NCBI GenBank assembly: GCA_016187225.1
Contig: JACPKC010000010.1
Span: 156,590 to 220,589, forward strand
Direction of reading: 5' to 3'
Source of the DNA: Candidatus Berkelbacteria bacterium
GTDB lineage: Bacteria; Patescibacteriota; UBA1384; JACPKC01
DNA: 64,000 nucleotides
How positions within the stretch are numbered: the stretch's first letter is position 1; each line of letters opens with the position of its first letter. Shown here piece after piece: positions 1-64,000 of this stretch. Below the pieces are notes generated by a model that had not been told where the DNA came from, did not search any database, and worked only from the letters and a program-made list of their open reading frames with translations. Position numbers and translations under genes: made by a program.

Positions 1-682
1 GACCCACCTTGCTCAATTAAGCCAGTCACAAAGCTATAGAGCGATCCCCAGCTGACTGAACCGGAACTGCGACCATTAACACCTTTCACATAATCGTAAC
101 GAGGTCGTAAACTTGAAAGATTAATCCCAACACCGCCGCCGCGCGACATAATTTCAGCCATACGGTTGAGCGTCTCGATGATTCCACCGCGTGAATCGTG
201 CGGACTCGGAATTACATAACAGTTGTAGTAGGTCAAGGCCTGGTTGGAACCAGCACCGGTTAAGATGCGCCCAGCTGGCACAAATTTCCAATCCTTGAGC
301 GCTTGCTGAAACTTACCCTCCCACTTATTTTGGAGCGCTGGGGTTTTTTCCACAGAAGCAATTCCGCGCGCAACCCGTGCCTGCATTTGGGTCGGATCAG
401 TTTCGAGCGGCTTATCGACATGCTCAACGGCTCGTGTAATTTCGCTCCCATCGGTGCGAAGCTTGATCGTCACCTGCTCGTGGTCAAGTTTGGTGACGAT
501 GCCAATCTCACGTTGGCTCGTCTCGAGATCGACGCAGACTACAACCGTATCGCCCACAGAAAGAGTTTCTTTTTTACCATCTTTAATGGCATAGCGATCA
601 AGAAAAATTTTATACCCGATTTCGGATAGCTTATTGACCGTTGCAGTCGCTGGATCATAGTCAACTTGCGTTTTTACCATAC
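1..682 (-). CDS. nrdJ: Class II (adenosylcobalamin-dependent) ribonucleotide reductase NrdJ, N-terminal part; the gene continues beyond the window start
   Basis: Reverse-strand translation from the ATG at 680-682 (RBS AGGAGGGAG upstream) gives MVKTQVDYDP...GRILTGAGSNQALTYYNCYVIPSPHDSRGGIIETLNRMAEIMSRGGGVGINLSSLRPRYDYVKGVNGRSSGSVSW. These are the typical NrdJ substrate/thiyl-site motifs. There is no stop before the window edge, and nrdR lies immediately upstream. Confidence 0.7.
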
Positions 683-729
683 TCCCTCCTCTCTTGAATT
701 TTTTAGATGTGTGCCCGACCATTGTTTTC

Positions 730-1212
730 TTAATCTGTTTCGACTTCCACTTTTTCTTTACAAACCCGTTCGTTCAAAATTTTTTGGAGTTCAGCTTCGA
801 ACGACTCAAGGTCTGTAAACGATCGATACACTGATGCAAATCTCATGTAAGCAACTGGATCGATTGCTTTTAATTCCTTAAGAACAAACTTGCCGATCTG
901 ATGCGAAGTGACTTCATCTTTGCACCGAGCATAAAGATTACGCTCAACCGTGTTGGCAATTTCCTCGGCGCGCGCCAACATCTCGGGCCGCTTTTCACCA
1001 GCTAGAAGGATGCCTTTTAAAAGTTTCTCTTTTGAAAATGGTTGGCGAGTGCGGTTGCGTTTAATGACCATTAAATTAATCACTTCAATGCGCTCAAAGG
1101 TTGTAAAACGGAACTGACAGGCCAAACATTCACGCCGTCGGCGCACCGCTTGCTCATCTTCGCGTGAGTCAATCACTCGCGTTTCACCTTTACGGCAAGC
1201 GGGACAGACCAT
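730..1212 (-). CDS. nrdR: Transcriptional repressor NrdR (zinc ribbon plus ATP-cone)
   Basis: MVCPACRKGETRVIDSRED...CLACQFRFTTFERIE zinc-ribbon followed by an ATP-cone; 160 aa; sits upstream of the RNR gene. Confidence 0.9.
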   Translation of the reverse strand: MVCPACRKGETRVIDSREDEQAVRRRRECLACQFRFTTFERIEVINLMVIKRNRTRQPFSKEKLLKGILLAGEKRPEMLARAEEIANTVERNLYARCKDEVTSHQIGKFVLKELKAIDPVAYMRFASVYRSFTDLESFEAELQKILNERVCKEKVEVETD

Positions 1213-1357
1213 TCTTCTCCTAAAAACTGACTACTAGATATTGGGGTATAATTTTTACTTTATGCCCCATATCTTGTGTCTGCAAGGTAAAAGTGTGGAT
1301 ATTTCCAGCTTGTTTGAGCTTGAGATTAAAACGTTCAATAATTTTGCTCGAACCTAA

Positions 1358-1696
1358 TTAGGCTGCAAAATCGGATTTGGATTGAGAGCTAAGAATATCC
1401 TTGTAGGCCTTGCCTACTTCACGTCTAAAATTATCAAGTCTAACCTTAAGCTTTTCTATTTCTTCCGAAGGAGGTGTTTTTCTATTTCTATCGTTCAGAA
1501 TGACACTTAAAGCCCTAAATTCTTCTTGAAGCTTATCATAGACTTCATTTTGCCATTGCGACTCTTCATCGAAATTGACGCCGCGAGGAACATGATTTTC
1601 ATACTCTTGCCAGAAAGTCACCAGTTCCTCTAACTGAATTCCGAGTCCTCTAAATTTCTCATTATTCCCATCTAATCGCGGCGAAAATTTTTCCAT
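1358..1696 (-). CDS. Hypothetical charged or coiled-coil protein immediately downstream of ftsZ (5 nt gap)
   Basis: 112-aa ORF co-directional with ftsA-ftsZ; no recognisable domain. Confidence 0.5.
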   Translation of the reverse strand: MEKFSPRLDGNNEKFRGLGIQLEELVTFWQEYENHVPRGVNFDEESQWQNEVYDKLQEEFRALSVILNDRNRKTPPSEEIEKLKVRLDNFRREVGKAYKDILSSQSKSDFAA

Positions 1697-1701
1697 ACAA
1701 T

Positions 1702-2910
1702 TTATTTTAGTTTTCTACGAATAAAGGCCGGCACATCGATTTCTTCTTCATCGGCTTGCGGAGTAAAAGCAGGTTCGGTTTCGGGCGCATACGGTTGATA
1801 TTGAGGCGTTGACGGTTGTTCGTTGGGTTGAGATTGAGGTTCATATTGAGGGCGAAAGCGGGTGCCAAAACGATTCGCAAACGCGCCTAATCGCGGCGCA
1901 GGTTGAGCTGGAGTTTGATTTGGCTCGCTTTCGCGTTGGCCGCGACTGCGGATTTCACGCGTTTCGTCGAAGCCAGTCGCAATTACAGTAATTTTAACCT
2001 CGCCTGCCATTGCGTCATCGATAATTGCGCCAAAGATAATGTTTGCCTCTGGGTCTGCCGCTTCTGTGATTGTTTTCGCCGCCTCGTCAATTTCGTACAT
2101 CCCAAGATCAGGCCCGCCGGTGATGTTAAAAAGAATTCCTTTAGCGCCGTCAACTGAAAGTTCCAAAAGTGGCGAGTCAATCGCCGCGCGTGCCGCCTCT
2201 ACCGCCCGGTTATCGCCGGTACCATAACCAATACCCATCAGCGCCGAGCCCGCATCGGCCATAATCGTTCGCACATCGGCAAAATCGACATTGATAATGC
2301 CATGAAGAGTAATAAGATCAGAGATACCCTGGACGCCTTGACGAAGCACGTCATCCACAATTCCAAACGCATCCATGAGTGAGGTTTTTTTATCCACAAT
2401 CTGCAGAAGACGATCGTTGGGAATAACAATTAAAGTGTCGACTTTGTCTTTGAGTTCCTGAATGCCTAAGTCGGCGATCTTACGCCGGCGCGCGCCTTCA
2501 AAGGAAAATGGTTTAGTGACCACACCCACTGTTAGCGCTCCGAGTTCCTTGGCGATTTGGGCAACAAGCGGCGCCGCGCCCGTGCCCGTGCCGCCACCCA
2601 TGCCGCAGGTTACGAACACCATGTCGGCGCCTTTTAAGACCTCGTAAACCTCATCCTTATTTTCTTCAGCCGATTTGCGGCCCACTTCAATATCAGCGCC
2701 TGCTCCAAGGCCCGCTGTCGTCTCCTTGCCAATCTGAACTTTAATCGGCGCCTGATTATTGAGCAGAGCCTGCGAGTCCGTATTGATGGCGATAAATTCG
2801 ATTCCCTTGACCTTGGCCGCGATCATTCGATTGACTGCGTTGCCGCCCGAACCTCCGCAACCCGCCACTTTAATAATGGCAAACGACTCGATCTCGCTAT
2901 TTTGGCTCAT
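1702..2910 (-). CDS. ftsZ: Cell division GTPase FtsZ
   Basis: [10 protein letters not shown] tubulin signature, NAVNRM, and a C-terminal [10 protein letters not shown] FtsA-binding peptide. Confidence 0.95.
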
Positions 2911-2932
2911 CGAGTTCTCTCCTTTTGAATTA

Positions 2933-4177
2933 CTATGGAAGCAGTTGTTTTAAGAAATCTCGCGCTTTCCCGACAACCCCCTCCATCGTGTCAAAGGAAA
3001 TCGATTTTTTTTGTGATGCGATTGGCGCTCGGCCTGCCAATCCCCAGAGCGCTAAACCAACACTGGTAGCGTATGAAGGATCATCTAGCTTGTCAACACT
3101 GCCGGCGAATTCGAGCGTCGGTCTACCGAGAGTTGCCGGAAGATGCAACGCCTGTTTAGTAAAATCAATCAGGCCATTCAGCTTTGAGCCGCCGCCTGTT
3201 AAAACTGCGCCCGCGGGCAAGGTGCCGTCTCGTCCAATTTTGCGAAGTTCATCGTTGATCATCAAGAAAAGTTCCGAGAGTCGCGCTTCAATAATTTCGG
3301 CGACGTATTTGAGTTTTGGTCGCTGATTTTCGTCTGGATTGATCTCGGCCAGTTCGATCAATTCCGTTTCTGAAGTTCGCTCTTTGAGCGCCGAGCCAAA
3401 GCGCATCTTAACAATCTCGGCTACGTCGATCGAAGTGCGCAGGCCAATTGCAATATCGTTAGTAATGTGCATCGAACCGATCGGCACAATCGCGGCATGC
3501 ACCAAATCGCCCTCTTCGTAGATGGCTAGGCTTGTCGTACCGGCGCCGATATCAATCAAGAGCGCGCCCGATTCTTTTTGGCGTTTATTGAGCATGATTT
3601 CGGCTGTTGCGAGGGGGTCAAAAACTAAATCATCAACCTGCAGACCTGCTTGGGTAACGGCGCGTAACGTATTTTTAACCGCTGATGAGGCACAACTTAC
3701 AACGTGCGCTTCAACTTCCAAACGAATACCGGTCATGCCGACTGGGTCGACGATTCCTTGCTCGGCATCGACCGAGAAAGCTTTGGGGAGAACGTGGATA
3801 ATTTCTCGATTGGCTGGCATCGCGACCGCGCGAGCGGCTTCAACTACTCGATCAACATCTTGACTGGTGATCTCTCCATCAGGGCGTGAAACTGCGATCA
3901 CACCCTTGGATTTAGTCGTTTCAACGTGCGCTCCGCCTAAGCCAACAAAAGCGCTTGAGATTGTGACTTGCGTCGTGCGTTCCGACTCTTCAAGGATGGC
4001 CGAGATCGCCGAAACAGTTTCAGCGATATCAATCACCTGCCCTTTGCGAAGACCGGTATTCGGAACCTTGCTCATACCTAGAATTTCAATCCCACCTTCG
4101 GCAAAATGGCCGACCGTTGCCGCCACCTTGGTTGTTCCAATATCTAAACCCATAACCACATGCTTTGGTTCAGACAT
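2933..4177 (-). CDS. ftsA: Cell division protein FtsA (actin-like ATPase)
   Basis: [15 protein letters not shown] actin-fold phosphate-1 motif; 414 aa; lies upstream of ftsZ. Confidence 0.95.
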
Positions 4178-4393
4178 GTTTTTAGTCCTCCATTGCGATG
4201 CGCCTAGTATAGCGCAGGCGCTTTACAATCACCAAATCAAATCGTAGGCGTGTTTTGTTCTAATTCTTCAACCACCTCATCGTCGATAATTTGAGAAAAT
4301 GACTTCATTTGAAAGACTTTCTCTCTCGTCATTGCAAGAGCTAAAACGACGAAGCAATCTGGAAGGTGTATACTTATAAAATTGGAGGTGACA

Positions 4394-4927
4394 ATGTCAC
4401 CCCTTGAACAAGCGAAAATCTCATATCTTATTCTACATCGGAGCCCAGTTTTTGTGCTCCTCGACTTACTTCTGATTGAATGTGTTTATTTTATTTTTAT
4501 TGCTCTTCTGCTTTGGTTCCTACTCGTTCTCTTAAATCAAATTACTCTGTCTCCACTGGGTTTAATCGCAATTTTGTTTGTAAGTTTAGTCCTTAAGGCC
4601 GGAGCAGTTGCGTTGGCTGGTGTCGGTTGGTTGCATGAATACTACGAAATTCGCGTCGCGGAAATCACGCACCATCGAGGTATCTTTCGCAAGTATCATG
4701 AGGTTTTAAGCACCGGCGAGGTGCGTTCAATCACACTGACACAGGATTTTTTGGGTCAAATCTTGCGGTATGGAACACTCACCTTACATAATCCCGCGCT
4801 TGGTCAAGAAATTCGTTTAGCGGGCATTTCAAATCCAAATCGGTGTCAACAACTGCTCGCTCAATTCTTGCCTAAAATTGAACAGCCGCCATCCTTTATT
4901 CAAACTGGGGGGATTGCGGCTTCGTGA
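4394..4927 (+). CDS. Membrane protein with a bacterial PH (bPH_2/YdbS-like) domain
   Basis: Two N-terminal TM helices followed by ...EYYEIRVAEITHHRGIFRKYHEVLSTGEVRSITLTQDFLGQILRYGTLTL, which is characteristic of bPH_2. The ATG at 4394 has a GGAGGTG RBS at spacing 5; the ORF track start is 4382. Confidence 0.55.
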   Translation: MSPLEQAKISYLILHRSPVFVLLDLLLIECVYFIFIALLLWFLLVLLNQITLSPLGLIAILFVSLVLKAGAVALAGVGWLHEYYEIRVAEITHHRGIFRKYHEVLSTGEVRSITLTQDFLGQILRYGTLTLHNPALGQEIRLAGISNPNRCQQLLAQFLPKIEQPPSFIQTGGIAAS

Positions 4928-5008
4928 TCTTATCCCCAATTGATTATGAAATATCCCGAGCAGAGAGTATTATTTAATTAAATATTAGTTCTCCTTAAAG
5001 GAGGGGCA

Positions 5009-5653
5009 ATGGATAAACATCGAAAGGTGCTCTTGCGGAGTATATTGTCGCTGGTGAGCGTGCTTGCCATCGGCGGCGGCGTCACGTATGCATTATTCAC
5101 CTCGAACACGGTGACGGTGGGTCAAAGTCAGATGACAACCGGTGGCGCCGATTTACGAATTTGCAACTCGCTCAATTCAAACCCTGTCGGTTCGAATACC
5201 TGGAAGGATTCAATTTCACCCACGATCGATTTTTCAGCAGTCAATCCGGGCGACACCGACATTGACGTTACGCTTGGCCATGAGATGTATTTAGGCAACG
5301 ACGACGGCACGCTCGAAGATGCGGTTGGTGGTGGGATTTGCAGTGGCTATGATGGTGCTATCACGCCCGGGAATTCAACCGTTCCACTTAACATGATTCC
5401 AACAATTTCGAACATTGTTTGCACCGGTGGTTCTGATCTGGAAAATCAACTTTCATTGCGTTTTAATCTCGGCGGATCTTTTACCGGCTATAAAACTTTG
5501 ACCGGCTGGTCAACAAATACCACAGATTATTTGCCAGATTTTCTGACTGGCGAGGCGAAAATGTTTTCGATGCAAGCAAAGTTGCCTTCGGCCTATGCTC
5601 TGCAGGATGCAACTTGCACTTTTGACACTAACTTCCAAGGCGAGCAGGCTTAA
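5009..5653 (+). CDS. TasA/camelysin-like secreted protein with a SipW-cognate signal peptide
   Basis: N-terminus MDKHRKVLLRSILSLVSVLAIGGGVTYALFTSNTV matches the SipW-cognate signal class (KK..L..AxGGGTxAxFxD/S); RBS AAAGGAGGGG. Confidence 0.6.
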   Translation: MDKHRKVLLRSILSLVSVLAIGGGVTYALFTSNTVTVGQSQMTTGGADLRICNSLNSNPVGSNTWKDSISPTIDFSAVNPGDTDIDVTLGHEMYLGNDDGTLEDAVGGGICSGYDGAITPGNSTVPLNMIPTISNIVCTGGSDLENQLSLRFNLGGSFTGYKTLTGWSTNTTDYLPDFLTGEAKMFSMQAKLPSAYALQDATCTFDTNFQGEQA

Positions 5654-5698
5654 TTCGCATTAAGTTGAAAGCTTCATCCTTGCCTGGCTACGCAGGGA

Positions 5699-6241
5699 GT
5701 GGAGCTTTTGCTCTTGATGCGAATCCGATCCATGCTTCAAAGCTTAAGTTTAGTCCTGCTCATCGGCGTCGGAGCTATTGCCCTATCCGGTCGAACAAAT
5801 CTACTGGGCGATTACCATTTCTATGCAGTTTTGACTGGTAGCATGGAGCCAGCAATCCCAACTAACTCTCTAATCTTTGTGCGCAAGCCCAATTCAAGCG
5901 CCCAAATTGTTCCAGGCGATATTATTACCTTCAAATCCCCTGACGCGTCTGAGCAACTCATTACTCATCGCGTGGCGAGTTTTGAGCAAGGAAGTTTCCG
6001 CACTCAAGGCGACGCGAACCCTAGCCAGGATCCATGGCGCCTCAATTTTAATGACATTCAAGGTCAGTATCAGTTTCACCTTCCCTACCTTGGCGCTGTG
6101 CTAACCTTTCTTCGCACCCCGCTTGGCATCGGTCTTTTGGTCGGAATTCCAGTCTTAATTTTAGTTTTTCATGATTTGTTTTCAATTAATACTGCTCTTT
6201 TCGAGATGAAACTTGAGAGAGAACGGAAAAAAGCGAGTTAA
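5699..6241 (+). CDS. sipW: Signal peptidase I, SipW (archaeal/ER-type S26B)
   Basis: TGSMEPAIPTNSLIFV motif (the SGSMEP catalytic Ser box), an N-terminal TM, and GDIITF...ITHRV. Confidence 0.75.
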   Translation: MELLLLMRIRSMLQSLSLVLLIGVGAIALSGRTNLLGDYHFYAVLTGSMEPAIPTNSLIFVRKPNSSAQIVPGDIITFKSPDASEQLITHRVASFEQGSFRTQGDANPSQDPWRLNFNDIQGQYQFHLPYLGAVLTFLRTPLGIGLLVGIPVLILVFHDLFSINTALFEMKLERERKKAS

Positions 6242-6243
6242 AT

Positions 6244-6954
6244 GTGGCCCGCAAACGCCAAGCGCAGATCGTTGGATTTTTGATTTTCGTTTTTGTTTTT
6301 AGCGTCAGTGAAGCCTTTGCTCTGTTTTTAAGCAATCGCGTGTTTGTTCAGAACATTAAGATTAACGTTGCCGCTTTCCCTTCGATTAAGGTCTTTGCCT
6401 CTAGCGACACCGCATTTGATCAAGACGATGTCGAAGAAAACTTTGGGAATGTCGATGAAGAGGACGTTAGTTCAAAAGACGGTCAAAATCGACGACTGGC
6501 TTTTCGTTTCGATATCCCTACGCTCCCAACTGGCGTCACTCTGGTAGGTTGCTCGCTGAATCTTTTCATGAACGAGGCGCCTTCGTTTGAAAGCCGTTCT
6601 CATGGCGCGTACCGATTTACTCTCCATGAGAACGAGTGGGGCGAGGGTGCGGGCGGGCCGGATGAAGCCGAGGTTGGCGAAAGTAGTTGGCAGTGGTACG
6701 CTCGGCCCGATGAATGGGCTACGCCTGGTGGTGATATTAGCGACTCACCGATTGCAGTGGCGGCTACTGGTCTCGAGGATGAAGTTTGGCAGGCGTGGGA
6801 CGTCACGGCCGACTGCGCTCCTGGCGAAACCCGCTCTTGGCTCATTCGTGATACCAGCGAAGATGCGCCAATGACAAGAGATGCCGAGTATAACTTGCGT
6901 GAAGACGGCTTCGCTACCGCTCCATATCTTTTACTTACCTACCAGGTGCCCTAA
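6244..6954 (+). CDS. Second putative SipW-cognate secreted protein (unknown function)
   Basis: N-terminus MARKRQAQIVGFLIFVFVFSVSEAFALFLSNRV shares the AxF(T/L)SN cleavage-region motif with the upstream TasA-like protein. It is D/E-rich and has no known catalytic motif. Confidence 0.5.
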   Translation: MARKRQAQIVGFLIFVFVFSVSEAFALFLSNRVFVQNIKINVAAFPSIKVFASSDTAFDQDDVEENFGNVDEEDVSSKDGQNRRLAFRFDIPTLPTGVTLVGCSLNLFMNEAPSFESRSHGAYRFTLHENEWGEGAGGPDEAEVGESSWQWYARPDEWATPGGDISDSPIAVAATGLEDEVWQAWDVTADCAPGETRSWLIRDTSEDAPMTRDAEYNLREDGFATAPYLLLTYQVP

Positions 6955-6960
6955 CGGATT

Positions 6961-7383
6961 CTAGCGCCATCTTCCTTCATCATCGTGATCGTGGCCGACA
7001 AGGTGGCGTACGCCATGCTCAACAAGTTCTAAAAACAATTCTTCAAGCTTTTGACCAAAGCGCGTTGCCTGCCGCCTAACTGTTTCAAGCGAAATAAGAA
7101 TTGTGCCGAGGCACAGTGGAGCTTGAGTGTGATTTGGGACAACCGTACCTCGTTCAACGTCCATTGCCATCGGCAAGGAGAGCACGTCGGTTGGAGCTTG
7201 AATGCCACGGTGTTGATGATTGAGAATCTGCATCTCGCGATCATCCACAATTACAAGCTCTAGAGTTACTTCCGTCAAAAACTGTGCATGTGTCGCTAAA
7301 ACCTCTCGAATTTTTTGCTCAATCAAATGCCGCTTGATCGGAACGGGTAAGTTTTCGATCAAGTCGAGTTCGAGTTTGATCAC
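6961..7383 (-). CDS. ybeY: rRNA maturation endoribonuclease YbeY
   Basis: HGVRHLVGHDHDDEG zinc-binding H..H..GxDH motif. Confidence 0.85.
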   Translation of the reverse strand: MIKLELDLIENLPVPIKRHLIEQKIREVLATHAQFLTEVTLELVIVDDREMQILNHQHRGIQAPTDVLSLPMAMDVERGTVVPNHTQAPLCLGTILISLETVRRQATRFGQKLEELFLELVEHGVRHLVGHDHDDEGRWR

Positions 7384-7823
7384 GAGAGGTGTTTGCGAAC
7401 CATGGCTGAAACTCGACTGCCGCCAGCTCGCCCTTGAAGCCTTGGCATCAAGGCGCTCATTACTTTTCCCAGCTCGGCGGCTGAACGCGCGCCAGTTGCT
7501 TGAATCGTTTCGCTGATGAGACGAGTCAATTCTTCGTCTGAAAGTTCGGTCGGCAAGTAAGCATTTAAAATTGCTAGTTCCGAGCCTTCTTTTTCAGCTA
7601 ATTCGGGCCGATTTCCTTTTTGATATTCGGCTTGTGCCTCCCTGCGTTGTTTGGCTTCTTTTTGTAAGACAGCTAACGCTTCTACGTTGTTCAACTCATG
7701 ACCCAATTCGATCTGCTTGTTTTTAAGCGCGCTTTTGACCATTCGCAAAGTCGAAAGAAGTTCTGGCCTACCAGCCTTAAGCGCTTCTTTGGCATCGCTA
7801 TTAATTTGACTAACTATATTCAT
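7380..7823 (-). CDS. GatB/YqeY domain protein
   Basis: YqeY-like sequence throughout (ALKAGRPELLSTLRMVKSALKNKQIE ... ELGKVM); 147 aa. Confidence 0.8.
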   Translation of the reverse strand: MNIVSQINSDAKEALKAGRPELLSTLRMVKSALKNKQIELGHELNNVEALAVLQKEAKQRREAQAEYQKGNRPELAEKEGSELAILNAYLPTELSDEELTRLISETIQATGARSAAELGKVMSALMPRLQGRAGGSRVSAMVRKHLS

Positions 7824-7826
7824 ATT

Positions 7827-8057
7827 CTAGTATCCTCGGCGCAATCTTTTAGTAACTGCTTTGCGGCGCGCCGAAATGCGTCGCAGACGCCGTGAAAGCT
7901 CTTTAGCATGGTATCGGCGTTTTTTTACTTCTGAAAGGATGCGACTCTGTTGAACCTCGCGAAAAAAACGACGAAGTGTCACTTCAAAAGACGGCCGCCG
8001 CTCGCGCGTTGTGCTAAATTCAGTTCGTGAATCCTGAAAATCAGCCATCACACTCAC
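7827..8057 (-). CDS. rpsU: 30S ribosomal protein S21
   Basis: 76 aa, very basic, SRILSEVKKRRYHAKELSRRLRR pattern typical of bS21. Confidence 0.8.
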   Translation of the reverse strand: MSVMADFQDSRTEFSTTRERRPSFEVTLRRFFREVQQSRILSEVKKRRYHAKELSRRLRRISARRKAVTKRLRRGY

Positions 8058-8103
8058 CTCATTTCTGATGGCCAGAAAACTTTACGGAAAAACAATGCCT
8101 GGA

Positions 8104-8445
8104 CTATACCATGCTTCCCAGTCGATGTCCACCGAGTAAATGCAAATGAATGTGATCAACTACCTGTCCGCCATGCGCGCGGGTATTAAAGACCAAGCGA
8201 TAGCCGTCGCTCGATATCTTCTGTTCATCGGCAATTTTTCGCGCAACGTTGATCATATAGCCAATTAGAGGCTCATGTTCCCTCGTCATTTCCGCTACGC
8301 TCGTGAGATGTATACGGGGAACAATCAGAATGTGTATCGGCGCCTTGGGCGCAATATCATTGAAGGCACTTACGCGCCTATCCTGAAAAATTAATTTAGT
8401 TCCCTCTTTACCGGTGGCAATTTTACAAAAAAGACAGTTTTCCAT
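8104..8445 (-). CDS. HIT family (histidine triad) hydrolase
   Basis: LFCKIATGKE ... DHIHLHLLGG histidine triad motif. Confidence 0.85.
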   Translation of the reverse strand: MENCLFCKIATGKEGTKLIFQDRRVSAFNDIAPKAPIHILIVPRIHLTSVAEMTREHEPLIGYMINVARKIADEQKISSDGYRLVFNTRAHGGQVVDHIHLHLLGGHRLGSMV

Positions 8446-8908
8446 AGAGACTCCTTTTAACTTTATGATTGGCGCGAACGTAATCCGTCCAATGCTTTTT
8501 GAGCCAATTCTCTTGAAATTTTAGCACCGCGCCCAAGCCACGTTTTGCAAGCTCGCGATCGACGACGCCGCCGTGATGAGGGTGTTTGTAAAGTTGTGGT
8601 CGGGGGCTCGAAAACCCATGCGCATAATGAACGAGTTCATGTGCCATCACACCTAAAACGACCTCGTCGGGAATCTTAGGATCTTTGAGGTGGCTCGTAA
8701 TCGTGATAATACTTCGCCGCTCAAGCGCGCCGCTTTGTTGTCGAAGCGGTTTTCTCCCCCACTTAATTGAACCGAGTCGCGTGATGGCTGGCTGACCAAA
8801 TTTAATCACAACGTCATTTGGTTGATCAATATCATCAAAATAGCGATACCATAGCATCGCGAGTTGTTCGGTCAGCCACTCATTGGTGCGCATTGAGAGG
8901 TTTTTCAT
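8423..8908 (-). CDS. SprT-like zinc metallopeptidase domain protein
   Basis: MAHELVHYAHGF...HPHHGG is an HExxH-containing SprT-like core. Confidence 0.5.
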   Translation of the reverse strand: MKNLSMRTNEWLTEQLAMLWYRYFDDIDQPNDVVIKFGQPAITRLGSIKWGRKPLRQQSGALERRSIITITSHLKDPKIPDEVVLGVMAHELVHYAHGFSSPRPQLYKHPHHGGVVDRELAKRGLGAVLKFQENWLKKHWTDYVRANHKVKRSLYGKLSFL

Positions 8909-8997
8909 TCTTTACAACTTAGCGTATTTCGCTTGTCTTTCATAAGTTTACTCCTTATGCTCTCAATGTCCCAAAATTTTTAGGGAGGTAGTTTTAA

Positions 8998-9864
8998 ATG
9001 TCGTTTTTAGAACTTATCGAAGCTCGCTTCGATAAAGGCTTGCGTTTGTGTGCCGGCCTCGATCCAGTGCTCGACCGAATTGCGTCTTATTTCCCGAACG
9101 GAAATCGGGAAAGCGTCTATCTCATCGAGCGGTTTCTGAGACCGATCATCGACGCAATTCATCACCTCGTTGCGGCCTTTAAACCGAACTCGGCTTTTTT
9201 CGAAGCCCATGGGCCTCAAGGGATGCTCTTGCTAGAAAGTTTGATCAATTACATCATCACCCACTATCCGGAAGTCCCCATTATTCTGGATTGGAAACGG
9301 GGTGATGTTAGAGCCAGTAATCAGGCTTACGCGCAGGCTTTCGTGCGAACGAAAGCTCATGCTTGCACACTCAATCCTTACGTTGGCGGGCAGGCGCTCG
9401 CGCCTTTCTTGGAGCTTGAAGGTAAAGGGCTCTTCTTCTTATGTAAAACCTCAAATCCTGGCTCCGATGAGTTTCAGGATTTGAAACTCTTTGAGTGGGA
9501 AAAGAGACTCTGCGAGAAGGTCGCCTGTCGTGTGAAGAGCTGGCAATCTGCCTCTACTAGAGGACTGGTTGTGGGCGCCACCTATTCACAACACCTGGCC
9601 GCAATTCGAAAAATTGTTGGCCAAGAGATGGTTTTATTGGTGCCCGGCGTCGGGTCACAGGGAGGCGAACTGGAGGCGGCGCTCTTGGCCGCAACCAATG
9701 ATGAGGGAAAAAATTTCCTTATCAATGCTTCACGTAGCCTGCTCTACGCAGGTCAACCTGGCGATGGAAGTTTTGTCCGCGCTTCCCAGGAGTATGTGCG
9801 GATGCAGAACAATCATATTTCCCAGACACTCGCGACCCTGGCGTCCAGTCCCGCCAATCGGTAA
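8998..9864 (+). CDS. pyrF: Orotidine 5-phosphate decarboxylase, type 2
   Basis: LCAGLDP and ILDWKRGDVRASN motifs of type-2 OMP decarboxylases; RBS GGGAGG. Confidence 0.85.
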   Translation: MSFLELIEARFDKGLRLCAGLDPVLDRIASYFPNGNRESVYLIERFLRPIIDAIHHLVAAFKPNSAFFEAHGPQGMLLLESLINYIITHYPEVPIILDWKRGDVRASNQAYAQAFVRTKAHACTLNPYVGGQALAPFLELEGKGLFFLCKTSNPGSDEFQDLKLFEWEKRLCEKVACRVKSWQSASTRGLVVGATYSQHLAAIRKIVGQEMVLLVPGVGSQGGELEAALLAATNDEGKNFLINASRSLLYAGQPGDGSFVRASQEYVRMQNNHISQTLATLASSPANR

Positions 9865-9879
9865 AGACCTTTGTGATTC

Positions 9880-9904
9880 AAGCGGCTTCGGCCGCTTCTT
9901 TTTT
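9880..9904 (+). terminator. Rho-independent terminator of pyrF
   Basis: AAGCGGC-TTCG-GCCGCTT hairpin followed by CTTTTTT. Confidence 0.75.
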
Positions 9905-9943
9905 GCCATTTATAACAAACCATATATTTGCATTAAAACTATT

Positions 9944-9971
9944 GACAAATACTAATTATATGGTATAGTTC
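9944..9971 (+). promoter_or_regulatory. Sigma70-like promoter for the lytic transglycosylase gene
   Basis: TTGACA (9944-9949), 16-nt spacer, TATAGT (9966-9971). Confidence 0.5.
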
Positions 9972-10082
9972 TACACGTTTCCTAATCAAACTTCTGAACC
10001 TGTAAAACAGGTTCATTTTGTTTCCGGCGAGACCCGATTAATACTCGGCGCAGTAGCCGCTTGGGAACGGGAGCTAAAATTT

Positions 10083-10760
10083 ATGTTTCTCCTTGCAAAA
10101 GGGAGGGAGAAGCAAAAAGCTACAAAAGTATTTTTAGTCGGGGTTTTGATATTTGAATTAGTGTTGGGCAATTTTGCACAAGCCCAAGAAGCTAAAATGC
10201 CGCTTGTTTCGACCCTGGTTTTAGATCCGCAGTCTTCAAGTGTAATTGTAAATTTGTCGCCCCGACGCGAGTTAACTATTACAGTGATTGAATCGAGAGC
10301 CGAGCAAACGGCTCGACTTGCGCGTATGGAAGCGGTGCGTAAGCAGAAGCCGCAAGTCGTAACGAGAGTTGAGTTAAAAGTTCAAGAGACTGATGTTGGT
10401 TTTGAAACCAAACGGGCTTTGGCTCAAAAAGCCGCCGCCGCTTATGGTCTTGACTGGAAAATTGTCGAAGCTGTTTGGCAGGTTGAGTCCGGTAAACGTT
10501 GGGTAACGTCCGTTCGATCTTATGCTGGCGCCCAAGGCCCAATGCAATTTATGCCAGGCACCTGGCGTCGCTATGGTGTTGATGGAAATGGTGACGGTGC
10601 TAAAGATATAAACCACGCCGAGGACGCTGTCTTCGCGGGGGCTAACTATCTGGCCGCCAACGGCGCCGCTTCTAATATCGACCGTGCGCTTTTGGCCTAC
10701 AATCATGCCCAGTGGTATGTGGATAAAGTCAAAAAGCTCGCCGCTTCGATCGAAGGGTAG
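10083..10760 (+). CDS. Secreted lytic transglycosylase (SLT/GH23 domain)
   Basis: Signal peptide followed by GAQGPMQFMPGTWRRYGVDGNGDG...AGANYL SLT motifs. Confidence 0.8.
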   Translation: MFLLAKGREKQKATKVFLVGVLIFELVLGNFAQAQEAKMPLVSTLVLDPQSSSVIVNLSPRRELTITVIESRAEQTARLARMEAVRKQKPQVVTRVELKVQETDVGFETKRALAQKAAAAYGLDWKIVEAVWQVESGKRWVTSVRSYAGAQGPMQFMPGTWRRYGVDGNGDGAKDINHAEDAVFAGANYLAANGAASNIDRALLAYNHAQWYVDKVKKLAASIEG

Positions 10761-10768
10761 ATCTTTCT

Positions 10769-10805
10769 AAACACCACCCCGCCCCGGCGGGGTGGTGTTG
10801 TATTA
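10769..10805 (+). terminator. Terminator hairpin after the lytic transglycosylase gene
   Basis: AACACCACCCCGCC..GGCGGGGTGGTGTT, about 12-bp GC-rich stem, followed by a weak U-tract. Confidence 0.55.
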
Positions 10806-10883
10806 GAGGGAGTTATGTAGTATATAAAACAGTCTTTGTAAGACAATTAACAATTAAATTTTACGAAGGAGAGGTATGCACAG

Positions 10884-12308
10884 ATGCATATTTTTGAGAT
10901 TGAACAGGCAATTCTGGCTAATCAGAAAGTTGTTCGAAAGCATCTTCTATACTGCTGGGAAGATGTTAATGAGACCCTCGACCTTTGTTACGCTCTCGGG
11001 CGCATCTTCTATCGCGGCCTCGATCAGCTCAAGAGATCCGAAAAACGCAATTTTCAGCGTTGTCTTAACGCTATTCGGAAAGCCACGGAGCGGATCGATT
11101 CTGATAAGATGATCGCGATTGCTAACGCGCATAGAGCCTACACCGTTAGGGTCGGCATGAACTTTGCGACCATTTTTTTAGGGTCTGATGCGAATGACTT
11201 CGAGCGATCGGAGAAGATCGTCAGCTTGCTTCATCAGGCAAGGATCAGGACCTACCCTGATGAACTCTCGCTGACAGAACAATACAATGAATTTGCATCT
11301 ATCTTGTCTCTTATTGGCACGTTGATCCATGGCGCCTCGCGAACATGGACAAACTTCTTGCGCTCAGTTGCAAGCGGGTCTCAAACGGCGGGTGCCATTT
11401 TCGATCACATAGTCTTTTTCTATGCTTCGGTTAGGGCAAACGTGAACCTTGTTCACTTGTCTGAATGGCCTTTTCAAACAGCGACTAACATAGAAGAGAC
11501 AATCTTGGTCGCGATCGGCGGTGAGCATGACCCAGTCTTTCTGCCTGTGCCAGATGAGATTATTGATGCAATCAACGGTCGCATCCACGCATTCAATGCG
11601 TGGATTGACAGGCAAAACATTCTCACCCGAGAGTTAGTTGCTTGGTTCCAGACTAAGCGCGACGATTTTCATTCCAAGGAGGAGCAGATGTGGCAGGAGA
11701 TCGTTATGCAACCCAAATATGGCCTGCGACCAGCCGGTCTCGATAAGCTCCGCGTCGATCTAGCAGATAGTTGTGAAACTTATGTACAACTAATTCCGGT
11801 CGGTGATTTTCCTCTGACTCATGTCAAGCTCTGGATGAGATACCGTTACCTTAGGTATTGGTATACGGCGTCCATTATCCTCGATCCAAATAATTGGCAG
11901 GAAGTGGTGTGTTCTGATTGTTCTTGCACACGGGAGGGGGTGCAGGAGATGGATCGGGTGCACAGATTTGTCTGCCTCTACTGTCTGTGGTGGATAGTCA
12001 CAGGCCAGGGTGTGAAGGCGTCAACGTATCATGAAAAAGGAGGTAAGAAGTCGAACGGATTTGGCGTCCCCGCGTCCAAAACACCGATTCGAGCGCATTT
12101 TCGTCGACTGCCTCTTGGCAGGAATCCATCTGAAGCAGCTCAACTTCGTGCGATTGATACGTTAGATGTTTTGCCGCCAATCGGTACGACCTTTGTGCGC
12201 TCTCATCTGCGCAATAATACGCCAACCGAGCAGGAGATTCGCGACTTCGAAAAGATCGAGCCTTTGCCCAATTTTATTTTTTCGTTCAGTAAGTTTGGTT
12301 TCGCTTGA
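10884..12308 (+). CDS. Hypothetical 474-aa protein, Cys-rich (CSDCSCT...CLYC), no recognised domain
   Basis: Long ORF with an RBS (GAAGGAGAGG); ends at a bidirectional terminator. Confidence 0.6.
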   Translation: MHIFEIEQAILANQKVVRKHLLYCWEDVNETLDLCYALGRIFYRGLDQLKRSEKRNFQRCLNAIRKATERIDSDKMIAIANAHRAYTVRVGMNFATIFLGSDANDFERSEKIVSLLHQARIRTYPDELSLTEQYNEFASILSLIGTLIHGASRTWTNFLRSVASGSQTAGAIFDHIVFFYASVRANVNLVHLSEWPFQTATNIEETILVAIGGEHDPVFLPVPDEIIDAINGRIHAFNAWIDRQNILTRELVAWFQTKRDDFHSKEEQMWQEIVMQPKYGLRPAGLDKLRVDLADSCETYVQLIPVGDFPLTHVKLWMRYRYLRYWYTASIILDPNNWQEVVCSDCSCTREGVQEMDRVHRFVCLYCLWWIVTGQGVKASTYHEKGGKKSNGFGVPASKTPIRAHFRRLPLGRNPSEAAQLRAIDTLDVLPPIGTTFVRSHLRNNTPTEQEIRDFEKIEPLPNFIFSFSKFGFA

Positions 12309-12331
12309 GCTAGCGGAGACCAAAATGATGC

Positions 12332-12360
12332 AAACGACCGCCCAGGCGGTCGTTTTAAAA
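12332..12360. terminator. Bidirectional terminator between convergent genes
   Basis: Perfect AAACGACCGCC-CAG-GGCGGTCGTTT hairpin with T/A-rich flanks on both sides. Confidence 0.75.
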
Positions 12361-12362
12361 AT

Positions 12363-13544
12363 TTAATTTATCGTTCCTGATAGGTTTGCATCACCCGTTG
12401 CGGTTAGCGGTGGAGTTTCGGTGTGTGTCACCGATGTGCCGGGCGGAATCACCTCAAACCAAGTCTTGCCCTTGATGAGCGTTAACTCATTGCCGTTGCT
12501 ATCGTACAAACGTAACATCTCGTCGGTGCTGGATTTTTTCCACTTGCCTTCAGTTGCAGTGCCATTTTGAATGAGCGTTGACTTCCCCTCTCCTTCTGTG
12601 GTCATAAACCATTCGCCTTTGCCCTGATTTGTTTTAGCGTCGTAGACGCGCTCCACTTCGATGACAGCGATGTTTTTGGCTGTAATTTGATCGCCCGTAA
12701 CACGATCAATGTGCGCCGCACCCGCAAGTGAACGTTTATAGATGTTCTCTTCGCGCTCATAGACCCACTCCGCTTTGTAAGAAGGTGTTGAAAAATCAAT
12801 AGCAAGGGTTGCCGTGGCCGCTCGTTGCTCACTTGCGATATCGTCAGCAAATTTAAGCGGCGTGAACTCGCTTTCTAGTTTCACTTCTTTTTCTTTGGCG
12901 AATTCATAGAGCTTGGCGCTTGAGGTGAAGAGCGTATGTTCAACCGCGATGCCTGGTTTTGGTTCGCGTTCAAAATAAGCGGCTGTATGGGGTAAATCAA
13001 CGATCGCCGGTGTCTTAGGAATTAGGGCCAGCGCCGCTTGCGATCCGCCTGCATGCGTATACAGCGCTTTGTAACCAGCGGCATAGTGGACAAAGTACGG
13101 TCGAGCCGATCTTACAGGTCCGATTTTTTGCGCATCGGCTGGACCAAAAATTGCCATAAAACGTGTGATGCCGCCTTCCACAATCACCTCGAAAACAACA
13201 CTCGCATCGATCAGCCCAGCTTGTGGGCGCGCGTCGGGGTGATTCTCAATCATCACTGCCAGGGGCCGAATTTTGGCCTTACTGGGATCAACTTCAGTCC
13301 CATCTAAAGTTGATGGTTCGGTTTTGGGTACTTCCTTAACTGAAAGATTTGGCAAGATCGAGTTATTCGCGGATTGAAGATTAAATCCTTCGGGTACGAA
13401 ATATCGATAATAAGCAGCCGTGCCCGCCGCACCAAATACAATTATGAATAGGCTGATTATGAGGGTTGCGTGTCCGCGCCGGCTATTTATAAAACGCACA
13501 AGACGTTCGCGAAAATTACCCTTCTCGAGATTAAGTGTCTCCAT
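12363..13544 (-). CDS. DUF3048 (YerB-like) secreted or membrane-anchored protein
   Basis: RPLAVMIENHPDARPQAGL...VVFEVIVEGGITRFMAIF matches the DUF3048 N-terminal core. The start is chosen at METLN (RBS AGGAAG); the ORF track extends to 13601. Confidence 0.65.
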   Translation of the reverse strand: METLNLEKGNFRERLVRFINSRRGHATLIISLFIIVFGAAGTAAYYRYFVPEGFNLQSANNSILPNLSVKEVPKTEPSTLDGTEVDPSKAKIRPLAVMIENHPDARPQAGLIDASVVFEVIVEGGITRFMAIFGPADAQKIGPVRSARPYFVHYAAGYKALYTHAGGSQAALALIPKTPAIVDLPHTAAYFEREPKPGIAVEHTLFTSSAKLYEFAKEKEVKLESEFTPLKFADDIASEQRAATATLAIDFSTPSYKAEWVYEREENIYKRSLAGAAHIDRVTGDQITAKNIAVIEVERVYDAKTNQGKGEWFMTTEGEGKSTLIQNGTATEGKWKKSSTDEMLRLYDSNGNELTLIKGKTWFEVIPPGTSVTHTETPPLTATGDANLSGTIN

Positions 13545-13548
13545 AAAA

Positions 13549-14634
13549 TTACTTCCTGGCTGTTCGCAAATTAAACCAAGCGAAACGAAGCAGGGTGCCA
13601 AAGCCTACACACCAGGCGCCAAAAATTAAAATCCAACCTAAGAATGGAATGAGCTTAAGAATTACCAGCACAATCGACCCAACGAGAAATGCATTCACAA
13701 GTGTGAGTTTCTGCTTGAAGAGAAGGTCGCCGACCCAAAGATTGGCCACAGCGCCGGCTAGAATCGCAAGCGCTCCAACCAAGAAAATTTCAAGAAATGC
13801 GAGTGGTAAAGTTATATAGAACACAAAGAGGAGAATTAAGATAAAAGGCGCCGCTCCAAGCGAGACTAATCCGACGAGGAGTGCATTGAGCGGTTCCTTA
13901 TAAGCTTGAGCGCGCAGGACCTCAACGGTTTTTGGAGCGAGTAGATAGATTAACGCGCCGGTCATTAGCAAACCGAGGATAGTCGCCACTTCGGCAAATA
14001 AACTACCCAGACCAAAGCCAAACTGTTGGGCTTCATCAGTATCTGTTTGACGTTTCAACTCAACCCCACCAATCACCATTGCACCCTCCGGTTTAACGAA
14101 TGGTTTCGTGGTCGTGCCTGTCAGTTTGCCTTCAATTTTAGCTGTATCAGATAATGTAACCGACTCGGTCCCAACATTCACATTGCCATCCACGGCGCCG
14201 GCCAGATGCAAGGTGCCTGCATAAACAGTAACGTCGCCAGCCACGCGCCCGCGCACTTCAACGTTGCCGGCAAATACCAAGAGATCACCGTCAATAGTTG
14301 CATCCGATCTTAGAGTTACGGTACTGCCGGCAACTAAAACATCGCCCTGGACTCGGCCATTGATTTTTATACTCGAACCAGCGGCAAACACATTGCCACC
14401 GACACTATCATCAATTGTGACTGTATTGCCAGCCGCTACAAGGTCGCGAGCCACTCGCCCTCGAATATCAATATCGGCGCCGGCCGTAATTAAGGTATCG
14501 TTAATTATCTGACCACTTTCTACTACGACATTGCCCGAGCTTTCGGGCTGTTGGAATTCGAGAGCTTGAACATCGCTCAATCCCAGTGTAAGAACCGATA
14601 GAATCGCGAGCGTAGAGATGCTGTGCATTTTCAT
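13549..14634 (-). CDS. Bactofilin-like (polymer-forming, beta-helical repeat) protein with a signal peptide and a C-terminal multi-TM domain
   Basis: Repeated DIxIxGxVxGDVxxAGxTV units followed by four hydrophobic helices. Confidence 0.5.
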   Translation of the reverse strand: MKMHSISTLAILSVLTLGLSDVQALEFQQPESSGNVVVESGQIINDTLITAGADIDIRGRVARDLVAAGNTVTIDDSVGGNVFAAGSSIKINGRVQGDVLVAGSTVTLRSDATIDGDLLVFAGNVEVRGRVAGDVTVYAGTLHLAGAVDGNVNVGTESVTLSDTAKIEGKLTGTTTKPFVKPEGAMVIGGVELKRQTDTDEAQQFGFGLGSLFAEVATILGLLMTGALIYLLAPKTVEVLRAQAYKEPLNALLVGLVSLGAAPFILILLFVFYITLPLAFLEIFLVGALAILAGAVANLWVGDLLFKQKLTLVNAFLVGSIVLVILKLIPFLGWILIFGAWCVGFGTLLRFAWFNLRTARK

Positions 14635-15197
14635 CTTCCCTCCTTGTTTACATCATTAAGATAGCATGTAAGTTCATTTGGTTTCAAACTTTTTAGAAGC
14701 CATCGATCAAGTGGTCGAAAAAAACGGCTTGAAAATTGTTCATTTTGACTCAACGGTTGGACGAGTGCGGTTTGCATGCCGGCTAAACGTCCGCCGATTA
14801 TATCGGCTATCAAAAGATCGCCAATGATTAAAGTTTGAGCTGGCGAGACTTGCATCGCTTGTGCCGCTTTGAATAGGAAATAAGGCAAAGGCTTAATGAG
14901 TAAGCCGGTTGCAAACGCGCGCAGGCCTAATTTACTGGCTTCTGTTTGCAGACACTCTTTGCCAGTGCGTGTCACCTGATTAGAAACGATTGAAATTTTT
15001 TGCTTGGAAAAAACTTCAATCCAACACTGAAGGTGTTGAATGAGTTCAGCTCGAATCACGGGTTCAGGATAGTATTTGAGAGTATTGTCAAAATCGAAAA
15101 TGATTGCTCGAATACCTTTTGCGTAAAGTAAATTTGGATCAAGATCATCTAATTTTGCAATATAATAATCTGGCCAGTACCATGGTCGGTTAATCAT
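14631..15197 (-). CDS. yqeG: YqeG-family HAD-IIIA phosphatase
   Basis: GIRAIIFDFDNTL (motif I) and IGDLLIADIIGG (motif IV). Confidence 0.8.
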   Translation of the reverse strand: MINRPWYWPDYYIAKLDDLDPNLLYAKGIRAIIFDFDNTLKYYPEPVIRAELIQHLQCWIEVFSKQKISIVSNQVTRTGKECLQTEASKLGLRAFATGLLIKPLPYFLFKAAQAMQVSPAQTLIIGDLLIADIIGGRLAGMQTALVQPLSQNEQFSSRFFRPLDRWLLKSLKPNELTCYLNDVNKEGR

Positions 15198-15248
15198 ATT
15201 AAATCATCATATCATCCATTTTCTACACTAACCGACATATTGTACCGA

Positions 15249-16058
15249 TTAGTAAATATAGCCGCGAATGACACCACTGGCGCTTTTCATTCTCCGTTTC
15301 GATACTTTGCCCCAGCCGATCATGTTCATATCCGAGACGATTAATTCGTCGCCCTCGACTTTTTCGACATACCCGACATGACCGAGTGGTCCCTCACTAG
15401 TTACAATTACCGAACCAGCTTGAGGCGTTTTCCCAGTTGCAAAACCCGATCTTTGAGCGCTCTTGAGCCAGGCGCTTGCATTCCCCCAGCGATTGGGGAT
15501 ATCTGGTCGACGTTCTTTTGCCCACCAGGTGCAGTAGCCATAGCTGTAAGTGTTACCGGCAGTCGTGGCAGTGGCTTGAAAAGCGCTTGTTTGGGCTGAA
15601 GGTTTGAACGCTCGTCGTACCTGTGTTTTGGCGACCTGGGCAAGTTGAGCTTTGCTAATCCGTTCTGCTTCCTCGCGTGCTTGAAGTTCTTTTTCGGGGC
15701 GGCCAATATCTGTTGTTAGTACGGTTGGCTTCTCGATAAAGCCATCGGCAAGATGCGTTTCATGGGCAGAGGGTGTATCAAAGGGAATTTCTTCAACAGT
15801 TTCAAACGAGAAATCAGCGAGTTGCGCTGTAATCGAGGTTGGCCCGGCGGCGGCCAGCGCCTTATTACTCGCGAGTGGATTCAAGGCGATTAAAAGCACG
15901 GTTGCAATAACAGTCCGCCAGCCACGTTGCAGTGAGGGTTGGATGAGTTTTCGAGTAAGCCAATAACGACGCCGTAAACTCAATCTCCAATTGTGAAAGC
16001 TTCGCTTCAAGCGTATAAGCGGTGGCTCCGCCTGCTCGGCAACCTGAATTGAAGTCAT
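15249..16058 (-). CDS. CHAP-domain peptidoglycan hydrolase with an N-terminal membrane anchor
   Basis: GYCTWWA (catalytic Cys) and GHVGYVE (His) CHAP motifs. Confidence 0.75.
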   Translation of the reverse strand: MTSIQVAEQAEPPLIRLKRSFHNWRLSLRRRYWLTRKLIQPSLQRGWRTVIATVLLIALNPLASNKALAAAGPTSITAQLADFSFETVEEIPFDTPSAHETHLADGFIEKPTVLTTDIGRPEKELQAREEAERISKAQLAQVAKTQVRRAFKPSAQTSAFQATATTAGNTYSYGYCTWWAKERRPDIPNRWGNASAWLKSAQRSGFATGKTPQAGSVIVTSEGPLGHVGYVEKVEGDELIVSDMNMIGWGKVSKRRMKSASGVIRGYIY

Positions 16059-16180
16059 TATTTCTCCTCTCTATAAAACCTATTTTTGGACAAATAAAAT
16101 AACTACCACTGGTAGCTACATGGGGAGTCTAGCAGAGTCAGAAGTACTGTCAAGTTATAATGTGGATAATAGACGTATTC

Positions 16181-16222
16181 TCCAATAAAAATGAGAAACA
16201 CCTCGCGCAAGGCAAGGTGTTT
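16181..16222 (-). terminator. Rho-independent terminator downstream of the LytR_C gene
   Basis: AAACACCT...AGGTGTTT 8-bp stem; on the minus strand it is followed by CTCATTTTTATTGG. Confidence 0.6.
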
Positions 16223-16330
16223 CTTTGAAGCGTGGTTACGTGAGGAGGGTAACACGCAACCAACACTCATTTAAATATTATGAGAAAGTGATTTAGATGT
16301 CAAACAAAATTTCAGTGGTCTTATGCGGGG

Positions 16331-16975
16331 TTATTCTTGACCCGCAACAACTAACAACTGATCCGGCTTAGGTAAATCACTTTCTTTTAACTCGGCCGAT
16401 TCCCAATCGAGAAGATATTGAACCTCCTGGGCCTCGCTCATAAATCCAGGCAGGTAATAAATTGTTGAAATCTGGTGAGTCGTTTTGGCATTGCCAATCG
16501 ATGAAACATTAATTTGAGCGCTTTTTAATTGATCGCGAATCTTAGCGGCTACCCCAGTCGCGCTCCCGCCATTTAGGACTCTTACCGTGAAAGTCTTTGG
16601 AGTTTTGGGCGCAATTTTTTCTTCTTGAGGCGCGGAATTTGTGGTTGGTTGGTCGAGAATCACCAGCGCGTCGAGTGAATCTTCAATTTGTGCGACAGGT
16701 GCTTTAAATGTTTTTGCGGGCGCGCGAGTGTCATTATCTTCGTCAGCAGTTATAATTTCGTCTGTAAATTTTTCTTCAGCAAGTAATTTTTCGGACAATG
16801 ATTCTGTTTCGCGCGACAGTGTCGGTCGGATAAAAAGGAGCGCTAAAACTGCAACCACAGGCACAAACAATAAAACCCCATCTCTTGATCGCTTCGATCG
16901 AGGTCGAGTGTTGTGAGTTAGCTTTGATTGTAGAACCGTGCGCGGCGACGCTCGAATCCCATCAAAAGTCGGCAC
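16331..16975 (-). CDS. LytR_C (cell-envelope-related attenuator C-terminal) domain protein, membrane anchored
   Basis: VRVLNGGSATGVAAKIRDQLKSAQINVSSIGNA LytR_C motif; N-terminal TM. Confidence 0.65.
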   Translation of the reverse strand: MPTFDGIRASPRTVLQSKLTHNTRPRSKRSRDGVLLFVPVVAVLALLFIRPTLSRETESLSEKLLAEEKFTDEIITADEDNDTRAPAKTFKAPVAQIEDSLDALVILDQPTTNSAPQEEKIAPKTPKTFTVRVLNGGSATGVAAKIRDQLKSAQINVSSIGNAKTTHQISTIYYLPGFMSEAQEVQYLLDWESAELKESDLPKPDQLLVVAGQE

Positions 16976-16993
16976 ACTCCTCCTGTATTGGCT

Positions 16994-17599
16994 TTAATAG
17001 ATAGGTGAAAATTGTCTAATCACACCGAGCACTCTCCCTTGAATTGAAACGTCATTGGTGTAGATCGGCGGATATTTAGGGTTAGCTGGTTGTAATCGAA
17101 TTCGCCCCTTCTCTTTATAATAGCGTTTGAGTGTCACATTCTCTTCTTCCAGAAGAGCCACCACAATATCCCCATTTTTTGGTTGTTTTGTGCGTTGAAT
17201 TACCACATAGTCTCCGTCTAAAATTCCATCGTGCACCATGGAGTCGCCGCTAACTTTAAGTGCGTATACATCATGACCCATCATTGAGCGTGGAATATCG
17301 ATCGTCTCGTTGGTTCGAATCGCCGCAATCGGATTACCCGCCGCGATCACGCCCAGAAGAGGAATCTCGTGAGTACGCTCATCCCAAGCGGGTGTTACTT
17401 GCACGGCACGCGCGCCTTCATCTTTACAAATATGGCCCTTGAGTCTTAGTGATTCGATATGCTCCGCGACTGTCGCTACCGATTTCAATTCAAAATGTTG
17501 GGCAATTTCTCGGTAGCTCGGCGCATACTCATGATCATTGATATACGTTCGTAAGTACTCAAGAACGGCTTTTTGTTTGGGTGTAGGAAGCTGGTGCAT
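16994..17599 (-). CDS. lexA: SOS repressor LexA (S24 peptidase)
   Basis: N-terminal wHTH, an AAG cleavage site (VIAAGNP), and SGDSM / TLKRYY Ser-Lys dyad motifs. Confidence 0.9.
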   Translation of the reverse strand: MHQLPTPKQKAVLEYLRTYINDHEYAPSYREIAQHFELKSVATVAEHIESLRLKGHICKDEGARAVQVTPAWDERTHEIPLLGVIAAGNPIAAIRTNETIDIPRSMMGHDVYALKVSGDSMVHDGILDGDYVVIQRTKQPKNGDIVVALLEEENVTLKRYYKEKGRIRLQPANPKYPPIYTNDVSIQGRVLGVIRQFSPIY

Positions 17600-17615
17600 A
17601 GTGTTACTTTATACC

Positions 17616-17644
17616 GAACAAAAACCGTAAACAATAGAATTTAT
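17616..17644 (-). promoter_or_regulatory. Putative lexA promoter (-10 TATAAA) with a candidate LexA operator
   Basis: Minus strand reads TTGTTTACGGTTTTTGTTCGGTATAAAGTAACACTATG. The block CGGTTTTTGTTCGG abuts the -10 and is almost identical to the block at the dinB promoter. Confidence 0.45.
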
Positions 17645-18912
17645 CCACATAAGAGTCTTCTGCTTCTTCCGTCTAAAAGGTTGTGCATTTTTACTCCAAC
17701 GCTCCAGCCGCTTTGCACACTTGTTTCGCCAAAGCGGGCTCGAATTTTATTGATTGCCATTGTCAGGTTTGATGAATTAGCGTCGAACGGTAATCGAACA
17801 GGCGCTTGAATTTTTGGAGTCAGAACGGAAACAGTGACACTTGGCATGCGTACTAAAGTCTCCAGAGTTAATTTGTCGCCTCGCTGGCAGGCCGAGGAGA
17901 TGAGCTTCCAGGCATAGCATTCGATATCTCTGTCTGATTCAATTCGGTATGAAGTCTGAAGAGTTGAGCCCCAGCTGGGCGCATTTGTGCGGCGTAAATA
18001 AATTTGAATTGATTGACCGACAAATCCCCTCTTTCTTAGTCGATTCCCCACTTTCTCGCTCAAACGAAATAAGATTGGTCGTAATTCGCGTACCGGTACG
18101 TCGTGCGGCAAAGTGTATTGATGACCGATCGATTGTTCAGCTTTTTGCCGCCAATATGGAACAACACGAGCAAGGTCGATGCCCTGCCCAATCAAATGCA
18201 GTTCTTTTTCGTATGGGAAAACTAATGTCCGCAAGGTATCAAGTGATTGTTGGGTAAGATCGGCCAATGTCTGAATACCGGCGGCGCGCAGTCTTCGGCC
18301 AAGCCGTGGCCCGATACCACACAATTCCTCAACCTGTGTTTGGGTAAAAAGTTCTACTTGTGTCCAGGCCGTTACCCCCTCCCGGCGCAATTTTGCAACT
18401 GTTTTCTCCTCGGCGTTATTTAAAAGTGCGACAAGTCCATCGGGTTTTTGCGATTCGCTTGCCAATTTAGCAAGACGTTTATTACGCGCGATCCCAATCG
18501 AAGCGGTCAGCACCGGCCCGAGTTGATTGTGAAATTTAGTTTTAATCGTGCGAGCGATATTGATAGCTTGTTCCAAGCTAGTATCGATCTCAATGAAGCC
18601 CTCATCGATCGAGAAGGGCTCGACCGCCGGTGAGAATTGCTCAAGAATTTGAAATATATGCTGACTAATTGCCTGATATCGTTCGTAGACGGGTGGCACA
18701 ATGATGAGTTGCGGACAGTGTTTGAACGCTTCCCGACCGTTCATGCCTACCCGAACACCCAGCCGTTTTGCTTCTCTCGAGGGCGCCACAATCACTGATC
18801 GTGTGCCTGGTTTGCCACCCACGCCAATTGCTTTGCCACGAAGCGCCGGATTATATTGTTGCTCGACTGAAGCAAAGAAGCTGTTCATGTCGATGTGTAA
18901 AATCCAGTTCAT
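17641..18912 (-). CDS. dinB: DNA polymerase IV (Y-family, DinB)
   Basis: MNWILHIDMNSFFASVEQ start with a GGAG RBS at spacing 7. The ORF track extends to 18972, but there is no RBS there. Confidence 0.9.
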   Translation of the reverse strand: MNWILHIDMNSFFASVEQQYNPALRGKAIGVGGKPGTRSVIVAPSREAKRLGVRVGMNGREAFKHCPQLIIVPPVYERYQAISQHIFQILEQFSPAVEPFSIDEGFIEIDTSLEQAINIARTIKTKFHNQLGPVLTASIGIARNKRLAKLASESQKPDGLVALLNNAEEKTVAKLRREGVTAWTQVELFTQTQVEELCGIGPRLGRRLRAAGIQTLADLTQQSLDTLRTLVFPYEKELHLIGQGIDLARVVPYWRQKAEQSIGHQYTLPHDVPVRELRPILFRLSEKVGNRLRKRGFVGQSIQIYLRRTNAPSWGSTLQTSYRIESDRDIECYAWKLISSACQRGDKLTLETLVRMPSVTVSVLTPKIQAPVRLPFDANSSNLTMAINKIRARFGETSVQSGWSVGVKMHNLLDGRSRRLLCG

Positions 18913-18991
18913 TTTGATCTCCATTTCGAGTTCCACCATCTGCCAACTTGCGAGGGCGAAGTTGAGAACCATTCACAAACCAGCCTTGTTT

Positions 18992-19020
18992 AATTATACA
19001 CGAACAAAAGCCGAACAAAT
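18992..19020 (-). promoter_or_regulatory. Putative dinB promoter (-10 TATAAT) overlapping a GTTC-N7-GTTC candidate LexA operator
   Basis: Minus strand reads TTTGTTCGGCTTTTGTTCGTGTATAAT. The plus strand reads GAAC(19002-05)-N7-GAAC(19013-16). Confidence 0.5.
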
Positions 19021-19021
19021 T

Positions 19022-19942
19022 GTGGAACTAATTTTGGTCGGCGTTGCCGTGGGGATGTTCTTCTTTGGGATGGGGATGACCAGGCGAGAGTCTGGGGCTT
19101 CGATCAAAAATAAGACTCCGATCAAAAAAGATCTACAGGGTGCCAAGATTGGTGTTGCCTGCATTGAGCCGAATGGCTCGGTTCACGACCTCGAGGCCGA
19201 GGTGATCAATGCCGTCCTGGGGAATGGCGGACACTGTGTGGCCACCAATCGAAAACGAGTGCATGAGCTCATGAAGGGGCTCGACGTTACCGACGGTGGT
19301 GGCCGAATAGTTAATGCCGATCTACTGATCGCCGGCATTGTTACCGAGCAGACCGAGGAGCTCCAACTTGGGGGAGCGGCGACTTATACCCAGGAATTTA
19401 TTGCTTGGGTATTCCACCACTATCCGCGGGCGCTGGACAGGTATCAGTACTTCAAATCTGATTACGAAATTGGTGGTGACAGCAGGTGGAAACCATACCC
19501 GGAAATGGATCTCAAAAAGATCCAGGCACAGTACCAGAAACAGATGCAGGTACAAACCACTGTCTGGAGTGCTCGCAAGCAGTCCCGTCGAACCGTCACC
19601 GTCGATTTTCGTTGCTTTAGCGCCTATGGCGAGGTAATGGGCGCCGGAGTTCTGACGGAGACTGTCAAGAATGCTGACAGCCCAGCGAGCCTGCTGACGC
19701 TCGCCCAGCAGATCGTCGCCCGGTTGCACGTCCACCGGTCGGAAGCGGAGCTCGAGCTCTGGTACGGCGACGCCCGAGCTGCCGCCATTCATCGGCCGAT
19801 CGTGCCACTCGCACCACCCCAGCTCCCGACGAGCTCCAGCCACGTTGAAGAGCAGGCTCCTCCTGCTCCATGGCGTGAAGAACAACCGGAGGGATCACTG
19901 CTCTGCGACTATCGCACCAAGCGGATAGGGGTGGACGACTAG
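19022..19942 (+). CDS. Hypothetical protein A of the GC-rich island, possible N-terminal TM helix; start uncertain (GTG 19022 or ATG 19055)
   Basis: Long ORF in the only open frame. Hydrophobic N-terminus ILVGVAVGMFFFGMGM. Ends 15 nt before a strong terminator. No recognised domain. Confidence 0.45.
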   Translation: MELILVGVAVGMFFFGMGMTRRESGASIKNKTPIKKDLQGAKIGVACIEPNGSVHDLEAEVINAVLGNGGHCVATNRKRVHELMKGLDVTDGGGRIVNADLLIAGIVTEQTEELQLGGAATYTQEFIAWVFHHYPRALDRYQYFKSDYEIGGDSRWKPYPEMDLKKIQAQYQKQMQVQTTVWSARKQSRRTVTVDFRCFSAYGEVMGAGVLTETVKNADSPASLLTLAQQIVARLHVHRSEAELELWYGDARAAAIHRPIVPLAPPQLPTSSSHVEEQAPPAPWREEQPEGSLLCDYRTKRIGVDD

Positions 19943-19956
19943 AAGACGGGTTTGAA

Positions 19957-19983
19957 ATGCGGCCCACCCGGGCCGCATTTTTT
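19957..19983 (+). terminator. Strong rho-independent terminator after island gene A
   Basis: ATGCGGCCC-ACCC-GGGCCGCAT 9-bp GC stem followed by TTTTT. Confidence 0.8.
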
Positions 19984-20139
19984 ATTGCTGAATATTTTTG
20001 AGACCATTGAAAAAAGTGTTCATGTTCTAACTTGTCGAGAACTATTCATTACGAGTTTCTCCACCAAAAGGTCCAGGTATAGTCCTTAGTTCTTTTACAG
20101 ATGTTTCCCAGGGACATTAAACGAAGGAGGGTGATGACG

Positions 20140-20442
20140 ATGTCGACCCCATCGATCACGCCTATGAATACAACCCCGAATGAATTTGCCGATGAACGAG
20201 TGAGACCGCATGCGGACTTCGTTTACGACTCAAACACTTTGCCAACTCTCAATAAGCAGGAGAAGAATCTCCGCAAAGTCCTGGGAATGAAGAAAAGTGC
20301 CCAGATAGTCCGGATTCCGTGGCAAGTTGAGATACCTGCCGAGGCCGATGGCCTCATGCTGGTTTCCTCGCTTTCCGATCTCGGCAAAGTGTTTGGTCTT
20401 AATGACCCGCTCGGTGAGAATTACGGCCCACTCTGTATTTAG
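20140..20442 (+). CDS. Hypothetical protein B of the island (about 100 aa)
   Basis: AGGAGG RBS 9 nt upstream of the ATG at 20140; elevated GC; no recognised domain. Confidence 0.45.
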   Translation: MSTPSITPMNTTPNEFADERVRPHADFVYDSNTLPTLNKQEKNLRKVLGMKKSAQIVRIPWQVEIPAEADGLMLVSSLSDLGKVFGLNDPLGENYGPLCI

Positions 20443-20445
20443 ATT

Positions 20446-20916
20446 GTGGAGCGAGTCGGGAAGTCCCGGCAACCCTTTGCCAACTACTGCTACTGCGAGG
20501 ATGTATTTTTCAGAGAGCGCATTCGTCTTCACACCGACGTCCGTAGCCGCTGGGAAACACTTGAGGAAAAACACTCAGTGGAACAACTCCGGCTGTTTGA
20601 GCTCCCGGTCTCAACCGGCAGATTATACCAAGGCTACTCACCCCGAAACGCTCGGCAGGACGCCTTCATAAAAGGTCAGTTGTCACTTGATCCGGCCACA
20701 GGCGTCTGTGTTCTTGCGGCTTGGCCGAACCGACTGACTCGTTATCCGGAAACCTTTATGGATTTTCCAGGTGCGGAATACGCGCCGTGCGCTGACGGCG
20801 ACTTCGTCCATGTCCTGTCTTTCAGCTGGGAAGCTGGCGATTCTTGGCTTCGCTCCGTCCGGGCCGAGTTTGTCTTCGGATGCTATGGGTCCGCCGTGGT
20901 GTTCCTCCCGGAGTGA
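20446..20916 (+). CDS. Hypothetical protein C of the island (156 aa), translationally coupled to B
   Basis: The GTG start lies 3 nt after the stop of B; elevated GC; no recognised domain. Confidence 0.45.
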   Translation: MERVGKSRQPFANYCYCEDVFFRERIRLHTDVRSRWETLEEKHSVEQLRLFELPVSTGRLYQGYSPRNARQDAFIKGQLSLDPATGVCVLAAWPNRLTRYPETFMDFPGAEYAPCADGDFVHVLSFSWEAGDSWLRSVRAEFVFGCYGSAVVFLPE

Positions 20917-20973
20917 TATCCCTGGGGACTTGAGGCCTTGGTGTCTTTTGTTCCCCTGGAACACGTTCAGGAG

Positions 20974-21014
20974 ATTGGGAGTGGATTGGATGTTACCCGT
21001 CCCGTCCACTCCTT
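20974..21014 (+). terminator. Rho-independent terminator after island genes B-C
   Basis: GGAGTGGA...TCCACTCC stem followed by TTTTTTATT. Confidence 0.7.
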
Positions 21015-21016
21015 TT

Positions 21017-21496
21017 TTATTGCCGTAAGTGGGCGAGAGCAATGCCGTAGGCCACGGTTACATTGAGCGATTCTTTTATGCCGAGCATGGGAATTTGGAT
21101 AGTCTGATTAGCTAATTTAAGCGCTCCTTCAGAGACGCCGTAAAGTTCATGACCAACAACAAGCGCGATAGGCGCGTTGCTTGGTGGCGAATACGTAGTA
21201 ATAGATAGCGCTGTCGGGGCTTGTTCAAGAGCGAGGATAAACAAACCATCTCGTTTTAGTTCTCTTATCACCTCGATTGCCTGTGGCGCATACGACCACG
21301 GCACAGTTTGTTCGGCGCCAAGCGAGGTCTTTGTGATTTGAGCTCTCTGCTTTGCTTCGGCCGGCGTTCCAGTGAGGCCGCATAAATACAGATGCTCGAT
21401 CGCAAACGCATCACTGGTTCGAAAAATACTCCCAACGTTGTAGAGACTCCGAATATTGTCGAGCACCGCAATAATTCGAGATTGGCGCTTAATCAT
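21017..21496 (-). CDS. SpoU/TrmH-family RNA 2-prime-O-methyltransferase
   Basis: SPOUT fold motifs IIAVLDNIRSLYNVGSIFRTSDAF ... ALVVGHELYGVS ... NVTVAYGIAL. Confidence 0.8.
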   Translation of the reverse strand: MIKRQSRIIAVLDNIRSLYNVGSIFRTSDAFAIEHLYLCGLTGTPAEAKQRAQITKTSLGAEQTVPWSYAPQAIEVIRELKRDGLFILALEQAPTALSITTYSPPSNAPIALVVGHELYGVSEGALKLANQTIQIPMLGIKESLNVTVAYGIALAHLRQ

Positions 21497-22957
21497 TTAT
21501 ATCAATTTGCGTTCATCTGGTGTGACATCAATACTGTCTGGGTGTCTATTCTTTTTGATAAGCGGAGTTCTTTTATTCCGTTCACACAACCGGTCGGCAA
21601 GTTCTGGCGAGACATACCAAATAATCTTCTGCTTGTCGTAATTGTAGTATTTTTTCTTTTCTTCGTTTGGATGGGTCACTTCTTGGTCCGCCCAAGCGGC
21701 AAGAACGTTGTAAGCGCGTCCAGATTCCTCTGCCAGATCAATTAATGCAATCCAATCAGTTGGCGCCACCTCTTTGTAAAGAATCTCTGCCCGAAGTCGA
21801 GGATTCTCGCGCATTGCATCAATATCAAGAATTGCCTTGGGTGAGCAATAGTAGCCGATTCGGAAACCTTGTCGAACTTGTCGTGAGATAAATTTTCCAG
21901 CCCCAGGATGATTAACCCGTTGGATTTTTCGGAAATACTGCTGTGCCGTTGAGGTTGATATGTTTCGGTCACTAGCATACTCATATGCATTGATCCAACC
22001 TGTTGGCGGTGACCCAAGTTTGCGCATGCTTTCAATCTGTTTTTCGATTATTTTAACTAGTTCAGGCGCAATAAAATCCGCCTGGCTCCGCCCTCGGCCA
22101 CCCAATGGTCTTTGGATGCGAAAGCGTTTAAGCCAATCTGGATTTTCAACGAGGTTCTTTGCTATCCAGTGCCGGATCGTGCCCGGATCAAGATTATAGT
22201 GAGTCGCCAATTCACTTAACTGACGCCAACCTGCTGGCGATTCATCTGAAATTTTTTGGCGAGGTGACTGAAGGCTTGGCATCTCTGTGCGTTCGAGTGT
22301 CTCCACGACGGTTTTTTTCCACGTTTCAGGATCACTCGTATAGGAGATGCGACTCGTTGGGAACAGTGTGCCTAAATCATCCTTTGTTGTTTCCAAAATT
22401 GAATTAATAGCTTCTTCCCGCACTCCATAAACCACAAATGTTGCATTTCCTTCTTCATTGCAAATTAGAATAAGTTGGTTTTTGTCGGGCAGAAAAAAGG
22501 CGACATACGGCTGTTTGCGTATTTGAGTCGATTCAACTCTGCCGATTTTAACATCATAGTTAAGATTAAGATTGCTTAGAACTTCAATGAGATAAAGTGT
22601 TCTTGGAATAATTTGCTTCCCCCCATTATTGTTTCCGCTCTCTCCTGATTGAATAGCGCCCATCTCGCTAGGCGGTAGAATCACCTCATCAATTTGATCC
22701 CAGTGTTCAGGTAGCTTGAATTCGTTGTCGGTTTTAAGCGTGTGTTCTATAAAACCTTGAACGTCAAAACTGATAATCTCCCCGGCCTGTCGATTTTTGG
22801 ATAGTGTTCGTCGAATAAAAGATTGCGCATTTAGAATCTCGGCCAGAGTTTGCACATCTGTATATTTGGTAAGAAGCTCATGAATTTTGCGTTGAAGTTC
22901 GGCTTTTTGTAATTCAGGGCGTGCTTCGTGATTTGACCCTTGTGCTTCCTCCAGCAT
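21497..22957 (-). CDS. Hypothetical 486-aa protein, start/stop-coupled between hisS and the SpoU methyltransferase
   Basis: Long ORF with no recognised domain. It lies 3 nt downstream of hisS, and its stop abuts the methyltransferase start. Confidence 0.6.
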   Translation of the reverse strand: MLEEAQGSNHEARPELQKAELQRKIHELLTKYTDVQTLAEILNAQSFIRRTLSKNRQAGEIISFDVQGFIEHTLKTDNEFKLPEHWDQIDEVILPPSEMGAIQSGESGNNNGGKQIIPRTLYLIEVLSNLNLNYDVKIGRVESTQIRKQPYVAFFLPDKNQLILICNEEGNATFVVYGVREEAINSILETTKDDLGTLFPTSRISYTSDPETWKKTVVETLERTEMPSLQSPRQKISDESPAGWRQLSELATHYNLDPGTIRHWIAKNLVENPDWLKRFRIQRPLGGRGRSQADFIAPELVKIIEKQIESMRKLGSPPTGWINAYEYASDRNISTSTAQQYFRKIQRVNHPGAGKFISRQVRQGFRIGYYCSPKAILDIDAMRENPRLRAEILYKEVAPTDWIALIDLAEESGRAYNVLAAWADQEVTHPNEEKKKYYNYDKQKIIWYVSPELADRLCERNKRTPLIKKNRHPDSIDVTPDERKLI

Positions 22958-22960
22958 TGG

Positions 22961-24283
22961 TTAGCTTTCATTGAGTTCGGCGAGACGTTTTTCAATTACA
23001 GATTCGACATCGTCGAAGTGAACTGTTTCTTGGGTGCCGTCGCTCATCATGCGGACGATAATCGTATCGTCGATTGCCTCGCGTTCACCAACAATCAATG
23101 CCAATCGGGCGCCCATTTTATCGGCGCTTTTGAGTTGGGCTTTCAAGCTCTCTTTGCCAAGCGCCATTGAAGCAGCCAAGCCTTTTTTCCCTAAGCTCAC
23201 CAAAAGCGGGATCGCCTTCTTTTTCGCTCGATCGCCCAATTGAATAATCAGAATTTCTGCGCCTGCTTTTTCGATTATTGGAATTTTTTTCTCAACTAAT
23301 TTTTCAATCAAACGTTCGAGGCCAATGCCAAACCCAAAAGCGGGTGTTGCTAATCCGCCCAGTGATTCCACCAAAGTATCGTATCGCCCGCCGCCGCCGA
23401 GCGAGGCTTGGCGGTGAGTGTCGTTTCGGTCACGGATTTCAAAGACGGTGCGCGTGTAATAATCCAGGCCGCGCACTAGAAACGGGTTGAGTTCGTAAGG
23501 CACTCCAGCGCTGTCAAGATACTCAAGGACAAGCATGAAATGTTGACGAGAGGCATCATCGAGGGAATCCACAATTTGTGGCGCCGTTTCTCTATAGGGC
23601 TGACACTGCTCTTCTTTGCAATCGACTAGGCGGAGGGGATTAACCTTAAAACGTCGCTGACAGTTGGCGCAAAGTTTTGGCAAGAGTGGCTGATAATATT
23701 CGTGTAAGACAGTGCGAATTTGTTCGCGTGAAGCGCTGTCGCCGATCGAGTTGAGCTCAATCACCGCGCCTTGATCGAGTTCGAGATCTTGCAGAATTTG
23801 CCAGAGAGCCAAAATTGTCATGGCATCGGTGAGGGGTTCGCCATCGCCGAGTACCTCAACATTTAGCTGGGTATGCTGACGATAGCGCCCTTTTTGCGGT
23901 CGGTCATAGCGAAAAATCGGCATGAATGAAAAAAGTTTAACTGGTTGAGGCCAAGTATGCATCCCGTTTTCAATATAGGCGCGAACGATGCCAGCTGTAC
24001 CTTCGGGACGCAAGACTAGTTCCGGTGTCTGGTTTGGAGTGTTCTGTTCAGTTTGATGAGTGCCGAGACGGACAACGCCGAACAGCTCTTTTTCAATTAG
24101 ATCGGAACTTGTCCCGACGCCTCGAACAAAGAGATCTTTTGCTTCGATAATTGGAGTATCGATGCGTTGAAAACCGAAACTCCGCAAGCGATTAGTGGCA
24201 ATAGTCTGAATTTTTGTCCAGTACTTTTGTTCTGTTGGTAGAACATCGCGCATCCCGCGAGCAATTTGAATCGATTGAGGCAT
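22961..24283 (-). CDS. hisS: Histidyl-tRNA synthetase
   Basis: Class II aaRS motifs (RGMRDVLP, LRPEGTAGIVRA, GGGRYD) and a C-terminal anticodon-binding domain. Confidence 0.9.
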   Translation of the reverse strand: MPQSIQIARGMRDVLPTEQKYWTKIQTIATNRLRSFGFQRIDTPIIEAKDLFVRGVGTSSDLIEKELFGVVRLGTHQTEQNTPNQTPELVLRPEGTAGIVRAYIENGMHTWPQPVKLFSFMPIFRYDRPQKGRYRQHTQLNVEVLGDGEPLTDAMTILALWQILQDLELDQGAVIELNSIGDSASREQIRTVLHEYYQPLLPKLCANCQRRFKVNPLRLVDCKEEQCQPYRETAPQIVDSLDDASRQHFMLVLEYLDSAGVPYELNPFLVRGLDYYTRTVFEIRDRNDTHRQASLGGGGRYDTLVESLGGLATPAFGFGIGLERLIEKLVEKKIPIIEKAGAEILIIQLGDRAKKKAIPLLVSLGKKGLAASMALGKESLKAQLKSADKMGARLALIVGEREAIDDTIIVRMMSDGTQETVHFDDVESVIEKRLAELNES

Positions 24284-24353
24284 TCATTACTCCTTATATA
24301 CAGGAGAATGCTAGCATCTTTTCAGATGAAGAGCAAAGCCTTCCACTTTCTAA

Positions 24354-25847
24354 TCACGAAATTCCGAAGCGGCTTTTAATACTGGTACGAGCCTTTTGCG
24401 TTTTTGCAAAACGGAGCCAATCGCGTTTCGGCCCTTGCGGTTTTTTGGTCACTAAAATTTCTACAATGTCGCCATTTTTAAGTTCAGTATCAAGCGGTTT
24501 GAGACGGTCGTTGATTTTGGCGCCTGTACAGTTATCGCCGATGTCGGAGTGAATTGCGTAAGCAAAATCGATTGGCGTACTTTGGACTGGCAAAGTAATC
24601 ACATCGCCAAGAGGAGTAAAAACAAAGATTTGATCACGAAAAAATTCCAGTCGGAGCATGGCCTGAAGCTCCTTGGGGTCCTTCAAGGTTTGTTGCCATT
24701 TATGCAAATCTGCCAGCCAGCTGGGTCGTGGTAAAACATCGTCTTTTTTTGATTTGTGCTCGGTGTAGTGCCAGTGGGCGGCAATCCCCCACTCTGCTTG
24801 CTCGTGCATTAATGGGGTGCGAATCTGAATCTCGGTAATCTCGCCGTCGACGCCAAAAACCGTACTGTGTAATGATTGATAACCATTCGGTTTTGGAGTT
24901 GCAATATAATCTTTAATCCGACCAAGAAGAGGATTCCAGCGGCTGTGGATCAGTCCGAGAACTTGGTAACAATCAGCAGGTGTTGGCACAATAATGCGAA
25001 TTGCGATTAAATCATAGATCTTGCTTAAGTCGCCTTGGTAACGTTGGAGTTTTTGCCACAGGCTGTACTCATGCTTAACGCGACCGTGAATATCAAGCAT
25101 CTTGATGTGCTCCGATTCCAGATATTGCTTCAAAGTGCGCTGAAAACGCACGATGTACTGATCGCGCTCGCGGATTCGTTCGCCTAGTTGATCGCGCAGA
25201 AATTTGTGTTCTTTAGGATAAACATAAGGAAAAGCTAAATCCTCCAGTCGACCTTTGATGTCGCCCATTCCGAGGCGGTAGGCGAGCGGCGCATAAATTT
25301 CAAGTGTTTCTTGAGCGATTCGGGCTCGTTTATCGGGGCGGACAGCGTGAAGTGTTTCCATATTGTGAAGCCGATCGGCAAGTTTAATAAGAATCACTCG
25401 GATGTCATCAGTCATTGCAAGTAACATCTTGCGCAATGATTCCACTTGGCGCTCAAACGCTACTCGCTCCTCCTCTCGGCGCAAAAGAAAAGCCGGCAGA
25501 AAACGGCCGGTTTTTTTAAGACGAACGCGGGCGAGTTTTGTAACCCCGCTTACGAGTTTGGCGATCCCAGGTCCAAATCGGCGTTCGATTTGTTCGGCGG
25601 CGATGCTCGTGTCTTCGAGAACATCATGCAAAAGCGCCGCGGCTATAGTTTCAACATCGAGTTCAAGTTTAGCCAAAAAAAGCGCGATTCTGACTGGATG
25701 AGTTAAATACGTTTCACCACTTTCTCGCTTGATGCCCCGATGCGCCTCCTCGGCATATTGGTATGCTCGTTCAACTAAGGCCCGATCTTCTTCATTCATG
25801 TAAGATCGAATTGTCTCCTTAAGTTGTAAGTACTCTTTGTCGTGCAT
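24354..25847 (-). CDS. rel: Bifunctional (p)ppGpp synthetase/hydrolase Rel, short form (HD, RelA/SpoT synthetase, TGS; no ACT)
   Basis: HD motif LLHDVLEDT, synthetase domain, and TGS (GDIVEILV); 497 aa. Confidence 0.85.
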   Translation of the reverse strand: MHDKEYLQLKETIRSYMNEEDRALVERAYQYAEEAHRGIKRESGETYLTHPVRIALFLAKLELDVETIAAALLHDVLEDTSIAAEQIERRFGPGIAKLVSGVTKLARVRLKKTGRFLPAFLLRREEERVAFERQVESLRKMLLAMTDDIRVILIKLADRLHNMETLHAVRPDKRARIAQETLEIYAPLAYRLGMGDIKGRLEDLAFPYVYPKEHKFLRDQLGERIRERDQYIVRFQRTLKQYLESEHIKMLDIHGRVKHEYSLWQKLQRYQGDLSKIYDLIAIRIIVPTPADCYQVLGLIHSRWNPLLGRIKDYIATPKPNGYQSLHSTVFGVDGEITEIQIRTPLMHEQAEWGIAAHWHYTEHKSKKDDVLPRPSWLADLHKWQQTLKDPKELQAMLRLEFFRDQIFVFTPLGDVITLPVQSTPIDFAYAIHSDIGDNCTGAKINDRLKPLDTELKNGDIVEILVTKKPQGPKRDWLRFAKTQKARTSIKSRFGIS

Positions 25848-28350
25848 TAATCGCTAACGTTTTACCTTTAAGATCGATCTGAAATTCATGGCGGGTTGGG
25901 AAGCGCAAACTTGCATCGGCCACGAGCGTCGCAACGTGAGTTTCGATTAGGCGCCGAATAGCCCGCGCTCCTTCTTTGTTTGCGACAATTTGTGCGATTA
26001 GCCAATTTTCTGCTTCGGGAGTAAGCATTATTTCAAGGCTAGTTGAGCGCGCATAAGTTTTAAGACGATCAAGTTCAAGCTGAACAATTGCGCGTAAAGT
26101 TTCTTCTGCAAGTGGCTGAAAAATTAAGATATTATCCAACCGATTCAAAAACTCGGGCCGAAAATGCTCTTTAAGTTGATCTTGAAGCGGTGTTTGCCAC
26201 CACGGTGTTTGTGAGCTGACCCGAAAACCTATTCCGCCTGCACGTTTCCACAGCTCGCCTCCAATGTTTGAGGTTAGAATGATAAGAGTTTCCCGAAAGC
26301 TAACGGCGCGACCTTTGGAATCAGTAAGTATGCCATCTTCCATCATTTGCAGGAGCAAGTGAAATACATCTGGATGCGCTTTTTCAATTTCATCAAAAAG
26401 CACCAAACGATGCGGTCGTCGCCGGACACTTTCAAGTAGTTTCGCTGGCTCGTCATGGCCAACATAACCTGGTGGTGCGCCTAAGAGTCGAGCCACCTGA
26501 TGACGCTCCATGAATTCGCTCATATCAAGTTTAATGAGCGCATCTTCGGTGCCAAAAATTTCCTCTGCTAAAACCCGAGCAGTTTCGGTTTTACCCACTC
26601 CACTTGGACCAACAAACAAAAAGGCGCCTATTGGACGATTTGGCGATTTTAATCCGCTTTTGGCGCGTCGAATTGTTTGAGCTAGAGTTTTCAAGGATTC
26701 AGTTTGGCCAAGAATTTTAGTCTGAAGAGATTCTTCAAGTTTTAAGAGATTGCGACGATCCGCGTTTCCCAAGCGTTCAATGGGAATTTTTGTCCAGGTG
26801 CTTAAGACATGGCGAATATGGTCGAGAGTTAGCGATTTAGCTCTAGTGGGTGGCGTTTTGAGTTGGGCTGGATCAGCTTCTTTTTGCAAAAGTCGGAGTT
26901 TAATCTCTTGGTCACGCAGATATGCCGCCCGCTCAATGTGACCGGTTTTGAGTTCATACTCTTTTTGATTTTTGAGCCTTTTGAGCTCGCGTTCGATGTC
27001 GTGTGCAGTAGCGCGCCGGCGCGGCGCGGGTGTGTTCTTGGCTCGCATCGCGGCGGCGGCTTCATCAATGAGGTCGATCGCTTTGTCCGGAAAATTCCGA
27101 TCATGAATATAACGATGCGCCAGTGTCACTGTTTCTTCAATCACTTCAGATGGAATACCAATGCCGTGGAAGGCCTCGTATTTTGGCGTGAGACCTTTGA
27201 GAATTTCAACTGTTTCCAACTGCGTGGGTTCACTGACGACAATTGGCTGAAAGCGGCGTTCAAGCGCCGCATCCTTTTCAATATATTTTTGATATTCAGT
27301 ACTCGTGGTGGCGCCAATGAGTCGCAATTGACCTTTGGCAAGCAAAGGCTTTAAGATATTTGCCGCATCCAGAGCGCCCTCGGCGCCACCGGCGCCGGTC
27401 ATGGTATGCAGTTCATCGATGAAGAGCAGAATGTCGCCTTGAGTTTGCACTTCTTCCACAAGATGGCGAAGGCGATCTTCAAACTGGCCGCGATACATTG
27501 TGCCGGCAACCAGGATACTCAATTCCAAACTGACGATTCGGCTGTCAGCTAGATATTCTGGTACGGCGCCACCGACAATTCGTTGCGCCAGTCCTTCAAT
27601 TATGGCTGTTTTCCCCACTCCCGGCTCGCCAATTAGAACGGGATTGTTTTTAGTTTTTCGCCCTAAAATATGCATCAGCCGCTCCAGTTCGGCCTCTCGA
27701 CCAATTAAAGGATCGAGCAGTTTCTCATGCGCTAGCGCTGTAAGGTCAAGCGTGAACTCATCTAGAAATGGTGTTTCCGTTTGTTCGTCGACCTCTTCGG
27801 GTAGATTAAGTTGGGGGCGATGCGTCGATGGGATAGGCTCCTGACTAAGTTGACCGACCACGCCGAGAAGTTCAATTTCTTGGTGAACCATCGTATTCGG
27901 TGATGATTTTTGTTCTGCAAAAAAATGTTCAAGTGATTTTCGAATTGTTTTTGGTTCGATGCCAAGTTGGAGCACGATTTCGTGAGCGCGAGAATTGGTA
28001 TCCGAAATCAGTGCCCAAAGCAGATGTTCTGGTTCAATAAATTGCATGCCAAGTGTTGTTGCCTGAAATGCCGCTCGCTCCAAGACTGCCTTGGCTTCTA
28101 TTTTCATACCCATGCCGCGTTCGGAAGAAATCTCTTTTAATGAGAGCGCCAGACGAATTTGGTCAGGTGTAATTGGCACCTTTCGGAGAAGATTGTAAGC
28201 ATAGGTATCGGGCGTGATGCTGATGGCGAGAAGTAGATGCTCTGAACCAAGCACATTCCCCATCGCCTCCGCATAGCGTTGCGAAGCGAGCAAGACTATC
28301 TTTGCCGACGGAGAGAATTTTCCAAAACTTGCAGATTGCGCGTCATTCAT
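25819..28350 (-). CDS. clpC: Class I Clp/Hsp100 ATPase, ClpC-like (two AAA+ modules)
   Basis: Walker A motifs [10 protein letters not shown] and GPSGVGKTE. The N-domain FGKFSPSAKIVL aligns with the ClpC N-terminus. The true start is uncertain, between 28350 and 28392. Confidence 0.8.
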   Translation of the reverse strand: MNDAQSASFGKFSPSAKIVLLASQRYAEAMGNVLGSEHLLLAISITPDTYAYNLLRKVPITPDQIRLALSLKEISSERGMGMKIEAKAVLERAAFQATTLGMQFIEPEHLLWALISDTNSRAHEIVLQLGIEPKTIRKSLEHFFAEQKSSPNTMVHQEIELLGVVGQLSQEPIPSTHRPQLNLPEEVDEQTETPFLDEFTLDLTALAHEKLLDPLIGREAELERLMHILGRKTKNNPVLIGEPGVGKTAIIEGLAQRIVGGAVPEYLADSRIVSLELSILVAGTMYRGQFEDRLRHLVEEVQTQGDILLFIDELHTMTGAGGAEGALDAANILKPLLAKGQLRLIGATTSTEYQKYIEKDAALERRFQPIVVSEPTQLETVEILKGLTPKYEAFHGIGIPSEVIEETVTLAHRYIHDRNFPDKAIDLIDEAAAAMRAKNTPAPRRRATAHDIERELKRLKNQKEYELKTGHIERAAYLRDQEIKLRLLQKEADPAQLKTPPTRAKSLTLDHIRHVLSTWTKIPIERLGNADRRNLLKLEESLQTKILGQTESLKTLAQTIRRAKSGLKSPNRPIGAFLFVGPSGVGKTETARVLAEEIFGTEDALIKLDMSEFMERHQVARLLGAPPGYVGHDEPAKLLESVRRRPHRLVLFDEIEKAHPDVFHLLLQMMEDGILTDSKGRAVSFRETLIILTSNIGGELWKRAGGIGFRVSSQTPWWQTPLQDQLKEHFRPEFLNRLDNILIFQPLAEETLRAIVQLELDRLKTYARSTSLEIMLTPEAENWLIAQIVANKEGARAIRRLIETHVATLVADASLRFPTRHEFQIDLKGKTLAINARQRVLTT

Positions 28351-29479
28351 TCTGTTGATTTTTTCCTTGACCCTCATCTTTTGTCGACTCATCCTCGGTT
28401 GGAATTTCTTTTATTTCTTTATCTTCGTCTGTATTTTGATCTTTAACTATATCTAACTCCCAACCAGTTAGTTTACTTGCAAGGCGAACGTTTTGTCCAC
28501 CCTTTCCAATTGCCAGTGAGACTTGATCCGCTGGCACTCGAATGGTGGCTTTTTTGAGAGCTTCATCAAGAATAATTTCGTCAACCTTGGCCGGCGAAAG
28601 CGCATTGGCAATAAGTTTTTTTGGATCGGCATCCCAGAGAATGATGTCTATTTTTTCATTACCCAAATCAGAAAGAACCGCTTGGACACGAATCCCACGT
28701 TGCCCAACACATGAGCCAACCGGGTCAAGACCTTCTTGGTGAGCGGCAACAGCAATTTTAGTGCGTGAGCCAGCCTCGCGCGCGATTGTTTCGATTGTTA
28801 CAGTTCCCGATTGGATTTCTGGCACTTCTTGGGTAAAGAAACCGCGAATAAGATCAGGATGCGAGCGCGAGACCATAACTTTTGGGCCGCGGTTGGTTTC
28901 CTCGACGCCCTTAACGTAGATCTTGAGACGTTGGCCAATATAGTAACGTTCCTCATGAATTTGGTCGGGAAGCATCATCACGGCATTCATGCGCCCGATA
29001 TTAATAACAATGTCTCGTCCATCGATTTGTTGAACCGTGCCGCTGACAATTTGTCCTTCTTTACCTTTGAATTCAGAATAGAGAAGGGATCGTTCAGCCT
29101 CCGCTATCCGTTGAATGATTACCTGTTTGGCTGTTTGAGCCGCAATCCGTCCAAAATCGGCTTGGTGTGGAAGGGGCATACTTACTTCTCCGCCTATATC
29201 TGCCTTGTCGTCGAGTTTTTGAGCTTCAGTTAGAGTAATCTGCCGTTCCGGTTCCTCAATTTCCGCATCATCGGCAACAATCTCGAAAACTTGTCGCATT
29301 TGAGTTTTGCCGATGTCATTTGGATTTAAGGTTGCGCGAATCACTTGGCCGGTTCGTCCATAGTCTTTTCGATACGCCGCCGCCAGTGCCGCCTCGACAG
29401 TTTGAACGACAGTTTCAATAGGAAGGCCGCGTTCCTCGGCAAGTTCCTGAAGGGCAACTAAAAAAGGTGAATCCTTCAT
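28343..29479 (-). CDS. nusA: Transcription termination/antitermination factor NusA
   Basis: N-terminal domain, S1 domain and two KH domains (GSCVGQRG, AIGKGGQNVRLA). Confidence 0.9.
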   Translation of the reverse strand: MKDSPFLVALQELAEERGLPIETVVQTVEAALAAAYRKDYGRTGQVIRATLNPNDIGKTQMRQVFEIVADDAEIEEPERQITLTEAQKLDDKADIGGEVSMPLPHQADFGRIAAQTAKQVIIQRIAEAERSLLYSEFKGKEGQIVSGTVQQIDGRDIVINIGRMNAVMMLPDQIHEERYYIGQRLKIYVKGVEETNRGPKVMVSRSHPDLIRGFFTQEVPEIQSGTVTIETIAREAGSRTKIAVAAHQEGLDPVGSCVGQRGIRVQAVLSDLGNEKIDIILWDADPKKLIANALSPAKVDEIILDEALKKATIRVPADQVSLAIGKGGQNVRLASKLTGWELDIVKDQNTDEDKEIKEIPTEDESTKDEGQGKNQQNE

Positions 29480-29520
29480 ATTTATCCTTTCTTATTTAGA
29501 GTATATAGGATCAATTCCTA

Positions 29521-29550
29521 TAAAAAAACAGCCACCATTCTTGGTGCTGT
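29521..29550 (-). terminator. Terminator downstream of the wecB/tagA-like gene
   Basis: ACAGCCACCA..TGGTGCTGT hairpin; on the minus strand it is followed by TTTTTTTA. Confidence 0.6.
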
Positions 29551-29601
29551 TGACTACAGTATAAGGTGAATCGATTTAGTCGTCAATCGTATGCGGGGTT
29601 T

Positions 29602-30459
29602 CTATGAATTTTTGTATTGGCGTGCCCAAAAGACTTTCCACGGGAAAACCAGCGTTGCTTTGAGAATACGGCGCCAACGCCAGGGTTGAATGAGTAAACG
29701 CCAGCACCATTCAAGGCCAAGCGAGCGGAGCCAGGCAGGGGCACGGGGGACAATACCTGCAAGATAGTCAAATGCTCCTCCTACCCCAAGCATTAATGAG
29801 ATGCCGAGAATTTTTTTATGTTCATGAATAAAAAGATCTTGTGTCGGCGCTCCCAATGCTACCAGTAGAATGTCTGGCTTGAGAGCGCGAATGCGGTGAG
29901 CCAGTAAGTTAAGTTCATCTTTGCGTCGCTTGCCTTGAACTGATTTTGCCACTCCCGCTTCGGCGCCGACGACTATTAATTCAGGATAATGTGTACGTAG
30001 TTTAATCGCAGCTTGTTCGGCTATTCCCTTATCGCCACCGAGAAAAAAGAATTTCCATCTGTGTTTTGTTCCGTATGCCGCCAGTTGATCAATTAAATCG
30101 ACGCCTGTGATAATTTCAGGAATGGGATGATTTAATTCCTTTGACTGAAGAATAAAAATCAGGCCTACCCAGGCCCCCGCTAAAAGCCCAACCACCAGGC
30201 GAGCTGGTTGCCAAGTAGGAAAAGAAAGCGAATTATAGTACGCGGCAAGTTGAATACCTTTGCCATCGGCTGTAGACATTTCAGCATCCCCAAGAGCAGT
30301 GCGAAAAGCGCGATTCGTTTGGGCTTCAAGAATAAATTCCGGATTCACAGTTACAAGCTGACTTGGCAAACGAGCTTGAATAATATTTGCACAACTTGCT
30401 AGTAAATCTGGGCGTAAGCGACAGTCGATTGACACTGAAAGAATTTGCGCTCGTTTCAT
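29602..30459 (-). CDS. WecB/TagA/CpsF-family glycosyltransferase
   Basis: GLEWCWRLLIQPWRWRRI C-terminal signature; DILLVALGAPTQD. Confidence 0.8.
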   Translation of the reverse strand: MKRAQILSVSIDCRLRPDLLASCANIIQARLPSQLVTVNPEFILEAQTNRAFRTALGDAEMSTADGKGIQLAAYYNSLSFPTWQPARLVVGLLAGAWVGLIFILQSKELNHPIPEIITGVDLIDQLAAYGTKHRWKFFFLGGDKGIAEQAAIKLRTHYPELIVVGAEAGVAKSVQGKRRKDELNLLAHRIRALKPDILLVALGAPTQDLFIHEHKKILGISLMLGVGGAFDYLAGIVPRAPAWLRSLGLEWCWRLLIQPWRWRRILKATLVFPWKVFWARQYKNS

Positions 30460-30460
30460 A

Positions 30461-31003
30461 TTATTTTATTGTGACGCTCATCATCTGGTCACCGACTTGA
30501 ATTTGATCCACAACATTCATGCCGTCAGTTACCTCGCCGAAAATCGTATAGTTTGGCGGTAGAGGCTTGTCTTCTAGCATGATAAAAAATTGACTGCCAT
30601 TAGTGTTTGGTCCACTGTTTGCCATAGCGACTATCCCGCGTTTGTACTCTTGTCTAATAGGTTCATCTTTAAATGTGTATCCCGGTCCGCCGGTACCGTC
30701 ACCATTTGGGTCGCCGCCCTGGATAACAAAACCCGGCTCAACACGATGAAATGTAAGGCCGTCATAGAACTTTTTCTCAATAAGCGTGATGAAATTGCTA
30801 ACTGCCAGCGGCGCGTCATCTGGGAGTAGGCTGATTCGAATTGTGCCTTTAGGAGTTTCAACGATTGCAGTTTTATTCTGAATTTTTTCCCCTGGCAAAA
30901 TAGTTGGCGCCTGACTTTGATTAGTCATAGTTTTCTCCTTTACGCAACCTGTTAACGTAGTTGCGGTGGTTATGGCTATGAGTACATAGAGTAAGATTTT
31001 CAT
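30461..31003 (-). CDS. ppiB: Cyclophilin-type peptidyl-prolyl isomerase, lipoprotein
   Basis: Lipobox LTGC; GFVIQGGDPNGDGTGGPGYTFKDE...ANSGPNTNGSQFFI. Confidence 0.85.
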   Translation of the reverse strand: MKILLYVLIAITTATTLTGCVKEKTMTNQSQAPTILPGEKIQNKTAIVETPKGTIRISLLPDDAPLAVSNFITLIEKKFYDGLTFHRVEPGFVIQGGDPNGDGTGGPGYTFKDEPIRQEYKRGIVAMANSGPNTNGSQFFIMLEDKPLPPNYTIFGEVTDGMNVVDQIQVGDQMMSVTIK

Positions 31004-31097
31004 AATTTAGATGTACTCCTTAACAATTTTATGAGTATTATTTGGGGACTCGGTTATTATTTCCCCTATTATGCTTACCTTGCTATCTTATTGACGT

Positions 31098-31328
31098 ATG
31101 CAAATAAATGGCCAAGAGCCAATCGGACAACTTATTAAAGATTATCCTGTGCTTAAAGAAGTTCTGCAAGCTTACGGTTTACACTGCGCTGGTTGTTTTC
31201 TGAATGAATGGGACACGCTTGCTGGAGGCGCTAGATTGCATGGTATGAGCGAACGTGAAATGTATAATCTCTTGAGGGATGTTAATGAAGTTATAAGGAC
31301 TAGAGTGCTCTATGCTGAAACTCAATAA
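31098..31328 (+). CDS. DUF1858 (hybrid-cluster-associated redox disulfide) small protein
   Basis: IKDYPVLKEVLQAYGLHCAGCF CxGC motif typical of DUF1858; overlaps the sufC start. Confidence 0.6.
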   Translation: MQINGQEPIGQLIKDYPVLKEVLQAYGLHCAGCFLNEWDTLAGGARLHGMSEREMYNLLRDVNEVIRTRVLYAETQ

Positions 31329-32049
31329 CTTATCGATTTCTGTTGGTTCGCAACAAATCGTGTCAAATTTTTCTTTAGCTGTAAATCCTGGAGAAATGCA
31401 TGTTTTACTTGGCCCAAACGGTTCAGGTAAGAGCACGCTTGCGGCCGCACTCATGGGGCACCCTGATTATTGTATCACTTCGGGTGAAGCCATGCTCGAC
31501 GGTCAGGATCTGCTCGCTCTTACTCCTGACAAGCGAGCGCAAATCGGATTTTTTCTGTCTTTTCAAACTCCGGTGGCTATTCCTGGTTTGAAACTTGAAA
31601 GTTTTTTACGTTCAGCGGTTAATCAGGTGAGGGAGAGTCAAAAGAAGTCCACCTATTCGGTATTAGAGTTTCGCAAGAAATTGCAAAGCGCAATTGCCCT
31701 GCTCGGGTTAGACGCTTCATTTTTGGCTCGCACATTAAATGATGGTTTTTCTGGCGGCGAACGCAAGCGCTGTGAGATTATGCAGTTTCTCCTCTTTGAA
31801 CCAAAATATGCCATCCTAGATGAGTGTGATTCCGGCCTCGATGTCGACGCCTTGCGTTTGATTGGGGGGTTACTTAATCGAGCGCGGACAAGTGAGCAGG
31901 GTGTTGTTCTGATCACCCATTCTCCGCAACTCCTGTCTTATATCGAAGCGCCTAAGCGCGTTCATATCATTCGTCAAGGCGCACTTGCGCTTTCCGGTCA
32001 AGACGACCTGATAACAAATTGGGCAGAGCATGGTTTCCAAAACGCTTAA
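31312..32049 (+). CDS. sufC: Fe-S cluster assembly ATPase SufC
   Basis: Walker A GPNGSGKST, an ABC signature, and the SufC-type H-loop. Confidence 0.9.
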   Translation: MLKLNNLSISVGSQQIVSNFSLAVNPGEMHVLLGPNGSGKSTLAAALMGHPDYCITSGEAMLDGQDLLALTPDKRAQIGFFLSFQTPVAIPGLKLESFLRSAVNQVRESQKKSTYSVLEFRKKLQSAIALLGLDASFLARTLNDGFSGGERKRCEIMQFLLFEPKYAILDECDSGLDVDALRLIGGLLNRARTSEQGVVLITHSPQLLSYIEAPKRVHIIRQGALALSGQDDLITNWAEHGFQNA

Positions 32050-33436
32050 TCTCGCGCTCGGGTACAAAGAAAAGTATGGGTTTTCAACCCGCCACATACC
32101 CTACCTTGAGGCACCGACCGGTTTAAATGAGTCTGTAATTCGTTTTTTGAGCCATACCAAACGAGAACCTATTTGGATGCTGACGCGTCGCCTGCAAGCG
32201 CTCAAGGTTTTTTGGAGCAAACCTCTGCCAACTTGGGGTGCAGACTTGAGTCGTCTGGATTTTTCGCAAATTACCTACTATATCAAATCGACCGAGGATC
32301 AATATCGACGGTGGGAAGATGTGCCGCCGGAGATTACTCAAACATTTGAGCGACTCGGTGTGCCGCAAGCAGAACGAGCTTTTCTTGCTGGCGTAGGCGC
32401 TCAATTTGAATCTGAAGTGGTGTATCAACACCTAGAGGCGGATCTGGCGAGCAAAGGTGTAATTTTTACTGATATGGATAGCGCGCTTCAACAATATCCA
32501 AAATTTGTAAAGCGCTATTTAGGTACAGTAGTTTCGTTGGCTGACAATAAATTTGCCGCTCTTAATAGCGCTGTATGGAGCGGCGGTAGTTTTGTTTATG
32601 TACCTGCCGGTGTCGAAATTGATGTACCTCTACAAACTTATTTCCGAATCAACGCTAAGAATATGGGTCAGTTTGAGCGTACGTTGATTATCGCCGAAGA
32701 AGGCGCTCGTGTGCATTACGTTGAGGGGTGCACCGCGCCAGTTTACGCTTCAGATTCGCTTCATGCGGCTGTGGTAGAAGTAATTGCTAAGCCTGGCGCG
32801 CAGGTGCGTTATACGACCATTCAAAATTGGTCGAATAATGTTTACAACTTAGTCACTAAGCGAGCGATCGCTTATCAGGATGCAAAGGTGGAGTGGATCG
32901 ATGGCAACATTGGAAGCGGGGTAACAATGAAGTATCCGTGTGTGGTTCTTGTTGGTGAGCGCGCCCAGGCTCAAATCTTAAGCCTAGCGTATGCTGGTAA
33001 AAATCAGTGTCAGGATACGGGTGGCAAAGTTATTCACGGCGCACCCAATACATCTTCCACGGTCGTGAGTAAATCAATTAGTCGGGATGGCGGGCGAGCA
33101 ACGTATCGAGGACTAGTCAAGGTTGCACATCAAGCAACTAACACCAAAGTCTCGGTCAATTGCGACGCCTTGCTTTTGGATAATATTTCACACTCAATCA
33201 CCTTGCCTGATATGCAGATCATGAACGACGACGTTGCCATCGCTCATGAGGCCAGCGTCGGACGAGTTAGTCAAGATCAATTATTTTATCTGCAAAGTCG
33301 AGGGGTTCCCCAAGCACAGGCGCTTGCTTTGATAATTCATGGCTTCATTGAACCAATCACGCGATCTTTACCTTTTGAGTACGCTATTGAACTTAATCGC
33401 TTAATCGAACTTGAAATGGAAGGATCAGTTGGATGA
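32030..33436 (+). CDS. sufB: Fe-S cluster assembly protein SufB
   Basis: 468 aa; SufB/SufD beta-helix core with conserved C-terminal motifs. Confidence 0.9.
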   Translation: MVSKTLNLALGYKEKYGFSTRHIPYLEAPTGLNESVIRFLSHTKREPIWMLTRRLQALKVFWSKPLPTWGADLSRLDFSQITYYIKSTEDQYRRWEDVPPEITQTFERLGVPQAERAFLAGVGAQFESEVVYQHLEADLASKGVIFTDMDSALQQYPKFVKRYLGTVVSLADNKFAALNSAVWSGGSFVYVPAGVEIDVPLQTYFRINAKNMGQFERTLIIAEEGARVHYVEGCTAPVYASDSLHAAVVEVIAKPGAQVRYTTIQNWSNNVYNLVTKRAIAYQDAKVEWIDGNIGSGVTMKYPCVVLVGERAQAQILSLAYAGKNQCQDTGGKVIHGAPNTSSTVVSKSISRDGGRATYRGLVKVAHQATNTKVSVNCDALLLDNISHSITLPDMQIMNDDVAIAHEASVGRVSQDQLFYLQSRGVPQAQALALIIHGFIEPITRSLPFEYAIELNRLIELEMEGSVG

Positions 33437-33993
33437 AAAATTTCTTGCGCATTCAAGCCAGAAGAAACACCTTTGTGTTAGAAAAAGCCGGTGAGTATTT
33501 TTTACCTATTAGCGTAGAGAGCAAATCCGATTCCCTCTCTCTGTATGTCGACATAATTTCTACGAACGTTAAATTAATAATTATCTCAACATTTCTTGGT
33601 AAAGCTCAAGATAATTTTCAGTTCGACATTCAGATTCACCACCGTGCGCCTAAGACGCAATCCGATATCAAAATTTTTGCCGCTCTTTTTGAAATGAGTC
33701 AATTATCAGTCAACGGCGCGATTAATTTACCAACCGGTGTTAAAAATTCCAGCACCTATTTTTTTGTCAAAAGTTTACTCCTCTCTGACAAGGCGCGCAC
33801 ACGAGTAATTCCCTCTCTTGGGATTGAAGAAAATGAGGTCCGAGCCGGGCACGGTGTAAGTATTGGACGCATCAGTGATGAAGAGTTGTTTTATCTCATG
33901 TCGCGTGGCTTAACGCAGGCCCAGGCCCAGAATCTTTTGGTTCAAAGTCTCTTTGAGCCGGCACGAGAAAAAATAAGAGAGTATGGTTTATGA
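33433..33993 (+). CDS. sufD: Truncated SufD-like protein (186 aa)
   Basis: C-terminal ELFYLMSRGL...LLVQSLFEP SufBD-family motif; N-terminal region absent. Confidence 0.6.
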   Translation: MKNFLRIQARRNTFVLEKAGEYFLPISVESKSDSLSLYVDIISTNVKLIIISTFLGKAQDNFQFDIQIHHRAPKTQSDIKIFAALFEMSQLSVNGAINLPTGVKNSSTYFFVKSLLLSDKARTRVIPSLGIEENEVRAGHGVSIGRISDEELFYLMSRGLTQAQAQNLLVQSLFEPAREKIREYGL

Positions 33994-35222
33994 ATTCAAC
34001 GGTCGTAGAGCATATAACTAGAAAAGATTTTCCTTTCTTTAGATTTAATCCGAACGTTGTTTATTTAGACACAGCCGCAAGCGCTCAAAAGCCCCAATGC
34101 GTTATTGATAGAATACAAAAATTCTACGAACGTGAATACTCTAGCGTTAATAGAGCAGATTACTACGAAGCGCTTGTGGCGACAGCTGAATTAGAGAACG
34201 TGCGTTTGGCAGTAGCTGACTTTATTCACGCATCTGCCAGAGAAATAATATTCACTCGAGGCGCAACCGAGAGCATTAATCTAGTCGCACAGTCTTTCCT
34301 CAAGGCGTGTTTACAGCCTGGCGAGGTTGTTCTTGCAACTTCGGCAGAACATCATTCCAATTTTTTGCCTTGGTTAAAAGTGTGCCAGCAGACTGGCGCA
34401 GAACTTTTGATTTTGGACATTTCTAAAAACGGAGCATTCCCATTGCAAGAGTATCAGGCCCAACTGAAGAATAGACGTGTGAAGTTTGTGGCCCTTGCTT
34501 ACGTTTCGAATGTTCTAGGTTGCGTTTTTCCAGTTAAAAAAATTATCGACCTCGCTCATCAATCAGATTGCCAAGTACTCGTTGACGCAACTCAAGCTGT
34601 GCCGCATCTGCCAGTCGATGTTGCTGAATTGGGAGCAGATTTTTTGGTTTTCTCTGGCCACAAAATTTACGGTCCAACCGGTGTCGGTGTCCTCTTTGTT
34701 CGTCGAGCCTTGCTCGAGAAGATGAAGCCAATCAACCTCGGCGGCGAGATGGTGACTAAAGTTTGGCATGGTGGCTACGAACTTCAAGGCATTCCCCAAC
34801 GCTTTGAGGCCGGTACTCCTGCGATTGCAGAAATCCTCGGTCTAGGTGAGGCTGTTCAGTATCTTAATAGGTTCAATTGGTTTGCTCTTCGTATCCATGA
34901 AACAAACATCTTAAACATGTTCCTCAAGAAGTTGGAAAAATTTCCCAGTATCCAAATTTTAGGACCGAACAGTGAAGAATCGCGCACAGGTGTTCTTGCT
35001 TTTTGGAGTAACCGTTTGCATGCACATGATATCGCAAGTTTATTAGCTGAAGAGCGGGTTGCAGTTCGAGCCGGTTATCACTGTGCTGAAATTTTACATC
35101 GATCCCTAAAAATTCCTGCGACCGTGCGTTTAAGTGTTGGTATGTATACTTCTTATAATGATGTTGAGAGATTTTTCGCCGCTCTGGGTCGTTCTTTGAA
35201 AAGGATAGGAATTGTCATCTAA
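33990..35222 (+). CDS. sufS: Cysteine desulfurase SufS (class V aminotransferase)
   Basis: PLP-Lys region FSGHKIYGPTGVGVL and active-site Cys loop RAGYHCAE. Confidence 0.85.
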   Translation: MNSTVVEHITRKDFPFFRFNPNVVYLDTAASAQKPQCVIDRIQKFYEREYSSVNRADYYEALVATAELENVRLAVADFIHASAREIIFTRGATESINLVAQSFLKACLQPGEVVLATSAEHHSNFLPWLKVCQQTGAELLILDISKNGAFPLQEYQAQLKNRRVKFVALAYVSNVLGCVFPVKKIIDLAHQSDCQVLVDATQAVPHLPVDVAELGADFLVFSGHKIYGPTGVGVLFVRRALLEKMKPINLGGEMVTKVWHGGYELQGIPQRFEAGTPAIAEILGLGEAVQYLNRFNWFALRIHETNILNMFLKKLEKFPSIQILGPNSEESRTGVLAFWSNRLHAHDIASLLAEERVAVRAGYHCAEILHRSLKIPATVRLSVGMYTSYNDVERFFAALGRSLKRIGIVI

Positions 35223-35624
35223 ATGCAAAGTCTATATTCAGAATTAGTGCTTGATTATTTTTATACCCCTCGCTACACGCCGCCTTTGGCTAATCCAGAT
35301 TACGAGAGTCAGCTTCATAATACTTACTGTGCTGACTCTATATATCTCACGTTCGTAGTAAATAAGCAGATGGTTATTCAAGCTGTTGGAGCAGAGGTTA
35401 AAGGTTGCGCTCTTGCACATGTGGGCGCCTCTGTGCTTGCCGAACAAATAATCGATAGAACTCTGTCAGAAGTTAAAAATTTTCAACCCGAGCAAATTTT
35501 ATCCACTCTTCAATTAGTCTCAATCTCTCCTCTGCGCCTCAACTGTTTTTTACTAGCTTATCGATCGTTCCAAAAAGCTCTATGTCCTCAAGCCATACCC
35601 TCGTCGGAAAAGACTGACGGTTAG
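35223..35624 (+). CDS. sufU: NifU/SufU-like Fe-S scaffold or sulfur acceptor
   Basis: NTYCADSIYL and GCALAHVGASVL Cys motifs. Confidence 0.6.
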   Translation: MQSLYSELVLDYFYTPRYTPPLANPDYESQLHNTYCADSIYLTFVVNKQMVIQAVGAEVKGCALAHVGASVLAEQIIDRTLSEVKNFQPEQILSTLQLVSISPLRLNCFLLAYRSFQKALCPQAIPSSEKTDG

Positions 35625-36347
35625 AATCGACAGACCCGTGATTGACACTAAAATTAATATCAGACCAGTAGTTGGATTAGTTTCTCTAATACCGATCATT
35701 GAATAACGAATCCCGTCGATAAAATAAAAAAACGGATTAAAGCGCGCAATGGTTTGAAGGTTTGCGGGCAACATATTGATTGAATTGAAGACGCCGCCAA
35801 CAAAACTTAAAGGCATAATCACAAACGTATTTAAAATATTGAGCTGTTCAAAGCCTTTTGCCCAAAGGCCAGTTAAAATCCCCAAAAAACCAAAAATAAT
35901 CGAAACAGAAATCATGTAGAACAAAAATGCGCCAACATGATTTAGATTAGCCGCACTGAATAAAACAGCGATTAAATAAATTCCAACTCCGACAACTCCG
36001 GCCCGAATCATTGACCCAATCACGTAGCCGATAATCATTTCTGCATACGAAAGAGGCGAGACTAAAATTTCTTCAATATTGCGGGCAAAGCGTTGAAAGT
36101 AGAGGGAGAACGAAGATTGGGAAAACGCCGCCATCAAAACATTCATCATGAGAATGCCGGGGAGCACGAAGTCGATATATTCCACGCCTTCAATAAAATT
36201 AATTCTCTGTCCGACCACTTGTCCAAAAACAAAAATATAAAGAAGAGCGCTAATCCAGGGCGTAATTAGAGTTTGAATTGAAACTTTGAAAACACGTTCT
36301 GCTTCTTTTTGAATTATCGTATAAAGTCCAGTCCAGTTTCTAATCAT
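35580..36347 (-). CDS. ABC-2 type transporter permease
   Basis: Six predicted TM helices; ABC-2 family; overlaps the ATPase gene start. Confidence 0.8.
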   Translation of the reverse strand: MIRNWTGLYTIIQKEAERVFKVSIQTLITPWISALLYIFVFGQVVGQRINFIEGVEYIDFVLPGILMMNVLMAAFSQSSFSLYFQRFARNIEEILVSPLSYAEMIIGYVIGSMIRAGVVGVGIYLIAVLFSAANLNHVGAFLFYMISVSIIFGFLGILTGLWAKGFEQLNILNTFVIMPLSFVGGVFNSINMLPANLQTIARFNPFFYFIDGIRYSMIGIRETNPTTGLILILVSITGLSILTVSLFRRGYGLRT

Positions 36348-37078
36348 TTCATACTCCGTGTTAAATTCAGATAGATGTCTTCAAGGCGTTGACTGCCTTT
36401 AGTGAGCTTCTCTAGAGTATCATTGGCGACCAATTGTCCTTGGGAAATTATAGCGACTCGGTAACATAATTTTTCGATCTCTTCTAGATAATGTGAAGTT
36501 AAAATAATCGTTTTCCCTTCACGATTCAATTCTTTTAAGTAACGCCAGAGTTCTAATCTCAACTCAACATCGACACCCGCTGTGGGTTCGTCGAGAATCA
36601 AGAGTTTTGGATCATGAATCAAGGCCCGAGCTAGTATGACACGCCGTTTCAATCCACCCGAAAGTGTCTGAAATTTTTTGTCCGCATGTTGCGAAAGATT
36701 GAAACGTTCTAAAAGTTCATCGATGCGCTGTCTGCGTTTTGAGCTTGGCATACCATAGTATCCCCCCATATAGTCGAGAATTTTTCGAGTAGAAAGAAAA
36801 ATATCAACATTAAATTCTTGTGGCGAGAGACCAATTTGTTGCCGTGCCTGGCGATAATCGACAACGGCGTCATAACCAAAAATACTGATTTTTCCGCTTG
36901 TAATGGTTGCGATGCCGGTGACGCAGTGGATTGTGGATGATTTTCCAGCTCCGTTTGGACCAAGGAAACCAAAAAATTCTCCCGCCTGAACTGTCAACGT
37001 AAGATCGTGCACCGCAGTTACGGCGCTATATCGTTTAGTAAGCGATTTAATCTCAAGCGCAGGTTCTTTTTGACTCAT
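36344..37078 (-). CDS. ABC transporter ATP-binding protein
   Basis: Walker A GPNGAGKSS, signature LSGGLKRR, and Walker B LILDEPT. Confidence 0.85.
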   Translation of the reverse strand: MSQKEPALEIKSLTKRYSAVTAVHDLTLTVQAGEFFGFLGPNGAGKSSTIHCVTGIATITSGKISIFGYDAVVDYRQARQQIGLSPQEFNVDIFLSTRKILDYMGGYYGMPSSKRRQRIDELLERFNLSQHADKKFQTLSGGLKRRVILARALIHDPKLLILDEPTAGVDVELRLELWRYLKELNREGKTIILTSHYLEEIEKLCYRVAIISQGQLVANDTLEKLTKGSQRLEDIYLNLTRSMK

Positions 37079-37150
37079 GATTTATCTTTCGCTAGCCTTT
37101 TTGTAGAAGTTATTGTAGAGTTCCTGCGTATAAGATTGCTGTAAGGAAGA

Positions 37151-37762
37151 ATGAATACTGTTCAAAAAATTCATCCATTAATGTTTACTGGTGGTTTTGC
37201 ACTGGCATTGATTACACTTGGCGTGCCGGTTCTTTCGATTTGGTTTAGTTTTTTTGTCTTAGGCAAGATTAGCTTCTTTGCGAGAATTCTCCAAATCAAT
37301 AGCTATCCCCTTTTTTCACTCGCCCCCGGATTCATACTTGGTGTTTTTATTATTTTGATTGGGCTAGTGCTTGCTCGCAAGCAGAATGAATTAGCTTTAC
37401 GGTGGGTGACAGCGCTTGTAGGGGGAACGATTATTACCTCAACGATTGTCGCGTTTTGGGTAATGCTTTTAATCCAAATGCCCCGTTTTCAAATTTATCA
37501 GATCGCCTTTGAACAAACACGCTGGAATCAAAGTTCATGCAATTATAGTCGTGTTCGTCAGCAGATGTTAAGCGATTTGCGCACACGTGCTCAAGGTAAA
37601 ACCAAGGCAGAACTCGAAGCGATGATTGGTCGTCCAACTGATGGTCAAAATTCATACTGTCTCGGCCCAGAAGCACACGTCATTCCGATAGATCGAGTTT
37701 TTATGCAACCTATTTATAGTCGAGATAGCCGTGTCACTGATTTGAGAATCACGGCGAGCTAG
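37151..37762 (+). CDS. Hypothetical integral membrane protein
   Basis: Four predicted TM helices; no domain recognised. Confidence 0.5.
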   Translation: MNTVQKIHPLMFTGGFALALITLGVPVLSIWFSFFVLGKISFFARILQINSYPLFSLAPGFILGVFIILIGLVLARKQNELALRWVTALVGGTIITSTIVAFWVMLLIQMPRFQIYQIAFEQTRWNQSSCNYSRVRQQMLSDLRTRAQGKTKAELEAMIGRPTDGQNSYCLGPEAHVIPIDRVFMQPIYSRDSRVTDLRITAS

Positions 37763-37772
37763 TTTATACATT

Positions 37773-38021
37773 TTACGGACGTTGATTATTTGCCGATAAT
37801 TTATCGTTGTCATTGAGTTCTCCCCTATTCTGAAATTTTTCCTGGATAATCATAAACTCGTGTTCAATCGTTGCAAGTTTTTTTTGAGCACATTGCAAGA
37901 GACGATTCCCTTGTTCATATAACTTCAGACCCTCTTCGAGCGGTGTCTTTTCACTCTCAAGTCGAGTGGTAATTTCTTCAATCGCATTCAATAGATCTTC
38001 AAATGATTGTTGTTTTTTCAT
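37773..38021 (-). CDS. xseB: Exodeoxyribonuclease VII small subunit
   Basis: SFEDLLNAIEEITTRLES...LEEGLKLYEQGNRLLQ. Confidence 0.8.
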   Translation of the reverse strand: MKKQQSFEDLLNAIEEITTRLESEKTPLEEGLKLYEQGNRLLQCAQKKLATIEHEFMIIQEKFQNRGELNDNDKLSANNQRP

Positions 38022-39130
38022 ATTTGAACCTTAGATACAAAAGACCCATCGGCAACTCGGGTCCGTATTACACTTCCTGCCAGGGCTAGAGTGGCGCTTC
38101 GAATTACTCTGCCTGATGTCTCATTGGTAGTCACCGAATAACCACGTTTCAAAACGCTTTGAGGGTTAACAGCTATTAAAATTCTCTCATACCCTTCAAG
38201 CACCACGCGAGCAGTTTGGATAGGCCTTCTTAGAATGGCAAAAGTTGAACGCAAAAATATTTGTTTTGATTCAAGTTTTTGTTGGAACAATTGTTTGATT
38301 CGTATACCAGAATGGCTGATTTCGGCTTGGAGTGTCATTCGATCCGGCACAGCTAATTGAGCGGTGTTGCTTGGCGTCGCGGCCCGGGCATCAGCCACTA
38401 ATTCGGCGATTGTGACATCTCGCTCGTGCCCAATTGCGGCGATGATTGGAATTCGGCTGGAAAAGATTACCCGCGCCAAGCGTTCATCGTTGAATGCTTG
38501 TAAATCCTCAAGAGATCCTCCGCCTCGGGTTAAGATAAGCGTATCGACCGGATGGTGGGTATTGAAATAATTAATTGCATTCAAGATTTCGTCTACAGTC
38601 GTAGTGCCTTGCACTTTTACCGGAAATAAATAAAGCCGAAAGCCTCCCCAACGTTCGCGCAAAATTCGTCGCACGTCGCCGAGCGCCGCTCCTTGACTTG
38701 AGGTAATGAGACCGATTGAGTCGGGAAAGCGCGGTATGATCTGTTTATGTTTTTGCGCAAACAAACCTTCTGCCTCAAGTTTTTTCATAAGTAGCAAATA
38801 AGCGCGATGCAAAGCGCCCGAACCAACAGGTTCGATCGCCAAGACATTAAAAGAATATTTACCGTAGGGGAGATAGATTCTGGGAATACCCAGAATTCGC
38901 ACTTCCATCCCATCTTCGATCACAGTGCCAATGCGAGTTCGATGAGCGAAGCAACTCAAAACACTAGTTCCGTCCTTGAGATCAAAACCCACCCAGGCGT
39001 TGGCTCGGAGCGTGTACCCGTTAACCTCGCCCCTTACTAAGGCTTCGCCGATTTGTTCCGTTAGCAGATTATTCACCAGTAAGTTAAATTCACTAACGGT
39101 GTAACACGGAATACTAATTTTCGAGCTCAC
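38018..39130 (-). CDS. xseA: Exodeoxyribonuclease VII large subunit
   Basis: N-terminal OB fold plus catalytic domain (ITSSQGAALGDV, LTRGGGS). Confidence 0.85.
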   Translation of the reverse strand: MSSKISIPCYTVSEFNLLVNNLLTEQIGEALVRGEVNGYTLRANAWVGFDLKDGTSVLSCFAHRTRIGTVIEDGMEVRILGIPRIYLPYGKYSFNVLAIEPVGSGALHRAYLLLMKKLEAEGLFAQKHKQIIPRFPDSIGLITSSQGAALGDVRRILRERWGGFRLYLFPVKVQGTTTVDEILNAINYFNTHHPVDTLILTRGGGSLEDLQAFNDERLARVIFSSRIPIIAAIGHERDVTIAELVADARAATPSNTAQLAVPDRMTLQAEISHSGIRIKQLFQQKLESKQIFLRSTFAILRRPIQTARVVLEGYERILIAVNPQSVLKRGYSVTTNETSGRVIRSATLALAGSVIRTRVADGSFVSKVQI

Positions 39131-39557
39131 GGCTTACCTCTCGGATGCGTTTTAAAATAGGCTTCAGAGTTTTATATGAAATTATTTGCTCAAGTTCAGT
39201 GGGAGTTGCCCATCTAAGATCTAAGATTCTCTCTTTGATTTGTGGTTTTGGCTCGGTTCCTATCAGTGTTTCAAAAAGAAAATGGTCGATGAATTTATGC
39301 ACATTTTCTCCGGGCTGTTCAAAGCGATCGTGGAACCAAAATTCGCTTGTTCCTAGAGAACGAATCAGAATGAGATCATCTAAGCCAACTTCCTCACGAG
39401 TTTCGCGTCGTGCCGCTTGGATAGGTGTTTCGTTAGGTTCAATACGTCCTTTTGGGAATGCCCAACCTCCATGAGAATCCTGAATCACAAGAATTTCGAT
39501 GCCACGTTTAGGATTACGACGCACGACAATACCGCCGGCAGATCGTTCAATGCGCAT
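39114..39557 (-). CDS. NUDIX hydrolase
   Basis: Nudix box GGWAFPKGRIEPNETPIQAARRETREEVGL. Confidence 0.8.
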   Translation of the reverse strand: MRIERSAGGIVVRRNPKRGIEILVIQDSHGGWAFPKGRIEPNETPIQAARRETREEVGLDDLILIRSLGTSEFWFHDRFEQPGENVHKFIDHFLFETLIGTEPKPQIKERILDLRWATPTELEQIISYKTLKPILKRIREVSRELEN

Positions 39558-40686
39558 TGCGAACTTCTTGCACCGCCGATTCTAGCACTCCAACCGTTGT
39601 TAGGGCGGCACGTTCCCAACTGAATTGCTTTGCTCGTTCCAGACCTTTGGACTGTAATGATTTTTGTACATATTGACGTTTTAGAAGCGGGAGGATGCCC
39701 TCGGCGATTGCTTCAGCACGTGTATGATTGACGAGAATTCCAGCTGGCCCTACGATTTCAGGCATCGATGAGATGTTGCTCGCGACAACTGGTATACCCG
39801 AAGCCATGGCTTCGACAATCGGTAAACCGAAACCTTCGAAACCCGAAACAAAAACTAAACAACTGGCGAATCGAAGCCAAGTCGCGTGTGCCTGATCGCT
39901 TAAGTAGCCGAGGAGATGAATGTCGTCACGCGTATTTTGAGGTAGCTCTTTGAGAACTTGTTCAATTTCGGCATAACCATATTGACCAGGTGTGCCAGCG
40001 ATGACTAAATGATGTGGCATCTGGTATTTTTCTTTTAGAATCCGAAAAGCACGCAGGAGTTGGACTGTGTTTTTTTTGGCCTCAAGCCGGCCGATTGAAT
40101 ATAGATAAGGCATGTATTCATGGATGCGCAAAGAGGGCTTGCTGAGTGGATCGACTGGGTGGAAAATCTCGCGATCAACACCATGATGGATTACATGAAT
40201 TTTACTCGCTGGAAATTGAGTATAATGAAGAATATCGCGTTTAGTGGCGGCTGAAAAAGTTATAATCCTGGTCGAGGCGCGCAGAGCTTGAGTAAGACCA
40301 AACTCCTGGTAGACACGCTCGAGTCGACTGTAGTACTCGGGGAAGCGTTTAAATCCCAGGTCGTGAATTGTACTTACGGTTGGCGTTGGATGAATGAGTG
40401 GAACAGTGTGGGAGGGAATAAAAAGAACATCAGTGTGACAGTGCATTAGAAATTCCGCGCTTAATCGCACATGTGTCCACAATTTGGGGAATGGAATAAT
40501 GCGCCAGTCAACTTGCGCGTTGGCGGTTTTAAGCGGTTTCGTACTCAATGCCGGCGCGTAAATTGTATAACGGTGATGCGGCGCCACCCTAAACATTTGC
40601 TCGAAAATCTGGTGCGAGTAATGTTCCGTGCCAGTGTAGTGCGCTTTTGCAATTCGTGAGCCGTCGAGGCCGATATGTAGATTCAT
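39547..40686 (-). CDS. Glycosyltransferase family 4 (GT-B)
   Basis: EGFGLPIVEAMASGIPVVAS motif. Confidence 0.8.
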   Translation of the reverse strand: MNLHIGLDGSRIAKAHYTGTEHYSHQIFEQMFRVAPHHRYTIYAPALSTKPLKTANAQVDWRIIPFPKLWTHVRLSAEFLMHCHTDVLFIPSHTVPLIHPTPTVSTIHDLGFKRFPEYYSRLERVYQEFGLTQALRASTRIITFSAATKRDILHYTQFPASKIHVIHHGVDREIFHPVDPLSKPSLRIHEYMPYLYSIGRLEAKKNTVQLLRAFRILKEKYQMPHHLVIAGTPGQYGYAEIEQVLKELPQNTRDDIHLLGYLSDQAHATWLRFASCLVFVSGFEGFGLPIVEAMASGIPVVASNISSMPEIVGPAGILVNHTRAEAIAEGILPLLKRQYVQKSLQSKGLERAKQFSWERAALTTVGVLESAVQEVRNAH

Positions 40687-40698
40687 ACTTATCTTTCT

Positions 40699-41715
40699 CT
40701 AACTTTTTGCCCAGAGAACAGAGCGCTTGTATGCTTCCAGATGCTCAACAGCCATCCCTGCTCCTTTGACTACGCAAAGCATTGGCTCTTCAGCAAGTTG
40801 GCATGGCACGCCGGTGACTTTAGTAAACAAATCATCAATTTGAGTTAAAAGCGCTCCGCCACCGGTTAAGACGATCCCTTTATCCATCACATCCGAGGCA
40901 AGTTCGGGCGGTGTATGCTGGAGTACGTCCTTCACGGTTGCAATAATTTCGCTAATCGGTTCTTTAACTGCTAAAACTGTATCATTCGTCGTAACGATCA
41001 CACTTTCAGGTAAACCTGTAACGGCATTTGAGCCAGAGACCTCCATCGTTAATTCTTTTTTAGGCGTGATAGCCGCTCCAATCTGTATTTTGACTCCTTC
41101 AGCGGTTTGATCGCCGATGATTAAATTATATTTCTTACGAATATAGCCTGCAATTGCTTGATCGATCTTATTCCCGCCAACGCGTACTGAAGATGAGGCG
41201 ACAATATCGCCCAAAGAGATTACCGCTACTTCAGAGGTGCCACCACCAATATCTATCACCATGTGCCCGCTGGGTGATGCAATCGGAATGCCGGCGCCAA
41301 GCGCCGCGGCTACCGGAGATTTAATAATGTAAGCTGACTTGGCGCCGGAGGCAATGCAGGCATCGATTACAGCGCGGCGTTCGGTACTAGTCGCCCCAGC
41401 CGGCGCCGCGATCATAATTTCAGGGCGAAAAAAGCGTACACGTCCGCCCAGACGATTTACAAAGTAGCGTAACATCGCTTGAGTTACACGGTAATTTGCA
41501 ATCACACCATCTTTTAGTGGATGCACTGCGATAATACTTTCAGGGGTGCGGCCGAGCATTGCCCGTGCTTCTTGACCAATAGCCATGACCTGATTGGTTG
41601 CCGCATCAACGGCAACTACTGCAGGTTCATTGATAACAATGCCCTGACCCGGCACATGAACTAAAACATTTGTTGTTCCTAAATCAATTGCCAGACGGCG
41701 TAAAAAAAACGGCAT
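40699..41715 (-). CDS. mreB: Rod-shape-determining protein MreB
   Basis: LAIDLGTTNVLVHV phosphate-1 motif; start chosen at MPFFLRR (the ORF track extends to 41757). Confidence 0.9.
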   Translation of the reverse strand: MPFFLRRLAIDLGTTNVLVHVPGQGIVINEPAVVAVDAATNQVMAIGQEARAMLGRTPESIIAVHPLKDGVIANYRVTQAMLRYFVNRLGGRVRFFRPEIMIAAPAGATSTERRAVIDACIASGAKSAYIIKSPVAAALGAGIPIASPSGHMVIDIGGGTSEVAVISLGDIVASSSVRVGGNKIDQAIAGYIRKKYNLIIGDQTAEGVKIQIGAAITPKKELTMEVSGSNAVTGLPESVIVTTNDTVLAVKEPISEIIATVKDVLQHTPPELASDVMDKGIVLTGGGALLTQIDDLFTKVTGVPCQLAEEPMLCVVKGAGMAVEHLEAYKRSVLWAKS

Positions 41716-41719
41716 AGCA

Positions 41720-43015
41720 TTAACTTTTCTGTCGGCGGATATTTGCTCCAAGTGCAATTAATTTCCCTGACAGATTTTCGTAGCCGCGATCCAAGTGCTC
41801 CACCCCAGTTAGCCTTGACTTGCCGGACGCAATTAAAGCGGCGATCACGTGTGCCATTCCAGCTCGAATGTCAGGCATTATTACTTCAGCGCCGCGAAGT
41901 TGAATCGGTCCGTTCAGGTAAGCAACGTGAGGAAAATTTTTGTCTGCAAAACGGCATGACTGTTCGGGTGGACACTGAGTGTGAATTTCAACCTCAACGC
42001 CCATAGTCTTAAAACTGGCTAAATAGCCGAATCGGTTATCGTAGACCGTTTCATGAATTATTGATTTCCCCTTTGCGGTAAGTAAGATCATTGTTGAGGG
42101 TTGTTGCCAATCTGTCATAAAACCCGGATGGACATTGGTTGTAATATGAGTGGCTTTAAGTTCCCCATCGGCTTGGAAAAGGATTCCTTTAGCAGTCGTT
42201 TGGGACACACCGCCTATACATTTCACGAACGTTAGAAATTTGTCGAGTACAGCTAGGTGAGCATCTTCAATTAAAACACTGCCGCGAGTGGCGAGAGCGG
42301 CGGCGGCGTATGAGACGGCCTCAATTCGATCCGGCATCACTTTTTGCGCAGCGCCACTTAATTTGCTTTTGCCGAGGATTATCCAGGTCCGGTCATGACG
42401 TTCAATGCGTACCCCAAGACTTCGCAAGAACTTTGCAAGCTCTAAGAGTTCTGGTTCGGTCGCGCCATTTTGAATTCGAGTTTCCTCGGGAATGCGACTT
42501 GCAGTGAGTAGAATTGATTCTGTCGCACCCACACTCGGGTAAGGCAAAATAATTTTTGTGCCACGAAGAGTGTTTGCTTGAATGTCTACGTAGTCACTAA
42601 ACTGAAAAATTTGCGCGCCAAAGTTCTTAAGCGCTGAAAGATGGAAATTAATCGGTCGATTTCCAATGCGATCACCGCTAGGCAGGGGGACGAGCGCTCG
42701 ACCATCGCGATGCAAGAGCGGCCCGACTGCTAAAATTGGTAACCTGTTTGTGCCACTTTGCCGCAAATCGTAGTTATGATGAGATGCAGATGTAACTTCA
42801 ATGCTATCGACTCCGCGCCAATCAACTCTCTTCCCTGCTCGTTCGAGAATATTAGTCGCGATCAAGGTTTCACCATGTCGAGGCATGTTTTCCAAGAGGC
42901 ATGTTTCATCAGTCAGAAGAGTTGCTAAAAGCAACTTACTGGCAAGATTCTTGGCACCTGAAAGTTTAATCGTCCCCATAAGAGGTCGACCACCAATGAT
43001 TTCATAGCTTTCCAT
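41720..43015 (-). CDS. murA: UDP-N-acetylglucosamine 1-carboxyvinyltransferase
   Basis: IIGGRPLMGTIKLSGAKN N-terminus; EPT-fold repeats; 431 aa. Confidence 0.9.
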   Translation of the reverse strand: MESYEIIGGRPLMGTIKLSGAKNLASKLLLATLLTDETCLLENMPRHGETLIATNILERAGKRVDWRGVDSIEVTSASHHNYDLRQSGTNRLPILAVGPLLHRDGRALVPLPSGDRIGNRPINFHLSALKNFGAQIFQFSDYVDIQANTLRGTKIILPYPSVGATESILLTASRIPEETRIQNGATEPELLELAKFLRSLGVRIERHDRTWIILGKSKLSGAAQKVMPDRIEAVSYAAAALATRGSVLIEDAHLAVLDKFLTFVKCIGGVSQTTAKGILFQADGELKATHITTNVHPGFMTDWQQPSTMILLTAKGKSIIHETVYDNRFGYLASFKTMGVEVEIHTQCPPEQSCRFADKNFPHVAYLNGPIQLRGAEVIMPDIRAGMAHVIAALIASGKSRLTGVEHLDRGYENLSGKLIALGANIRRQKS

Positions 43016-43045
43016 TAGTGAGAGCCTATCAGTATACTGTCTTCT

Positions 43046-43750
43046 ATGCTACAACTGCGTGGTCAGACGGGGTGGGATGTAACCGCTTTCATTCTTCAGA
43101 CTGTCCTCACGTTATTGACTGGAGGCATCTTGGTCGCCCAAGCAAATGGCTATGACATTGATTTTCGAACCCTTGCCGTTGAGAAGACAGGGCTTTTAGT
43201 GTTAGATGTTCAGCCAGCTTCTGCTCAGGTTTTTGTGGATGAACAAGAGCTTTTTGAACGGAATGGCGAACGTGTTCGCCAGCTTCTGCCGGGTCCGGTT
43301 AGGATCCAGGTCACAAATGCAGACTACATATCCTGGAATCATTTCGCGGTTATTGATTCGGGGCTGACAAAAGTTTTTTCTAAGGTGAGACTTTTTTTTA
43401 AAGAACCGCTCATAATTAGAACACGCTCGGTGACGAAAAACGAATTTTTATCTCCATTCATTGATTCATCTCTGCGTCTTGATCAGGGAGAAATTTGGCG
43501 AATTCAAGGTGAGACAGCGCGCCTTATTACTCGCCTGTCCAGACCAATTTTAAGCGCGACGATGCTCGATGAGGGCCACGTTGTTTTTCAAATTGAGCGA
43601 GAAATCCACATTCTTGATCTTGATGGCAGTAATGACATCAATCTTTTAACACTTGAATCTGATCGTGCGATACAACTAATTAGTCTGTATGGTGGCAATG
43701 TATTGGGCGTGCTTTCGGAAGGCATTTTAACTGAATATCAAATCAGTTAA
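43046..43750 (+). CDS. Hypothetical membrane-anchored protein
   Basis: N-terminal TM helix followed by a beta-rich region; no confident domain. Confidence 0.45.
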   Translation: MLQLRGQTGWDVTAFILQTVLTLLTGGILVAQANGYDIDFRTLAVEKTGLLVLDVQPASAQVFVDEQELFERNGERVRQLLPGPVRIQVTNADYISWNHFAVIDSGLTKVFSKVRLFFKEPLIIRTRSVTKNEFLSPFIDSSLRLDQGEIWRIQGETARLITRLSRPILSATMLDEGHVVFQIEREIHILDLDGSNDINLLTLESDRAIQLISLYGGNVLGVLSEGILTEYQIS

Positions 43751-44510
43751 TCAGATATATATCTGTGAGACTTGCATAAACTATTAGACGGTTCAAAGTT
43801 GTACCGACTGGCGTACATGTCATCAGAGCGAGTTGGTTTTGTGTCAGAGTTTCGTCCCGCACAACTCGAACTTCCGTTGGCCTTACAACCTCGCTCCCAG
43901 TGACACGATAACGATAGATTTTCTCGTCTTTGCGCACAAAAACTTCGTCACTTGGAGCAAGACGGTCCAGTACGCTAAATACTTTTGTCCAAGGATTACG
44001 ATTCCACCAGTATCCTGAAGAATGGCCAATGATAAATGTTCGTCCAATCTCCCCCGGCAGGACTGATTCACTCGTCTGGACGACACCTTTTTGTAAGCCG
44101 TTTAGTGACTCGACAAGCGGTATTTGCCACTCAATCGGCGCCCTTACTTCGATTGTCGGAATGAGGAGGGTATTATCTTCTAATGTTGGGATGATGTGAT
44201 CGACCGAATAATTTAAGAATGACGATGGGCTTAACCATTCGCTCCCTTCACTGTTTGTAGCTTGAACTAAATCTTTTACAACAAAACGCAAGCGTTCCAA
44301 CTGCGCCGGGCCAGATAGAACCAGGAAGACTATACTCGCAATTCCGACCCCATAAAGAAGTTGTTTAAAGCCATGAAAAAACAGCCGCTTGCGCCGGCTA
44401 CATTCAAAATGCCTCTGAACGTTTAGAGCCTCATTGAAGGTGATAAAACTTTGCATTTTTTGACTCAAAAACACCACACTATACCTGATATAATCTTCCA
44501 TGTCAATCAA
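43743..44510 (-). CDS. Sortase-like transpeptidase 1 (type II membrane topology)
   Basis: N-terminal TM. Catalytic triad context: FIIGHSSGYW (His), ALMTCTP (the TLxTC Cys), NRLIVYA (Arg). Confidence 0.7.
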   Translation of the reverse strand: MIDMEDYIRYSVVFLSQKMQSFITFNEALNVQRHFECSRRKRLFFHGFKQLLYGVGIASIVFLVLSGPAQLERLRFVVKDLVQATNSEGSEWLSPSSFLNYSVDHIIPTLEDNTLLIPTIEVRAPIEWQIPLVESLNGLQKGVVQTSESVLPGEIGRTFIIGHSSGYWWNRNPWTKVFSVLDRLAPSDEVFVRKDEKIYRYRVTGSEVVRPTEVRVVRDETLTQNQLALMTCTPVGTTLNRLIVYASLTDIYLIN

Positions 44511-44708
44511 TAGGTATTATTCATTTTACACAGAGCACTTGACAGAGAGTGAGGATTTACGAGAAAAGAAAATATATCTAACTTGACAAGATCTACGGAC
44601 GTGCTAGTGTCAAACATACGAAGAAAACCGGCAAAAAAGTCTGAATTCTACTTACGAACGTTGAGAGATTAAAACAAATCAACAAATAAGCAAGTTTGGG
44701 AGGTAGGC

Positions 44709-45689
44709 ATGAGGCAAGACGCAACTAGAGCGATTGAACCGCACCAAGGTATCAGAGAACTCATGCGTGGTCTAGCTGTCACGTTTTACATTGCCTCATT
44801 AGTCTTATCACCGGTATCGGCCTTAGCGCTCGAAGGTGATCTGGCGAACACAGAAACTGGCTCCAACTCGACCAATGCAAATGACATTGATCAGGACACA
44901 ACGATTTCATTCAATATTCGCAATGAGGGCGATGCAGATACTGATTTGGATTTTAATTTTAATACTGGCGGCAATACAGTGGTTGATAATACGACCGTCG
45001 GCGATATAACTACCGGTGACATCGAAGTTGAGGCCGAAGTTGAAACGGAGATCAATACCCAGCAAGTCGATCTATCAGAATTAGTTGAGGAATTAAATCA
45101 CCTCGGTGAAGTGAATATCGCATCAACTAACGAACAAACCGGCGCCTCAAGTACCAATGTCAATACAACATCGACAACTAACACAGTCAGCGTAGCTGAA
45201 ACGAACACAGCCAATTCTACAACCAATGTGGTCCTAGCGCTTAACACTGGCGGCAATACAGTTAGTCATAATACGACCGTTGGAGATATAACTACCGGCA
45301 ATATTATTGCCTCTTTGACAGTTAGTAATCGTCTCAATGTTCCCAGTGAAGAACCATCCGTATCGTCAGCAACTCCCACTGGCGGTGGCATGATGCCGAC
45401 AACATCTCCTGCCTCTTCTTCTGCTCCTTCTCAAATCCAGCCAATAACCAGCTCAAACTTACCCGCGGCATTGCCTCAAATTGCTCAAGCCGCCCCAGTT
45501 TCATCTCAAAAGCAATTAGCCACCGAACGTCAAGAATTTTTTCCAGCAGGCGCAAGCGGATCATTGTTGACACTCTTGTTACTTGCGAGTTTTGCTTTAA
45601 TTTCTGTTTATGCGCCCGAACTCATTAACCTCATGGCGCGCCAGAAACATTTTTTGCATCGCTTAAGCGCTGTCTTGCCACTCCTCTAA
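44709..45689 (+). CDS. Secreted modular repeat protein 1 (two units of about 70 aa) with a C-terminal TM anchor
   Basis: RBS GGGAGG. The N-terminus after an N-region is a signal/anchor (FYIASLVLSPVSALA). Two units end in NTGGNTVxxNTTVGDITTGDI. The C-terminus has a hydrophobic helix and a basic tail. Confidence 0.7.
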   Translation: MRQDATRAIEPHQGIRELMRGLAVTFYIASLVLSPVSALALEGDLANTETGSNSTNANDIDQDTTISFNIRNEGDADTDLDFNFNTGGNTVVDNTTVGDITTGDIEVEAEVETEINTQQVDLSELVEELNHLGEVNIASTNEQTGASSTNVNTTSTTNTVSVAETNTANSTTNVVLALNTGGNTVSHNTTVGDITTGNIIASLTVSNRLNVPSEEPSVSSATPTGGGMMPTTSPASSSAPSQIQPITSSNLPAALPQIAQAAPVSSQKQLATERQEFFPAGASGSLLTLLLLASFALISVYAPELINLMARQKHFLHRLSAVLPLL

Positions 45690-45786
45690 TATCTTTGAGG
45701 TCGATACTTTTTCGCTCTCGTATGCGGCGCAAAAGTCATAAACAAGCATACTCCTACAAGTTAAAATATATGGGAAAGGAGTTTTT

Positions 45787-46656
45787 ATGAAACTCAATCT
45801 CATTTCCGCACGTAACCGCATGCGGGTAATGGCTGCAGTTGCGGCAGTTGCCCTCATGAGTGGTGCTGGTTCAGCCTGGGCAGACGTTGACCTAAGCGCT
45901 GGCAACGACATCACAGGACCAGATTCGGTTAATCGCAACGACTTCGACATCACTGACGATCTCGATTTAGATATCGACAATGATGCTGACGCTGACAACG
46001 ACATCGATCTCGATGCCGACAGTGGCGATAACACCATCGATAGCAACACCACGGTTGGTGATTTCGAGGGTGGCGATATTGAAGTTGAAGGCGAATTTGT
46101 GACCGAGCTCAACACGGGTGAAGTTATGCTTGGGGATATGGAACTCGGTGATGTTGATGCTGATTTCAGCAACGATACCACCGGTCCTAACTCCGACAAC
46201 CGCAATACACTCGATATCGATCGCACTGCTGATATTGATGTCGATAATGATGCCGACATCGACAACGACTTTGACGTTGATGTTGATACCGGTGGCAACG
46301 ACATTACTAACAACACAACGGTTGGTGATATCGAAACCGGTGACTTTGAGATGGAACTAACCGTCGAGAACACCGCGAATATGGGTGCGTCACAGGTGAC
46401 GTTGCCAAGTATGGGCGACCAGGATGTCGATGCTGATTTCAGCAACGATACCACCGGCCCTAACTCTGTTAATCGCAACACGCTCGATGTGGACAACACA
46501 TTGAATGTTGATGTCGATAACGATGCCGATGTTGACAATGACCTAGATGTTGATGTCGACAGCGGTGATAACACCGTTGATTCGAACACAACTGTTGGTG
46601 ATATTACAACCGGCGACGTGTCAATTAACTTCAGCTTCACCAATATTTTGAACTAA
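45787..46656 (+). CDS. Secreted modular repeat protein 2 (three D/N-rich units), no C-terminal anchor
   Basis: RBS GAAAGGAG. Signal peptide MKLNLISARNRMRVMAAVAAVALMSGAGSAWA. Three units of TGPNSxNRN...(D/T)(S/T)G(D/G)N(T/D)(I/V)xxNTTVGD(F/I)x(T/G)GD. Confidence 0.7.
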   Translation: MKLNLISARNRMRVMAAVAAVALMSGAGSAWADVDLSAGNDITGPDSVNRNDFDITDDLDLDIDNDADADNDIDLDADSGDNTIDSNTTVGDFEGGDIEVEGEFVTELNTGEVMLGDMELGDVDADFSNDTTGPNSDNRNTLDIDRTADIDVDNDADIDNDFDVDVDTGGNDITNNTTVGDIETGDFEMELTVENTANMGASQVTLPSMGDQDVDADFSNDTTGPNSVNRNTLDVDNTLNVDVDNDADVDNDLDVDVDSGDNTVDSNTTVGDITTGDVSINFSFTNILN

Positions 46657-46735
46657 AATAAAGGAAGTTCGAAGTTTGTGTAGGCTCGAGGAAGTTGCTT
46701 CCTCGGCCTCACAAATATCGAAGCGGGGAGAATAT

Positions 46736-48856
46736 ATGCACAAATCCAGATTTAAGAAATTCCGGCGAGTCTTTGCAATTTCTATGGTCGGACTCATTTT
46801 GAGTTTTTCTTCAATCGCGCCCGCCCTTGCGGTTGGGCCAATCGGACCAGTTGGTCCACAAGGCCCAGTGGGGCCCCAGGGTCAGGTTGGTCCACAAACC
46901 CCAGTTGGCCCCCAAGGCTCTATCGGTCCTCAACCAGTCACAGAACAAGGTCCAGCTTCAACATCAACAGCCGAACCATCAGTGATTTCAAATGAACCAC
47001 CAGTTGCACAACTCACTAATAACTCGAACGTAATAGAGCCAGGCGTTCAAACTTCCACTCCGCTTGAACCAGTCGCACCAATCGAGTCGACCAGCGCTTC
47101 AGCCGACCCGGCGATTGAAGGCACGCAAGTCAGCGCCGGCGAACTTACGAATGAGCAAACTGGCTCGAACTCGGAGAATTCAAATGCCGTCGGTGTCACA
47201 AATTCGGCAATGGTTGAAACGACAAATTCGGCCACAGTCGGCAATAATCTTAATTTAGATGCGGCGACCGGCGATAACGAAGTTACGAGCAATACCATGG
47301 TCGGAAGTTTCACGACTGGTGATATTCAAGGTTCGATTAACATCATCAACGCTACGAATTCAGAATTTGCCCCTGGCAGTACCGTGGGTGTTGGCGAGAT
47401 CACAACAAATGCAAGTGGTGATGTTTTCTTGCTTGATGGAGTGGATCGGTTATATTTACCAAGCAACAATGAAACTGGAGTGAATTCAGCTAATACAAAC
47501 GTTATTAATGACACGAACGTGGTACGTATAATTACAGATAATAATGCCGACATTGATAATGTTATCGATATTAGTGCCGATACCGGCAATAATACGCTCA
47601 CCAGCAACACAGTGCTCGGCGATATTGCGACCGGCACGATCGACCTTTCATTGAACATCATCAATTTACTTAACCTACTTATGCCGGACACGCTTTTTTC
47701 GCTCGACCTTTGGTCAATTTTTGGCGACCTTGCGAGTGATATTATTCTCCCCATGGTCAATGAACTCACCGGCGTAAATTCGGAAAATACAAATTCTGCT
47801 ATCCAAAATACAACTGTCGATGTTACCCTGGCGAATAACGCTCAAATCGATAATATCTTCGACATTCAAACCGAGACAGGCAATAACGCACTCGCCAGCA
47901 ATAGTACTGTCGGAAACATCGAAACCGGCGGCACGCGGATCGAGGGTGGAGTTACAAATATTGCTAACAGCGCCAATCCGACACTTTATCTCTTTAATGT
48001 TTTGGGTGACTGGACTGGGAGCGCTCTCGGATTGCCAGGCGGTAATTTTATTGTGAATGAACTTTCCAGCCTACTAACGGGTCCTAATTCGCTCAATGAG
48101 AATACTGCCCAGCAAACAAATGATGTTTTAGTTGACGTAACCAATACCGCCAACGTTTCCAACCAGCTTTCTTTGAACGCAAATACCGGCGCTAACACGG
48201 TTGAGCGAAATTCAAAAGTTGGCAATATTAAAACCGGCGATATTAATGTCATGGCGAATGTGGTCAATTTCCTTAATTCGTTTGGGAGTGATCTTAAAAA
48301 GTTTTCTCTCAAGGTTGTGAATATTTTTGGAAACTGGAATGGCACCGCGAAATCAACGCCCGATCCAGAAATTCAAACTGCAAGCGCTCTCGCATCGCCA
48401 GAGAACATCGATAATCAGTCATCGCAAAATTCAAACACTGCCGATGTGTGGGTTACACAACCAGTCGCCGCAACTTCAATAGAGATTTCACAAGCATCAT
48501 CAAATTCTACCGGTGAAAACAATCTATCGGAAACTGTGATAGCTAGTGTTGCCGAAGATCAGTCGCCTGAAATGCCAAGTTCGCCAGTTCAAGTTGCAAG
48601 CGCGAATGAAAATACAAGACTTGCGTTTGTTGAGCAAAAACAGAATTCTAATGACGAATCGAGATTATCTGAAGATGCTACACCCGAAGAAAATCTCACT
48701 AAAATTGCTTCAGCTCACATTGAACAACCTGTCTTGGTTGGGGCTGAAAAGAATAAAATAAATTGGCAACTGATACTAGTCTTAAGTCTACTTAGCTTCT
48801 TCGCTTTAATCTGGGGTTCTCTTGAGATTGCCGCCGTTAAATCAATTCGTCGTTAA
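46736..48856 (+). CDS. Large surface protein 3: signal peptide, collagen-like GXY tract, at least four units of about 70 aa, and a C-terminal TM anchor with a KSIRR tail
   Basis: Start at MHKSRFKK with RBS GGGGAGA. GPIGPVGPQGPVGPQGQVGPQ...GPQGSIGPQ. Units TG(S/V/P)NSxNxN...TGxNxxxxNTxxGxxxTGD. The C-terminus is WQLILVLSLLSFFALIWGSL followed by EIAAVKSIRR. Confidence 0.7.
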   Translation: MHKSRFKKFRRVFAISMVGLILSFSSIAPALAVGPIGPVGPQGPVGPQGQVGPQTPVGPQGSIGPQPVTEQGPASTSTAEPSVISNEPPVAQLTNNSNVIEPGVQTSTPLEPVAPIESTSASADPAIEGTQVSAGELTNEQTGSNSENSNAVGVTNSAMVETTNSATVGNNLNLDAATGDNEVTSNTMVGSFTTGDIQGSINIINATNSEFAPGSTVGVGEITTNASGDVFLLDGVDRLYLPSNNETGVNSANTNVINDTNVVRIITDNNADIDNVIDISADTGNNTLTSNTVLGDIATGTIDLSLNIINLLNLLMPDTLFSLDLWSIFGDLASDIILPMVNELTGVNSENTNSAIQNTTVDVTLANNAQIDNIFDIQTETGNNALASNSTVGNIETGGTRIEGGVTNIANSANPTLYLFNVLGDWTGSALGLPGGNFIVNELSSLLTGPNSLNENTAQQTNDVLVDVTNTANVSNQLSLNANTGANTVERNSKVGNIKTGDINVMANVVNFLNSFGSDLKKFSLKVVNIFGNWNGTAKSTPDPEIQTASALASPENIDNQSSQNSNTADVWVTQPVAATSIEISQASSNSTGENNLSETVIASVAEDQSPEMPSSPVQVASANENTRLAFVEQKQNSNDESRLSEDATPEENLTKIASAHIEQPVLVGAEKNKINWQLILVLSLLSFFALIWGSLEIAAVKSIRR
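46835..46933 (+). repeat. Collagen-like Gly-X-Y triplet tract (about 10 triplets, one interruption) inside protein 3
   Basis: In-frame translation of GGNCCN-rich DNA gives GPI GPV GPQ GPV GPQ GQV GPQ (TPV) GPQ GSI GPQ. Confidence 0.7.
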
Positions 48857-49448
48857 ATTCCTACGTTCGATTCTAGCTTTTTCGCTTTTGTTATTATTTT
48901 GGTACGCGCCGCTCATTTTTTCACTTACTCAACCGACCCTGATTGAAGCTGGTGTACTAGGTAAGAGGATTGCTGAAGCGCCGGTCGCTGACACTTTTAG
49001 ATACGAAAATTTAGGGATTGAGGTTCCAATCGAAAAGGCCGCCTGGACATCACCCTTAAATACAAAAGATTGGCGTAAAATTCGCTCGGCGCTCGAACGG
49101 GGCGTAAGTTTGGCATATGAGGGCGAGTTTTTGGAGAGTGTTACCCTTGCCTTTATTACCGGTCACTCGAGCGATGTCTATCCACACAGATATAGTTCCG
49201 TTTTTGCCAGCCTTGGCCAAGCGCAAAGAGACGATAATTTTACCTTGTGGCTTAATCAAAATCCCTACCAGTTTAAAGTTACTGGGGTCAAAATTATTTC
49301 ACCCCAGGATGTTGAAGAGTTTCAGGCCCTGAATCCGGGAGAGAAATCAGACATCCAACGAGTTGCTCTGGTAACTTGCTGGCCGGTCTTGACAACTCGC
49401 TCAAGACTCGTTGTGATTGGAGAACGCAGTTTGAGAGGTAGCTTATGA
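48822..49448 (+). CDS. Sortase-like transpeptidase 2
   Basis: N-terminal TM; AFITGHSSDVY (His), ALVTCWP (Cys), TRSRLVV (Arg). It overlaps the end of protein 3 by 35 nt and the start of the subtilisin gene by 4 nt. Confidence 0.65.
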   Translation: MRLPPLNQFVVKFLRSILAFSLLLLFWYAPLIFSLTQPTLIEAGVLGKRIAEAPVADTFRYENLGIEVPIEKAAWTSPLNTKDWRKIRSALERGVSLAYEGEFLESVTLAFITGHSSDVYPHRYSSVFASLGQAQRDDNFTLWLNQNPYQFKVTGVKIISPQDVEEFQALNPGEKSDIQRVALVTCWPVLTTRSRLVVIGERSLRGSL

Positions 49449-50602
49449 ATAGTTATAAAATTTTTATTACTGGTCTAGCATTGTTGATTTGGTTTAGTAT
49501 TAGCTTGCCTGCAGAAGCAAGTCAAACGCGGGTTCAGGTTGGCGAACGCAAAGTTGTAAAATGTAAAATTTCGCTTGACAAGTGCGCCAACGAACTTCGT
49601 TCACAAGGTGTGCTTGTAAAGAGAAAACTTTCGTTTATTCAAGGCGTGGCGGCGAATTTGAATAGTGAAAGCGAGGCGAAACTTATAGCCACTGGTGTGA
49701 TTCAGAACGCTGACCCAGATATTGAGATTTCTGCTTTAAGCCATCGCGACCAGGCTCAAATTCTAACCTGGAACATTGCCCGAATCCAAGCCGATCGAGC
49801 ACAGGCAAAGAGTACTGGATTAGGTATTGATGTGGCGGTGATTGATACAGGTATCGATCTCGATCACCCGGATTTAATTGGTAGAATTAAGGGCGGTATC
49901 AACCTCATAAATCCTTGGGCCAACGCTGATGACGATAATGGTCATGGCACACATGTTGCTGGAATTATAGCGGCGGAAAATAACGGTTTTGGCGTTCTCG
50001 GTGTTGCTCCGAAGAGCAACTTATACGCAGTTAAAGCTCTTGATCGGCGTGGCCGTGGCTATCTTTCAGATATTCTTGCTGGCATGGAATGGGCGCTCAA
50101 TTCCGGGATTGAGGTGATCAACTTGAGTCTTGGAACGCCGGTTAGCATTCCCACACTTCAGGAGGCCACAACTCGGCTGGTGCAGACTGGGATTGTAGTT
50201 GTTGCGGCGGCTGGCAACGACGGCGCCGCCGTGAATTATCCAGCGGCGTATCCAGGCGTAATTGCTGTTGGCGCAGTCGGTGATGAGGACGAATTACAAC
50301 GTTGGTCATCACATGGATCCGCGCTCGATGTTGTTGCTCCAGGCGATCATATTTATTCCACTTATCGAAGAGATCGGTATCGAACCATGAGCGGAACATC
50401 GATGGCAACCCCTCATGTTGCCGGACTTGCAAGCTTACTTCTTGCTTACCCGTCAGCTTGCGACCAAAATAGCGATAATCAGTGTTCGGCTGAAGAAGTT
50501 GCCGCTCGGATTTTTGCAACGGCAGACAATTTAGATACACCTGGCTACGATTTGACTACTGGTTATGGCGTGATTAATTCAGCTCGAGCCCTAGGACTTT
50601 AG
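49445..50602 (+). CDS. Secreted subtilisin-like serine protease (S8)
   Basis: Triad motifs VIDTGID (Asp), HGTHVAGIIAA (His), GTSMATPHVAG (Ser); signal peptide. Confidence 0.85.
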   Translation: MNSYKIFITGLALLIWFSISLPAEASQTRVQVGERKVVKCKISLDKCANELRSQGVLVKRKLSFIQGVAANLNSESEAKLIATGVIQNADPDIEISALSHRDQAQILTWNIARIQADRAQAKSTGLGIDVAVIDTGIDLDHPDLIGRIKGGINLINPWANADDDNGHGTHVAGIIAAENNGFGVLGVAPKSNLYAVKALDRRGRGYLSDILAGMEWALNSGIEVINLSLGTPVSIPTLQEATTRLVQTGIVVVAAAGNDGAAVNYPAAYPGVIAVGAVGDEDELQRWSSHGSALDVVAPGDHIYSTYRRDRYRTMSGTSMATPHVAGLASLLLAYPSACDQNSDNQCSAEEVAARIFATADNLDTPGYDLTTGYGVINSARALGL

Positions 50603-50647
50603 AACTCATTGTTTGTCCTATTAAAGCCTGTTAATATAGCAGGCGGT

Positions 50648-50734
50648 GCCGCGGTGGCGGAACCGGCAGACGCGCTGGACTCAAAATCCAGTGATCGCAA
50701 GATCGTGTGGGTTCGACTCCCACCCGCGGCACCA
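50648..50734 (+). tRNA. tRNA-Leu (anticodon CAA), class II long variable arm, encoded CCA
   Basis: Acceptor GCCGCGG/CCGCGGC. Anticodon stem-loop CTGGA-CTCAAAA-TCCAG. T-arm GGGTTCGACTCCCAC. Discriminator A, then CCA. Confidence 0.8.
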
Positions 50735-50808
50735 AAACAAAACCGGACGGCTTTTTGAGAGCCAGATCGTGGGTGCTCTTGTTGTGAGCAACGGCTAATA
50801 TCTTATAC

Positions 50809-51285
50809 TTACATCTGGTCGATGCCGGTTGCAAATTGACGTTTATTGTCCCCTACGCTTTCAATTAAGAAGTAACCCAAGCGTGGCGCGGCCGATGCTT
50901 TTTTACTGAATTCGGCATTAGCATTTCCGCTTTCGTTAGTTGAAAAATTACCGATTGACACTTTGGTGCCATTGTAAATGTTATTGCCATCCGGATTCGC
51001 GCCAGTATTCTTGAGACTAATGAAGAAAAGCTTATAAGTTTTCTCTGCAGAGGCACCCTCAAGGTGAACGTCAATTTCATCCTCTGTCACCGATACTTGT
51101 CCTTCCTGCAGAGGATCAGTACCTTTTTTAACGGCATTACTGCCGCAATCGTTACCGCTTTTAGTATCAGCACAGCGAATGAGGTCGCTTTCCATCGAAT
51201 GCCATTCGGAAGCAATTGCGTAGACAGCGCTCGCCGAAAGAGTTAATAAGACAAGTGTTAGAATTACTAATTTCCATGATTTCAT
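50809..51285 (-). CDS. Hypothetical secreted protein
   Basis: AGGAGGTGA RBS and ATG at 51285 (MKSWKLVILTLVLL signal peptide); no recognised domain. Confidence 0.5.
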   Translation of the reverse strand: MKSWKLVILTLVLLTLSASAVYAIASEWHSMESDLIRCADTKSGNDCGSNAVKKGTDPLQEGQVSVTEDEIDVHLEGASAEKTYKLFFISLKNTGANPDGNNIYNGTKVSIGNFSTNESGNANAEFSKKASAAPRLGYFLIESVGDNKRQFATGIDQM

Positions 51286-51349
51286 TTCACTCACCTCCTC
51301 TCTACATTGAATATATTTAAAACAGATGGGATTGTAAATTATTCAATTA

Positions 51350-51967
51350 TTAAATTGGAGTAAAGTGTGCATTGCCCTGCCTGATCAGCGTGGGCGGGGT
51401 AGTTGTGAGATCGACGACAGTTGAAGAAGGAACTTGTGGCAAAGCGCCGGCATTGAGAATCAAATCCGGTTGAGATTCTTGAGGGACGACATGAAGAAAA
51501 TGTTTCTTAATGTCTTCAAGTGAGTATAAGGCGCCTTGTCCAGATAGATTGGCGCTGGTTGTAATATAGGCGTCGTGGAATGTCTGCGAAATAACTTGAG
51601 TGATCGGGTAGTCGGGAATGCGAATACCGATTGTGTTCGTTGGAGAAATACCGAAATCGGCATTGAGTAAGATAAAAGTATACGATCCAGGCAGATAACG
51701 TTTCAGCGTTTCGCGTTGGTAATCGGAAAGCTGGGCGAGCCTTTCAATGTGTTCAAGGTCTTGAGCAATAACAGAAAATTTTTTGCCAGTCTCTCGATCT
51801 TTCAGGGCAAGGAGACGTTGAATTGCGCGCCGATTGCGCGCATCAGTTCCTAAACCATAACAAGTATCGGTTGGATAAATTAAGACACCGCCTCGTTTTA
51901 ACACTTCAACTGCCGCCTGAATAGCGCTCGAATCCGGTTTTTGAGGCGAAAGTGTCAGTATTTTCAT
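51350..51967 (-). CDS. tsaC: L-threonylcarbamoyladenylate synthase (YrdC/TsaC family)
   Basis: GGVLIYPTDTCYGLGTDARN YrdC signature. The start is uncertain; the ORF track extends to 52003, which would abut tRNA-Ala. Confidence 0.75.
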   Translation of the reverse strand: MKILTLSPQKPDSSAIQAAVEVLKRGGVLIYPTDTCYGLGTDARNRRAIQRLLALKDRETGKKFSVIAQDLEHIERLAQLSDYQRETLKRYLPGSYTFILLNADFGISPTNTIGIRIPDYPITQVISQTFHDAYITTSANLSGQGALYSLEDIKKHFLHVVPQESQPDLILNAGALPQVPSSTVVDLTTTPPTLIRQGNAHFTPI

Positions 51968-52010
51968 CATTAGTAACGTACCAGTAAATCTGATAAGATG
52001 CATCTTATCT

Positions 52011-52086
52011 GGGCCGTTAGCTCAGCTGGTAGAGCGCAGCATTCGCATTGCTGAGGTCGGGAGTTCGATTCTCCCACGGTCCACCA
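52011..52086 (+). tRNA. tRNA-Ala (anticodon CGC), G3:U70 identity pair, encoded CCA
   Basis: GGGCCGTTAGCTCAGCTGGTAGAGC D-arm; anticodon loop TTCGCAT; T-arm GGGAGTTCGATTCTCCC; acceptor 3-prime ACGGTCC-A-CCA. Confidence 0.85.
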
Positions 52087-52094
52087 AATTAAGA

Positions 52095-52805
52095 ATGATT
52101 TTTATGTCAGAAAAAACAATTTTCAATATTGCCTTTAACTGCGATAGCACGCTGGTTTCGATTGAGGGCCCGGTTGAACTAGCACGTCGCTTAAAAGTTC
52201 AGGGGATCGATGAACTTACGGAGCAAGCTATGCAGGGCGAGGCGTCATTTACCGAAGTTTTCCGGCGTCGTTTTGAGCTTTTGCAACCCAGTCTTCCAGA
52301 CGTTCAATGGCTTGGTTCGCGTTATCTTGAAACTATCGTTCCTGGTGCAAGAGAAGTTATTCAGACACTTAAAGATCAAGGCCATCGCATCTACCTTATT
52401 GCTCCAGGGTATCGAACCGCAATTCTTAAACTTGCAAAATATCTTGGCATTCCTTCACTCAACGTCTGCGCGGTTGATATCGAATTCGACAGCGTCGGAA
52501 AATATCTTTCTTTTGATGAGGATAATATTCTTACAACTGATGAGGGCATTCCTATGGTTTTAGCTGAAATCGCTAAACTTGGTCCAACAATTTATATTGG
52601 TGATTCCGTGCGCGATTTAGATACTCGCTCGGTCGTTGATCTCTTTATTGGCTTCGGTGGAGTCCGTTTTCGACAGAAAGTCGCCGATGAGGCCGAAGTG
52701 TATGTCAAAACACCGAATTTTTTACCAGTTCTTGCGCATATTCAAAACAGAATACAAATTATTCACGAACGTAGAATGAATAAAGCGGCGCTAGCGATGG
52801 TCTAG
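52095..52805 (+). CDS. HAD-IB (SerB-like) family protein with Asn at the nucleophile position
   Basis: Motif I reads IAFNCDSTLV, whereas SerB has FDxDSTL. Later HAD motifs (GYRTAIL, IGDSVRD) are present. Confidence 0.65.
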   Translation: MIFMSEKTIFNIAFNCDSTLVSIEGPVELARRLKVQGIDELTEQAMQGEASFTEVFRRRFELLQPSLPDVQWLGSRYLETIVPGAREVIQTLKDQGHRIYLIAPGYRTAILKLAKYLGIPSLNVCAVDIEFDSVGKYLSFDEDNILTTDEGIPMVLAEIAKLGPTIYIGDSVRDLDTRSVVDLFIGFGGVRFRQKVADEAEVYVKTPNFLPVLAHIQNRIQIIHERRMNKAALAMV

Positions 52806-52817
52806 CAGAGGAGTTTT

Positions 52818-53903
52818 ATGCCCGTCCTTGATCTTCAGGAAAATTTTCAGACACTTGATCGTGAAAATATGCTCCAGTCGATCGAAGACATGCCAGCTCA
52901 ATGTATGGCGGCTTGGGAAGGAATGAATTCAATTACTTTGCCAACTCATTATATTCAAGCCAATCAGATGATTTTATTAGGCATTGGCGCGAGTCGAGTT
53001 GCGGCTGAATTTGTACAGGCGATCGCTTTAAAGACTAGTACAATTCCCATTGAAGTTTTGACTGGTCCGGATTTGCCAACTTATGTTGGCAGTCAAACGT
53101 TGGTCATTGCCATAAGTTATACGGGAAACACGCGCGAAGTGGCTGCCGCCTTTCGCTCTGCTGGTGAGCGTGGGGCAAAGTTATTCGGTATTAGCGCTGG
53201 TGGGGATTTAGCCGCTCTCTGTCGTAAATACCGAGCTCCATATTTCTCGATTCAATATGGTGCTCAACCACGAGCGGCGATTGGTTATCTGATAATGCCG
53301 CCTTTATTGGCGCTCGAGCGCCTTGGTTTTGTTGAATTCGAAACCCAGGATCTATTGGCCAAGGGAGTTGAAACCTTACGCCAATGTGCCGAAATTCTAC
53401 GTCCGTCAGTGTCGACTCCACAAAATCAAGCAAAACAACTCGCCCAACGTTTGATGGGTAAGATCCCCGTGATTCTTTCGCCTGATTTCCTTCGAGCAGG
53501 CCGACATCGTTTTCAAATGCAACTTCAGGAAAATGCTAAAACCTTTACGGTTGAAGTTGAACTACCTGAAGGCTTTCATACGTTTATCGCCGATCTAAAA
53601 TTTCCTCAAAGTATTGCCAGTGAATTAGCTTTCGTTTTGCTCCGTTCGCAATACGAATCGACAGGTTTGCGTGAAGAATACGAAACTTTGGGCACTCAAC
53701 TCAAGCAAGGGCACCTACAAATAGAACAGATCAAGCTTAAAGATGGCAATACATTTCTTGATGAGCAATTCGGTTTTTTGAGCTGGGCTGATTACGTTTC
53801 ATTTTATCTGGCTCTCCTGAATGGAGTTGACCCCTCGCAGTCAGGGGATATGATAAACATTCAAGCATCAAAAGTTGGCTTAAAGGCATTTTTCCAAACG
53901 TAA
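52818..53903 (+). CDS. Bifunctional phosphoglucose/phosphomannose isomerase (archaeal-type PGI/PMI, SIS domain)
   Basis: SYTGNTREV signature (the SYSGNTEE box of bifunctional PGI/PMI) and GISAGGD. Confidence 0.75.
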   Translation: MPVLDLQENFQTLDRENMLQSIEDMPAQCMAAWEGMNSITLPTHYIQANQMILLGIGASRVAAEFVQAIALKTSTIPIEVLTGPDLPTYVGSQTLVIAISYTGNTREVAAAFRSAGERGAKLFGISAGGDLAALCRKYRAPYFSIQYGAQPRAAIGYLIMPPLLALERLGFVEFETQDLLAKGVETLRQCAEILRPSVSTPQNQAKQLAQRLMGKIPVILSPDFLRAGRHRFQMQLQENAKTFTVEVELPEGFHTFIADLKFPQSIASELAFVLLRSQYESTGLREEYETLGTQLKQGHLQIEQIKLKDGNTFLDEQFGFLSWADYVSFYLALLNGVDPSQSGDMINIQASKVGLKAFFQT

Positions 53904-53918
53904 TCATTAAGGAGGGAT

Positions 53919-55127
53919 ATGAGCGTTATTAAGTCGATTCAAGCGCGTGTCATACTTGATTCCAGGAGCGATAAAACACTCGAAGTCGACGTTTGGTTGG
54001 ATGATGGTGTTCGTGGTCGTGCCTCGGTTCCGGCAGGCGCATCAACGGGGATTCATGAAGCCGCTCAAATCAAAGATATGGATCAGGCGAAACATAATGT
54101 GAACACACTTGCTAGTTTAATTCTAGGTCAAGACCCAAGTCAGCAGGAGCAAATTGACCGCACCTTACTTTCAACCGACGGCACCGAAGAGAAAAGCGCT
54201 TTGGGTGGTAACGTAATTTTAGCGCTTTCATTAGCGGTTTGTGATGCCGCCGCTCAAAGTCGTCATTTACCGCTTTTTAAGCATATTCAAGAACTTGCGG
54301 GTCTGAAGACTGGGTCACGCCTGCCAACGCCGATGTTCAATATCATTAATGGCGGCAAACATGCTGATAACTCACTGGAATTTCAGGAATTTATGATTGT
54401 CCCGGCGGCCGACGAGCGTTCATTTCGTGAAAAATTGATGATTGGCGCTGATCTTTTTCAAAAACTGCGAGCGGTTCTGCATAAAATGGGGCACTCGATC
54501 GCACTTGGGGATGAGGGCGGTTTTGCTCCACGGCTCAACTCAAATGAAGAGGCATTGGAAATTTTAGTTCAAACGATTGAGGGCGCAAATTACCAACCGG
54601 GTCGTGATGTCACTTTGGCCTTGGATATTGCCGCGAGTTCAATTGCCGATCTCACACCAGTTACCTACCCGCTAGATTCCAACTCGTACTACAAAAAATT
54701 AATTTCAACTTATCCGATTTCTTCACTGGAAGATCCATTAGCCGAGGAAGATTGGCAGGGTTGGGCGAAACTGAATGCCCTAATCGGTTCGAGTATTTTA
54801 ATTGTCGGTGATGATCTTTACACAACCAATCCGAAAAGACTAGCAATGGGAATTCAGCAAAAGGCGGCAAACGCAATTATTATTAAGCCGGATCAAATCG
54901 GCACACTTACCGAGACTTTGCAGGCCGTGCGCCTTGCAGAACGGGCTGGTATGACAATTATCGTCTCACATCGCTCCGGGGAAACAGAGTCAACCTTCAT
55001 TTCTGATCTTGCCGTTGGCACTGGCGCGGCCTTCATTAAAACCGGCGCTCCCGCGCGCGGCGAGCGGGTCGCCAAGTATAATCAGCTTCTTAGGCTTGAG
55101 GAGTTTTTACAGGAGAATCAGGCATGA
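53919..55127 (+). CDS. eno: Enolase
   Basis: ARVILDSRSDKTLEVDV N-terminus; SHRSGETES active-site motif. Confidence 0.95.
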   Translation: MSVIKSIQARVILDSRSDKTLEVDVWLDDGVRGRASVPAGASTGIHEAAQIKDMDQAKHNVNTLASLILGQDPSQQEQIDRTLLSTDGTEEKSALGGNVILALSLAVCDAAAQSRHLPLFKHIQELAGLKTGSRLPTPMFNIINGGKHADNSLEFQEFMIVPAADERSFREKLMIGADLFQKLRAVLHKMGHSIALGDEGGFAPRLNSNEEALEILVQTIEGANYQPGRDVTLALDIAASSIADLTPVTYPLDSNSYYKKLISTYPISSLEDPLAEEDWQGWAKLNALIGSSILIVGDDLYTTNPKRLAMGIQQKAANAIIIKPDQIGTLTETLQAVRLAERAGMTIIVSHRSGETESTFISDLAVGTGAAFIKTGAPARGERVAKYNQLLRLEEFLQENQA

Positions 55128-56704
55128 GCGCCAAAGAAAAACCAAAAGCTATTTTAATTATTCTCGATGGCTTTGGCCTTTCGCCCATTACCAAAGGCAA
55201 CGCAATTTACCAAGCTAAAACACCAAATCTCAATCGAATTTTAGCAAGTTATCCATATACGGCTTTACGCGCTCATGGCACCGAAGTTGGTTTGCGATGG
55301 GCGGAGATGGGCAATTCTGAAGTCGGTCACTTAAATATTGGCGCCGGTAGAGTCGTTGAGCAGGATGTAACGAAAATTTTTCATTCAATTGACGACCGTA
55401 AATTTTTTGATAATCGTCCGTTACGCGAGGCATGTAGTCAGGCTAAAAAATCCAAATCAACTTTGCATCTGATTGGTTTAGCTTCAGCCGGCGGCGTGCA
55501 TGGGCATATTGATCATCTTAAGGCGCTCCTGGAATTGGCTCATTCATACAGAATCGAGCATGTTGCTTTGCACCTTATCGCTGATGGCCGTGACGCAGAG
55601 TCAAAGTCGTTGGCAAAATATCTTCCTGGCATTGAAGAAACTCGCGCGCGTTTTGGTGGCGAATACGCAACTCTCATTGGTCGCTACTATGCAATGGATC
55701 GCGATCGACGCTGGGAACGAACGCAAGCCGCTTATCAAGCAATGGTGAGCGGCGAAGGGCAAAAGGCGGCAACGCTCGAAGAGGCATTAGAGTTGGCCTA
55801 TGCTCGCAAAGAAACGGATGAGTTCATTCGGCCGACTGTTATTAATCCTGCAAAAAAGGAGTTGCGAATTCAAAATGGCGACGTCGTAATTTTTGCCAAC
55901 TATCGGCCGGATCGCGCACGTCAACTTGCCGCCGCCTTTCGAGGGGCGGATTTTGATGGATTTGTCCGTAAGGAACGGAATATTCATTTTGTGACATTCA
56001 CAGATTATGGAATTGAGCTTAAGCACTCCGTGGTCGCTTTTTTGCCTGAACCAGTGCCACGTCAACTCGCGAGTATTTTGGCTTCGGCTCACTTGAGACA
56101 GTTGCATATTGGGGAAACCGAAAAGTATGCTCACGTTACTTATTTTTTCAATGGCGGCGTGGAGAAACCTTTTGACGGAGAAAAACGTATCCTTATCAAT
56201 TCGCCCAAGGTTGGCACTTACGATGAGGCGCCTGAAATGTCGGCTCGCGAAATTACCGATTCATTACTCACTGCTTGGTCGCGTGACAGTTTTGATGTTG
56301 CAATCGTTAACTATGCAAATCCTGATATGGTCGGTCATACCGGAGATCTGGCGGCAACGGTGAAAGCGTTAGAATTTTTGGATCAGTGTTTGGGCAAGAT
56401 CTTTGAGTTGGCCGAAAGTCAAGGCGATTGCATCCTAATTACCAGCGACCATGGCAATGCCGAACAGCTTCTGAATCCTATGACTGGAGATGTTGACAAA
56501 GAACATACCGTTAATCCTGTGCCTCTGATCCTAGTTGCTCCCACCGTCAAGCATCGCCCGAAAGGCGGAGATGTGAAACTTGAGCTTCTTTCGCAATCAC
56601 CGGTGGGTATTTTGGCTGATGTAGCGCCAACCTTACTCGCACTTCTTGATATCAAACGACCAGCAGAAATGACTGGAGAGAATCTCCTGCATGAACTGCG
56701 TTAA
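55124..56704 (+). CDS. gpmI: 2,3-bisphosphoglycerate-independent phosphoglycerate mutase (paralog 1)
   Basis: ILDGFGLSP, SEVGHLNIGAGRV (catalytic Ser), ITSDHGNAE. Confidence 0.9.
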   Translation: MSAKEKPKAILIILDGFGLSPITKGNAIYQAKTPNLNRILASYPYTALRAHGTEVGLRWAEMGNSEVGHLNIGAGRVVEQDVTKIFHSIDDRKFFDNRPLREACSQAKKSKSTLHLIGLASAGGVHGHIDHLKALLELAHSYRIEHVALHLIADGRDAESKSLAKYLPGIEETRARFGGEYATLIGRYYAMDRDRRWERTQAAYQAMVSGEGQKAATLEEALELAYARKETDEFIRPTVINPAKKELRIQNGDVVIFANYRPDRARQLAAAFRGADFDGFVRKERNIHFVTFTDYGIELKHSVVAFLPEPVPRQLASILASAHLRQLHIGETEKYAHVTYFFNGGVEKPFDGEKRILINSPKVGTYDEAPEMSAREITDSLLTAWSRDSFDVAIVNYANPDMVGHTGDLAATVKALEFLDQCLGKIFELAESQGDCILITSDHGNAEQLLNPMTGDVDKEHTVNPVPLILVAPTVKHRPKGGDVKLELLSQSPVGILADVAPTLLALLDIKRPAEMTGENLLHELR

Positions 56705-56716
56705 AAGGAATGACGG

Positions 56717-58357
56717 ATGGGAACCCAGTCAATTACCGACGTAAAAATTCATCCTAGGCCGATCGTTCTATTAATTTTGGATGGTTGGGGACTTTCGCCC
56801 TCATGGGGTGGAAACGCAATTGCCCTCAATGATCCGCCAACTTTTAATTATTTGTGGAAGTATTATCCACATACTGTTTTGCAAGCCTTTAAGGTGATTG
56901 CGGGGCCTTCTGGGATTGTTGGCTCATCCGAGATTGGCCATGCTTCAATTGGTTCCGGGCGAGTCGTTCAACAAGATTTGACCGAAATTAGTCTTGCGAT
57001 TGAGAGCGGTGTTTTCTATAAAAATCAGGTCTTGAAAGATGCGTTTGCCACCGCTAAAGAAAAAAAGAAGCGTGTGCATCTAATCGGCTTACTTTCCGAA
57101 GGTGGCATTCATGGTTCGCTGAAACACGCGCTTGCTTTGGTTGAATTTGCTAAGCGGGAAGGCGTAAAGGATTTATGGCTACATCCATTTACCGATGGCG
57201 AGGATTCTGATACTCATTCAGCCCAAGAAAATTTGCATGCCCTGCAAGCGACTCTCGGCAGAATTGGAGTGGGTAGGATTGGTACAATCAGCGGTCGATT
57301 TTATGGGCTGGATCGAGATGGGTATTGGGATCGGACAGCGCGAGTTTATGAGGCGTTGGTGTATGGTCGTGGTGAGCAGGCATCAACACCTGCGCAAGTC
57401 GTCAGTCGAGCTTATCAAGCAGGCTTGGACGATGAACACATCCCGCCAACGGTGATACAAGCTCAAAGCGAAATTAGCGCGAGTCGCATTCAACCCGGTG
57501 ATGTAGTGATTCATTGGAATTTTCGCGCTGATCGAGCGCGGCAATTAGTTCGCGCTTTTCTTGATCGCAAGGTTTTTCGGCCATATTTCATTCATCGGCG
57601 CTACCCTTTAGCGGGAGTATCCGTAGTGTCGTTTACTGATTACCATCTTGATCTTCCAAATCTAACGATTGCATTTCCATCGGCAGTGATTTCAAATACT
57701 TTAAGCGAACTTTTGGCGACGCATAAATTGACTCAACTCCATGTGGCCGAGAGTGAAAAATACGCTCACGTCACCTATTTTTTCAACGGTGGTCTCGAGG
57801 AGCCGCATCTAGGTGAGGACCGGATCATTGTGCCCTCTCCTCGAGCTCAAGCATACGACACTGTGCCGGCGATGAGTGCGGGGGCGATCACGCGCATTCT
57901 AGAAAGATCAATTCGTCGGAAATCTCATGATTTCATTGTTGCGAATTTTGCCAATGTAGACATCGTCGCTCATACCGGCAATCTTGCCGCGACTGGCAAA
58001 GCGGTTCTGGTTGTTGATGAGGCACTGCGCCGAATTGCCAATGCCGTCATTGATGTGGGCGGCGCTCTATTCATTACAGCAGATCACGGGAATGCCGAAT
58101 CGGTTGCTCGACTCAAATTAGAGCAAGACAGTCGCGAGACGCTCCATACCTTGAATCCAGTTCCATTTATGTATATAGCCCGTGAAGTTAAAAAAGTCGA
58201 GCAACTTACTCACGCTTTACTCGGCAAAAGTTTGGTTGGTCAGATGCTAACTCTTGAGCGAACCTTGGCTGATGTGGCGCCAACGATTCTAGATGTGATG
58301 GGAATACCGGCGCCAAACGACATGACTGGCGCATCGCTCGTGAAAGAATTTGATTAA
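56717..58357 (+). CDS. gpmI: 2,3-bisphosphoglycerate-independent phosphoglycerate mutase (paralog 2, more divergent)
   Basis: LDGWGLSP, SEIGHASIGSGRV, ITADHGNAE; 546 aa. Confidence 0.85.
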   Translation: MGTQSITDVKIHPRPIVLLILDGWGLSPSWGGNAIALNDPPTFNYLWKYYPHTVLQAFKVIAGPSGIVGSSEIGHASIGSGRVVQQDLTEISLAIESGVFYKNQVLKDAFATAKEKKKRVHLIGLLSEGGIHGSLKHALALVEFAKREGVKDLWLHPFTDGEDSDTHSAQENLHALQATLGRIGVGRIGTISGRFYGLDRDGYWDRTARVYEALVYGRGEQASTPAQVVSRAYQAGLDDEHIPPTVIQAQSEISASRIQPGDVVIHWNFRADRARQLVRAFLDRKVFRPYFIHRRYPLAGVSVVSFTDYHLDLPNLTIAFPSAVISNTLSELLATHKLTQLHVAESEKYAHVTYFFNGGLEEPHLGEDRIIVPSPRAQAYDTVPAMSAGAITRILERSIRRKSHDFIVANFANVDIVAHTGNLAATGKAVLVVDEALRRIANAVIDVGGALFITADHGNAESVARLKLEQDSRETLHTLNPVPFMYIAREVKKVEQLTHALLGKSLVGQMLTLERTLADVAPTILDVMGIPAPNDMTGASLVKEFD

Positions 58358-58359
58358 CT

Positions 58360-59742
58360 ATGAGCTCAATGCTTAGACAAAAACGAGCGATTGAAATTGT
58401 CAATAAATTACGCTTGCAAGGTTTTGTCGGTTATTTTGTTGGTGGGAGTGTGCGCGATCTCCTCTTGAAGCGCACACCCAAAGACTATGACTTGGTGACC
58501 GATGCAACACCAGACGAAGTGGCAAAGATTTTTCCCAAACACCACGCGATTGGCAGAAAGTTCGGTGTGTTGACAGCCATATTCCCTGAAGGTACATATG
58601 AGATCGCGACTTTCCGCGCGGAAAAAACATATGAAGACAAGCGCCGTCCTAAAGAAGTTTTTTGGACCCACGCTCGCGAAGATATCTCGAGGCGCGACTT
58701 CACAGTGAACGGTCTTTTGTATGATCCGATCGCAAACAAAGTAGTGGACTACGTTCATGGCCAGCGCGATCTTGAGTTACGAGTGATTCGTTTTATCGGA
58801 CACGCAAAAAAACGCATTCAAGAAGATCCAGTTAGGATTCTTCGAGCAGTGCGGCTAAAAAATAAACTTCGATTCCAATATGATCCAACTACCTACCGAG
58901 CGCTGACCGCCTTGAGCGCGGAGCTAAAACATGTCTCACTGGAACGTGTTCGCGATGAATTGAACCTGATGTTGAGTCAGGCGTCACGTCTCACGGCGCT
59001 TCAGGATTTAGATCGAATCGGCGCCCTGAAAATACTTTTGCCGGAGATTGACGCCTTAAAAGGTGTTCCCCAACCCATTGATTATCATCAGGAAGGCGAT
59101 GTCTACGACCATACTCTTCGAGCGCTTGCAAGTCTTGAGACTTATAGCCCAAGTTTTTTAATTTGGGCAGTGCTCTTGCATGATAGTGGCAAACCAACCA
59201 CCCTCTCTTACAAACAAGTTCATGGCAAACCGACCATTACAACCAACCACCATGCCGAAGTTTCGGCTGAAATTGCAGAACAAGTTTTACGCCGTCTGCA
59301 TTTTTCTGCAAGTGAAACGGACACAATCGCATGGATGATTCGTCACCATATGAGTCTCAAAGATATCGAGCAGATGCGTCCGGTGCGTCAGGAGGCTTAT
59401 GTTTTAGACCCGCGCTTCCCATGGTTATTGGAACTGCACAAGGCTGATGCCTTGGGCGCCAAGCCAATCGATCTCTCGCTTTATGCACGCGACTTAAAAC
59501 TTTATGAAGGAATGAAGCAACGTCGCCTCGCCGCCATTAAACTCTCCCCTACTCCGCTCCTAAACGGGCATATTCTACAATCAGAGCTTGCGTTAATGCC
59601 TGGCCCGATGCTTGGTGAGCTTCTTGAAGAAGTGCGCAACGCACAACTTCAAGGCTTAATCCGTACTCCGAATGAGGCGATCGAATATGCGCGCGCTCTC
59701 ATAAAAACCAATTCCACAATTTCTTCTAGGCAGAAAAATTAA
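58360..59742 (+). CDS. cca: CCA-adding tRNA nucleotidyltransferase (pol-beta head plus HD domain)
   Basis: GGSVRDLLL...DYDLVT nucleotidyltransferase motif and HD motif LLHDSGK. Confidence 0.85.
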   Translation: MSSMLRQKRAIEIVNKLRLQGFVGYFVGGSVRDLLLKRTPKDYDLVTDATPDEVAKIFPKHHAIGRKFGVLTAIFPEGTYEIATFRAEKTYEDKRRPKEVFWTHAREDISRRDFTVNGLLYDPIANKVVDYVHGQRDLELRVIRFIGHAKKRIQEDPVRILRAVRLKNKLRFQYDPTTYRALTALSAELKHVSLERVRDELNLMLSQASRLTALQDLDRIGALKILLPEIDALKGVPQPIDYHQEGDVYDHTLRALASLETYSPSFLIWAVLLHDSGKPTTLSYKQVHGKPTITTNHHAEVSAEIAEQVLRRLHFSASETDTIAWMIRHHMSLKDIEQMRPVRQEAYVLDPRFPWLLELHKADALGAKPIDLSLYARDLKLYEGMKQRRLAAIKLSPTPLLNGHILQSELALMPGPMLGELLEEVRNAQLQGLIRTPNEAIEYARALIKTNSTISSRQKN

Positions 59743-59766
59743 GTGTAGGTATACTGTTTACTAACT

Positions 59767-62460
59767 ATGGATCTGAATAAATTTACGGTTAAAACCCAAG
59801 AAGCCTTGTTTCAGGCGCAAAACGTCGCTCTTGAACGTCAACAACAACAGGTTGATGTTGCGCATGTAATGTTAGCGTTAATCGAGCAAACAGATGGCAT
59901 TGTCCGCCCGTTACTCCAAAAAATTAACGTAAGTGAGCAACTTTTGCGCTCGCGGATTAATCAATTGATTGAACTTATGCCGCGCACAATTTCGCCTTCA
60001 GGTCAGTTTGGTCAGGTATATATTGCCGAATCTTTGCGCCGAGTTTTGGTTCAAGCCGGGAAAGAAGCCGAACAGCTCAAGGATGAGTTTATTAGCACTG
60101 AACACGTGCTTTTAGCAATTCTTGAAATCAACACTCCAGTTAAGCAGGTTTTGAACGCATTGGGCGTTCATCGTGAGGAAGCGCTTAAGGCGCTTATGGA
60201 TGTGCGCGGCAGTCAGCGCGTGACCGACCAAACACCTGAAAACAAATATCAAGTTCTTGAAAAATATACGATTGATCTAACGGCCGAGGCTCGCAACGGT
60301 AAACTCGACCCTGTTGTTGGGCGCGATGAAGAGATTCGGCGTGTTATGCAAGTTTTGTCGCGCCGCACTAAAAATAATCCTGTTCTCATCGGCGAACCGG
60401 GAGTTGGCAAGACCGCAGTTGTCGAAGGTCTAGCCCAACGAATTGTCGCCGGCGATGTCCCGGAATCGATCGCTAATAAACGTCTACTTTCACTCGATCT
60501 GGGCTCCATTATTGCCGGAACAAAATTTCGAGGTGAATTTGAAGATCGTCTCAAGGCGTTGCTTAAAGAGATTGATCAGTCGGCAGGCCAAATTATTCTC
60601 TTTATCGATGAACTGCACACTTTAGTTGGCGCGGGGGCAACAGATGGGGCGATGGATGCGGCCAATCTCCTTAAACCCGCGCTTGCTCGCGGCAAATTGC
60701 ATGCGATTGGCGCCACGACACTTAAAGAATACCAACAACATATTGAAAAGGATGCGGCGCTTGAACGGCGCTTTCAGCCAGTGATGGTGAAAGAGCCAAC
60801 GATTGAAGACACGATCGCAATTTTACGGGGAATTAAAGAAAAGTATGAAGTTCATCATGGCGTGAAGATCACCGACTCTGCCATTGTCGCGGCGGCTAAT
60901 CTTTCCACGCGCTATATCACTGATCGTTTTTTGCCCGATAAGGCAATCGATTTAATTGATGAAGCAACTTCTTCGCTTCGGATGGAAATCGATTCTATGC
61001 CGGTTGAGCTGGATTCACTGAAACGCAAGATTATTCAGTTAGAAATCGAGCGTGAAGCCTTAAAGCGGGAGACGGATAAAGAAAGCAAGGATCGTCTTAA
61101 AGAACTAATGGAAGAACTAGCAGGTTTACGTGAAGATGCTGAACAGCTTGAATTGCGCTGGAAGAATGAAAAAGAGATTATCACCAAGCTTCGTGATCTT
61201 TCGATGAAGCTGGATCAAGCGCGTGTCGATGCCGAGCAGGCCGAGCGTCAGGGCGAACTTGAAAAAGTCGCTATGATTCGATATCAGCGTGTGCCTGAAT
61301 TGCAAAGAGAGCGCAAAACTTTAACTAAGCAATTAAGTGAAGTCCAAAAGGACAGTAAGATTTTGAAAGAAGAAGTGACTGAAGAGGATATTGCGCAAGT
61401 GGTTGCGCATTGGACAGGCATTCCGGTAACCAAAATGCTTGAAAGCGAGGCGAAAAAACTTGCCCACATGGAGACCGAGATTAAAGCTCGAATTGTCGGC
61501 CAAGAAAACGCTATCACAGCTGTTGCAAACGCAATTCGTCGATCTCGGGCAGGCATCTCTGAAGAGTCGCGCCCAATCGGATCCTTTATGTTCTTAGGCC
61601 CAACAGGCGTGGGCAAAACCGAACTGGCGCGCGCCTTGGCTGAATTTATGTTTAATGATTCAAGTGCGATGATTCGGATCGATATGAGTGAGTATATGGA
61701 AAAACATGCGTCGAGCAAGTTGATTGGCGCTCCGCCTGGTTATGTCGGTTACGAGGAAGCCGGCCAACTCACTGAACAAATTCGTCGGCGCCCCTACTCC
61801 GTTGTGCTTTTTGATGAAATTGAAAAAGCTCACCCAGAAATTTTCAATATGCTTTTGCAAGTTCTCGACGACGGTCGCCTAACTGATTCTAAGGGTCGAG
61901 TTGTGAATTTCAAAAATGCCATCATCATTTTAACAAGTAATTTAGGTAGTCAGATTATCCAGGATTACACCGCTCAACGTCAAAGTCACGCTATTGGTTA
62001 TCATGTCGCCGAGCAAGCCACTGATGAAAAACAGGAAATGAAAGATAAAGTTCTCGAAGAAGTACAGCGCTTCTTTAAGCCAGAATTTTTGAATCGCTTG
62101 GATGAGATTCTAATTTTTGATGCTCTTTCCGAAAAACAAATTCGCCAGATCATTGATCTTCAGTTGGCCCATGTTATTGAGAGAGTAGCGAAACAGCGTG
62201 GTCTAAAACTCACGATCAACACAGAAGTTAAACAAGAACTTGCCCGACGTGGGTACGACCCTGTTTATGGCGCTCGTCCGCTCAAACGTGTCATTCAACA
62301 TGAAATTTTAGATCCCCTAGCCTTGATGGTCCTCGAGCATCAATTTCCCGAAGATACAAATCTTGATGTTGTGATTAAAGATGGTAAGATAACTATTCTT
62401 CCTCAACTTGAACAAATGCCTCCCAAAGAAATTAGTTCAGCGAAAACCGTTCCTGTATAA
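59767..62460 (+). CDS. clpB: Chaperone ClpB (Hsp100 disaggregase with a long M-domain coiled coil)
   Basis: 897 aa with two AAA+ modules ([19 protein letters not shown]) and a long coiled-coil middle domain. Confidence 0.9.
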
Positions 62461-62461
62461 G

Positions 62462-64000
62462 ATGCGCTACGATCACAAAGTAATTGAGCAAAAATGGCAA
62501 AAGCACTGGGCGTCTCGGGACGCCTATCGTACGCCAGTAAAACCTCAAAAAAAGTTCTATTGCTTGGATATGTTTCCCTATCCTTCAGGCGTTGGCTTAC
62601 ATGTTGGTCATCCGCGTGGTTATGTTGCGACCGATGTCGTCAGTCGTTTTAAGCGTGCGCAGGGTTTTGACGTGCTCCATCCAATGGGTTGGGATTCTTT
62701 CGGCTTGCCAGCTGAAAATTATGCAATTAAAACTGGCATTCATCCTGCAACTACAACCGAGCAGTCAATTCGGAGATTTAAGTGGCAACTGCAATCGATG
62801 GGTTTGAGTTACGACTGGGAGCGTGAGATTACTACATCAAATCCTGATTATTATCGTTGGACCCAGTGGCTATTTCTAAAACTTTACGAGCATGGCCTTG
62901 CCTACCAAAAGAAAGCACCTGTTAACTGGTGCCCTTCGTGTAAGACAGTGCTCGCAAATGAACAAGTGACGCAAGGTAAGTGTGAGCGTTGCGGGACAAT
63001 GGTGATTCAGCGCCATCTTAAGCAATGGTTTTTCAAGATTACAGAATATGCTGAAGAACTGTTAGCTTCGCTTGATAACCTTGATTGGCCGGAACCGATT
63101 AAGGTTATGCAAAGGAACTGGATCGGCAAGAGCGTTGGCGCCACGATTCAATTTGCAGTTAAAGAGCATGGATTCACGGTCGATGTCTTCACTACACGGC
63201 CGGAGACTCTGTACGGTGTCACTTACCTTGTCTTGGCGCCAGAGCACTCACTCGTAAAAAACTTAATAACAAAAAATCAACGAACGTTAGTTGAATGTTA
63301 CCAGCAAGAAATTAAAACACATTCCGAACGCGATCGTCAGATGAATGCTAAAACGGGAGTTTTTACCGGTGCGTTTGCGCTTCATCCTCTTACTCAAGTC
63401 AAGCTCCCGATTTGGATCGCAGACTATGTTCTGCCGCATTACGGGAGTGGTGCAGTGATGGCTGTGCCTGCCCACGATAAACGTGATTGGGAATTTGCTC
63501 AAAAATATCGTTTGCCAATAAAGTTTGTCGTCGAGACTAGCAACGAACGTGAAGTGTATACAGAGCCTGGAAAATTAATAAATTCGCCGCTCTGGAAAGG
63601 CCTCCATTCAGAGCGTGATTTTAAACAAATTATTCAAACTCTTGAGGAGCAAAAAATTGGTTTGAGCGATACACGTTTTCGGCTTCGTGACTGGCTAGTC
63701 TCGCGTCAACGTTATTGGGGCACGCCAATCCCAATCATTTATTGCGGCGCTTGCGGAGTTTGTCCGGTGCCAGAAGCAGATTTAGTCGTCGGACTGCCAC
63801 ATGACGTTGATTTTAAGCCGACGGGCGAATCTCCACTTACGCGTTCGAAGGAGTTTCAAAGCGTGCGTTGCCCAAAGTGTCAAGGCAAAGCGCGGAGAGA
63901 AACTGATACCCTAGACACATTTGTTGATTCGAGCTGGTACTTTTTGCGTTTTGTCAATCCGCGTCTTGCAGAGGCGGCCTTTCGGAAATCTGAAATTTTG
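62462..64000 (+). CDS. leuS: Leucyl-tRNA synthetase, N-terminal part; the gene continues beyond the window end
   Basis: MRYDHKVIEQKWQKHW...FPYPSGVGLHVGHPRGY (HIGH motif) and a CP1/zinc region; no stop before the window end. Confidence 0.9.
   Translation, partial: MRYDHKVIEQKWQKHWASRDAYRTPVKPQKKFYCLDMFPYPSGVGLHVGHPRGYVATDVVSRFKRAQGFDVLHPMGWDSFGLPAENYAIKTGIHPATTTEQSIRRFKWQLQSMGLSYDWEREITTSNPDYYRWTQWLFLKLYEHGLAYQKKAPVNWCPSCKTVLANEQVTQGKCERCGTMVIQRHLKQWFFKITEYAEELLASLDNLDWPEPIKVMQRNWIGKSVGATIQFAVKEHGFTVDVFTTRPETLYGVTYLVLAPEHSLVKNLITKNQRTLVECYQQEIKTHSERDRQMNAKTGVFTGAFALHPLTQVKLPIWIADYVLPHYGSGAVMAVPAHDKRDWEFAQKYRLPIKFVVETSNEREVYTEPGKLINSPLWKGLHSERDFKQIIQTLEEQKIGLSDTRFRLRDWLVSRQRYWGTPIPIIYCGACGVCPVPEADLVVGLPHDVDFKPTGESPLTRSKEFQSVRCPKCQGKARRETDTLDTFVDSSWYFLRFVNPRLAEAAFRKSEIL

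Follow-up and report, generated by a model that had tools for sequence, protein, structure and literature searches.

Gene content of the locus

The locus considered here belongs to an uncultivated Candidatus Berkelbacteria MAG (CPR/Patescibacteria) and was analysed within a 64-kb window, i.e., the whole stretch of DNA under study, from whose first base all positions are counted. The first-pass annotation had laid it out as a sortase gene, three repeat-protein genes, a second sortase gene and a subtilisin gene ending at a tRNA-Leu, and every one of these features was found where it had been placed:

43743..44456, minus strand: srt1, sortase; likely ATG start at 44456, the ORF reaching a TTG at 44510
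44457..44708, no strand: divergent srt1/rep1 intergenic region, with a GGGAGG ribosome-binding site before the rep1 ATG
44709..45689, plus strand: rep1; signal peptide, 2 units, linker, FFPAG, hydrophobic helix, basic tail
45787..46656, plus strand: rep2; signal peptide (NCBI start 45820), then 3 units only
46736..48856, plus strand: rep3; signal peptide, 4 units, C-terminal helix; ORF extending upstream to a TTG at 46676
48822..49448, plus strand: srt2, cassette-type sortase; TTG start inside the 3′ end of rep3
49445..50602, plus strand: S8 peptidase, secreted, subtilisin-family; start overlapping the srt2 stop by 4 bases
50648..50734, plus strand: tRNA-Leu (CAA), called by ARAGORN

The tRNA gene is a boundary marker of the locus and stands outside the system. 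Two gene pairs, rep3/srt2 and srt2/S8, overlap, as in an operon structure, and a promoter-like site (a consensus match only, with 11/12 matches) lies upstream of srt1 at 44506-44478 on the minus strand. The catalytic motifs of the three enzymes are as follows:

43779-43793, minus strand: srt1 Arg motif NRLIV, catalytic Arg
43809-43823, minus strand: srt1 Cys motif MTCTP, catalytic Cys
44016-44027, minus strand: srt1 His motif GHSS
49161-49172, plus strand: srt2 His motif GHSS
49371-49385, plus strand: srt2 Cys motif VTCWP, catalytic Cys
49401-49415, plus strand: srt2 Arg motif SRLVV, catalytic Arg
49838-49852, plus strand: S8 Asp motif VIDTG
49943-49963, plus strand: S8 His motif HGTHVAG
50393-50413, plus strand: S8 Ser motif GTSMATP

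The two enzymes initially described as sortase-like, each with an N-terminal anchor (a membrane anchor in srt1), exceed the 26.6-bit cut-off of Pfam Sortase PF04203 (peptidase C60), srt1 with 80.2 bits (1.4e-22) and srt2 with 46.1 bits (5.2e-12). Their catalytic residues are kept on alignment: His, Cys and Arg of srt1 are in register with the class C sortase 8t28, and those of srt2, which is 28% identical to srt1, align with the srt1 residues. Both proteins score under every class cut-off of the NCBIfam sortase models (A-F and GN). Class C is the best NCBIfam and PDB match for either enzyme, with NCBIfam scores of 54.6 for srt1 and 43.1 for srt2 against a cut-off of 160; for class E, the scores are 53.9 and 18.5 (cut-off 160), and the remaining classes are lower. 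Reading the two sortase sequences directly reveals no DP(F/W/Y) lid motif.

The secreted S8 protease expected after the second sortase matches Pfam Peptidase_S8 PF00082 (203.3 bits, 6.6e-60, cut-off 21.8) and bears the Asp, His and Ser motifs. Mycosin, its best NCBIfam match, was rejected as an identity at 203 bits versus a cut-off of 278.75. Of 39 loci, 8 have a linked S8 gene, all of them in the syntenic clade except for one Daviesbacteria locus, a distribution that lends little support to the maturase role first proposed for the protease; membership of the S8 peptidase in the system is uncertain.

The repeat module and its family

A unit profile places nine repeat units in the three paralogous proteins (2 + 3 + 4 in rep1, rep2 and rep3), the number originally counted, with a length of about 75 aa and not the roughly 70 aa of the first estimate. 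Twelve columns are invariant over all nine units (T7, G8, S11, N13, N15, N29, G44, N46, N51, G55, G60 and N73). The units and other elements of the proteins are distributed as follows:

44838-45062 and 45120-45344, plus strand: rep1 repeat units (unit profile)
45537-45551, plus strand: rep1 FFPAG, after a P/S/T/G-rich linker and before the helix
45561-45611, plus strand: rep1 hydrophobic helix, then a basic conserved tail
45895-46119, 46162-46386 and 46435-46653, plus strand: rep2 repeat units (unit profile)
46832-46933, plus strand: rep3 GPx (collagen-like) tract, about 10 GPx triplets, with a disordered linker after it
47141-47365, 47456-47680, 47750-47974 and 48059-48283, plus strand: rep3 repeat units, each with an extra hydrophobic strand
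48728-48745, plus strand: rep3 PVLVGA, after a low-complexity linker of about 130 aa
48764-48838, plus strand: rep3 C-terminal helix with conserved W..E, then KSIRR

The profile gives no further match among the other ORFs of the window, and the repeat has no match in Pfam, NCBIfam or PDB sequences, in agreement with the earlier opinion that it is not a described family. Among protein clusters, the profile finds 1758 representatives (E<=1e-3), and other Berkelbacteria-like MAGs are syntenic at the locus; chance is thus ruled out as the source of the locus. Members are spread over Patescibacteria, from Berkelbacteria, Saccharimonadia-labelled MAGs, Daviesbacteria and Microgenomates to Andersenbacteria and Woesebacteria, so that the family is not lineage-specific, as had been supposed. 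Its recurrent architectures comprise 3 units (~290 aa), 4 units (~600-700 aa) or 2 units (~310 aa). The conserved core is a pair of adjacent genes: the first encodes a secreted protein of units only and the second, directly downstream, a 4-unit protein whose C-terminus forms a helix followed by a basic tail. This gene pairing is found in nearly all loci, including distant sortase-free ones. That the two genes keep so strictly together in very distantly related lineages speaks for their products being physical partners.

At our locus, the units-only member is rep2, which is 100% identical to ‘hypothetical protein HYW32_03810 [Candidatus Berkelbacteria bacterium]’. Correctly recognised from the start as having a signal peptide only, it ends exactly at its last unit and lacks an anchor, and 90 3-unit proteins in the sampled family set likewise stop at the last unit. 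Mature rep2 contains 24.5% Asp, 0 Lys and 0 Cys. As rep2 has neither of the latter two residues nor an anchor, any retention of it must be non-covalent, and without a sorting signal or a lysine it could be neither an acyl donor nor a lysine acceptor.

The module is predicted to be all-beta. In the AF2 model of rep3, the units are all-beta with pLDDT values of 80-98, and the pTM of 0.56, reached despite 41% of residues at pLDDT below 50, suggests that the four units form one body. Modelled alone, rep2 yields low confidence (pLDDT 51). The rep3 protein scores 16.9 bits against Pfam Collagen PF01391, under the cut-off of 27.2; a precomputed PF01391 match exists for one homologue, P0013.

C-terminal signals and adjacent sortases

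The C-termini of rep1 and rep3 both consist of a hydrophobic helix and a basic tail, as first described, and the canonical pentapeptides LPXTG, LAXTG and NPQTN are absent from all three rep proteins. The earlier reading that no LPXTG or LAXTG is visible therefore stands but overlooked a conserved FFPAG before the rep1 helix, which is kept in orthologues. A 17-aa hydrophobic stretch starts 3 residues past this motif and is followed by an R/K/H tail. Of the 160 anchored family members, 13 have the pattern [FLY]F[PA]AG just ahead of the helix, versus 0.01 in shuffles, and a hybrid FFPTG occupies the signal position in a member from locus L040. At the same position, other members bear LPVTG, LPSTG, LPLSG, LPEAG, LPDSG, LPITG or LPRAG, with 6 LPXTG-like signals observed versus 0.51 in shuffles. 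In locus L041, NPKTG precedes the helix of a rep3-type protein, and a sortase gene lies downstream. As a sorting signal, FFPAG/FFPTG, with Pro as the third residue and Ala/Thr-Gly as the last two, was found in none of the searched libraries or literature. Judged by its sequence, rep1 is a candidate wall-anchored sortase substrate. Anchoring differs among family members, which possess LPXTG-like signals, FFPAG, a helix only, dockerin-like C-termini (L017/L018) or no anchor.

No recognisable pentapeptide adjoins the rep3 helix, and for this reason the translational coupling of srt2 with rep3 does not mark rep3 as a substrate. A sortase gene directly downstream of the 4-unit gene (the srt2 orthologues) is present in 16 of 36 assessable loci and an adjacent sortase is absent from 20. 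All loci with a 2-unit FFPAG-type gene have the downstream sortase (12/12), versus none of the complete loci that lack this gene (0/7). The sortase thus tracks protein 1 but not protein 3, and an adjacent sortase is missing at about half of the related loci. The cassette rep1-rep2-rep3-sortase recurs in three unrelated genomic contexts, in most cases with one sortase only. Together with the 12/12 versus 0/7 distribution and the LPXTG-like signals of homologues, this recurrence bears out the proposed tie between the secreted surface proteins and a sortase. The recurrence of the cassette in Patescibacteria and the absence of FFPAG from every searched library and paper point to an undescribed cell-surface assembly.

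Proposed assembly and its alternatives

The interpretation that we prefer, with confidence a little short of even, is an undescribed, Patescibacteria-wide surface assembly that depends on sortase, is built of stacking modules resembling a beta-solenoid and comprises wall-anchored, membrane-anchored and free subunits. It retains the secreted, sortase-tied and undescribed repeat of the first-pass annotation but abandons its lineage-specific and exosporium-like elements; nothing speaks for an exosporium-like structure beyond the short GPx tract.

The proteins rep1, rep2 and rep3 would be exported by Sec. The C-terminal FFPAG, helix and basic tail of rep1 would be cut by a dedicated sortase, probably between A and G, and the cut protein would be linked to peptidoglycan. 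The candidate enzyme is srt2, which is of the cassette type, with srt1 as a clade-specific second copy adjoining rep1. With its four modules on long disordered stalks, rep3 would be kept in the membrane via the conserved C-terminal helix or, alternatively, sorted via a signal not yet recognised. Released rep2 would be held non-covalently at the surface. Its modules would pack edge-to-edge, in a solenoid-like manner, on those of the anchored proteins, to which they are homologous, and would either cap them or grow into a longer fibre or stack. Trimming or shedding of components may fall to the S8 protease, whose gene is co-transcribed. That FFPAG is cleaved, that rep1 is attached to the wall and that the modules stack or polymerise is what we infer from the locus and its relatives, as is the role of the protease. 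In a more specific version, possible but doubtful, each unit would be a flat cross-beta solenoid layer, and the free subunit would stack by templating on an FFPAG-anchored nucleator and a membrane-anchored four-layer base to give a functional-amyloid-like fibre or ribbon.

The same proteins could instead form a non-polymerising coat of independent adhesins or S-layer-like proteins, with rep1 wall-anchored, rep3 membrane-anchored and rep2 soluble, the module being a ligand-binding or lattice-forming beta-solenoid. Anchoring as varied as that of this family is typical of modular adhesins, and in rep1 and rep3 the long disordered stalks are similar to the parts of Gram-positive surface proteins that span the wall. 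A coat of this kind is nevertheless unlikely, if far from negligible, given the strict adjacency of an unanchored units-only paralogue and an anchored 4-unit protein in very distant lineages, the reduction of rep2 to nothing but units and a signal peptide, and the poor model of rep2 alone as against the high confidence of the rep3 units with their extra strand.

It is improbable that the sortases and the protease are housekeeping neighbours acting on other substrates, with retention by the helix only and FFPAG as a structural or juxtamembrane element. The 20 of 36 related loci without an adjacent sortase and the conserved W/E residues of the rep3 helix, suggestive of a permanent anchor, would suit this explanation, and sortase is common in CPR genomes generally (PMC6744442). 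However, the sortase tracks the FFPAG-type gene and stays with the cassette in three unrelated contexts, the rep1 signal is arranged like a standard sortase signal, its short motif preceding a helix and a basic tail, and FFPTG, LPXTG-like and NPKTG variants occupy its position in homologues. Very unlikely is a mineral-, calcium- or ice-binding beta-solenoid in which the very acidic rep2 would bind cations or prevent scaling at the surface: homologues do not conserve the Asp richness, many of them being N/T/S-rich at the corresponding positions, the RTX and antifreeze matches lie close to noise, and no RTX or other calcium-binding family was matched in Pfam or NCBIfam.

A classical covalent pilus, i.e., an LPXTG-to-lysine isopeptide polymer made by a pilus sortase, with a second sortase attaching the shaft to the wall, is largely refuted by sequence and is the least credible reading of all, since despite the pilus-island-like layout of three structural genes flanked by two sortases and the class C best matches, rep2 lacks both a lysine and a sorting signal, Pfam and NCBIfam give no match to a CnaA/CnaB, pilin-motif or E-box family, the class C scores are far under the cut-off, the lid motif is not visible and most cassettes have a single sortase. 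The SpaA/RrgB-type pili share with our locus several structural genes flanked by sortases and Sec-exported proteins that terminate in a helix and a basic tail, but differ from it in their CnaA/CnaB domains, pilin-motif lysine, class C sortases and a central subunit with a sorting signal.

The preferred assembly of anchored and free modules finds a parallel in the chaplins of Streptomyces, where the long ChpA-C are wall-anchored via LAXTG by class E sortases, the short ChpD-H are secreted, and members with a signal peptide only assemble on wall-anchored paralogues of the same small module. By analogy, both systems would combine paralogues of one module, some with a sortase signal and some unanchored, with dedicated sortases. 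The rep proteins have no chaplin Pfam match, though; their module is about 75 aa and N/T/G-rich, in contrast to the hydrophobic chaplin module of about 40 aa, the signal is FFPAG and not LAXTG, the host belongs to CPR, and a third, 4-module, membrane-helix-anchored protein is the most conserved partner. Next to the functional amyloids Fap (FapC) and curli (CsgA/CsgB), the module stands apart in that its repeat exceeds theirs three- to fourfold in length, and as the cell is monoderm-like, there is no CsgG/FapF-type outer-membrane secretion; sortase linkage is not known in curli or Fap. Homology to curli was rejected by hhalign (0.25% probability for the unit profile versus E. coli CsgA), and the Pfam search of the rep proteins gave no Curlin_rpt match. 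The assembly is analogous to chaplins or curli and homologous to neither.

As in the non-LPXTG pairs (SrtB/NPQTN-NPKTG, class D LPXTA, class E LAXTG and class GN ‘marine’), the sortase adjoins its probable sole substrate with a variant pentapeptide, and the SrtB-type NPKTG is used in the related locus L041; unlike in these pairs, the signal FFPAG/FFPTG is absent from the searched libraries and literature, and the sortases are under all class cut-offs. The Pam pilins of Ca. Mycosynbacter amalyticus are Ig-like, two-domain and cysteine-containing, and assemble by donor-strand exchange with chaperone-like partners and no sortase (bioRxiv 10.64898/2026.03.03.709456). They share with the rep proteins a signal peptide, an extracellular structural role, restriction to CPR and the lack of an earlier annotation, whereas the rep proteins are cysteine-free, built of repeats and predicted to have another fold.

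If the amyloid-like fibre exists, it would be a widespread and hitherto unrecognised surface organelle of CPR/Patescibacteria, could correspond to a filament or surface-layer structure seen on ultra-small cells, and might serve host contact. FFPAG/FFPTG, if indeed a sorting signal, would represent a new sortase recognition motif together with a new sortase subclass.

Layout of the locus and its enzymes

The arrangement proposed in the first-pass annotation, in which a sortase, three repeat proteins, a second sortase and an S8 (subtilisin-family) peptidase are followed by tRNA-Leu, has been located in full from the ORFs, a tRNA search and Pfam.

Features of the locus (window positions)
43743-44456 (ORF to 44510), − strand: srt1, sortase (Pfam, 80.2 bits against a cut-off of 26.6)
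44709-45689, + strand: rep1, repeat protein with 2 units
45787-46656, + strand: rep2, repeat protein with 3 units
46736-48856, + strand: rep3, repeat protein with 4 units
48822-49448, after rep3: srt2, sortase (Pfam, 46.1 bits against a cut-off of 26.6)
49445-50602, after srt2: S8 peptidase (subtilase; Pfam, 203 bits)
50648-50734, after the S8 gene: tRNA-Leu(CAA)

Both srt1 and srt2 are members of the sortase family by Pfam, and the catalytic residues claimed for them are present in each, with His (GHSS), Cys (TC[TW]P) and Arg in register in an alignment at 28% identity. Neither protein reaches the cut-offs of the NCBIfam class models; a class C sortase structure also aligns with srt1. MurA and MreB are encoded in the window as well.

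Convergent to srt1, at 43046-43750 (+), lies the gene of a 234-aa protein that has a membrane helix at its N-terminus and matches neither Pfam nor NCBIfam; the two 3′ ends overlap by 8 bases. All syntenic relatives keep this protein beside srt1 (E 1e-34 to 1e-47), and it is absent from non-syntenic cassettes of the L025/L027 type (L numbers denote related loci in other genomes); since it is restricted to the syntenic clade, it is probably not a member of the system. A 326-aa antisense ORF at 45663-46643 (−) spans the whole of rep2, and comparable shadow ORFs lie opposite rep3; with their S/T/L/P-rich translations, they look like artefacts of repeat composition and not genes. Just beyond tRNA-Leu, a 161-aa secreted protein with a signal peptide and no family match is encoded at 50809-51294 (−), and a second tRNA, tRNA-Ala(CGC), is found at 52011-52086 (+), 3′ of a Sua5/YrdC-like gene.

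The repeat family and its predicted fold

The nine repeat units counted at first reading were recovered, 2, 3 and 4 of them in rep1, rep2 and rep3, respectively, as modules of about 75 residues with invariant columns (n = 12) T7, G8, S11, N13, N15, N29, G44, N46, N51, G55, G60 and N73. The view that the repeat stands outside described families was borne out when a profile was built and searched: PDB sequences gave no match, and Pfam and NCBIfam scans of rep1-rep3, ten long relatives and the LPXTG-bearing members matched no family, with Collagen, ClfB and DUF2393 among the sub-threshold noise. The precomputed Pfam domains of the returned homologues are limited to one collagen match, and within the 64-kb window the unit profile picks out no ORF besides these three. 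An entry with 100% identity to rep2 goes by the name 'hypothetical protein HYW32_03810 [Candidatus Berkelbacteria bacterium]'.

Among 1.84 billion cluster representatives (clusters at 50% identity), the unit profile retrieved 1758 proteins at E ≤ 1e-3 and 214 at ≤ 1e-30. Recurrent architectures are about 290 aa with 3 units, about 600-700 aa with 4 units and about 310 aa with 2 units, while some members have 5-10 units. The named sources are almost all Patescibacteria (Berkelbacteria, Saccharibacteria/Saccharimonadales-labelled MAGs, Daviesbacteria, Microgenomates, Andersenbacteria, Woesebacteria), a few partial matches carry a Dehalococcoidia label, and the family seems to be largely restricted to Patescibacteria. 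The earlier description of the structure as lineage-specific has to be given up, because homologues occur in many Patescibacteria lineages beyond Berkelbacteria.

In two 6-unit members of about 1080-1100 aa (L017, 2467-5697; L018, 7599-10892), C-terminal dockerin-like repeats (GD(V/I)N.D.KVDIYD...) replace the membrane helix, which suggests cohesin-dockerin-type attachment in some lineages of CPR (Patescibacteria). In L002, a series of short ORFs (49-97 aa; 6412-8050) is situated 5′ of the 4-unit gene, with a weak match to the unit profile at 7349-7639 (E 0.0018), and may represent a decayed or frameshifted units-only gene.

The question of whether the unit forms a beta-helix or beta-roll was addressed by structure prediction; rep2 alone was modelled poorly. 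The AlphaFold2 model of rep3, with 85 homologues as input, contains four all-beta units (pLDDT 80-98) separated by disordered linkers, and each unit comprises one long strand segment of 21-31 residues and three or four shorter ones. With 41% of the chain at pLDDT <50, the model still reaches a pTM of 0.56, which we take to mean that the four units would pack as one body. The predicted fold class is beta-solenoid-like, without a close solved relative, and a Foldseek search against the PDB returned nothing significant. The model of rep2 alone (pLDDT 51) has the same strand pattern as rep3, and it was dropped from the fold search because of its low quality. A conserved extra hydrophobic strand (SFxGxxNIxGxLxGD / VNVFGxWxG) sets the rep3 units apart from those of rep2.

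The cassette in related loci and the candidate sorting signals

Gene neighbourhoods were compared in 39 distinct related loci (search query, a 26-sequence alignment), 36 of them assessable for a downstream sortase. Their most conserved feature is a secreted units-only gene immediately 5′ of a 4-unit gene ending in a helix and a basic tail. This pair is kept even in distant Saccharimonadia-like loci; there, the units-only partner is a protein of about 195 aa with 2 units, and a helix-anchored paralogue with 1 unit is added. In 16 of the 36 assessable loci, a sortase gene directly follows the last unit gene. Three unrelated genomic contexts, and L040 as well, contain the complete cassette (2-unit anchored, units-only, 4-unit anchored, sortase).

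Genomic contexts of the full cassette
Window type, with divergent srt1 and S8: L001, L004-L008, L026
GAF-kinase ... RmuC: L025, L028
Peptidase_M73/LTD ... Agd3: L027, L029

Synteny with L001 (GCA_016198525.1, a Berkelbacteria MAG) is complete, running from GT4-MreB-MurA across the locus as far as Sua5-HAD-PGI-enolase; linkage of S8 is found in 8/39 loci, namely in the syntenic clade and one Daviesbacteria locus. A downstream sortase is present in 12/12 loci with a 2-unit first gene and in 0/7 complete loci with only 3-unit and 4-unit genes; thus, the cassette sortase tracks the rep1-type gene.

Other genes recur in the vicinity. Many loci, the window not among them, encode a small protein (130-155 aa) with an N-terminal anchor, divergently and just 5′ of the repeat genes; it has a conserved C-terminal region ('...HGPE(D/N).MYINR...(F/Y)(Y/F)EDMR.DSK(I/V)N') and may be a further partner of the system. 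A PucR/CdaR-type protein (HTH_30; C-terminus '...HRNT(V/I)IYRLNQI...') recurs beside the repeat gene pair in sortase-less loci and is a candidate for its dedicated regulator.

Recurrent neighbours of the repeat genes
L009: small anchored protein 7064-7525 (−); PucR/CdaR-type regulator 10920-12101
L011: small anchored protein 7014-7481 (−); regulator 10888-12021
L013: small anchored protein 3843-4238 (−); regulator 7345-8508 (−)
L014: small anchored protein 7258-7665 (−); regulator 11853-12971
L015: small anchored protein 7231-7647 (−); regulator 10874-12040 (−)
L025: small anchored protein 6283-6708 (−)
L028: small anchored protein 6272-6709 (−); regulator 1-717

Directly 5′ of the cassette in L027 (2964-6193) and L029 (1581-4912), a Peptidase_M73 (TasA/camelysin-family) gene is accompanied by two genes for LTD-domain proteins, one with a faint S26 signal-peptidase match; these genes may form a second, TasA-like surface fibre locus.

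As first described, rep1 and rep3 end in a hydrophobic helix with a basic tail; rep2 was found to stop exactly at its last unit. The search for a conserved C-terminal pentapeptide across orthologues, advised at the same time, yielded FFPAG in rep1-type proteins (45537-45551 in the window). In rep1 orthologues, (E/Q/K)FFPAG(A/T/S/G) is strongly conserved and followed at once by the hydrophobic helix and basic tail, with LFPAG, LFAAG and YFAAG as variants; among anchored family members, an FFPAG-type motif adjoins the helix in 13/160 (0.01 in shuffles). No NCBIfam sorting-signal model matches FFPAG, and no mention of it was found in the available literature; it is most simply read as a putative variant pentapeptide, which the hybrid EFFPTGSS of L040 would link to the T-G of LPXTG.

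At the same position, other members bear LPVTG, LPSTG, LPLSG (twice), LPEAG and LPDSG, and near-canonical signals are found in L019 (LPITG), L016 and L043 (LPRAG), L039 (LPKTG) and L034 (LPEAG). LPXTG-like motifs were observed 6 times against 0.51 in shuffles, which argues, at the sequence level, that the repeat family is a genuine sortase-substrate family in several lineages. The window rep3 has no recognisable pentapeptide beside its helix, and because this helix bears the family-conserved residues W..E..A.R, it is suggested to be a permanent membrane anchor. Judging from rep3 orthologues with LPDSG, LPEAG or NPKTG, the same position can probably serve as a sortase site; in L041, NPKTG precedes the helix of a rep3-type protein, and a sortase gene follows.

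A V-L-(G/T/S)-A element is located 15-35 residues upstream of the helix in 46/85 rep3 homologues (3.6 in shuffles), its window counterpart, PVLVGA (48728-48745), being just 6 residues from the rep3 helix. As a sortase motif it has been ruled out, since the homologues P0359 and P0201, and also L040, have it together with true LPXTG-like motifs. It is thus a separate element; it might be a processing site or the site of a protease, perhaps S8. The cytoplasmic tail of rep1 (window about 45650-45686) is unusually long and conserved (...YAPELL...R...LYR.(S/A)A.LP(L/I/V)L-COOH) and is shared by the orthologues P0226, P0337-P0341 and P0334; more elaborate than a generic basic tail, it hints at a specific recognition step.

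Possible assembly and its significance

Signal peptides with AxA sites are visible in rep1, rep2 and rep3, all of which would be exported by Sec. From cleavage onward, the steps are inferred as follows. The cassette sortase would cut rep1 between A and G of the motif (FFPA/G) and join it to peptidoglycan. rep3 would stay membrane-held on a low-complexity stalk of about 130 residues, its distal N-terminus bearing a short GPx tract. rep2 (24.5% Asp) contains neither lysine nor cysteine and lacks an anchor, so its retention could only be non-covalent; most plausibly, its units would pack edge to edge against their homologues in rep1 and rep3, either capping them or forming a growing stack.

Of the alternatives, independent adhesins or an S-layer-like coat are the most probable, though this reading is rather unlikely. 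That the sortases are accidental neighbours of the repeat genes is improbable and is contradicted by their 12/12 versus 0/7 distribution. A cation- or ice-binding role of the module, to which only its acidity (not conserved) and near-noise matches point, is highly doubtful, and a classical covalent pilus is the least probable of all: rep2 contains no lysine and carries no sorting signal, and the Pfam/NCBIfam scans gave no pilin domain.

The Pam pili of Ca. Mycosynbacter amalyticus, also a CPR system, are unrelated, and identity with them was rejected, since the preprint (bioRxiv 10.64898/2026.03.03.709456) describes a different, Ig-like, non-sortase system based on donor-strand exchange. The proposed non-covalent assembly is similar in logic to the chaplins, with their sortase-anchored long forms and secreted short forms, and to CsgB/CsgA, but without homology to either; profile comparison of the unit with CsgA revealed no relationship, and none of the structural proteins proved to be a pilin, curlin or collagen.

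A large part of bacterial diversity belongs to the CPR bacteria, which live in attachment to other cells. To our knowledge, next to nothing has been described of their surface structures beyond type IV pili and the recent Pam pili. More than half of CPR genomes encode a sortase, and the passage on sortases in the paper reporting this names no substrates (Méheust et al. 2019, PMC6744442). In the literature searched, no described CPR sortase substrates were found, nor anything relevant on beta-solenoids in Patescibacteria. The locus is a real, conserved and largely uncharacterised system, in which the repeat family and the candidate sorting motif are new, while sortase-dependent surface display or assembly is of a known kind. 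A large Patescibacteria repeat family (1758 clusters at 50% identity), whose multi-paralogue cassette is conserved, is now on record, along with a candidate sortase-substrate pair with an FFPAG/FFPTG signal, for which peptides (KQEFFPAGASG, the FFPTG variant, HIEQPVLVGAEKN) make in vitro testing possible, and a hypothesis of non-covalent beta-solenoid assembly on wall- and membrane-anchored bases. Some MAGs with a Saccharibacteria or Saccharimonadales label contain homologues, and there are Saccharibacteria in culture that are amenable to genetics; should these strains carry the family too, the idea would be open to knockout and cryo-ET.

Follow-up and report, generated by a model that had tools for sequence, protein, structure and literature searches.

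Collagen-like surface proteins of bacteria include Scl1 and Scl2 of Streptococcus, BclA of Bacillus, and Lcl of Legionella, which are secreted and anchored to the cell and carry a Gly-Pro-rich tract of period three, tens of triplets long, distal to the anchor; the GPT and GPQ triplets of the BclA and phage types favor Pro in X and Thr or Gln in Y. Every third residue of a collagen triple helix must be Gly, and the stability of the helix is known from (Gly-Pro-Pro)10, which melts at about 27 °C, and from hydroxyproline-free Scl2 helices of 75–237 residues, which melt at 23.5–35.6 °C (PMC7824840). Trimerization domains of phage and bacterial collagens are exemplified by PfC and PCoil in the work on EPclA (PMC3368898). 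In Burkholderia, the Bucl proteins carry short tracts of 3–30 Gly-X-Y (GXY) triplets within otherwise unrelated membrane or surface proteins, and these tracts repeat one or two triplet types almost perfectly, in numbers that vary between strains (PMC4565658).

The GXY tract analyzed here lies in a window of Candidatus Berkelbacteria DNA (the whole stretch that was analyzed, 64,000 nucleotides). It shares with Scl, BclA, and Lcl its period and its position in a secreted, cell-anchored protein, with the GPT/GPQ-type triplets its residue preferences, and with Bucl its short length in an otherwise unrelated surface protein. Compared with Scl, BclA, and Lcl, it has 11 triplets instead of tens, one Gly break, sub-threshold Pfam and NCBIfam scores, no predicted adjacent trimerization domain, no LPXTG motif, and a degenerate DNA repeat unlike a VNTR. 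Unlike the Bucl tracts, it mixes codons and residues, follows a constraint of six residues (a hexad), and varies little in length throughout a deep family. The tract belongs to protein 3, and the features of this protein and of its neighbors are as follows.

43743-44510, minus strand: second sortase-domain gene, upstream and divergent (Pfam Sortase, E 1.4e-22), present in L001 too
44709-45689, plus strand: protein 1, upstream paralogue of 326 aa with two modules, a C-terminal hydrophobic segment, and no tract
45787-46656, plus strand: protein 2, upstream paralogue of 289 aa with three modules and no tract, the conserved partner gene beside the tract protein
46736-48856, plus strand: protein 3, the secreted tract protein of 706 aa (ATG at 46736, stop codon at 48854-48856)
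46736-46834, plus strand: signal peptide (aa 1-33), with a basic n-region MHKSRFKKFRR, a hydrophobic core, and a c-region P-A-L-A followed by V33
46835-46933, plus strand: GXY tract (aa 34-66), 11 triplets or 5.5 hexads of G-P-(Q/I)-x-P-(V/I)
46934-47158, plus strand: linker of 75 aa (aa 67-141), of low complexity and rich in P/S/T/E/A by composition
47159-48370, plus strand: four beta-rich modules of about 100 aa each (aa 142-545)
48371-48757, plus strand: stalk (aa 546-674), of low complexity and rich in S/A/E/N by composition, with pLDDT <50 and not conserved
48758-48856, plus strand: C-terminal transmembrane helix and basic tail (aa 675-706) with a conserved W-x3-E, and the stop codon
48822-49448, plus strand: sortase-domain gene directly downstream (Pfam Sortase, E 5.2e-12), with a listed ORF start that lies within the end of protein 3

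The first-pass annotation had placed the tract directly behind a signal peptide, in a surface protein with modular repeats and a membrane anchor, and our analysis bears out this arrangement. The signal peptide has its hydropathy peak at aa 15, an AF2 helix at residues 4–14, and an AxA-type end that is aligned across homologues; the cleavage site, PALA↓V, was assigned from the sequence by the -3/-1 rule, and the tract starts one residue past it. The order of signal peptide, tract, and modules is as annotated, but the modules do not follow the tract immediately: the 75-aa linker (aa 67–141) stands between them, with pLDDT <50, no predicted secondary structure in the AF2 model, and a length and sequence that differ between homologues. 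Each module starts with TGxNSxN and contains [TS]GxN...N[TS].VG...TG; the model predicts the modules with confidence as monomeric units, which structural comparison matches weakly to beta-solenoid or beta-roll folds of a single chain. The proposed C-terminal membrane anchor is upheld by an AF2 helix at residues 677–705, by a hydropathy peak at 675–681, and by the alignment of protein 3 with 27 homologues (28 sequences, alignment A1); no LPXTG motif was found in protein 3 ahead of this helix. Residues 26–158 have pLDDT <50 and no secondary structure, and the AF2 helices are limited to the signal peptide, residues 547–553, and the transmembrane segment, with no coiled coil anywhere in this monomer prediction. 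The tract itself has pLDDT 30–40, a low confidence that is neutral either way because a triple helix cannot appear in a protein folded as a monomer.

In the frame of the 706-aa ORF, the tract reads GPI GPV GPQ GPV GPQ GQV GPQ TPV GPQ GSI GPQ. As first annotated, there are 10 Gly-X-Y triplets at 46835–46933, so that Gly stands first in 10 of 11 triplets, with Pro in X in 9 of 11; the layout is an unbroken run of seven GXY triplets, one in-register triplet in which Thr55 replaces Gly, and three further GXY triplets. Across all six frames of the window, a run of seven GXY triplets occurs in the tract alone, and the other runs of at least four are the reverse-complement reading of the tract (five) and a single run of four triplets. 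In 200 base shuffles, the longest GXY run was five, and runs of at least four averaged 0.8. The complementary strand of the tract reads GPT GPC GPT GPI GPT because GGNCCN is self-complementary, and no ORF of at least 60 aa lies on the reverse strand at this position.

This composition raises the possibility, suggested by the earlier annotation, of a genuine short collagen triple helix, in which three N-terminal tracts would zip together into a trimeric surface filament like those of Scl1/2, BclA, and Lcl. The seven plus three GXY triplets and the Pro residues in X agree with such a helix, as do a sub-threshold Pfam Collagen match (PF01391, residues 34–66, E 0.0051), the NCBI name "collagen-like protein" of homologue P0005, and relatives with perfect GXY over 9–13 triplets (e.g., P0018, P0055, P0075, and P0097). 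Bucl proteins with as few as 3–7 GXY repeats have also been called collagen-like, although their authors caution that short collagen-like regions may not form triple helices (PMC4565658). The PF01391 check proposed earlier nevertheless left the tract under the gathering threshold (17.0 against 27.2 bits); at E <=0.01, this profile matched 4 of 28 family members, and it is not among the precomputed Pfam domains of homologues P0001 to P0032. The NCBIfam model NF038329, for the LPXTG-anchored adhesin Scl2/SclB, gave 18.1 bits against an equivalog cutoff of 325. The suggested coiled-coil and trimerization prediction likewise turned out negative: the AF2 monomer model contains, beside the tract, no predicted folded or coiled-coil domain of the kind that characterized bacterial and phage collagens possess (Scl V domain, BclA C1q-like, coiled coil, or phage PfC), and the modules appear as monomeric units with single-chain fold matches.

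The tract is also short of the length benchmarks for a stable hydroxyproline-free triple helix. With 33 residues, fewer prolines, Thr in place of one Gly, and no known hydroxyproline route here, it should by analogy form a helix weaker still than those benchmarks, which oppose a stable helix of such a size (PMC7824840). A weak or transient trimer could nevertheless form in this near-perfect member, since tethering to the membrane concentrates the chains locally and cold groundwater is the source of many Patescibacteria. Our literature search found no link between collagen-like proteins and Patescibacteria, and the family was not found described in titles and abstracts of the literature on sortase, the Candidate Phyla Radiation, and surface proteins.

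The homologues bear most directly on this question. In a search of 5.8 billion proteins, the best match was 43% identical over 95% of the query, and no match exceeded 53% in local identity; the homologues are 43–53% identical in local alignments and cover up to 95–100% of the intact ORF. Scans of genomes and metagenome contigs for close relatives of the tract protein returned only distant ones (26–39% identity). The family profile matches more than 4000 sequence clusters, strong members of the family number roughly 770, and the tract was confirmed in 84 of the 168 members examined; these 84 form a wider sample that includes representatives sharing no more than 50% identity with one another. 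Both in the 27 aligned homologues and in the 84-member sample, the conserved unit is the hexad G-P-(Q/T)-x-P-(T/V) and not the triplet. In alignment A1, G40, G46, and G52 are invariant and G58 nearly so, whereas G37, G43, G49, and G61 are not conserved. Position 1 of the hexad is Gly in 96%, position 2 Pro in 62%, position 3 Gln in 44% or Thr in 24%, position 5 Pro in 61%, and position 6 Thr in 55% or Val in 30%. Position 4 is variable (Gly 39%, Glu 14%, Gln 8%, and Val, Thr, Asn, and Ala 7% each), and its Gly share, well above the Gly frequency of typical proteins, suggests some pull towards GXY.

The median share of Gly-initial triplets among the 84 members is 69%; perfect GXY is found in 6 of them, and the 10 of 11 in the window far exceeds the family median. 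For 24 of the 84, no unbroken GXY run exceeds two triplets. Two of these hexad-only proteins, P0022 and P0016, proved on checking to be positional orthologues, each located directly after an orthologue of protein 2, and they do not keep Gly at every third residue; P0104 is another hexad-only orthologue. A glycine kept only every sixth residue is incompatible with triple-helix packing, which makes a short, stiff proline-rich tip likelier than a true collagen triple helix. The collagen-like sequence reported for this protein is confirmed as a sequence feature, and the trimeric-filament triple helix derived from it is disfavored by the family-wide Gly spacing and further by the 33-residue length, the Gly break, the missing trimerization domain, and the failed Pfam and NCBIfam thresholds. 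We regard this helix as unlikely, although it keeps a larger share of our belief than the other alternatives considered below.

The tract is N-terminal in 80 of the 84 members, mostly within a few residues of the end of the signal peptide in the homologues that were read directly; the internal tracts, in P0023, P0027, P0029, and P0057, come with an extra N-terminal region and contain 7–9 unbroken triplets. Tracts of 7, 9, 11, 13, 15, and 17 triplets occur in 11, 20, 26, 16, 5, and 1 members, respectively, so the family clusters at 9–13 triplets and its mode, 11, is the length in the window. The first-pass annotation had expected length variability by slipped-strand mispairing, and a slippage-prone contingency repeat, with length variation as its main property, or a collapsed repeat or similar artefact of assembly would fit the tandem array found by TRF, the spread from 7 to 17 triplets among distant relatives, and the strain differences in the collagen-like regions of Bucl, Scl, and BclA (PMC4565658). 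The array repeats every 18 and 36 nt, in keeping with the hexad, and TRF detected no 9-nt period. Its units, however, are no more than 62–76% identical, exact repeats reach at most 12 nt, and Gly is encoded by all four of its codons; such a degenerate repeat, together with the length clustering, is a poor fit to a slippage-prone locus and lends the expected variability no support. The alignment of the tract is gap-free against P0007, P0008, P0010, and P0011, homologues with 11 triplets each, and the ORF is intact. With this alignment and no exact DNA repeat above 12 nt, nothing in the sequence points to misassembly of the tract. Taken together, we consider a contingency repeat or an artefact very improbable.

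The gene neighborhood was compared between the window and the homologous loci. The genes immediately upstream of P0022 and P0016 encode orthologues of protein 2 at 40–44% identity, and similar-sized genes lie upstream of P0006 and P0021; the position of protein 1 is taken by genes of similar size in L001 and L002. L001 and L002 likewise have a sortase gene at the downstream position, which L009 and L010 lack there, and an S8 subtilase gene follows the locus in the window and in L001 and is absent in L002, L009, and L010. One alternative to a structural tract is a recognition or processing element, whose hexad would be read by a partner such as the neighboring sortase or S8 subtilase, a glycosyltransferase that modifies position-6 Thr, or a host-surface receptor. 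Specific recognition is suggested by the invariant spacing of Gly, by the residue types conserved at hexad positions 3 and 6, and by how strictly the tract is placed at the mature N-terminus; the sortase genes that flank the locus here, in L001, and in L002, and the S8 protease that follows it here and in L001, also agree with such an element. However, tract-bearing orthologues occur in L009 and L010 with neither neighbor and in L002 without the S8 gene, which weakens the candidate roles of the tract as an S8-protease propeptide or as a sortase-dependent element. The hexad does not resemble an LPXTG-type motif, and a hidden LPXTG-like motif (xPTG) was rejected on the wrong Pro-to-Gly spacing, both as read from the sequence. 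Position 6 is Val or Ile throughout the tract in the window and never Thr, so glycosylation of Thr at this position is ruled out in this protein. A recognition or processing role for the hexad is accordingly given a low probability.

We favor, with a little more than even confidence, the reading that the tract is a fixed-length polyproline-II-type N-terminal tip of an uncharacterized Patescibacteria surface protein family. The tract would be the copy, in this protein, of a conserved N-terminal motif of four to eight G-P-(Q/T)-x-P-(T/V) hexads, and it looks like collagen because position x happens to be Gly in four of its five hexads (G, G, G, T, and G along the tract). Following Sec export and a predicted signal-peptidase cut at ALA↓V, the tract would become the extreme N-terminus of the mature protein, where Pro at every third residue would impose an extended left-handed polyproline-II conformation of about 10 nm. 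The tract and the 75-aa P/S/T/E linker would jointly make up the outermost tip of the protein, and its four beta-solenoid-like modules would be held by the 130-aa low-complexity stalk and the C-terminal transmembrane helix. The role of the tip would be that of a spacer of defined length, a PxxP-type contact surface, or both, rather than that of a trimerizing collagen helix. The cleavage site, the polyproline-II conformation, the topology, and the role of the tract are all inferred from sequence and prediction.

The tract agrees with polyproline-II spacers as a descriptive class, having regular Pro, no hydrophobic core, and no DSSP helix or strand. Other spacers of this class are the EP/KP region of TonB, the proline-rich regions of pneumococcal PspA and PspC, and the EP and GPEET repeats of trypanosome procyclin; these segments are short and periodic, have no hydrophobic core, and are regarded as extended rods or spacers or as exposed binding surfaces on the cell. 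Their repeats are of period two or irregular and contain no invariant Gly, whereas the tract has a strict six-residue period, an invariant Gly, and a place at the mature N-terminus. The hexad with its invariant Gly, narrow length range, and fixed mature N-terminus might even constitute an undescribed structural or recognition motif, possibly a non-collagen polyproline-II assembly or a partner-binding ladder, at the distal tip of a widespread, Patescibacteria-specific surface apparatus formed by the protein 2/protein 3 pair. This last proposal is speculative and we hold it to be improbable; if it were true, such a tip might help these episymbionts attach to host cells.

The label "collagen-like" is routinely given to short GXY runs, and one homologue of this family already bears it. 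A comparison of orthologues can separate a real triple-helix constraint, with Gly every three residues, from a look-alike with Gly every six, and thereby guard against wrongly inferred trimeric fibres and phase variation. By itself, the tract is a modest result. The envelope proteins whose outermost end it marks form a very large Patescibacteria family that is unannotated, and if the protein is used for host contact, the conserved tip would be an obvious first target for mutagenesis and binding studies.

Protein 3, the 706-aa tract-bearing surface protein, is encoded on the plus strand from an ATG at 46736 to a stop codon at 48854-48856 (the mechanical ORF list begins this frame at an upstream TTG, 46676). 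In the protein 3 frame, the 99 bases of 46835-46933 read GPI GPV GPQ GPV GPQ GQV GPQ TPV GPQ GSI GPQ, consisting of seven uninterrupted Gly-X-Y (GXY) triplets, an in-register Thr replacing Gly, and three further triplets. Among all frames of the 64-kb window, a GXY run of this length is unique to the frame of the tract; the other runs of at least four triplets are its own reverse-complement reading (five) and one unrelated run of four. Shuffling the bases 200 times produced runs of at most five triplets, with a mean of 0.8 runs of at least four triplets. In-frame translation and the run search thus confirmed the tract and its coordinates in the first-pass annotation. Its placement just after the signal peptide also held, as the tract begins one residue past a canonical signal-peptide end (basic n-region, hydrophobic core, and P-A-L-A). 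The modules do follow the tract, but not directly, since a linker intervenes before the first of them. The regions of protein 3 are as follows:

aa 1-33, plus strand: signal peptide
aa 34-66 (46835-46933), plus strand: tract
aa 67-141, plus strand: low-complexity linker of 75 aa, rich in P, S, T, and E
aa 142-545, plus strand: four beta-rich modules of ~100 aa each, each starting with TGxNSxN
aa 546-674, plus strand: low-complexity stalk of 130 aa
aa 675-706 (48758-48853), plus strand: C-terminal transmembrane helix and basic tail

The C-terminal helix carries a Trp followed four residues on by a Glu (W-x3-E), a motif that most of the 28 aligned homologues share; a conserved charged residue within an anchor is unusual.

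The named homologues of protein 3 come from Patescibacteria and Candidatus Berkelbacteria. Alignment of protein 3 with 27 homologues revealed no variation at G40, G46, and G52 and almost none at G58, giving one Gly per six residues, while the intervening glycines G37, G43, G49, and G61 are not conserved. The repeat unit is the hexad G-P-(Q/T)-x-P-(T/V).

Residue frequencies at each hexad position, computed over five aligned hexads
Position 1: G 96%
Position 2: P 62%
Position 3: Q 44%, T 24%
Position 4: G 39%, E 14%, Q 8%, V/T/N/A 7% each
Position 5: P 61%
Position 6: T 55%, V 30%

When 1.84 billion cluster representatives were searched with a family profile, 4376 members passed E ≤ 1e-3 and 768 passed E ≤ 1e-30. 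We examined 168 members (protein 3, 32 homologues, and whichever of the 150 top-scoring profile hits were new), half of which (84) have a recognizable tract, N-terminal in 80. In these 84, the median share of triplets starting with Gly is 69%; only six are perfect GXY, and in 24 the longest uninterrupted run is at most two triplets, as in P0104 (GPK TET GPK APT GPK ...) and P0076. Two such hexad-only members, P0022 and P0016, are positional orthologues of protein 3 rather than unrelated paralogues, because each lies directly downstream of a protein 2 orthologue (40-44% identical). For the DNA of the window tract, TRF and the repeat finder gave periods of 18 and 36 nt rather than 9, which agrees with a six-residue unit.

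In a collagen triple helix, every third residue sits buried on the helix axis and must be Gly for the chains to pack (PMC7824840). The tract family is not under triple-helix selection, because E, Q, K, T, or V is tolerated at half of the third-residue sites and the other half is invariant. This hexad comparison among homologues decides how the tract is read.

The main alternative is that the near-perfect window member makes a triple helix that is weak or facultative, which we consider unlikely. Gly begins 10 of its 11 triplets, Gly at hexad position 4 is enriched well above its frequency in typical proteins, and the six perfect-GXY relatives, possible cold habitats, and membrane crowding would also favor such a helix. 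So would four relatives (P0023, P0027, P0029, and P0057), a subfamily of 850-950 aa with an internal tract (~aa 284-354) behind an extra N-terminal region of ~250-330 aa; these tracts are nearly perfect GXY, with 7-9 uninterrupted triplets, making this subfamily the most probable place for a genuine triple helix, should the family contain one. On the other side, the Pfam Collagen model PF01391 scored 17.0 bits against the tract, below its threshold of 27.2, and matched only 4 of 28 members at E ≤ 0.01, while the NCBIfam Scl2/SclB, Lcl, and SclA models gave 10-18 bits versus cutoffs of 325-500. The tract is 33 residues long; for comparison, the melting temperature is near 27 °C for (Gly-Pro-Pro)10 and 23.5-35.6 °C for hydroxyproline-free Scl2 helices of 75-237 residues (PMC7824840). 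Characterized bacterial and phage collagens depend on an adjoining trimerization module, such as PfC and PCoil in EPclA (PMC3368898), and none was predicted within 90 residues of the tract. The authors of the Burkholderia Bucl study noted that short CL regions may fail to form triple helices (PMC4565658). The collagen-like reading therefore stands for composition and placement, but not for the triple helix, given the Gly pattern, the sub-threshold PF01391 score, and the tract length.

The annotation had also proposed length variability through slipped-strand mispairing, which the tract DNA does not bear out. The repeat units share 62-76% identity, exact direct repeats reach no more than 12 nt (GTTGGTCCACAA, two copies with a spacing of 36 nt), and Gly is encoded by all four of its codons. 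Such DNA is a poor substrate for slippage and an improbable site of assembly collapse. Tract length stays in a narrow band among members mutually ≤50% identical. Across the 84 tract-bearing members, 7, 9, 11, 13, 15, and 17 triplets occur in 11, 20, 26, 16, 5, and 1 members, the 11 of the window being the mode. No close relative of protein 3 was found in protein, genome, or metagenome collections. That the tract is a contingency repeat or an assembly artefact is highly improbable.

Upstream of protein 3 lie two paralogues that lack the tract, proteins 1 and 2, which have two and three modules, respectively. The genes around this trio are as follows:

43743-44510, minus strand: sortase-domain gene flanking the trio
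48822-49448, plus strand: sortase-domain gene flanking the trio, downstream of protein 3
49445-50602, plus strand: S8 subtilase after the trio

None of the trio, protein 3 included, carries an LPXTG-type signal, despite the two flanking sortase-domain genes. The order protein 1, protein 2, protein 3, sortase was found again in two related loci, L001 (GCA_964423885.1) and L002, while in L009 and L010 the protein 2/protein 3 pair alone is retained and the downstream gene is a non-sortase. A role of the tract as a recognition or processing element is improbable, because the sortase and S8 neighbors are not conserved alongside it.

L001 has the order MreB, a MurA-type EPSP-synthase-family gene, a 234-aa gene, sortase, trio, sortase, S8, and Sua5/YrdC. 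The window at ~39500-52000 resembles it in ORF order and sizes (upstream ORFs of 352, 431, 234, and 255 aa; a downstream 217-aa ORF at 51350-52003), a likeness based mostly on gene sizes, as the flanking window ORFs are unannotated. Downstream are tRNA-Leu(CAA) (50648-50734, plus strand) and tRNA-Ala(CGC) (52011-52086, plus strand). Opposite protein 2, a Ser-, Thr-, and Leu-rich 326-aa ORF (45663-46643, minus strand) is probably artefactual, a by-product of the coding-strand D/N/T-rich repeat.

We lean toward reading the tract as a fixed-length, polyproline-II (PPII)-type N-terminal tip; its sequence features are observed directly, and its cleavage site, conformation, topology, and role are inferred. 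Pro at every third residue would keep its 33 residues extended over ~10 nm, with one face of Pro, one of Q/T/V, and one alternating between Gly and x. Once the signal peptide is removed, it would form the far end of the protein, whose tether is the C-terminal helix, and there it may act as a spacer, as an exposed PxxP-like contact surface, or as both.

Although its composition and placement recall bacterial collagen-like proteins, the tract fails the tests that define that group. A closer parallel would be the proline-rich PPII spacers in TonB, PspA/PspC, and procyclins, from which it differs in its strict six-residue period with an invariant Gly. Our literature search turned up nothing on collagen-like proteins from Patescibacteria, and, judging by titles and abstracts, none of the papers on CPR sortases and surface proteins describes the protein 3 family. 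The broader significance lies in the very large and unannotated family of modular surface proteins, with its conserved protein 2/protein 3 pair; this is a matter of the locus and not of the tract.
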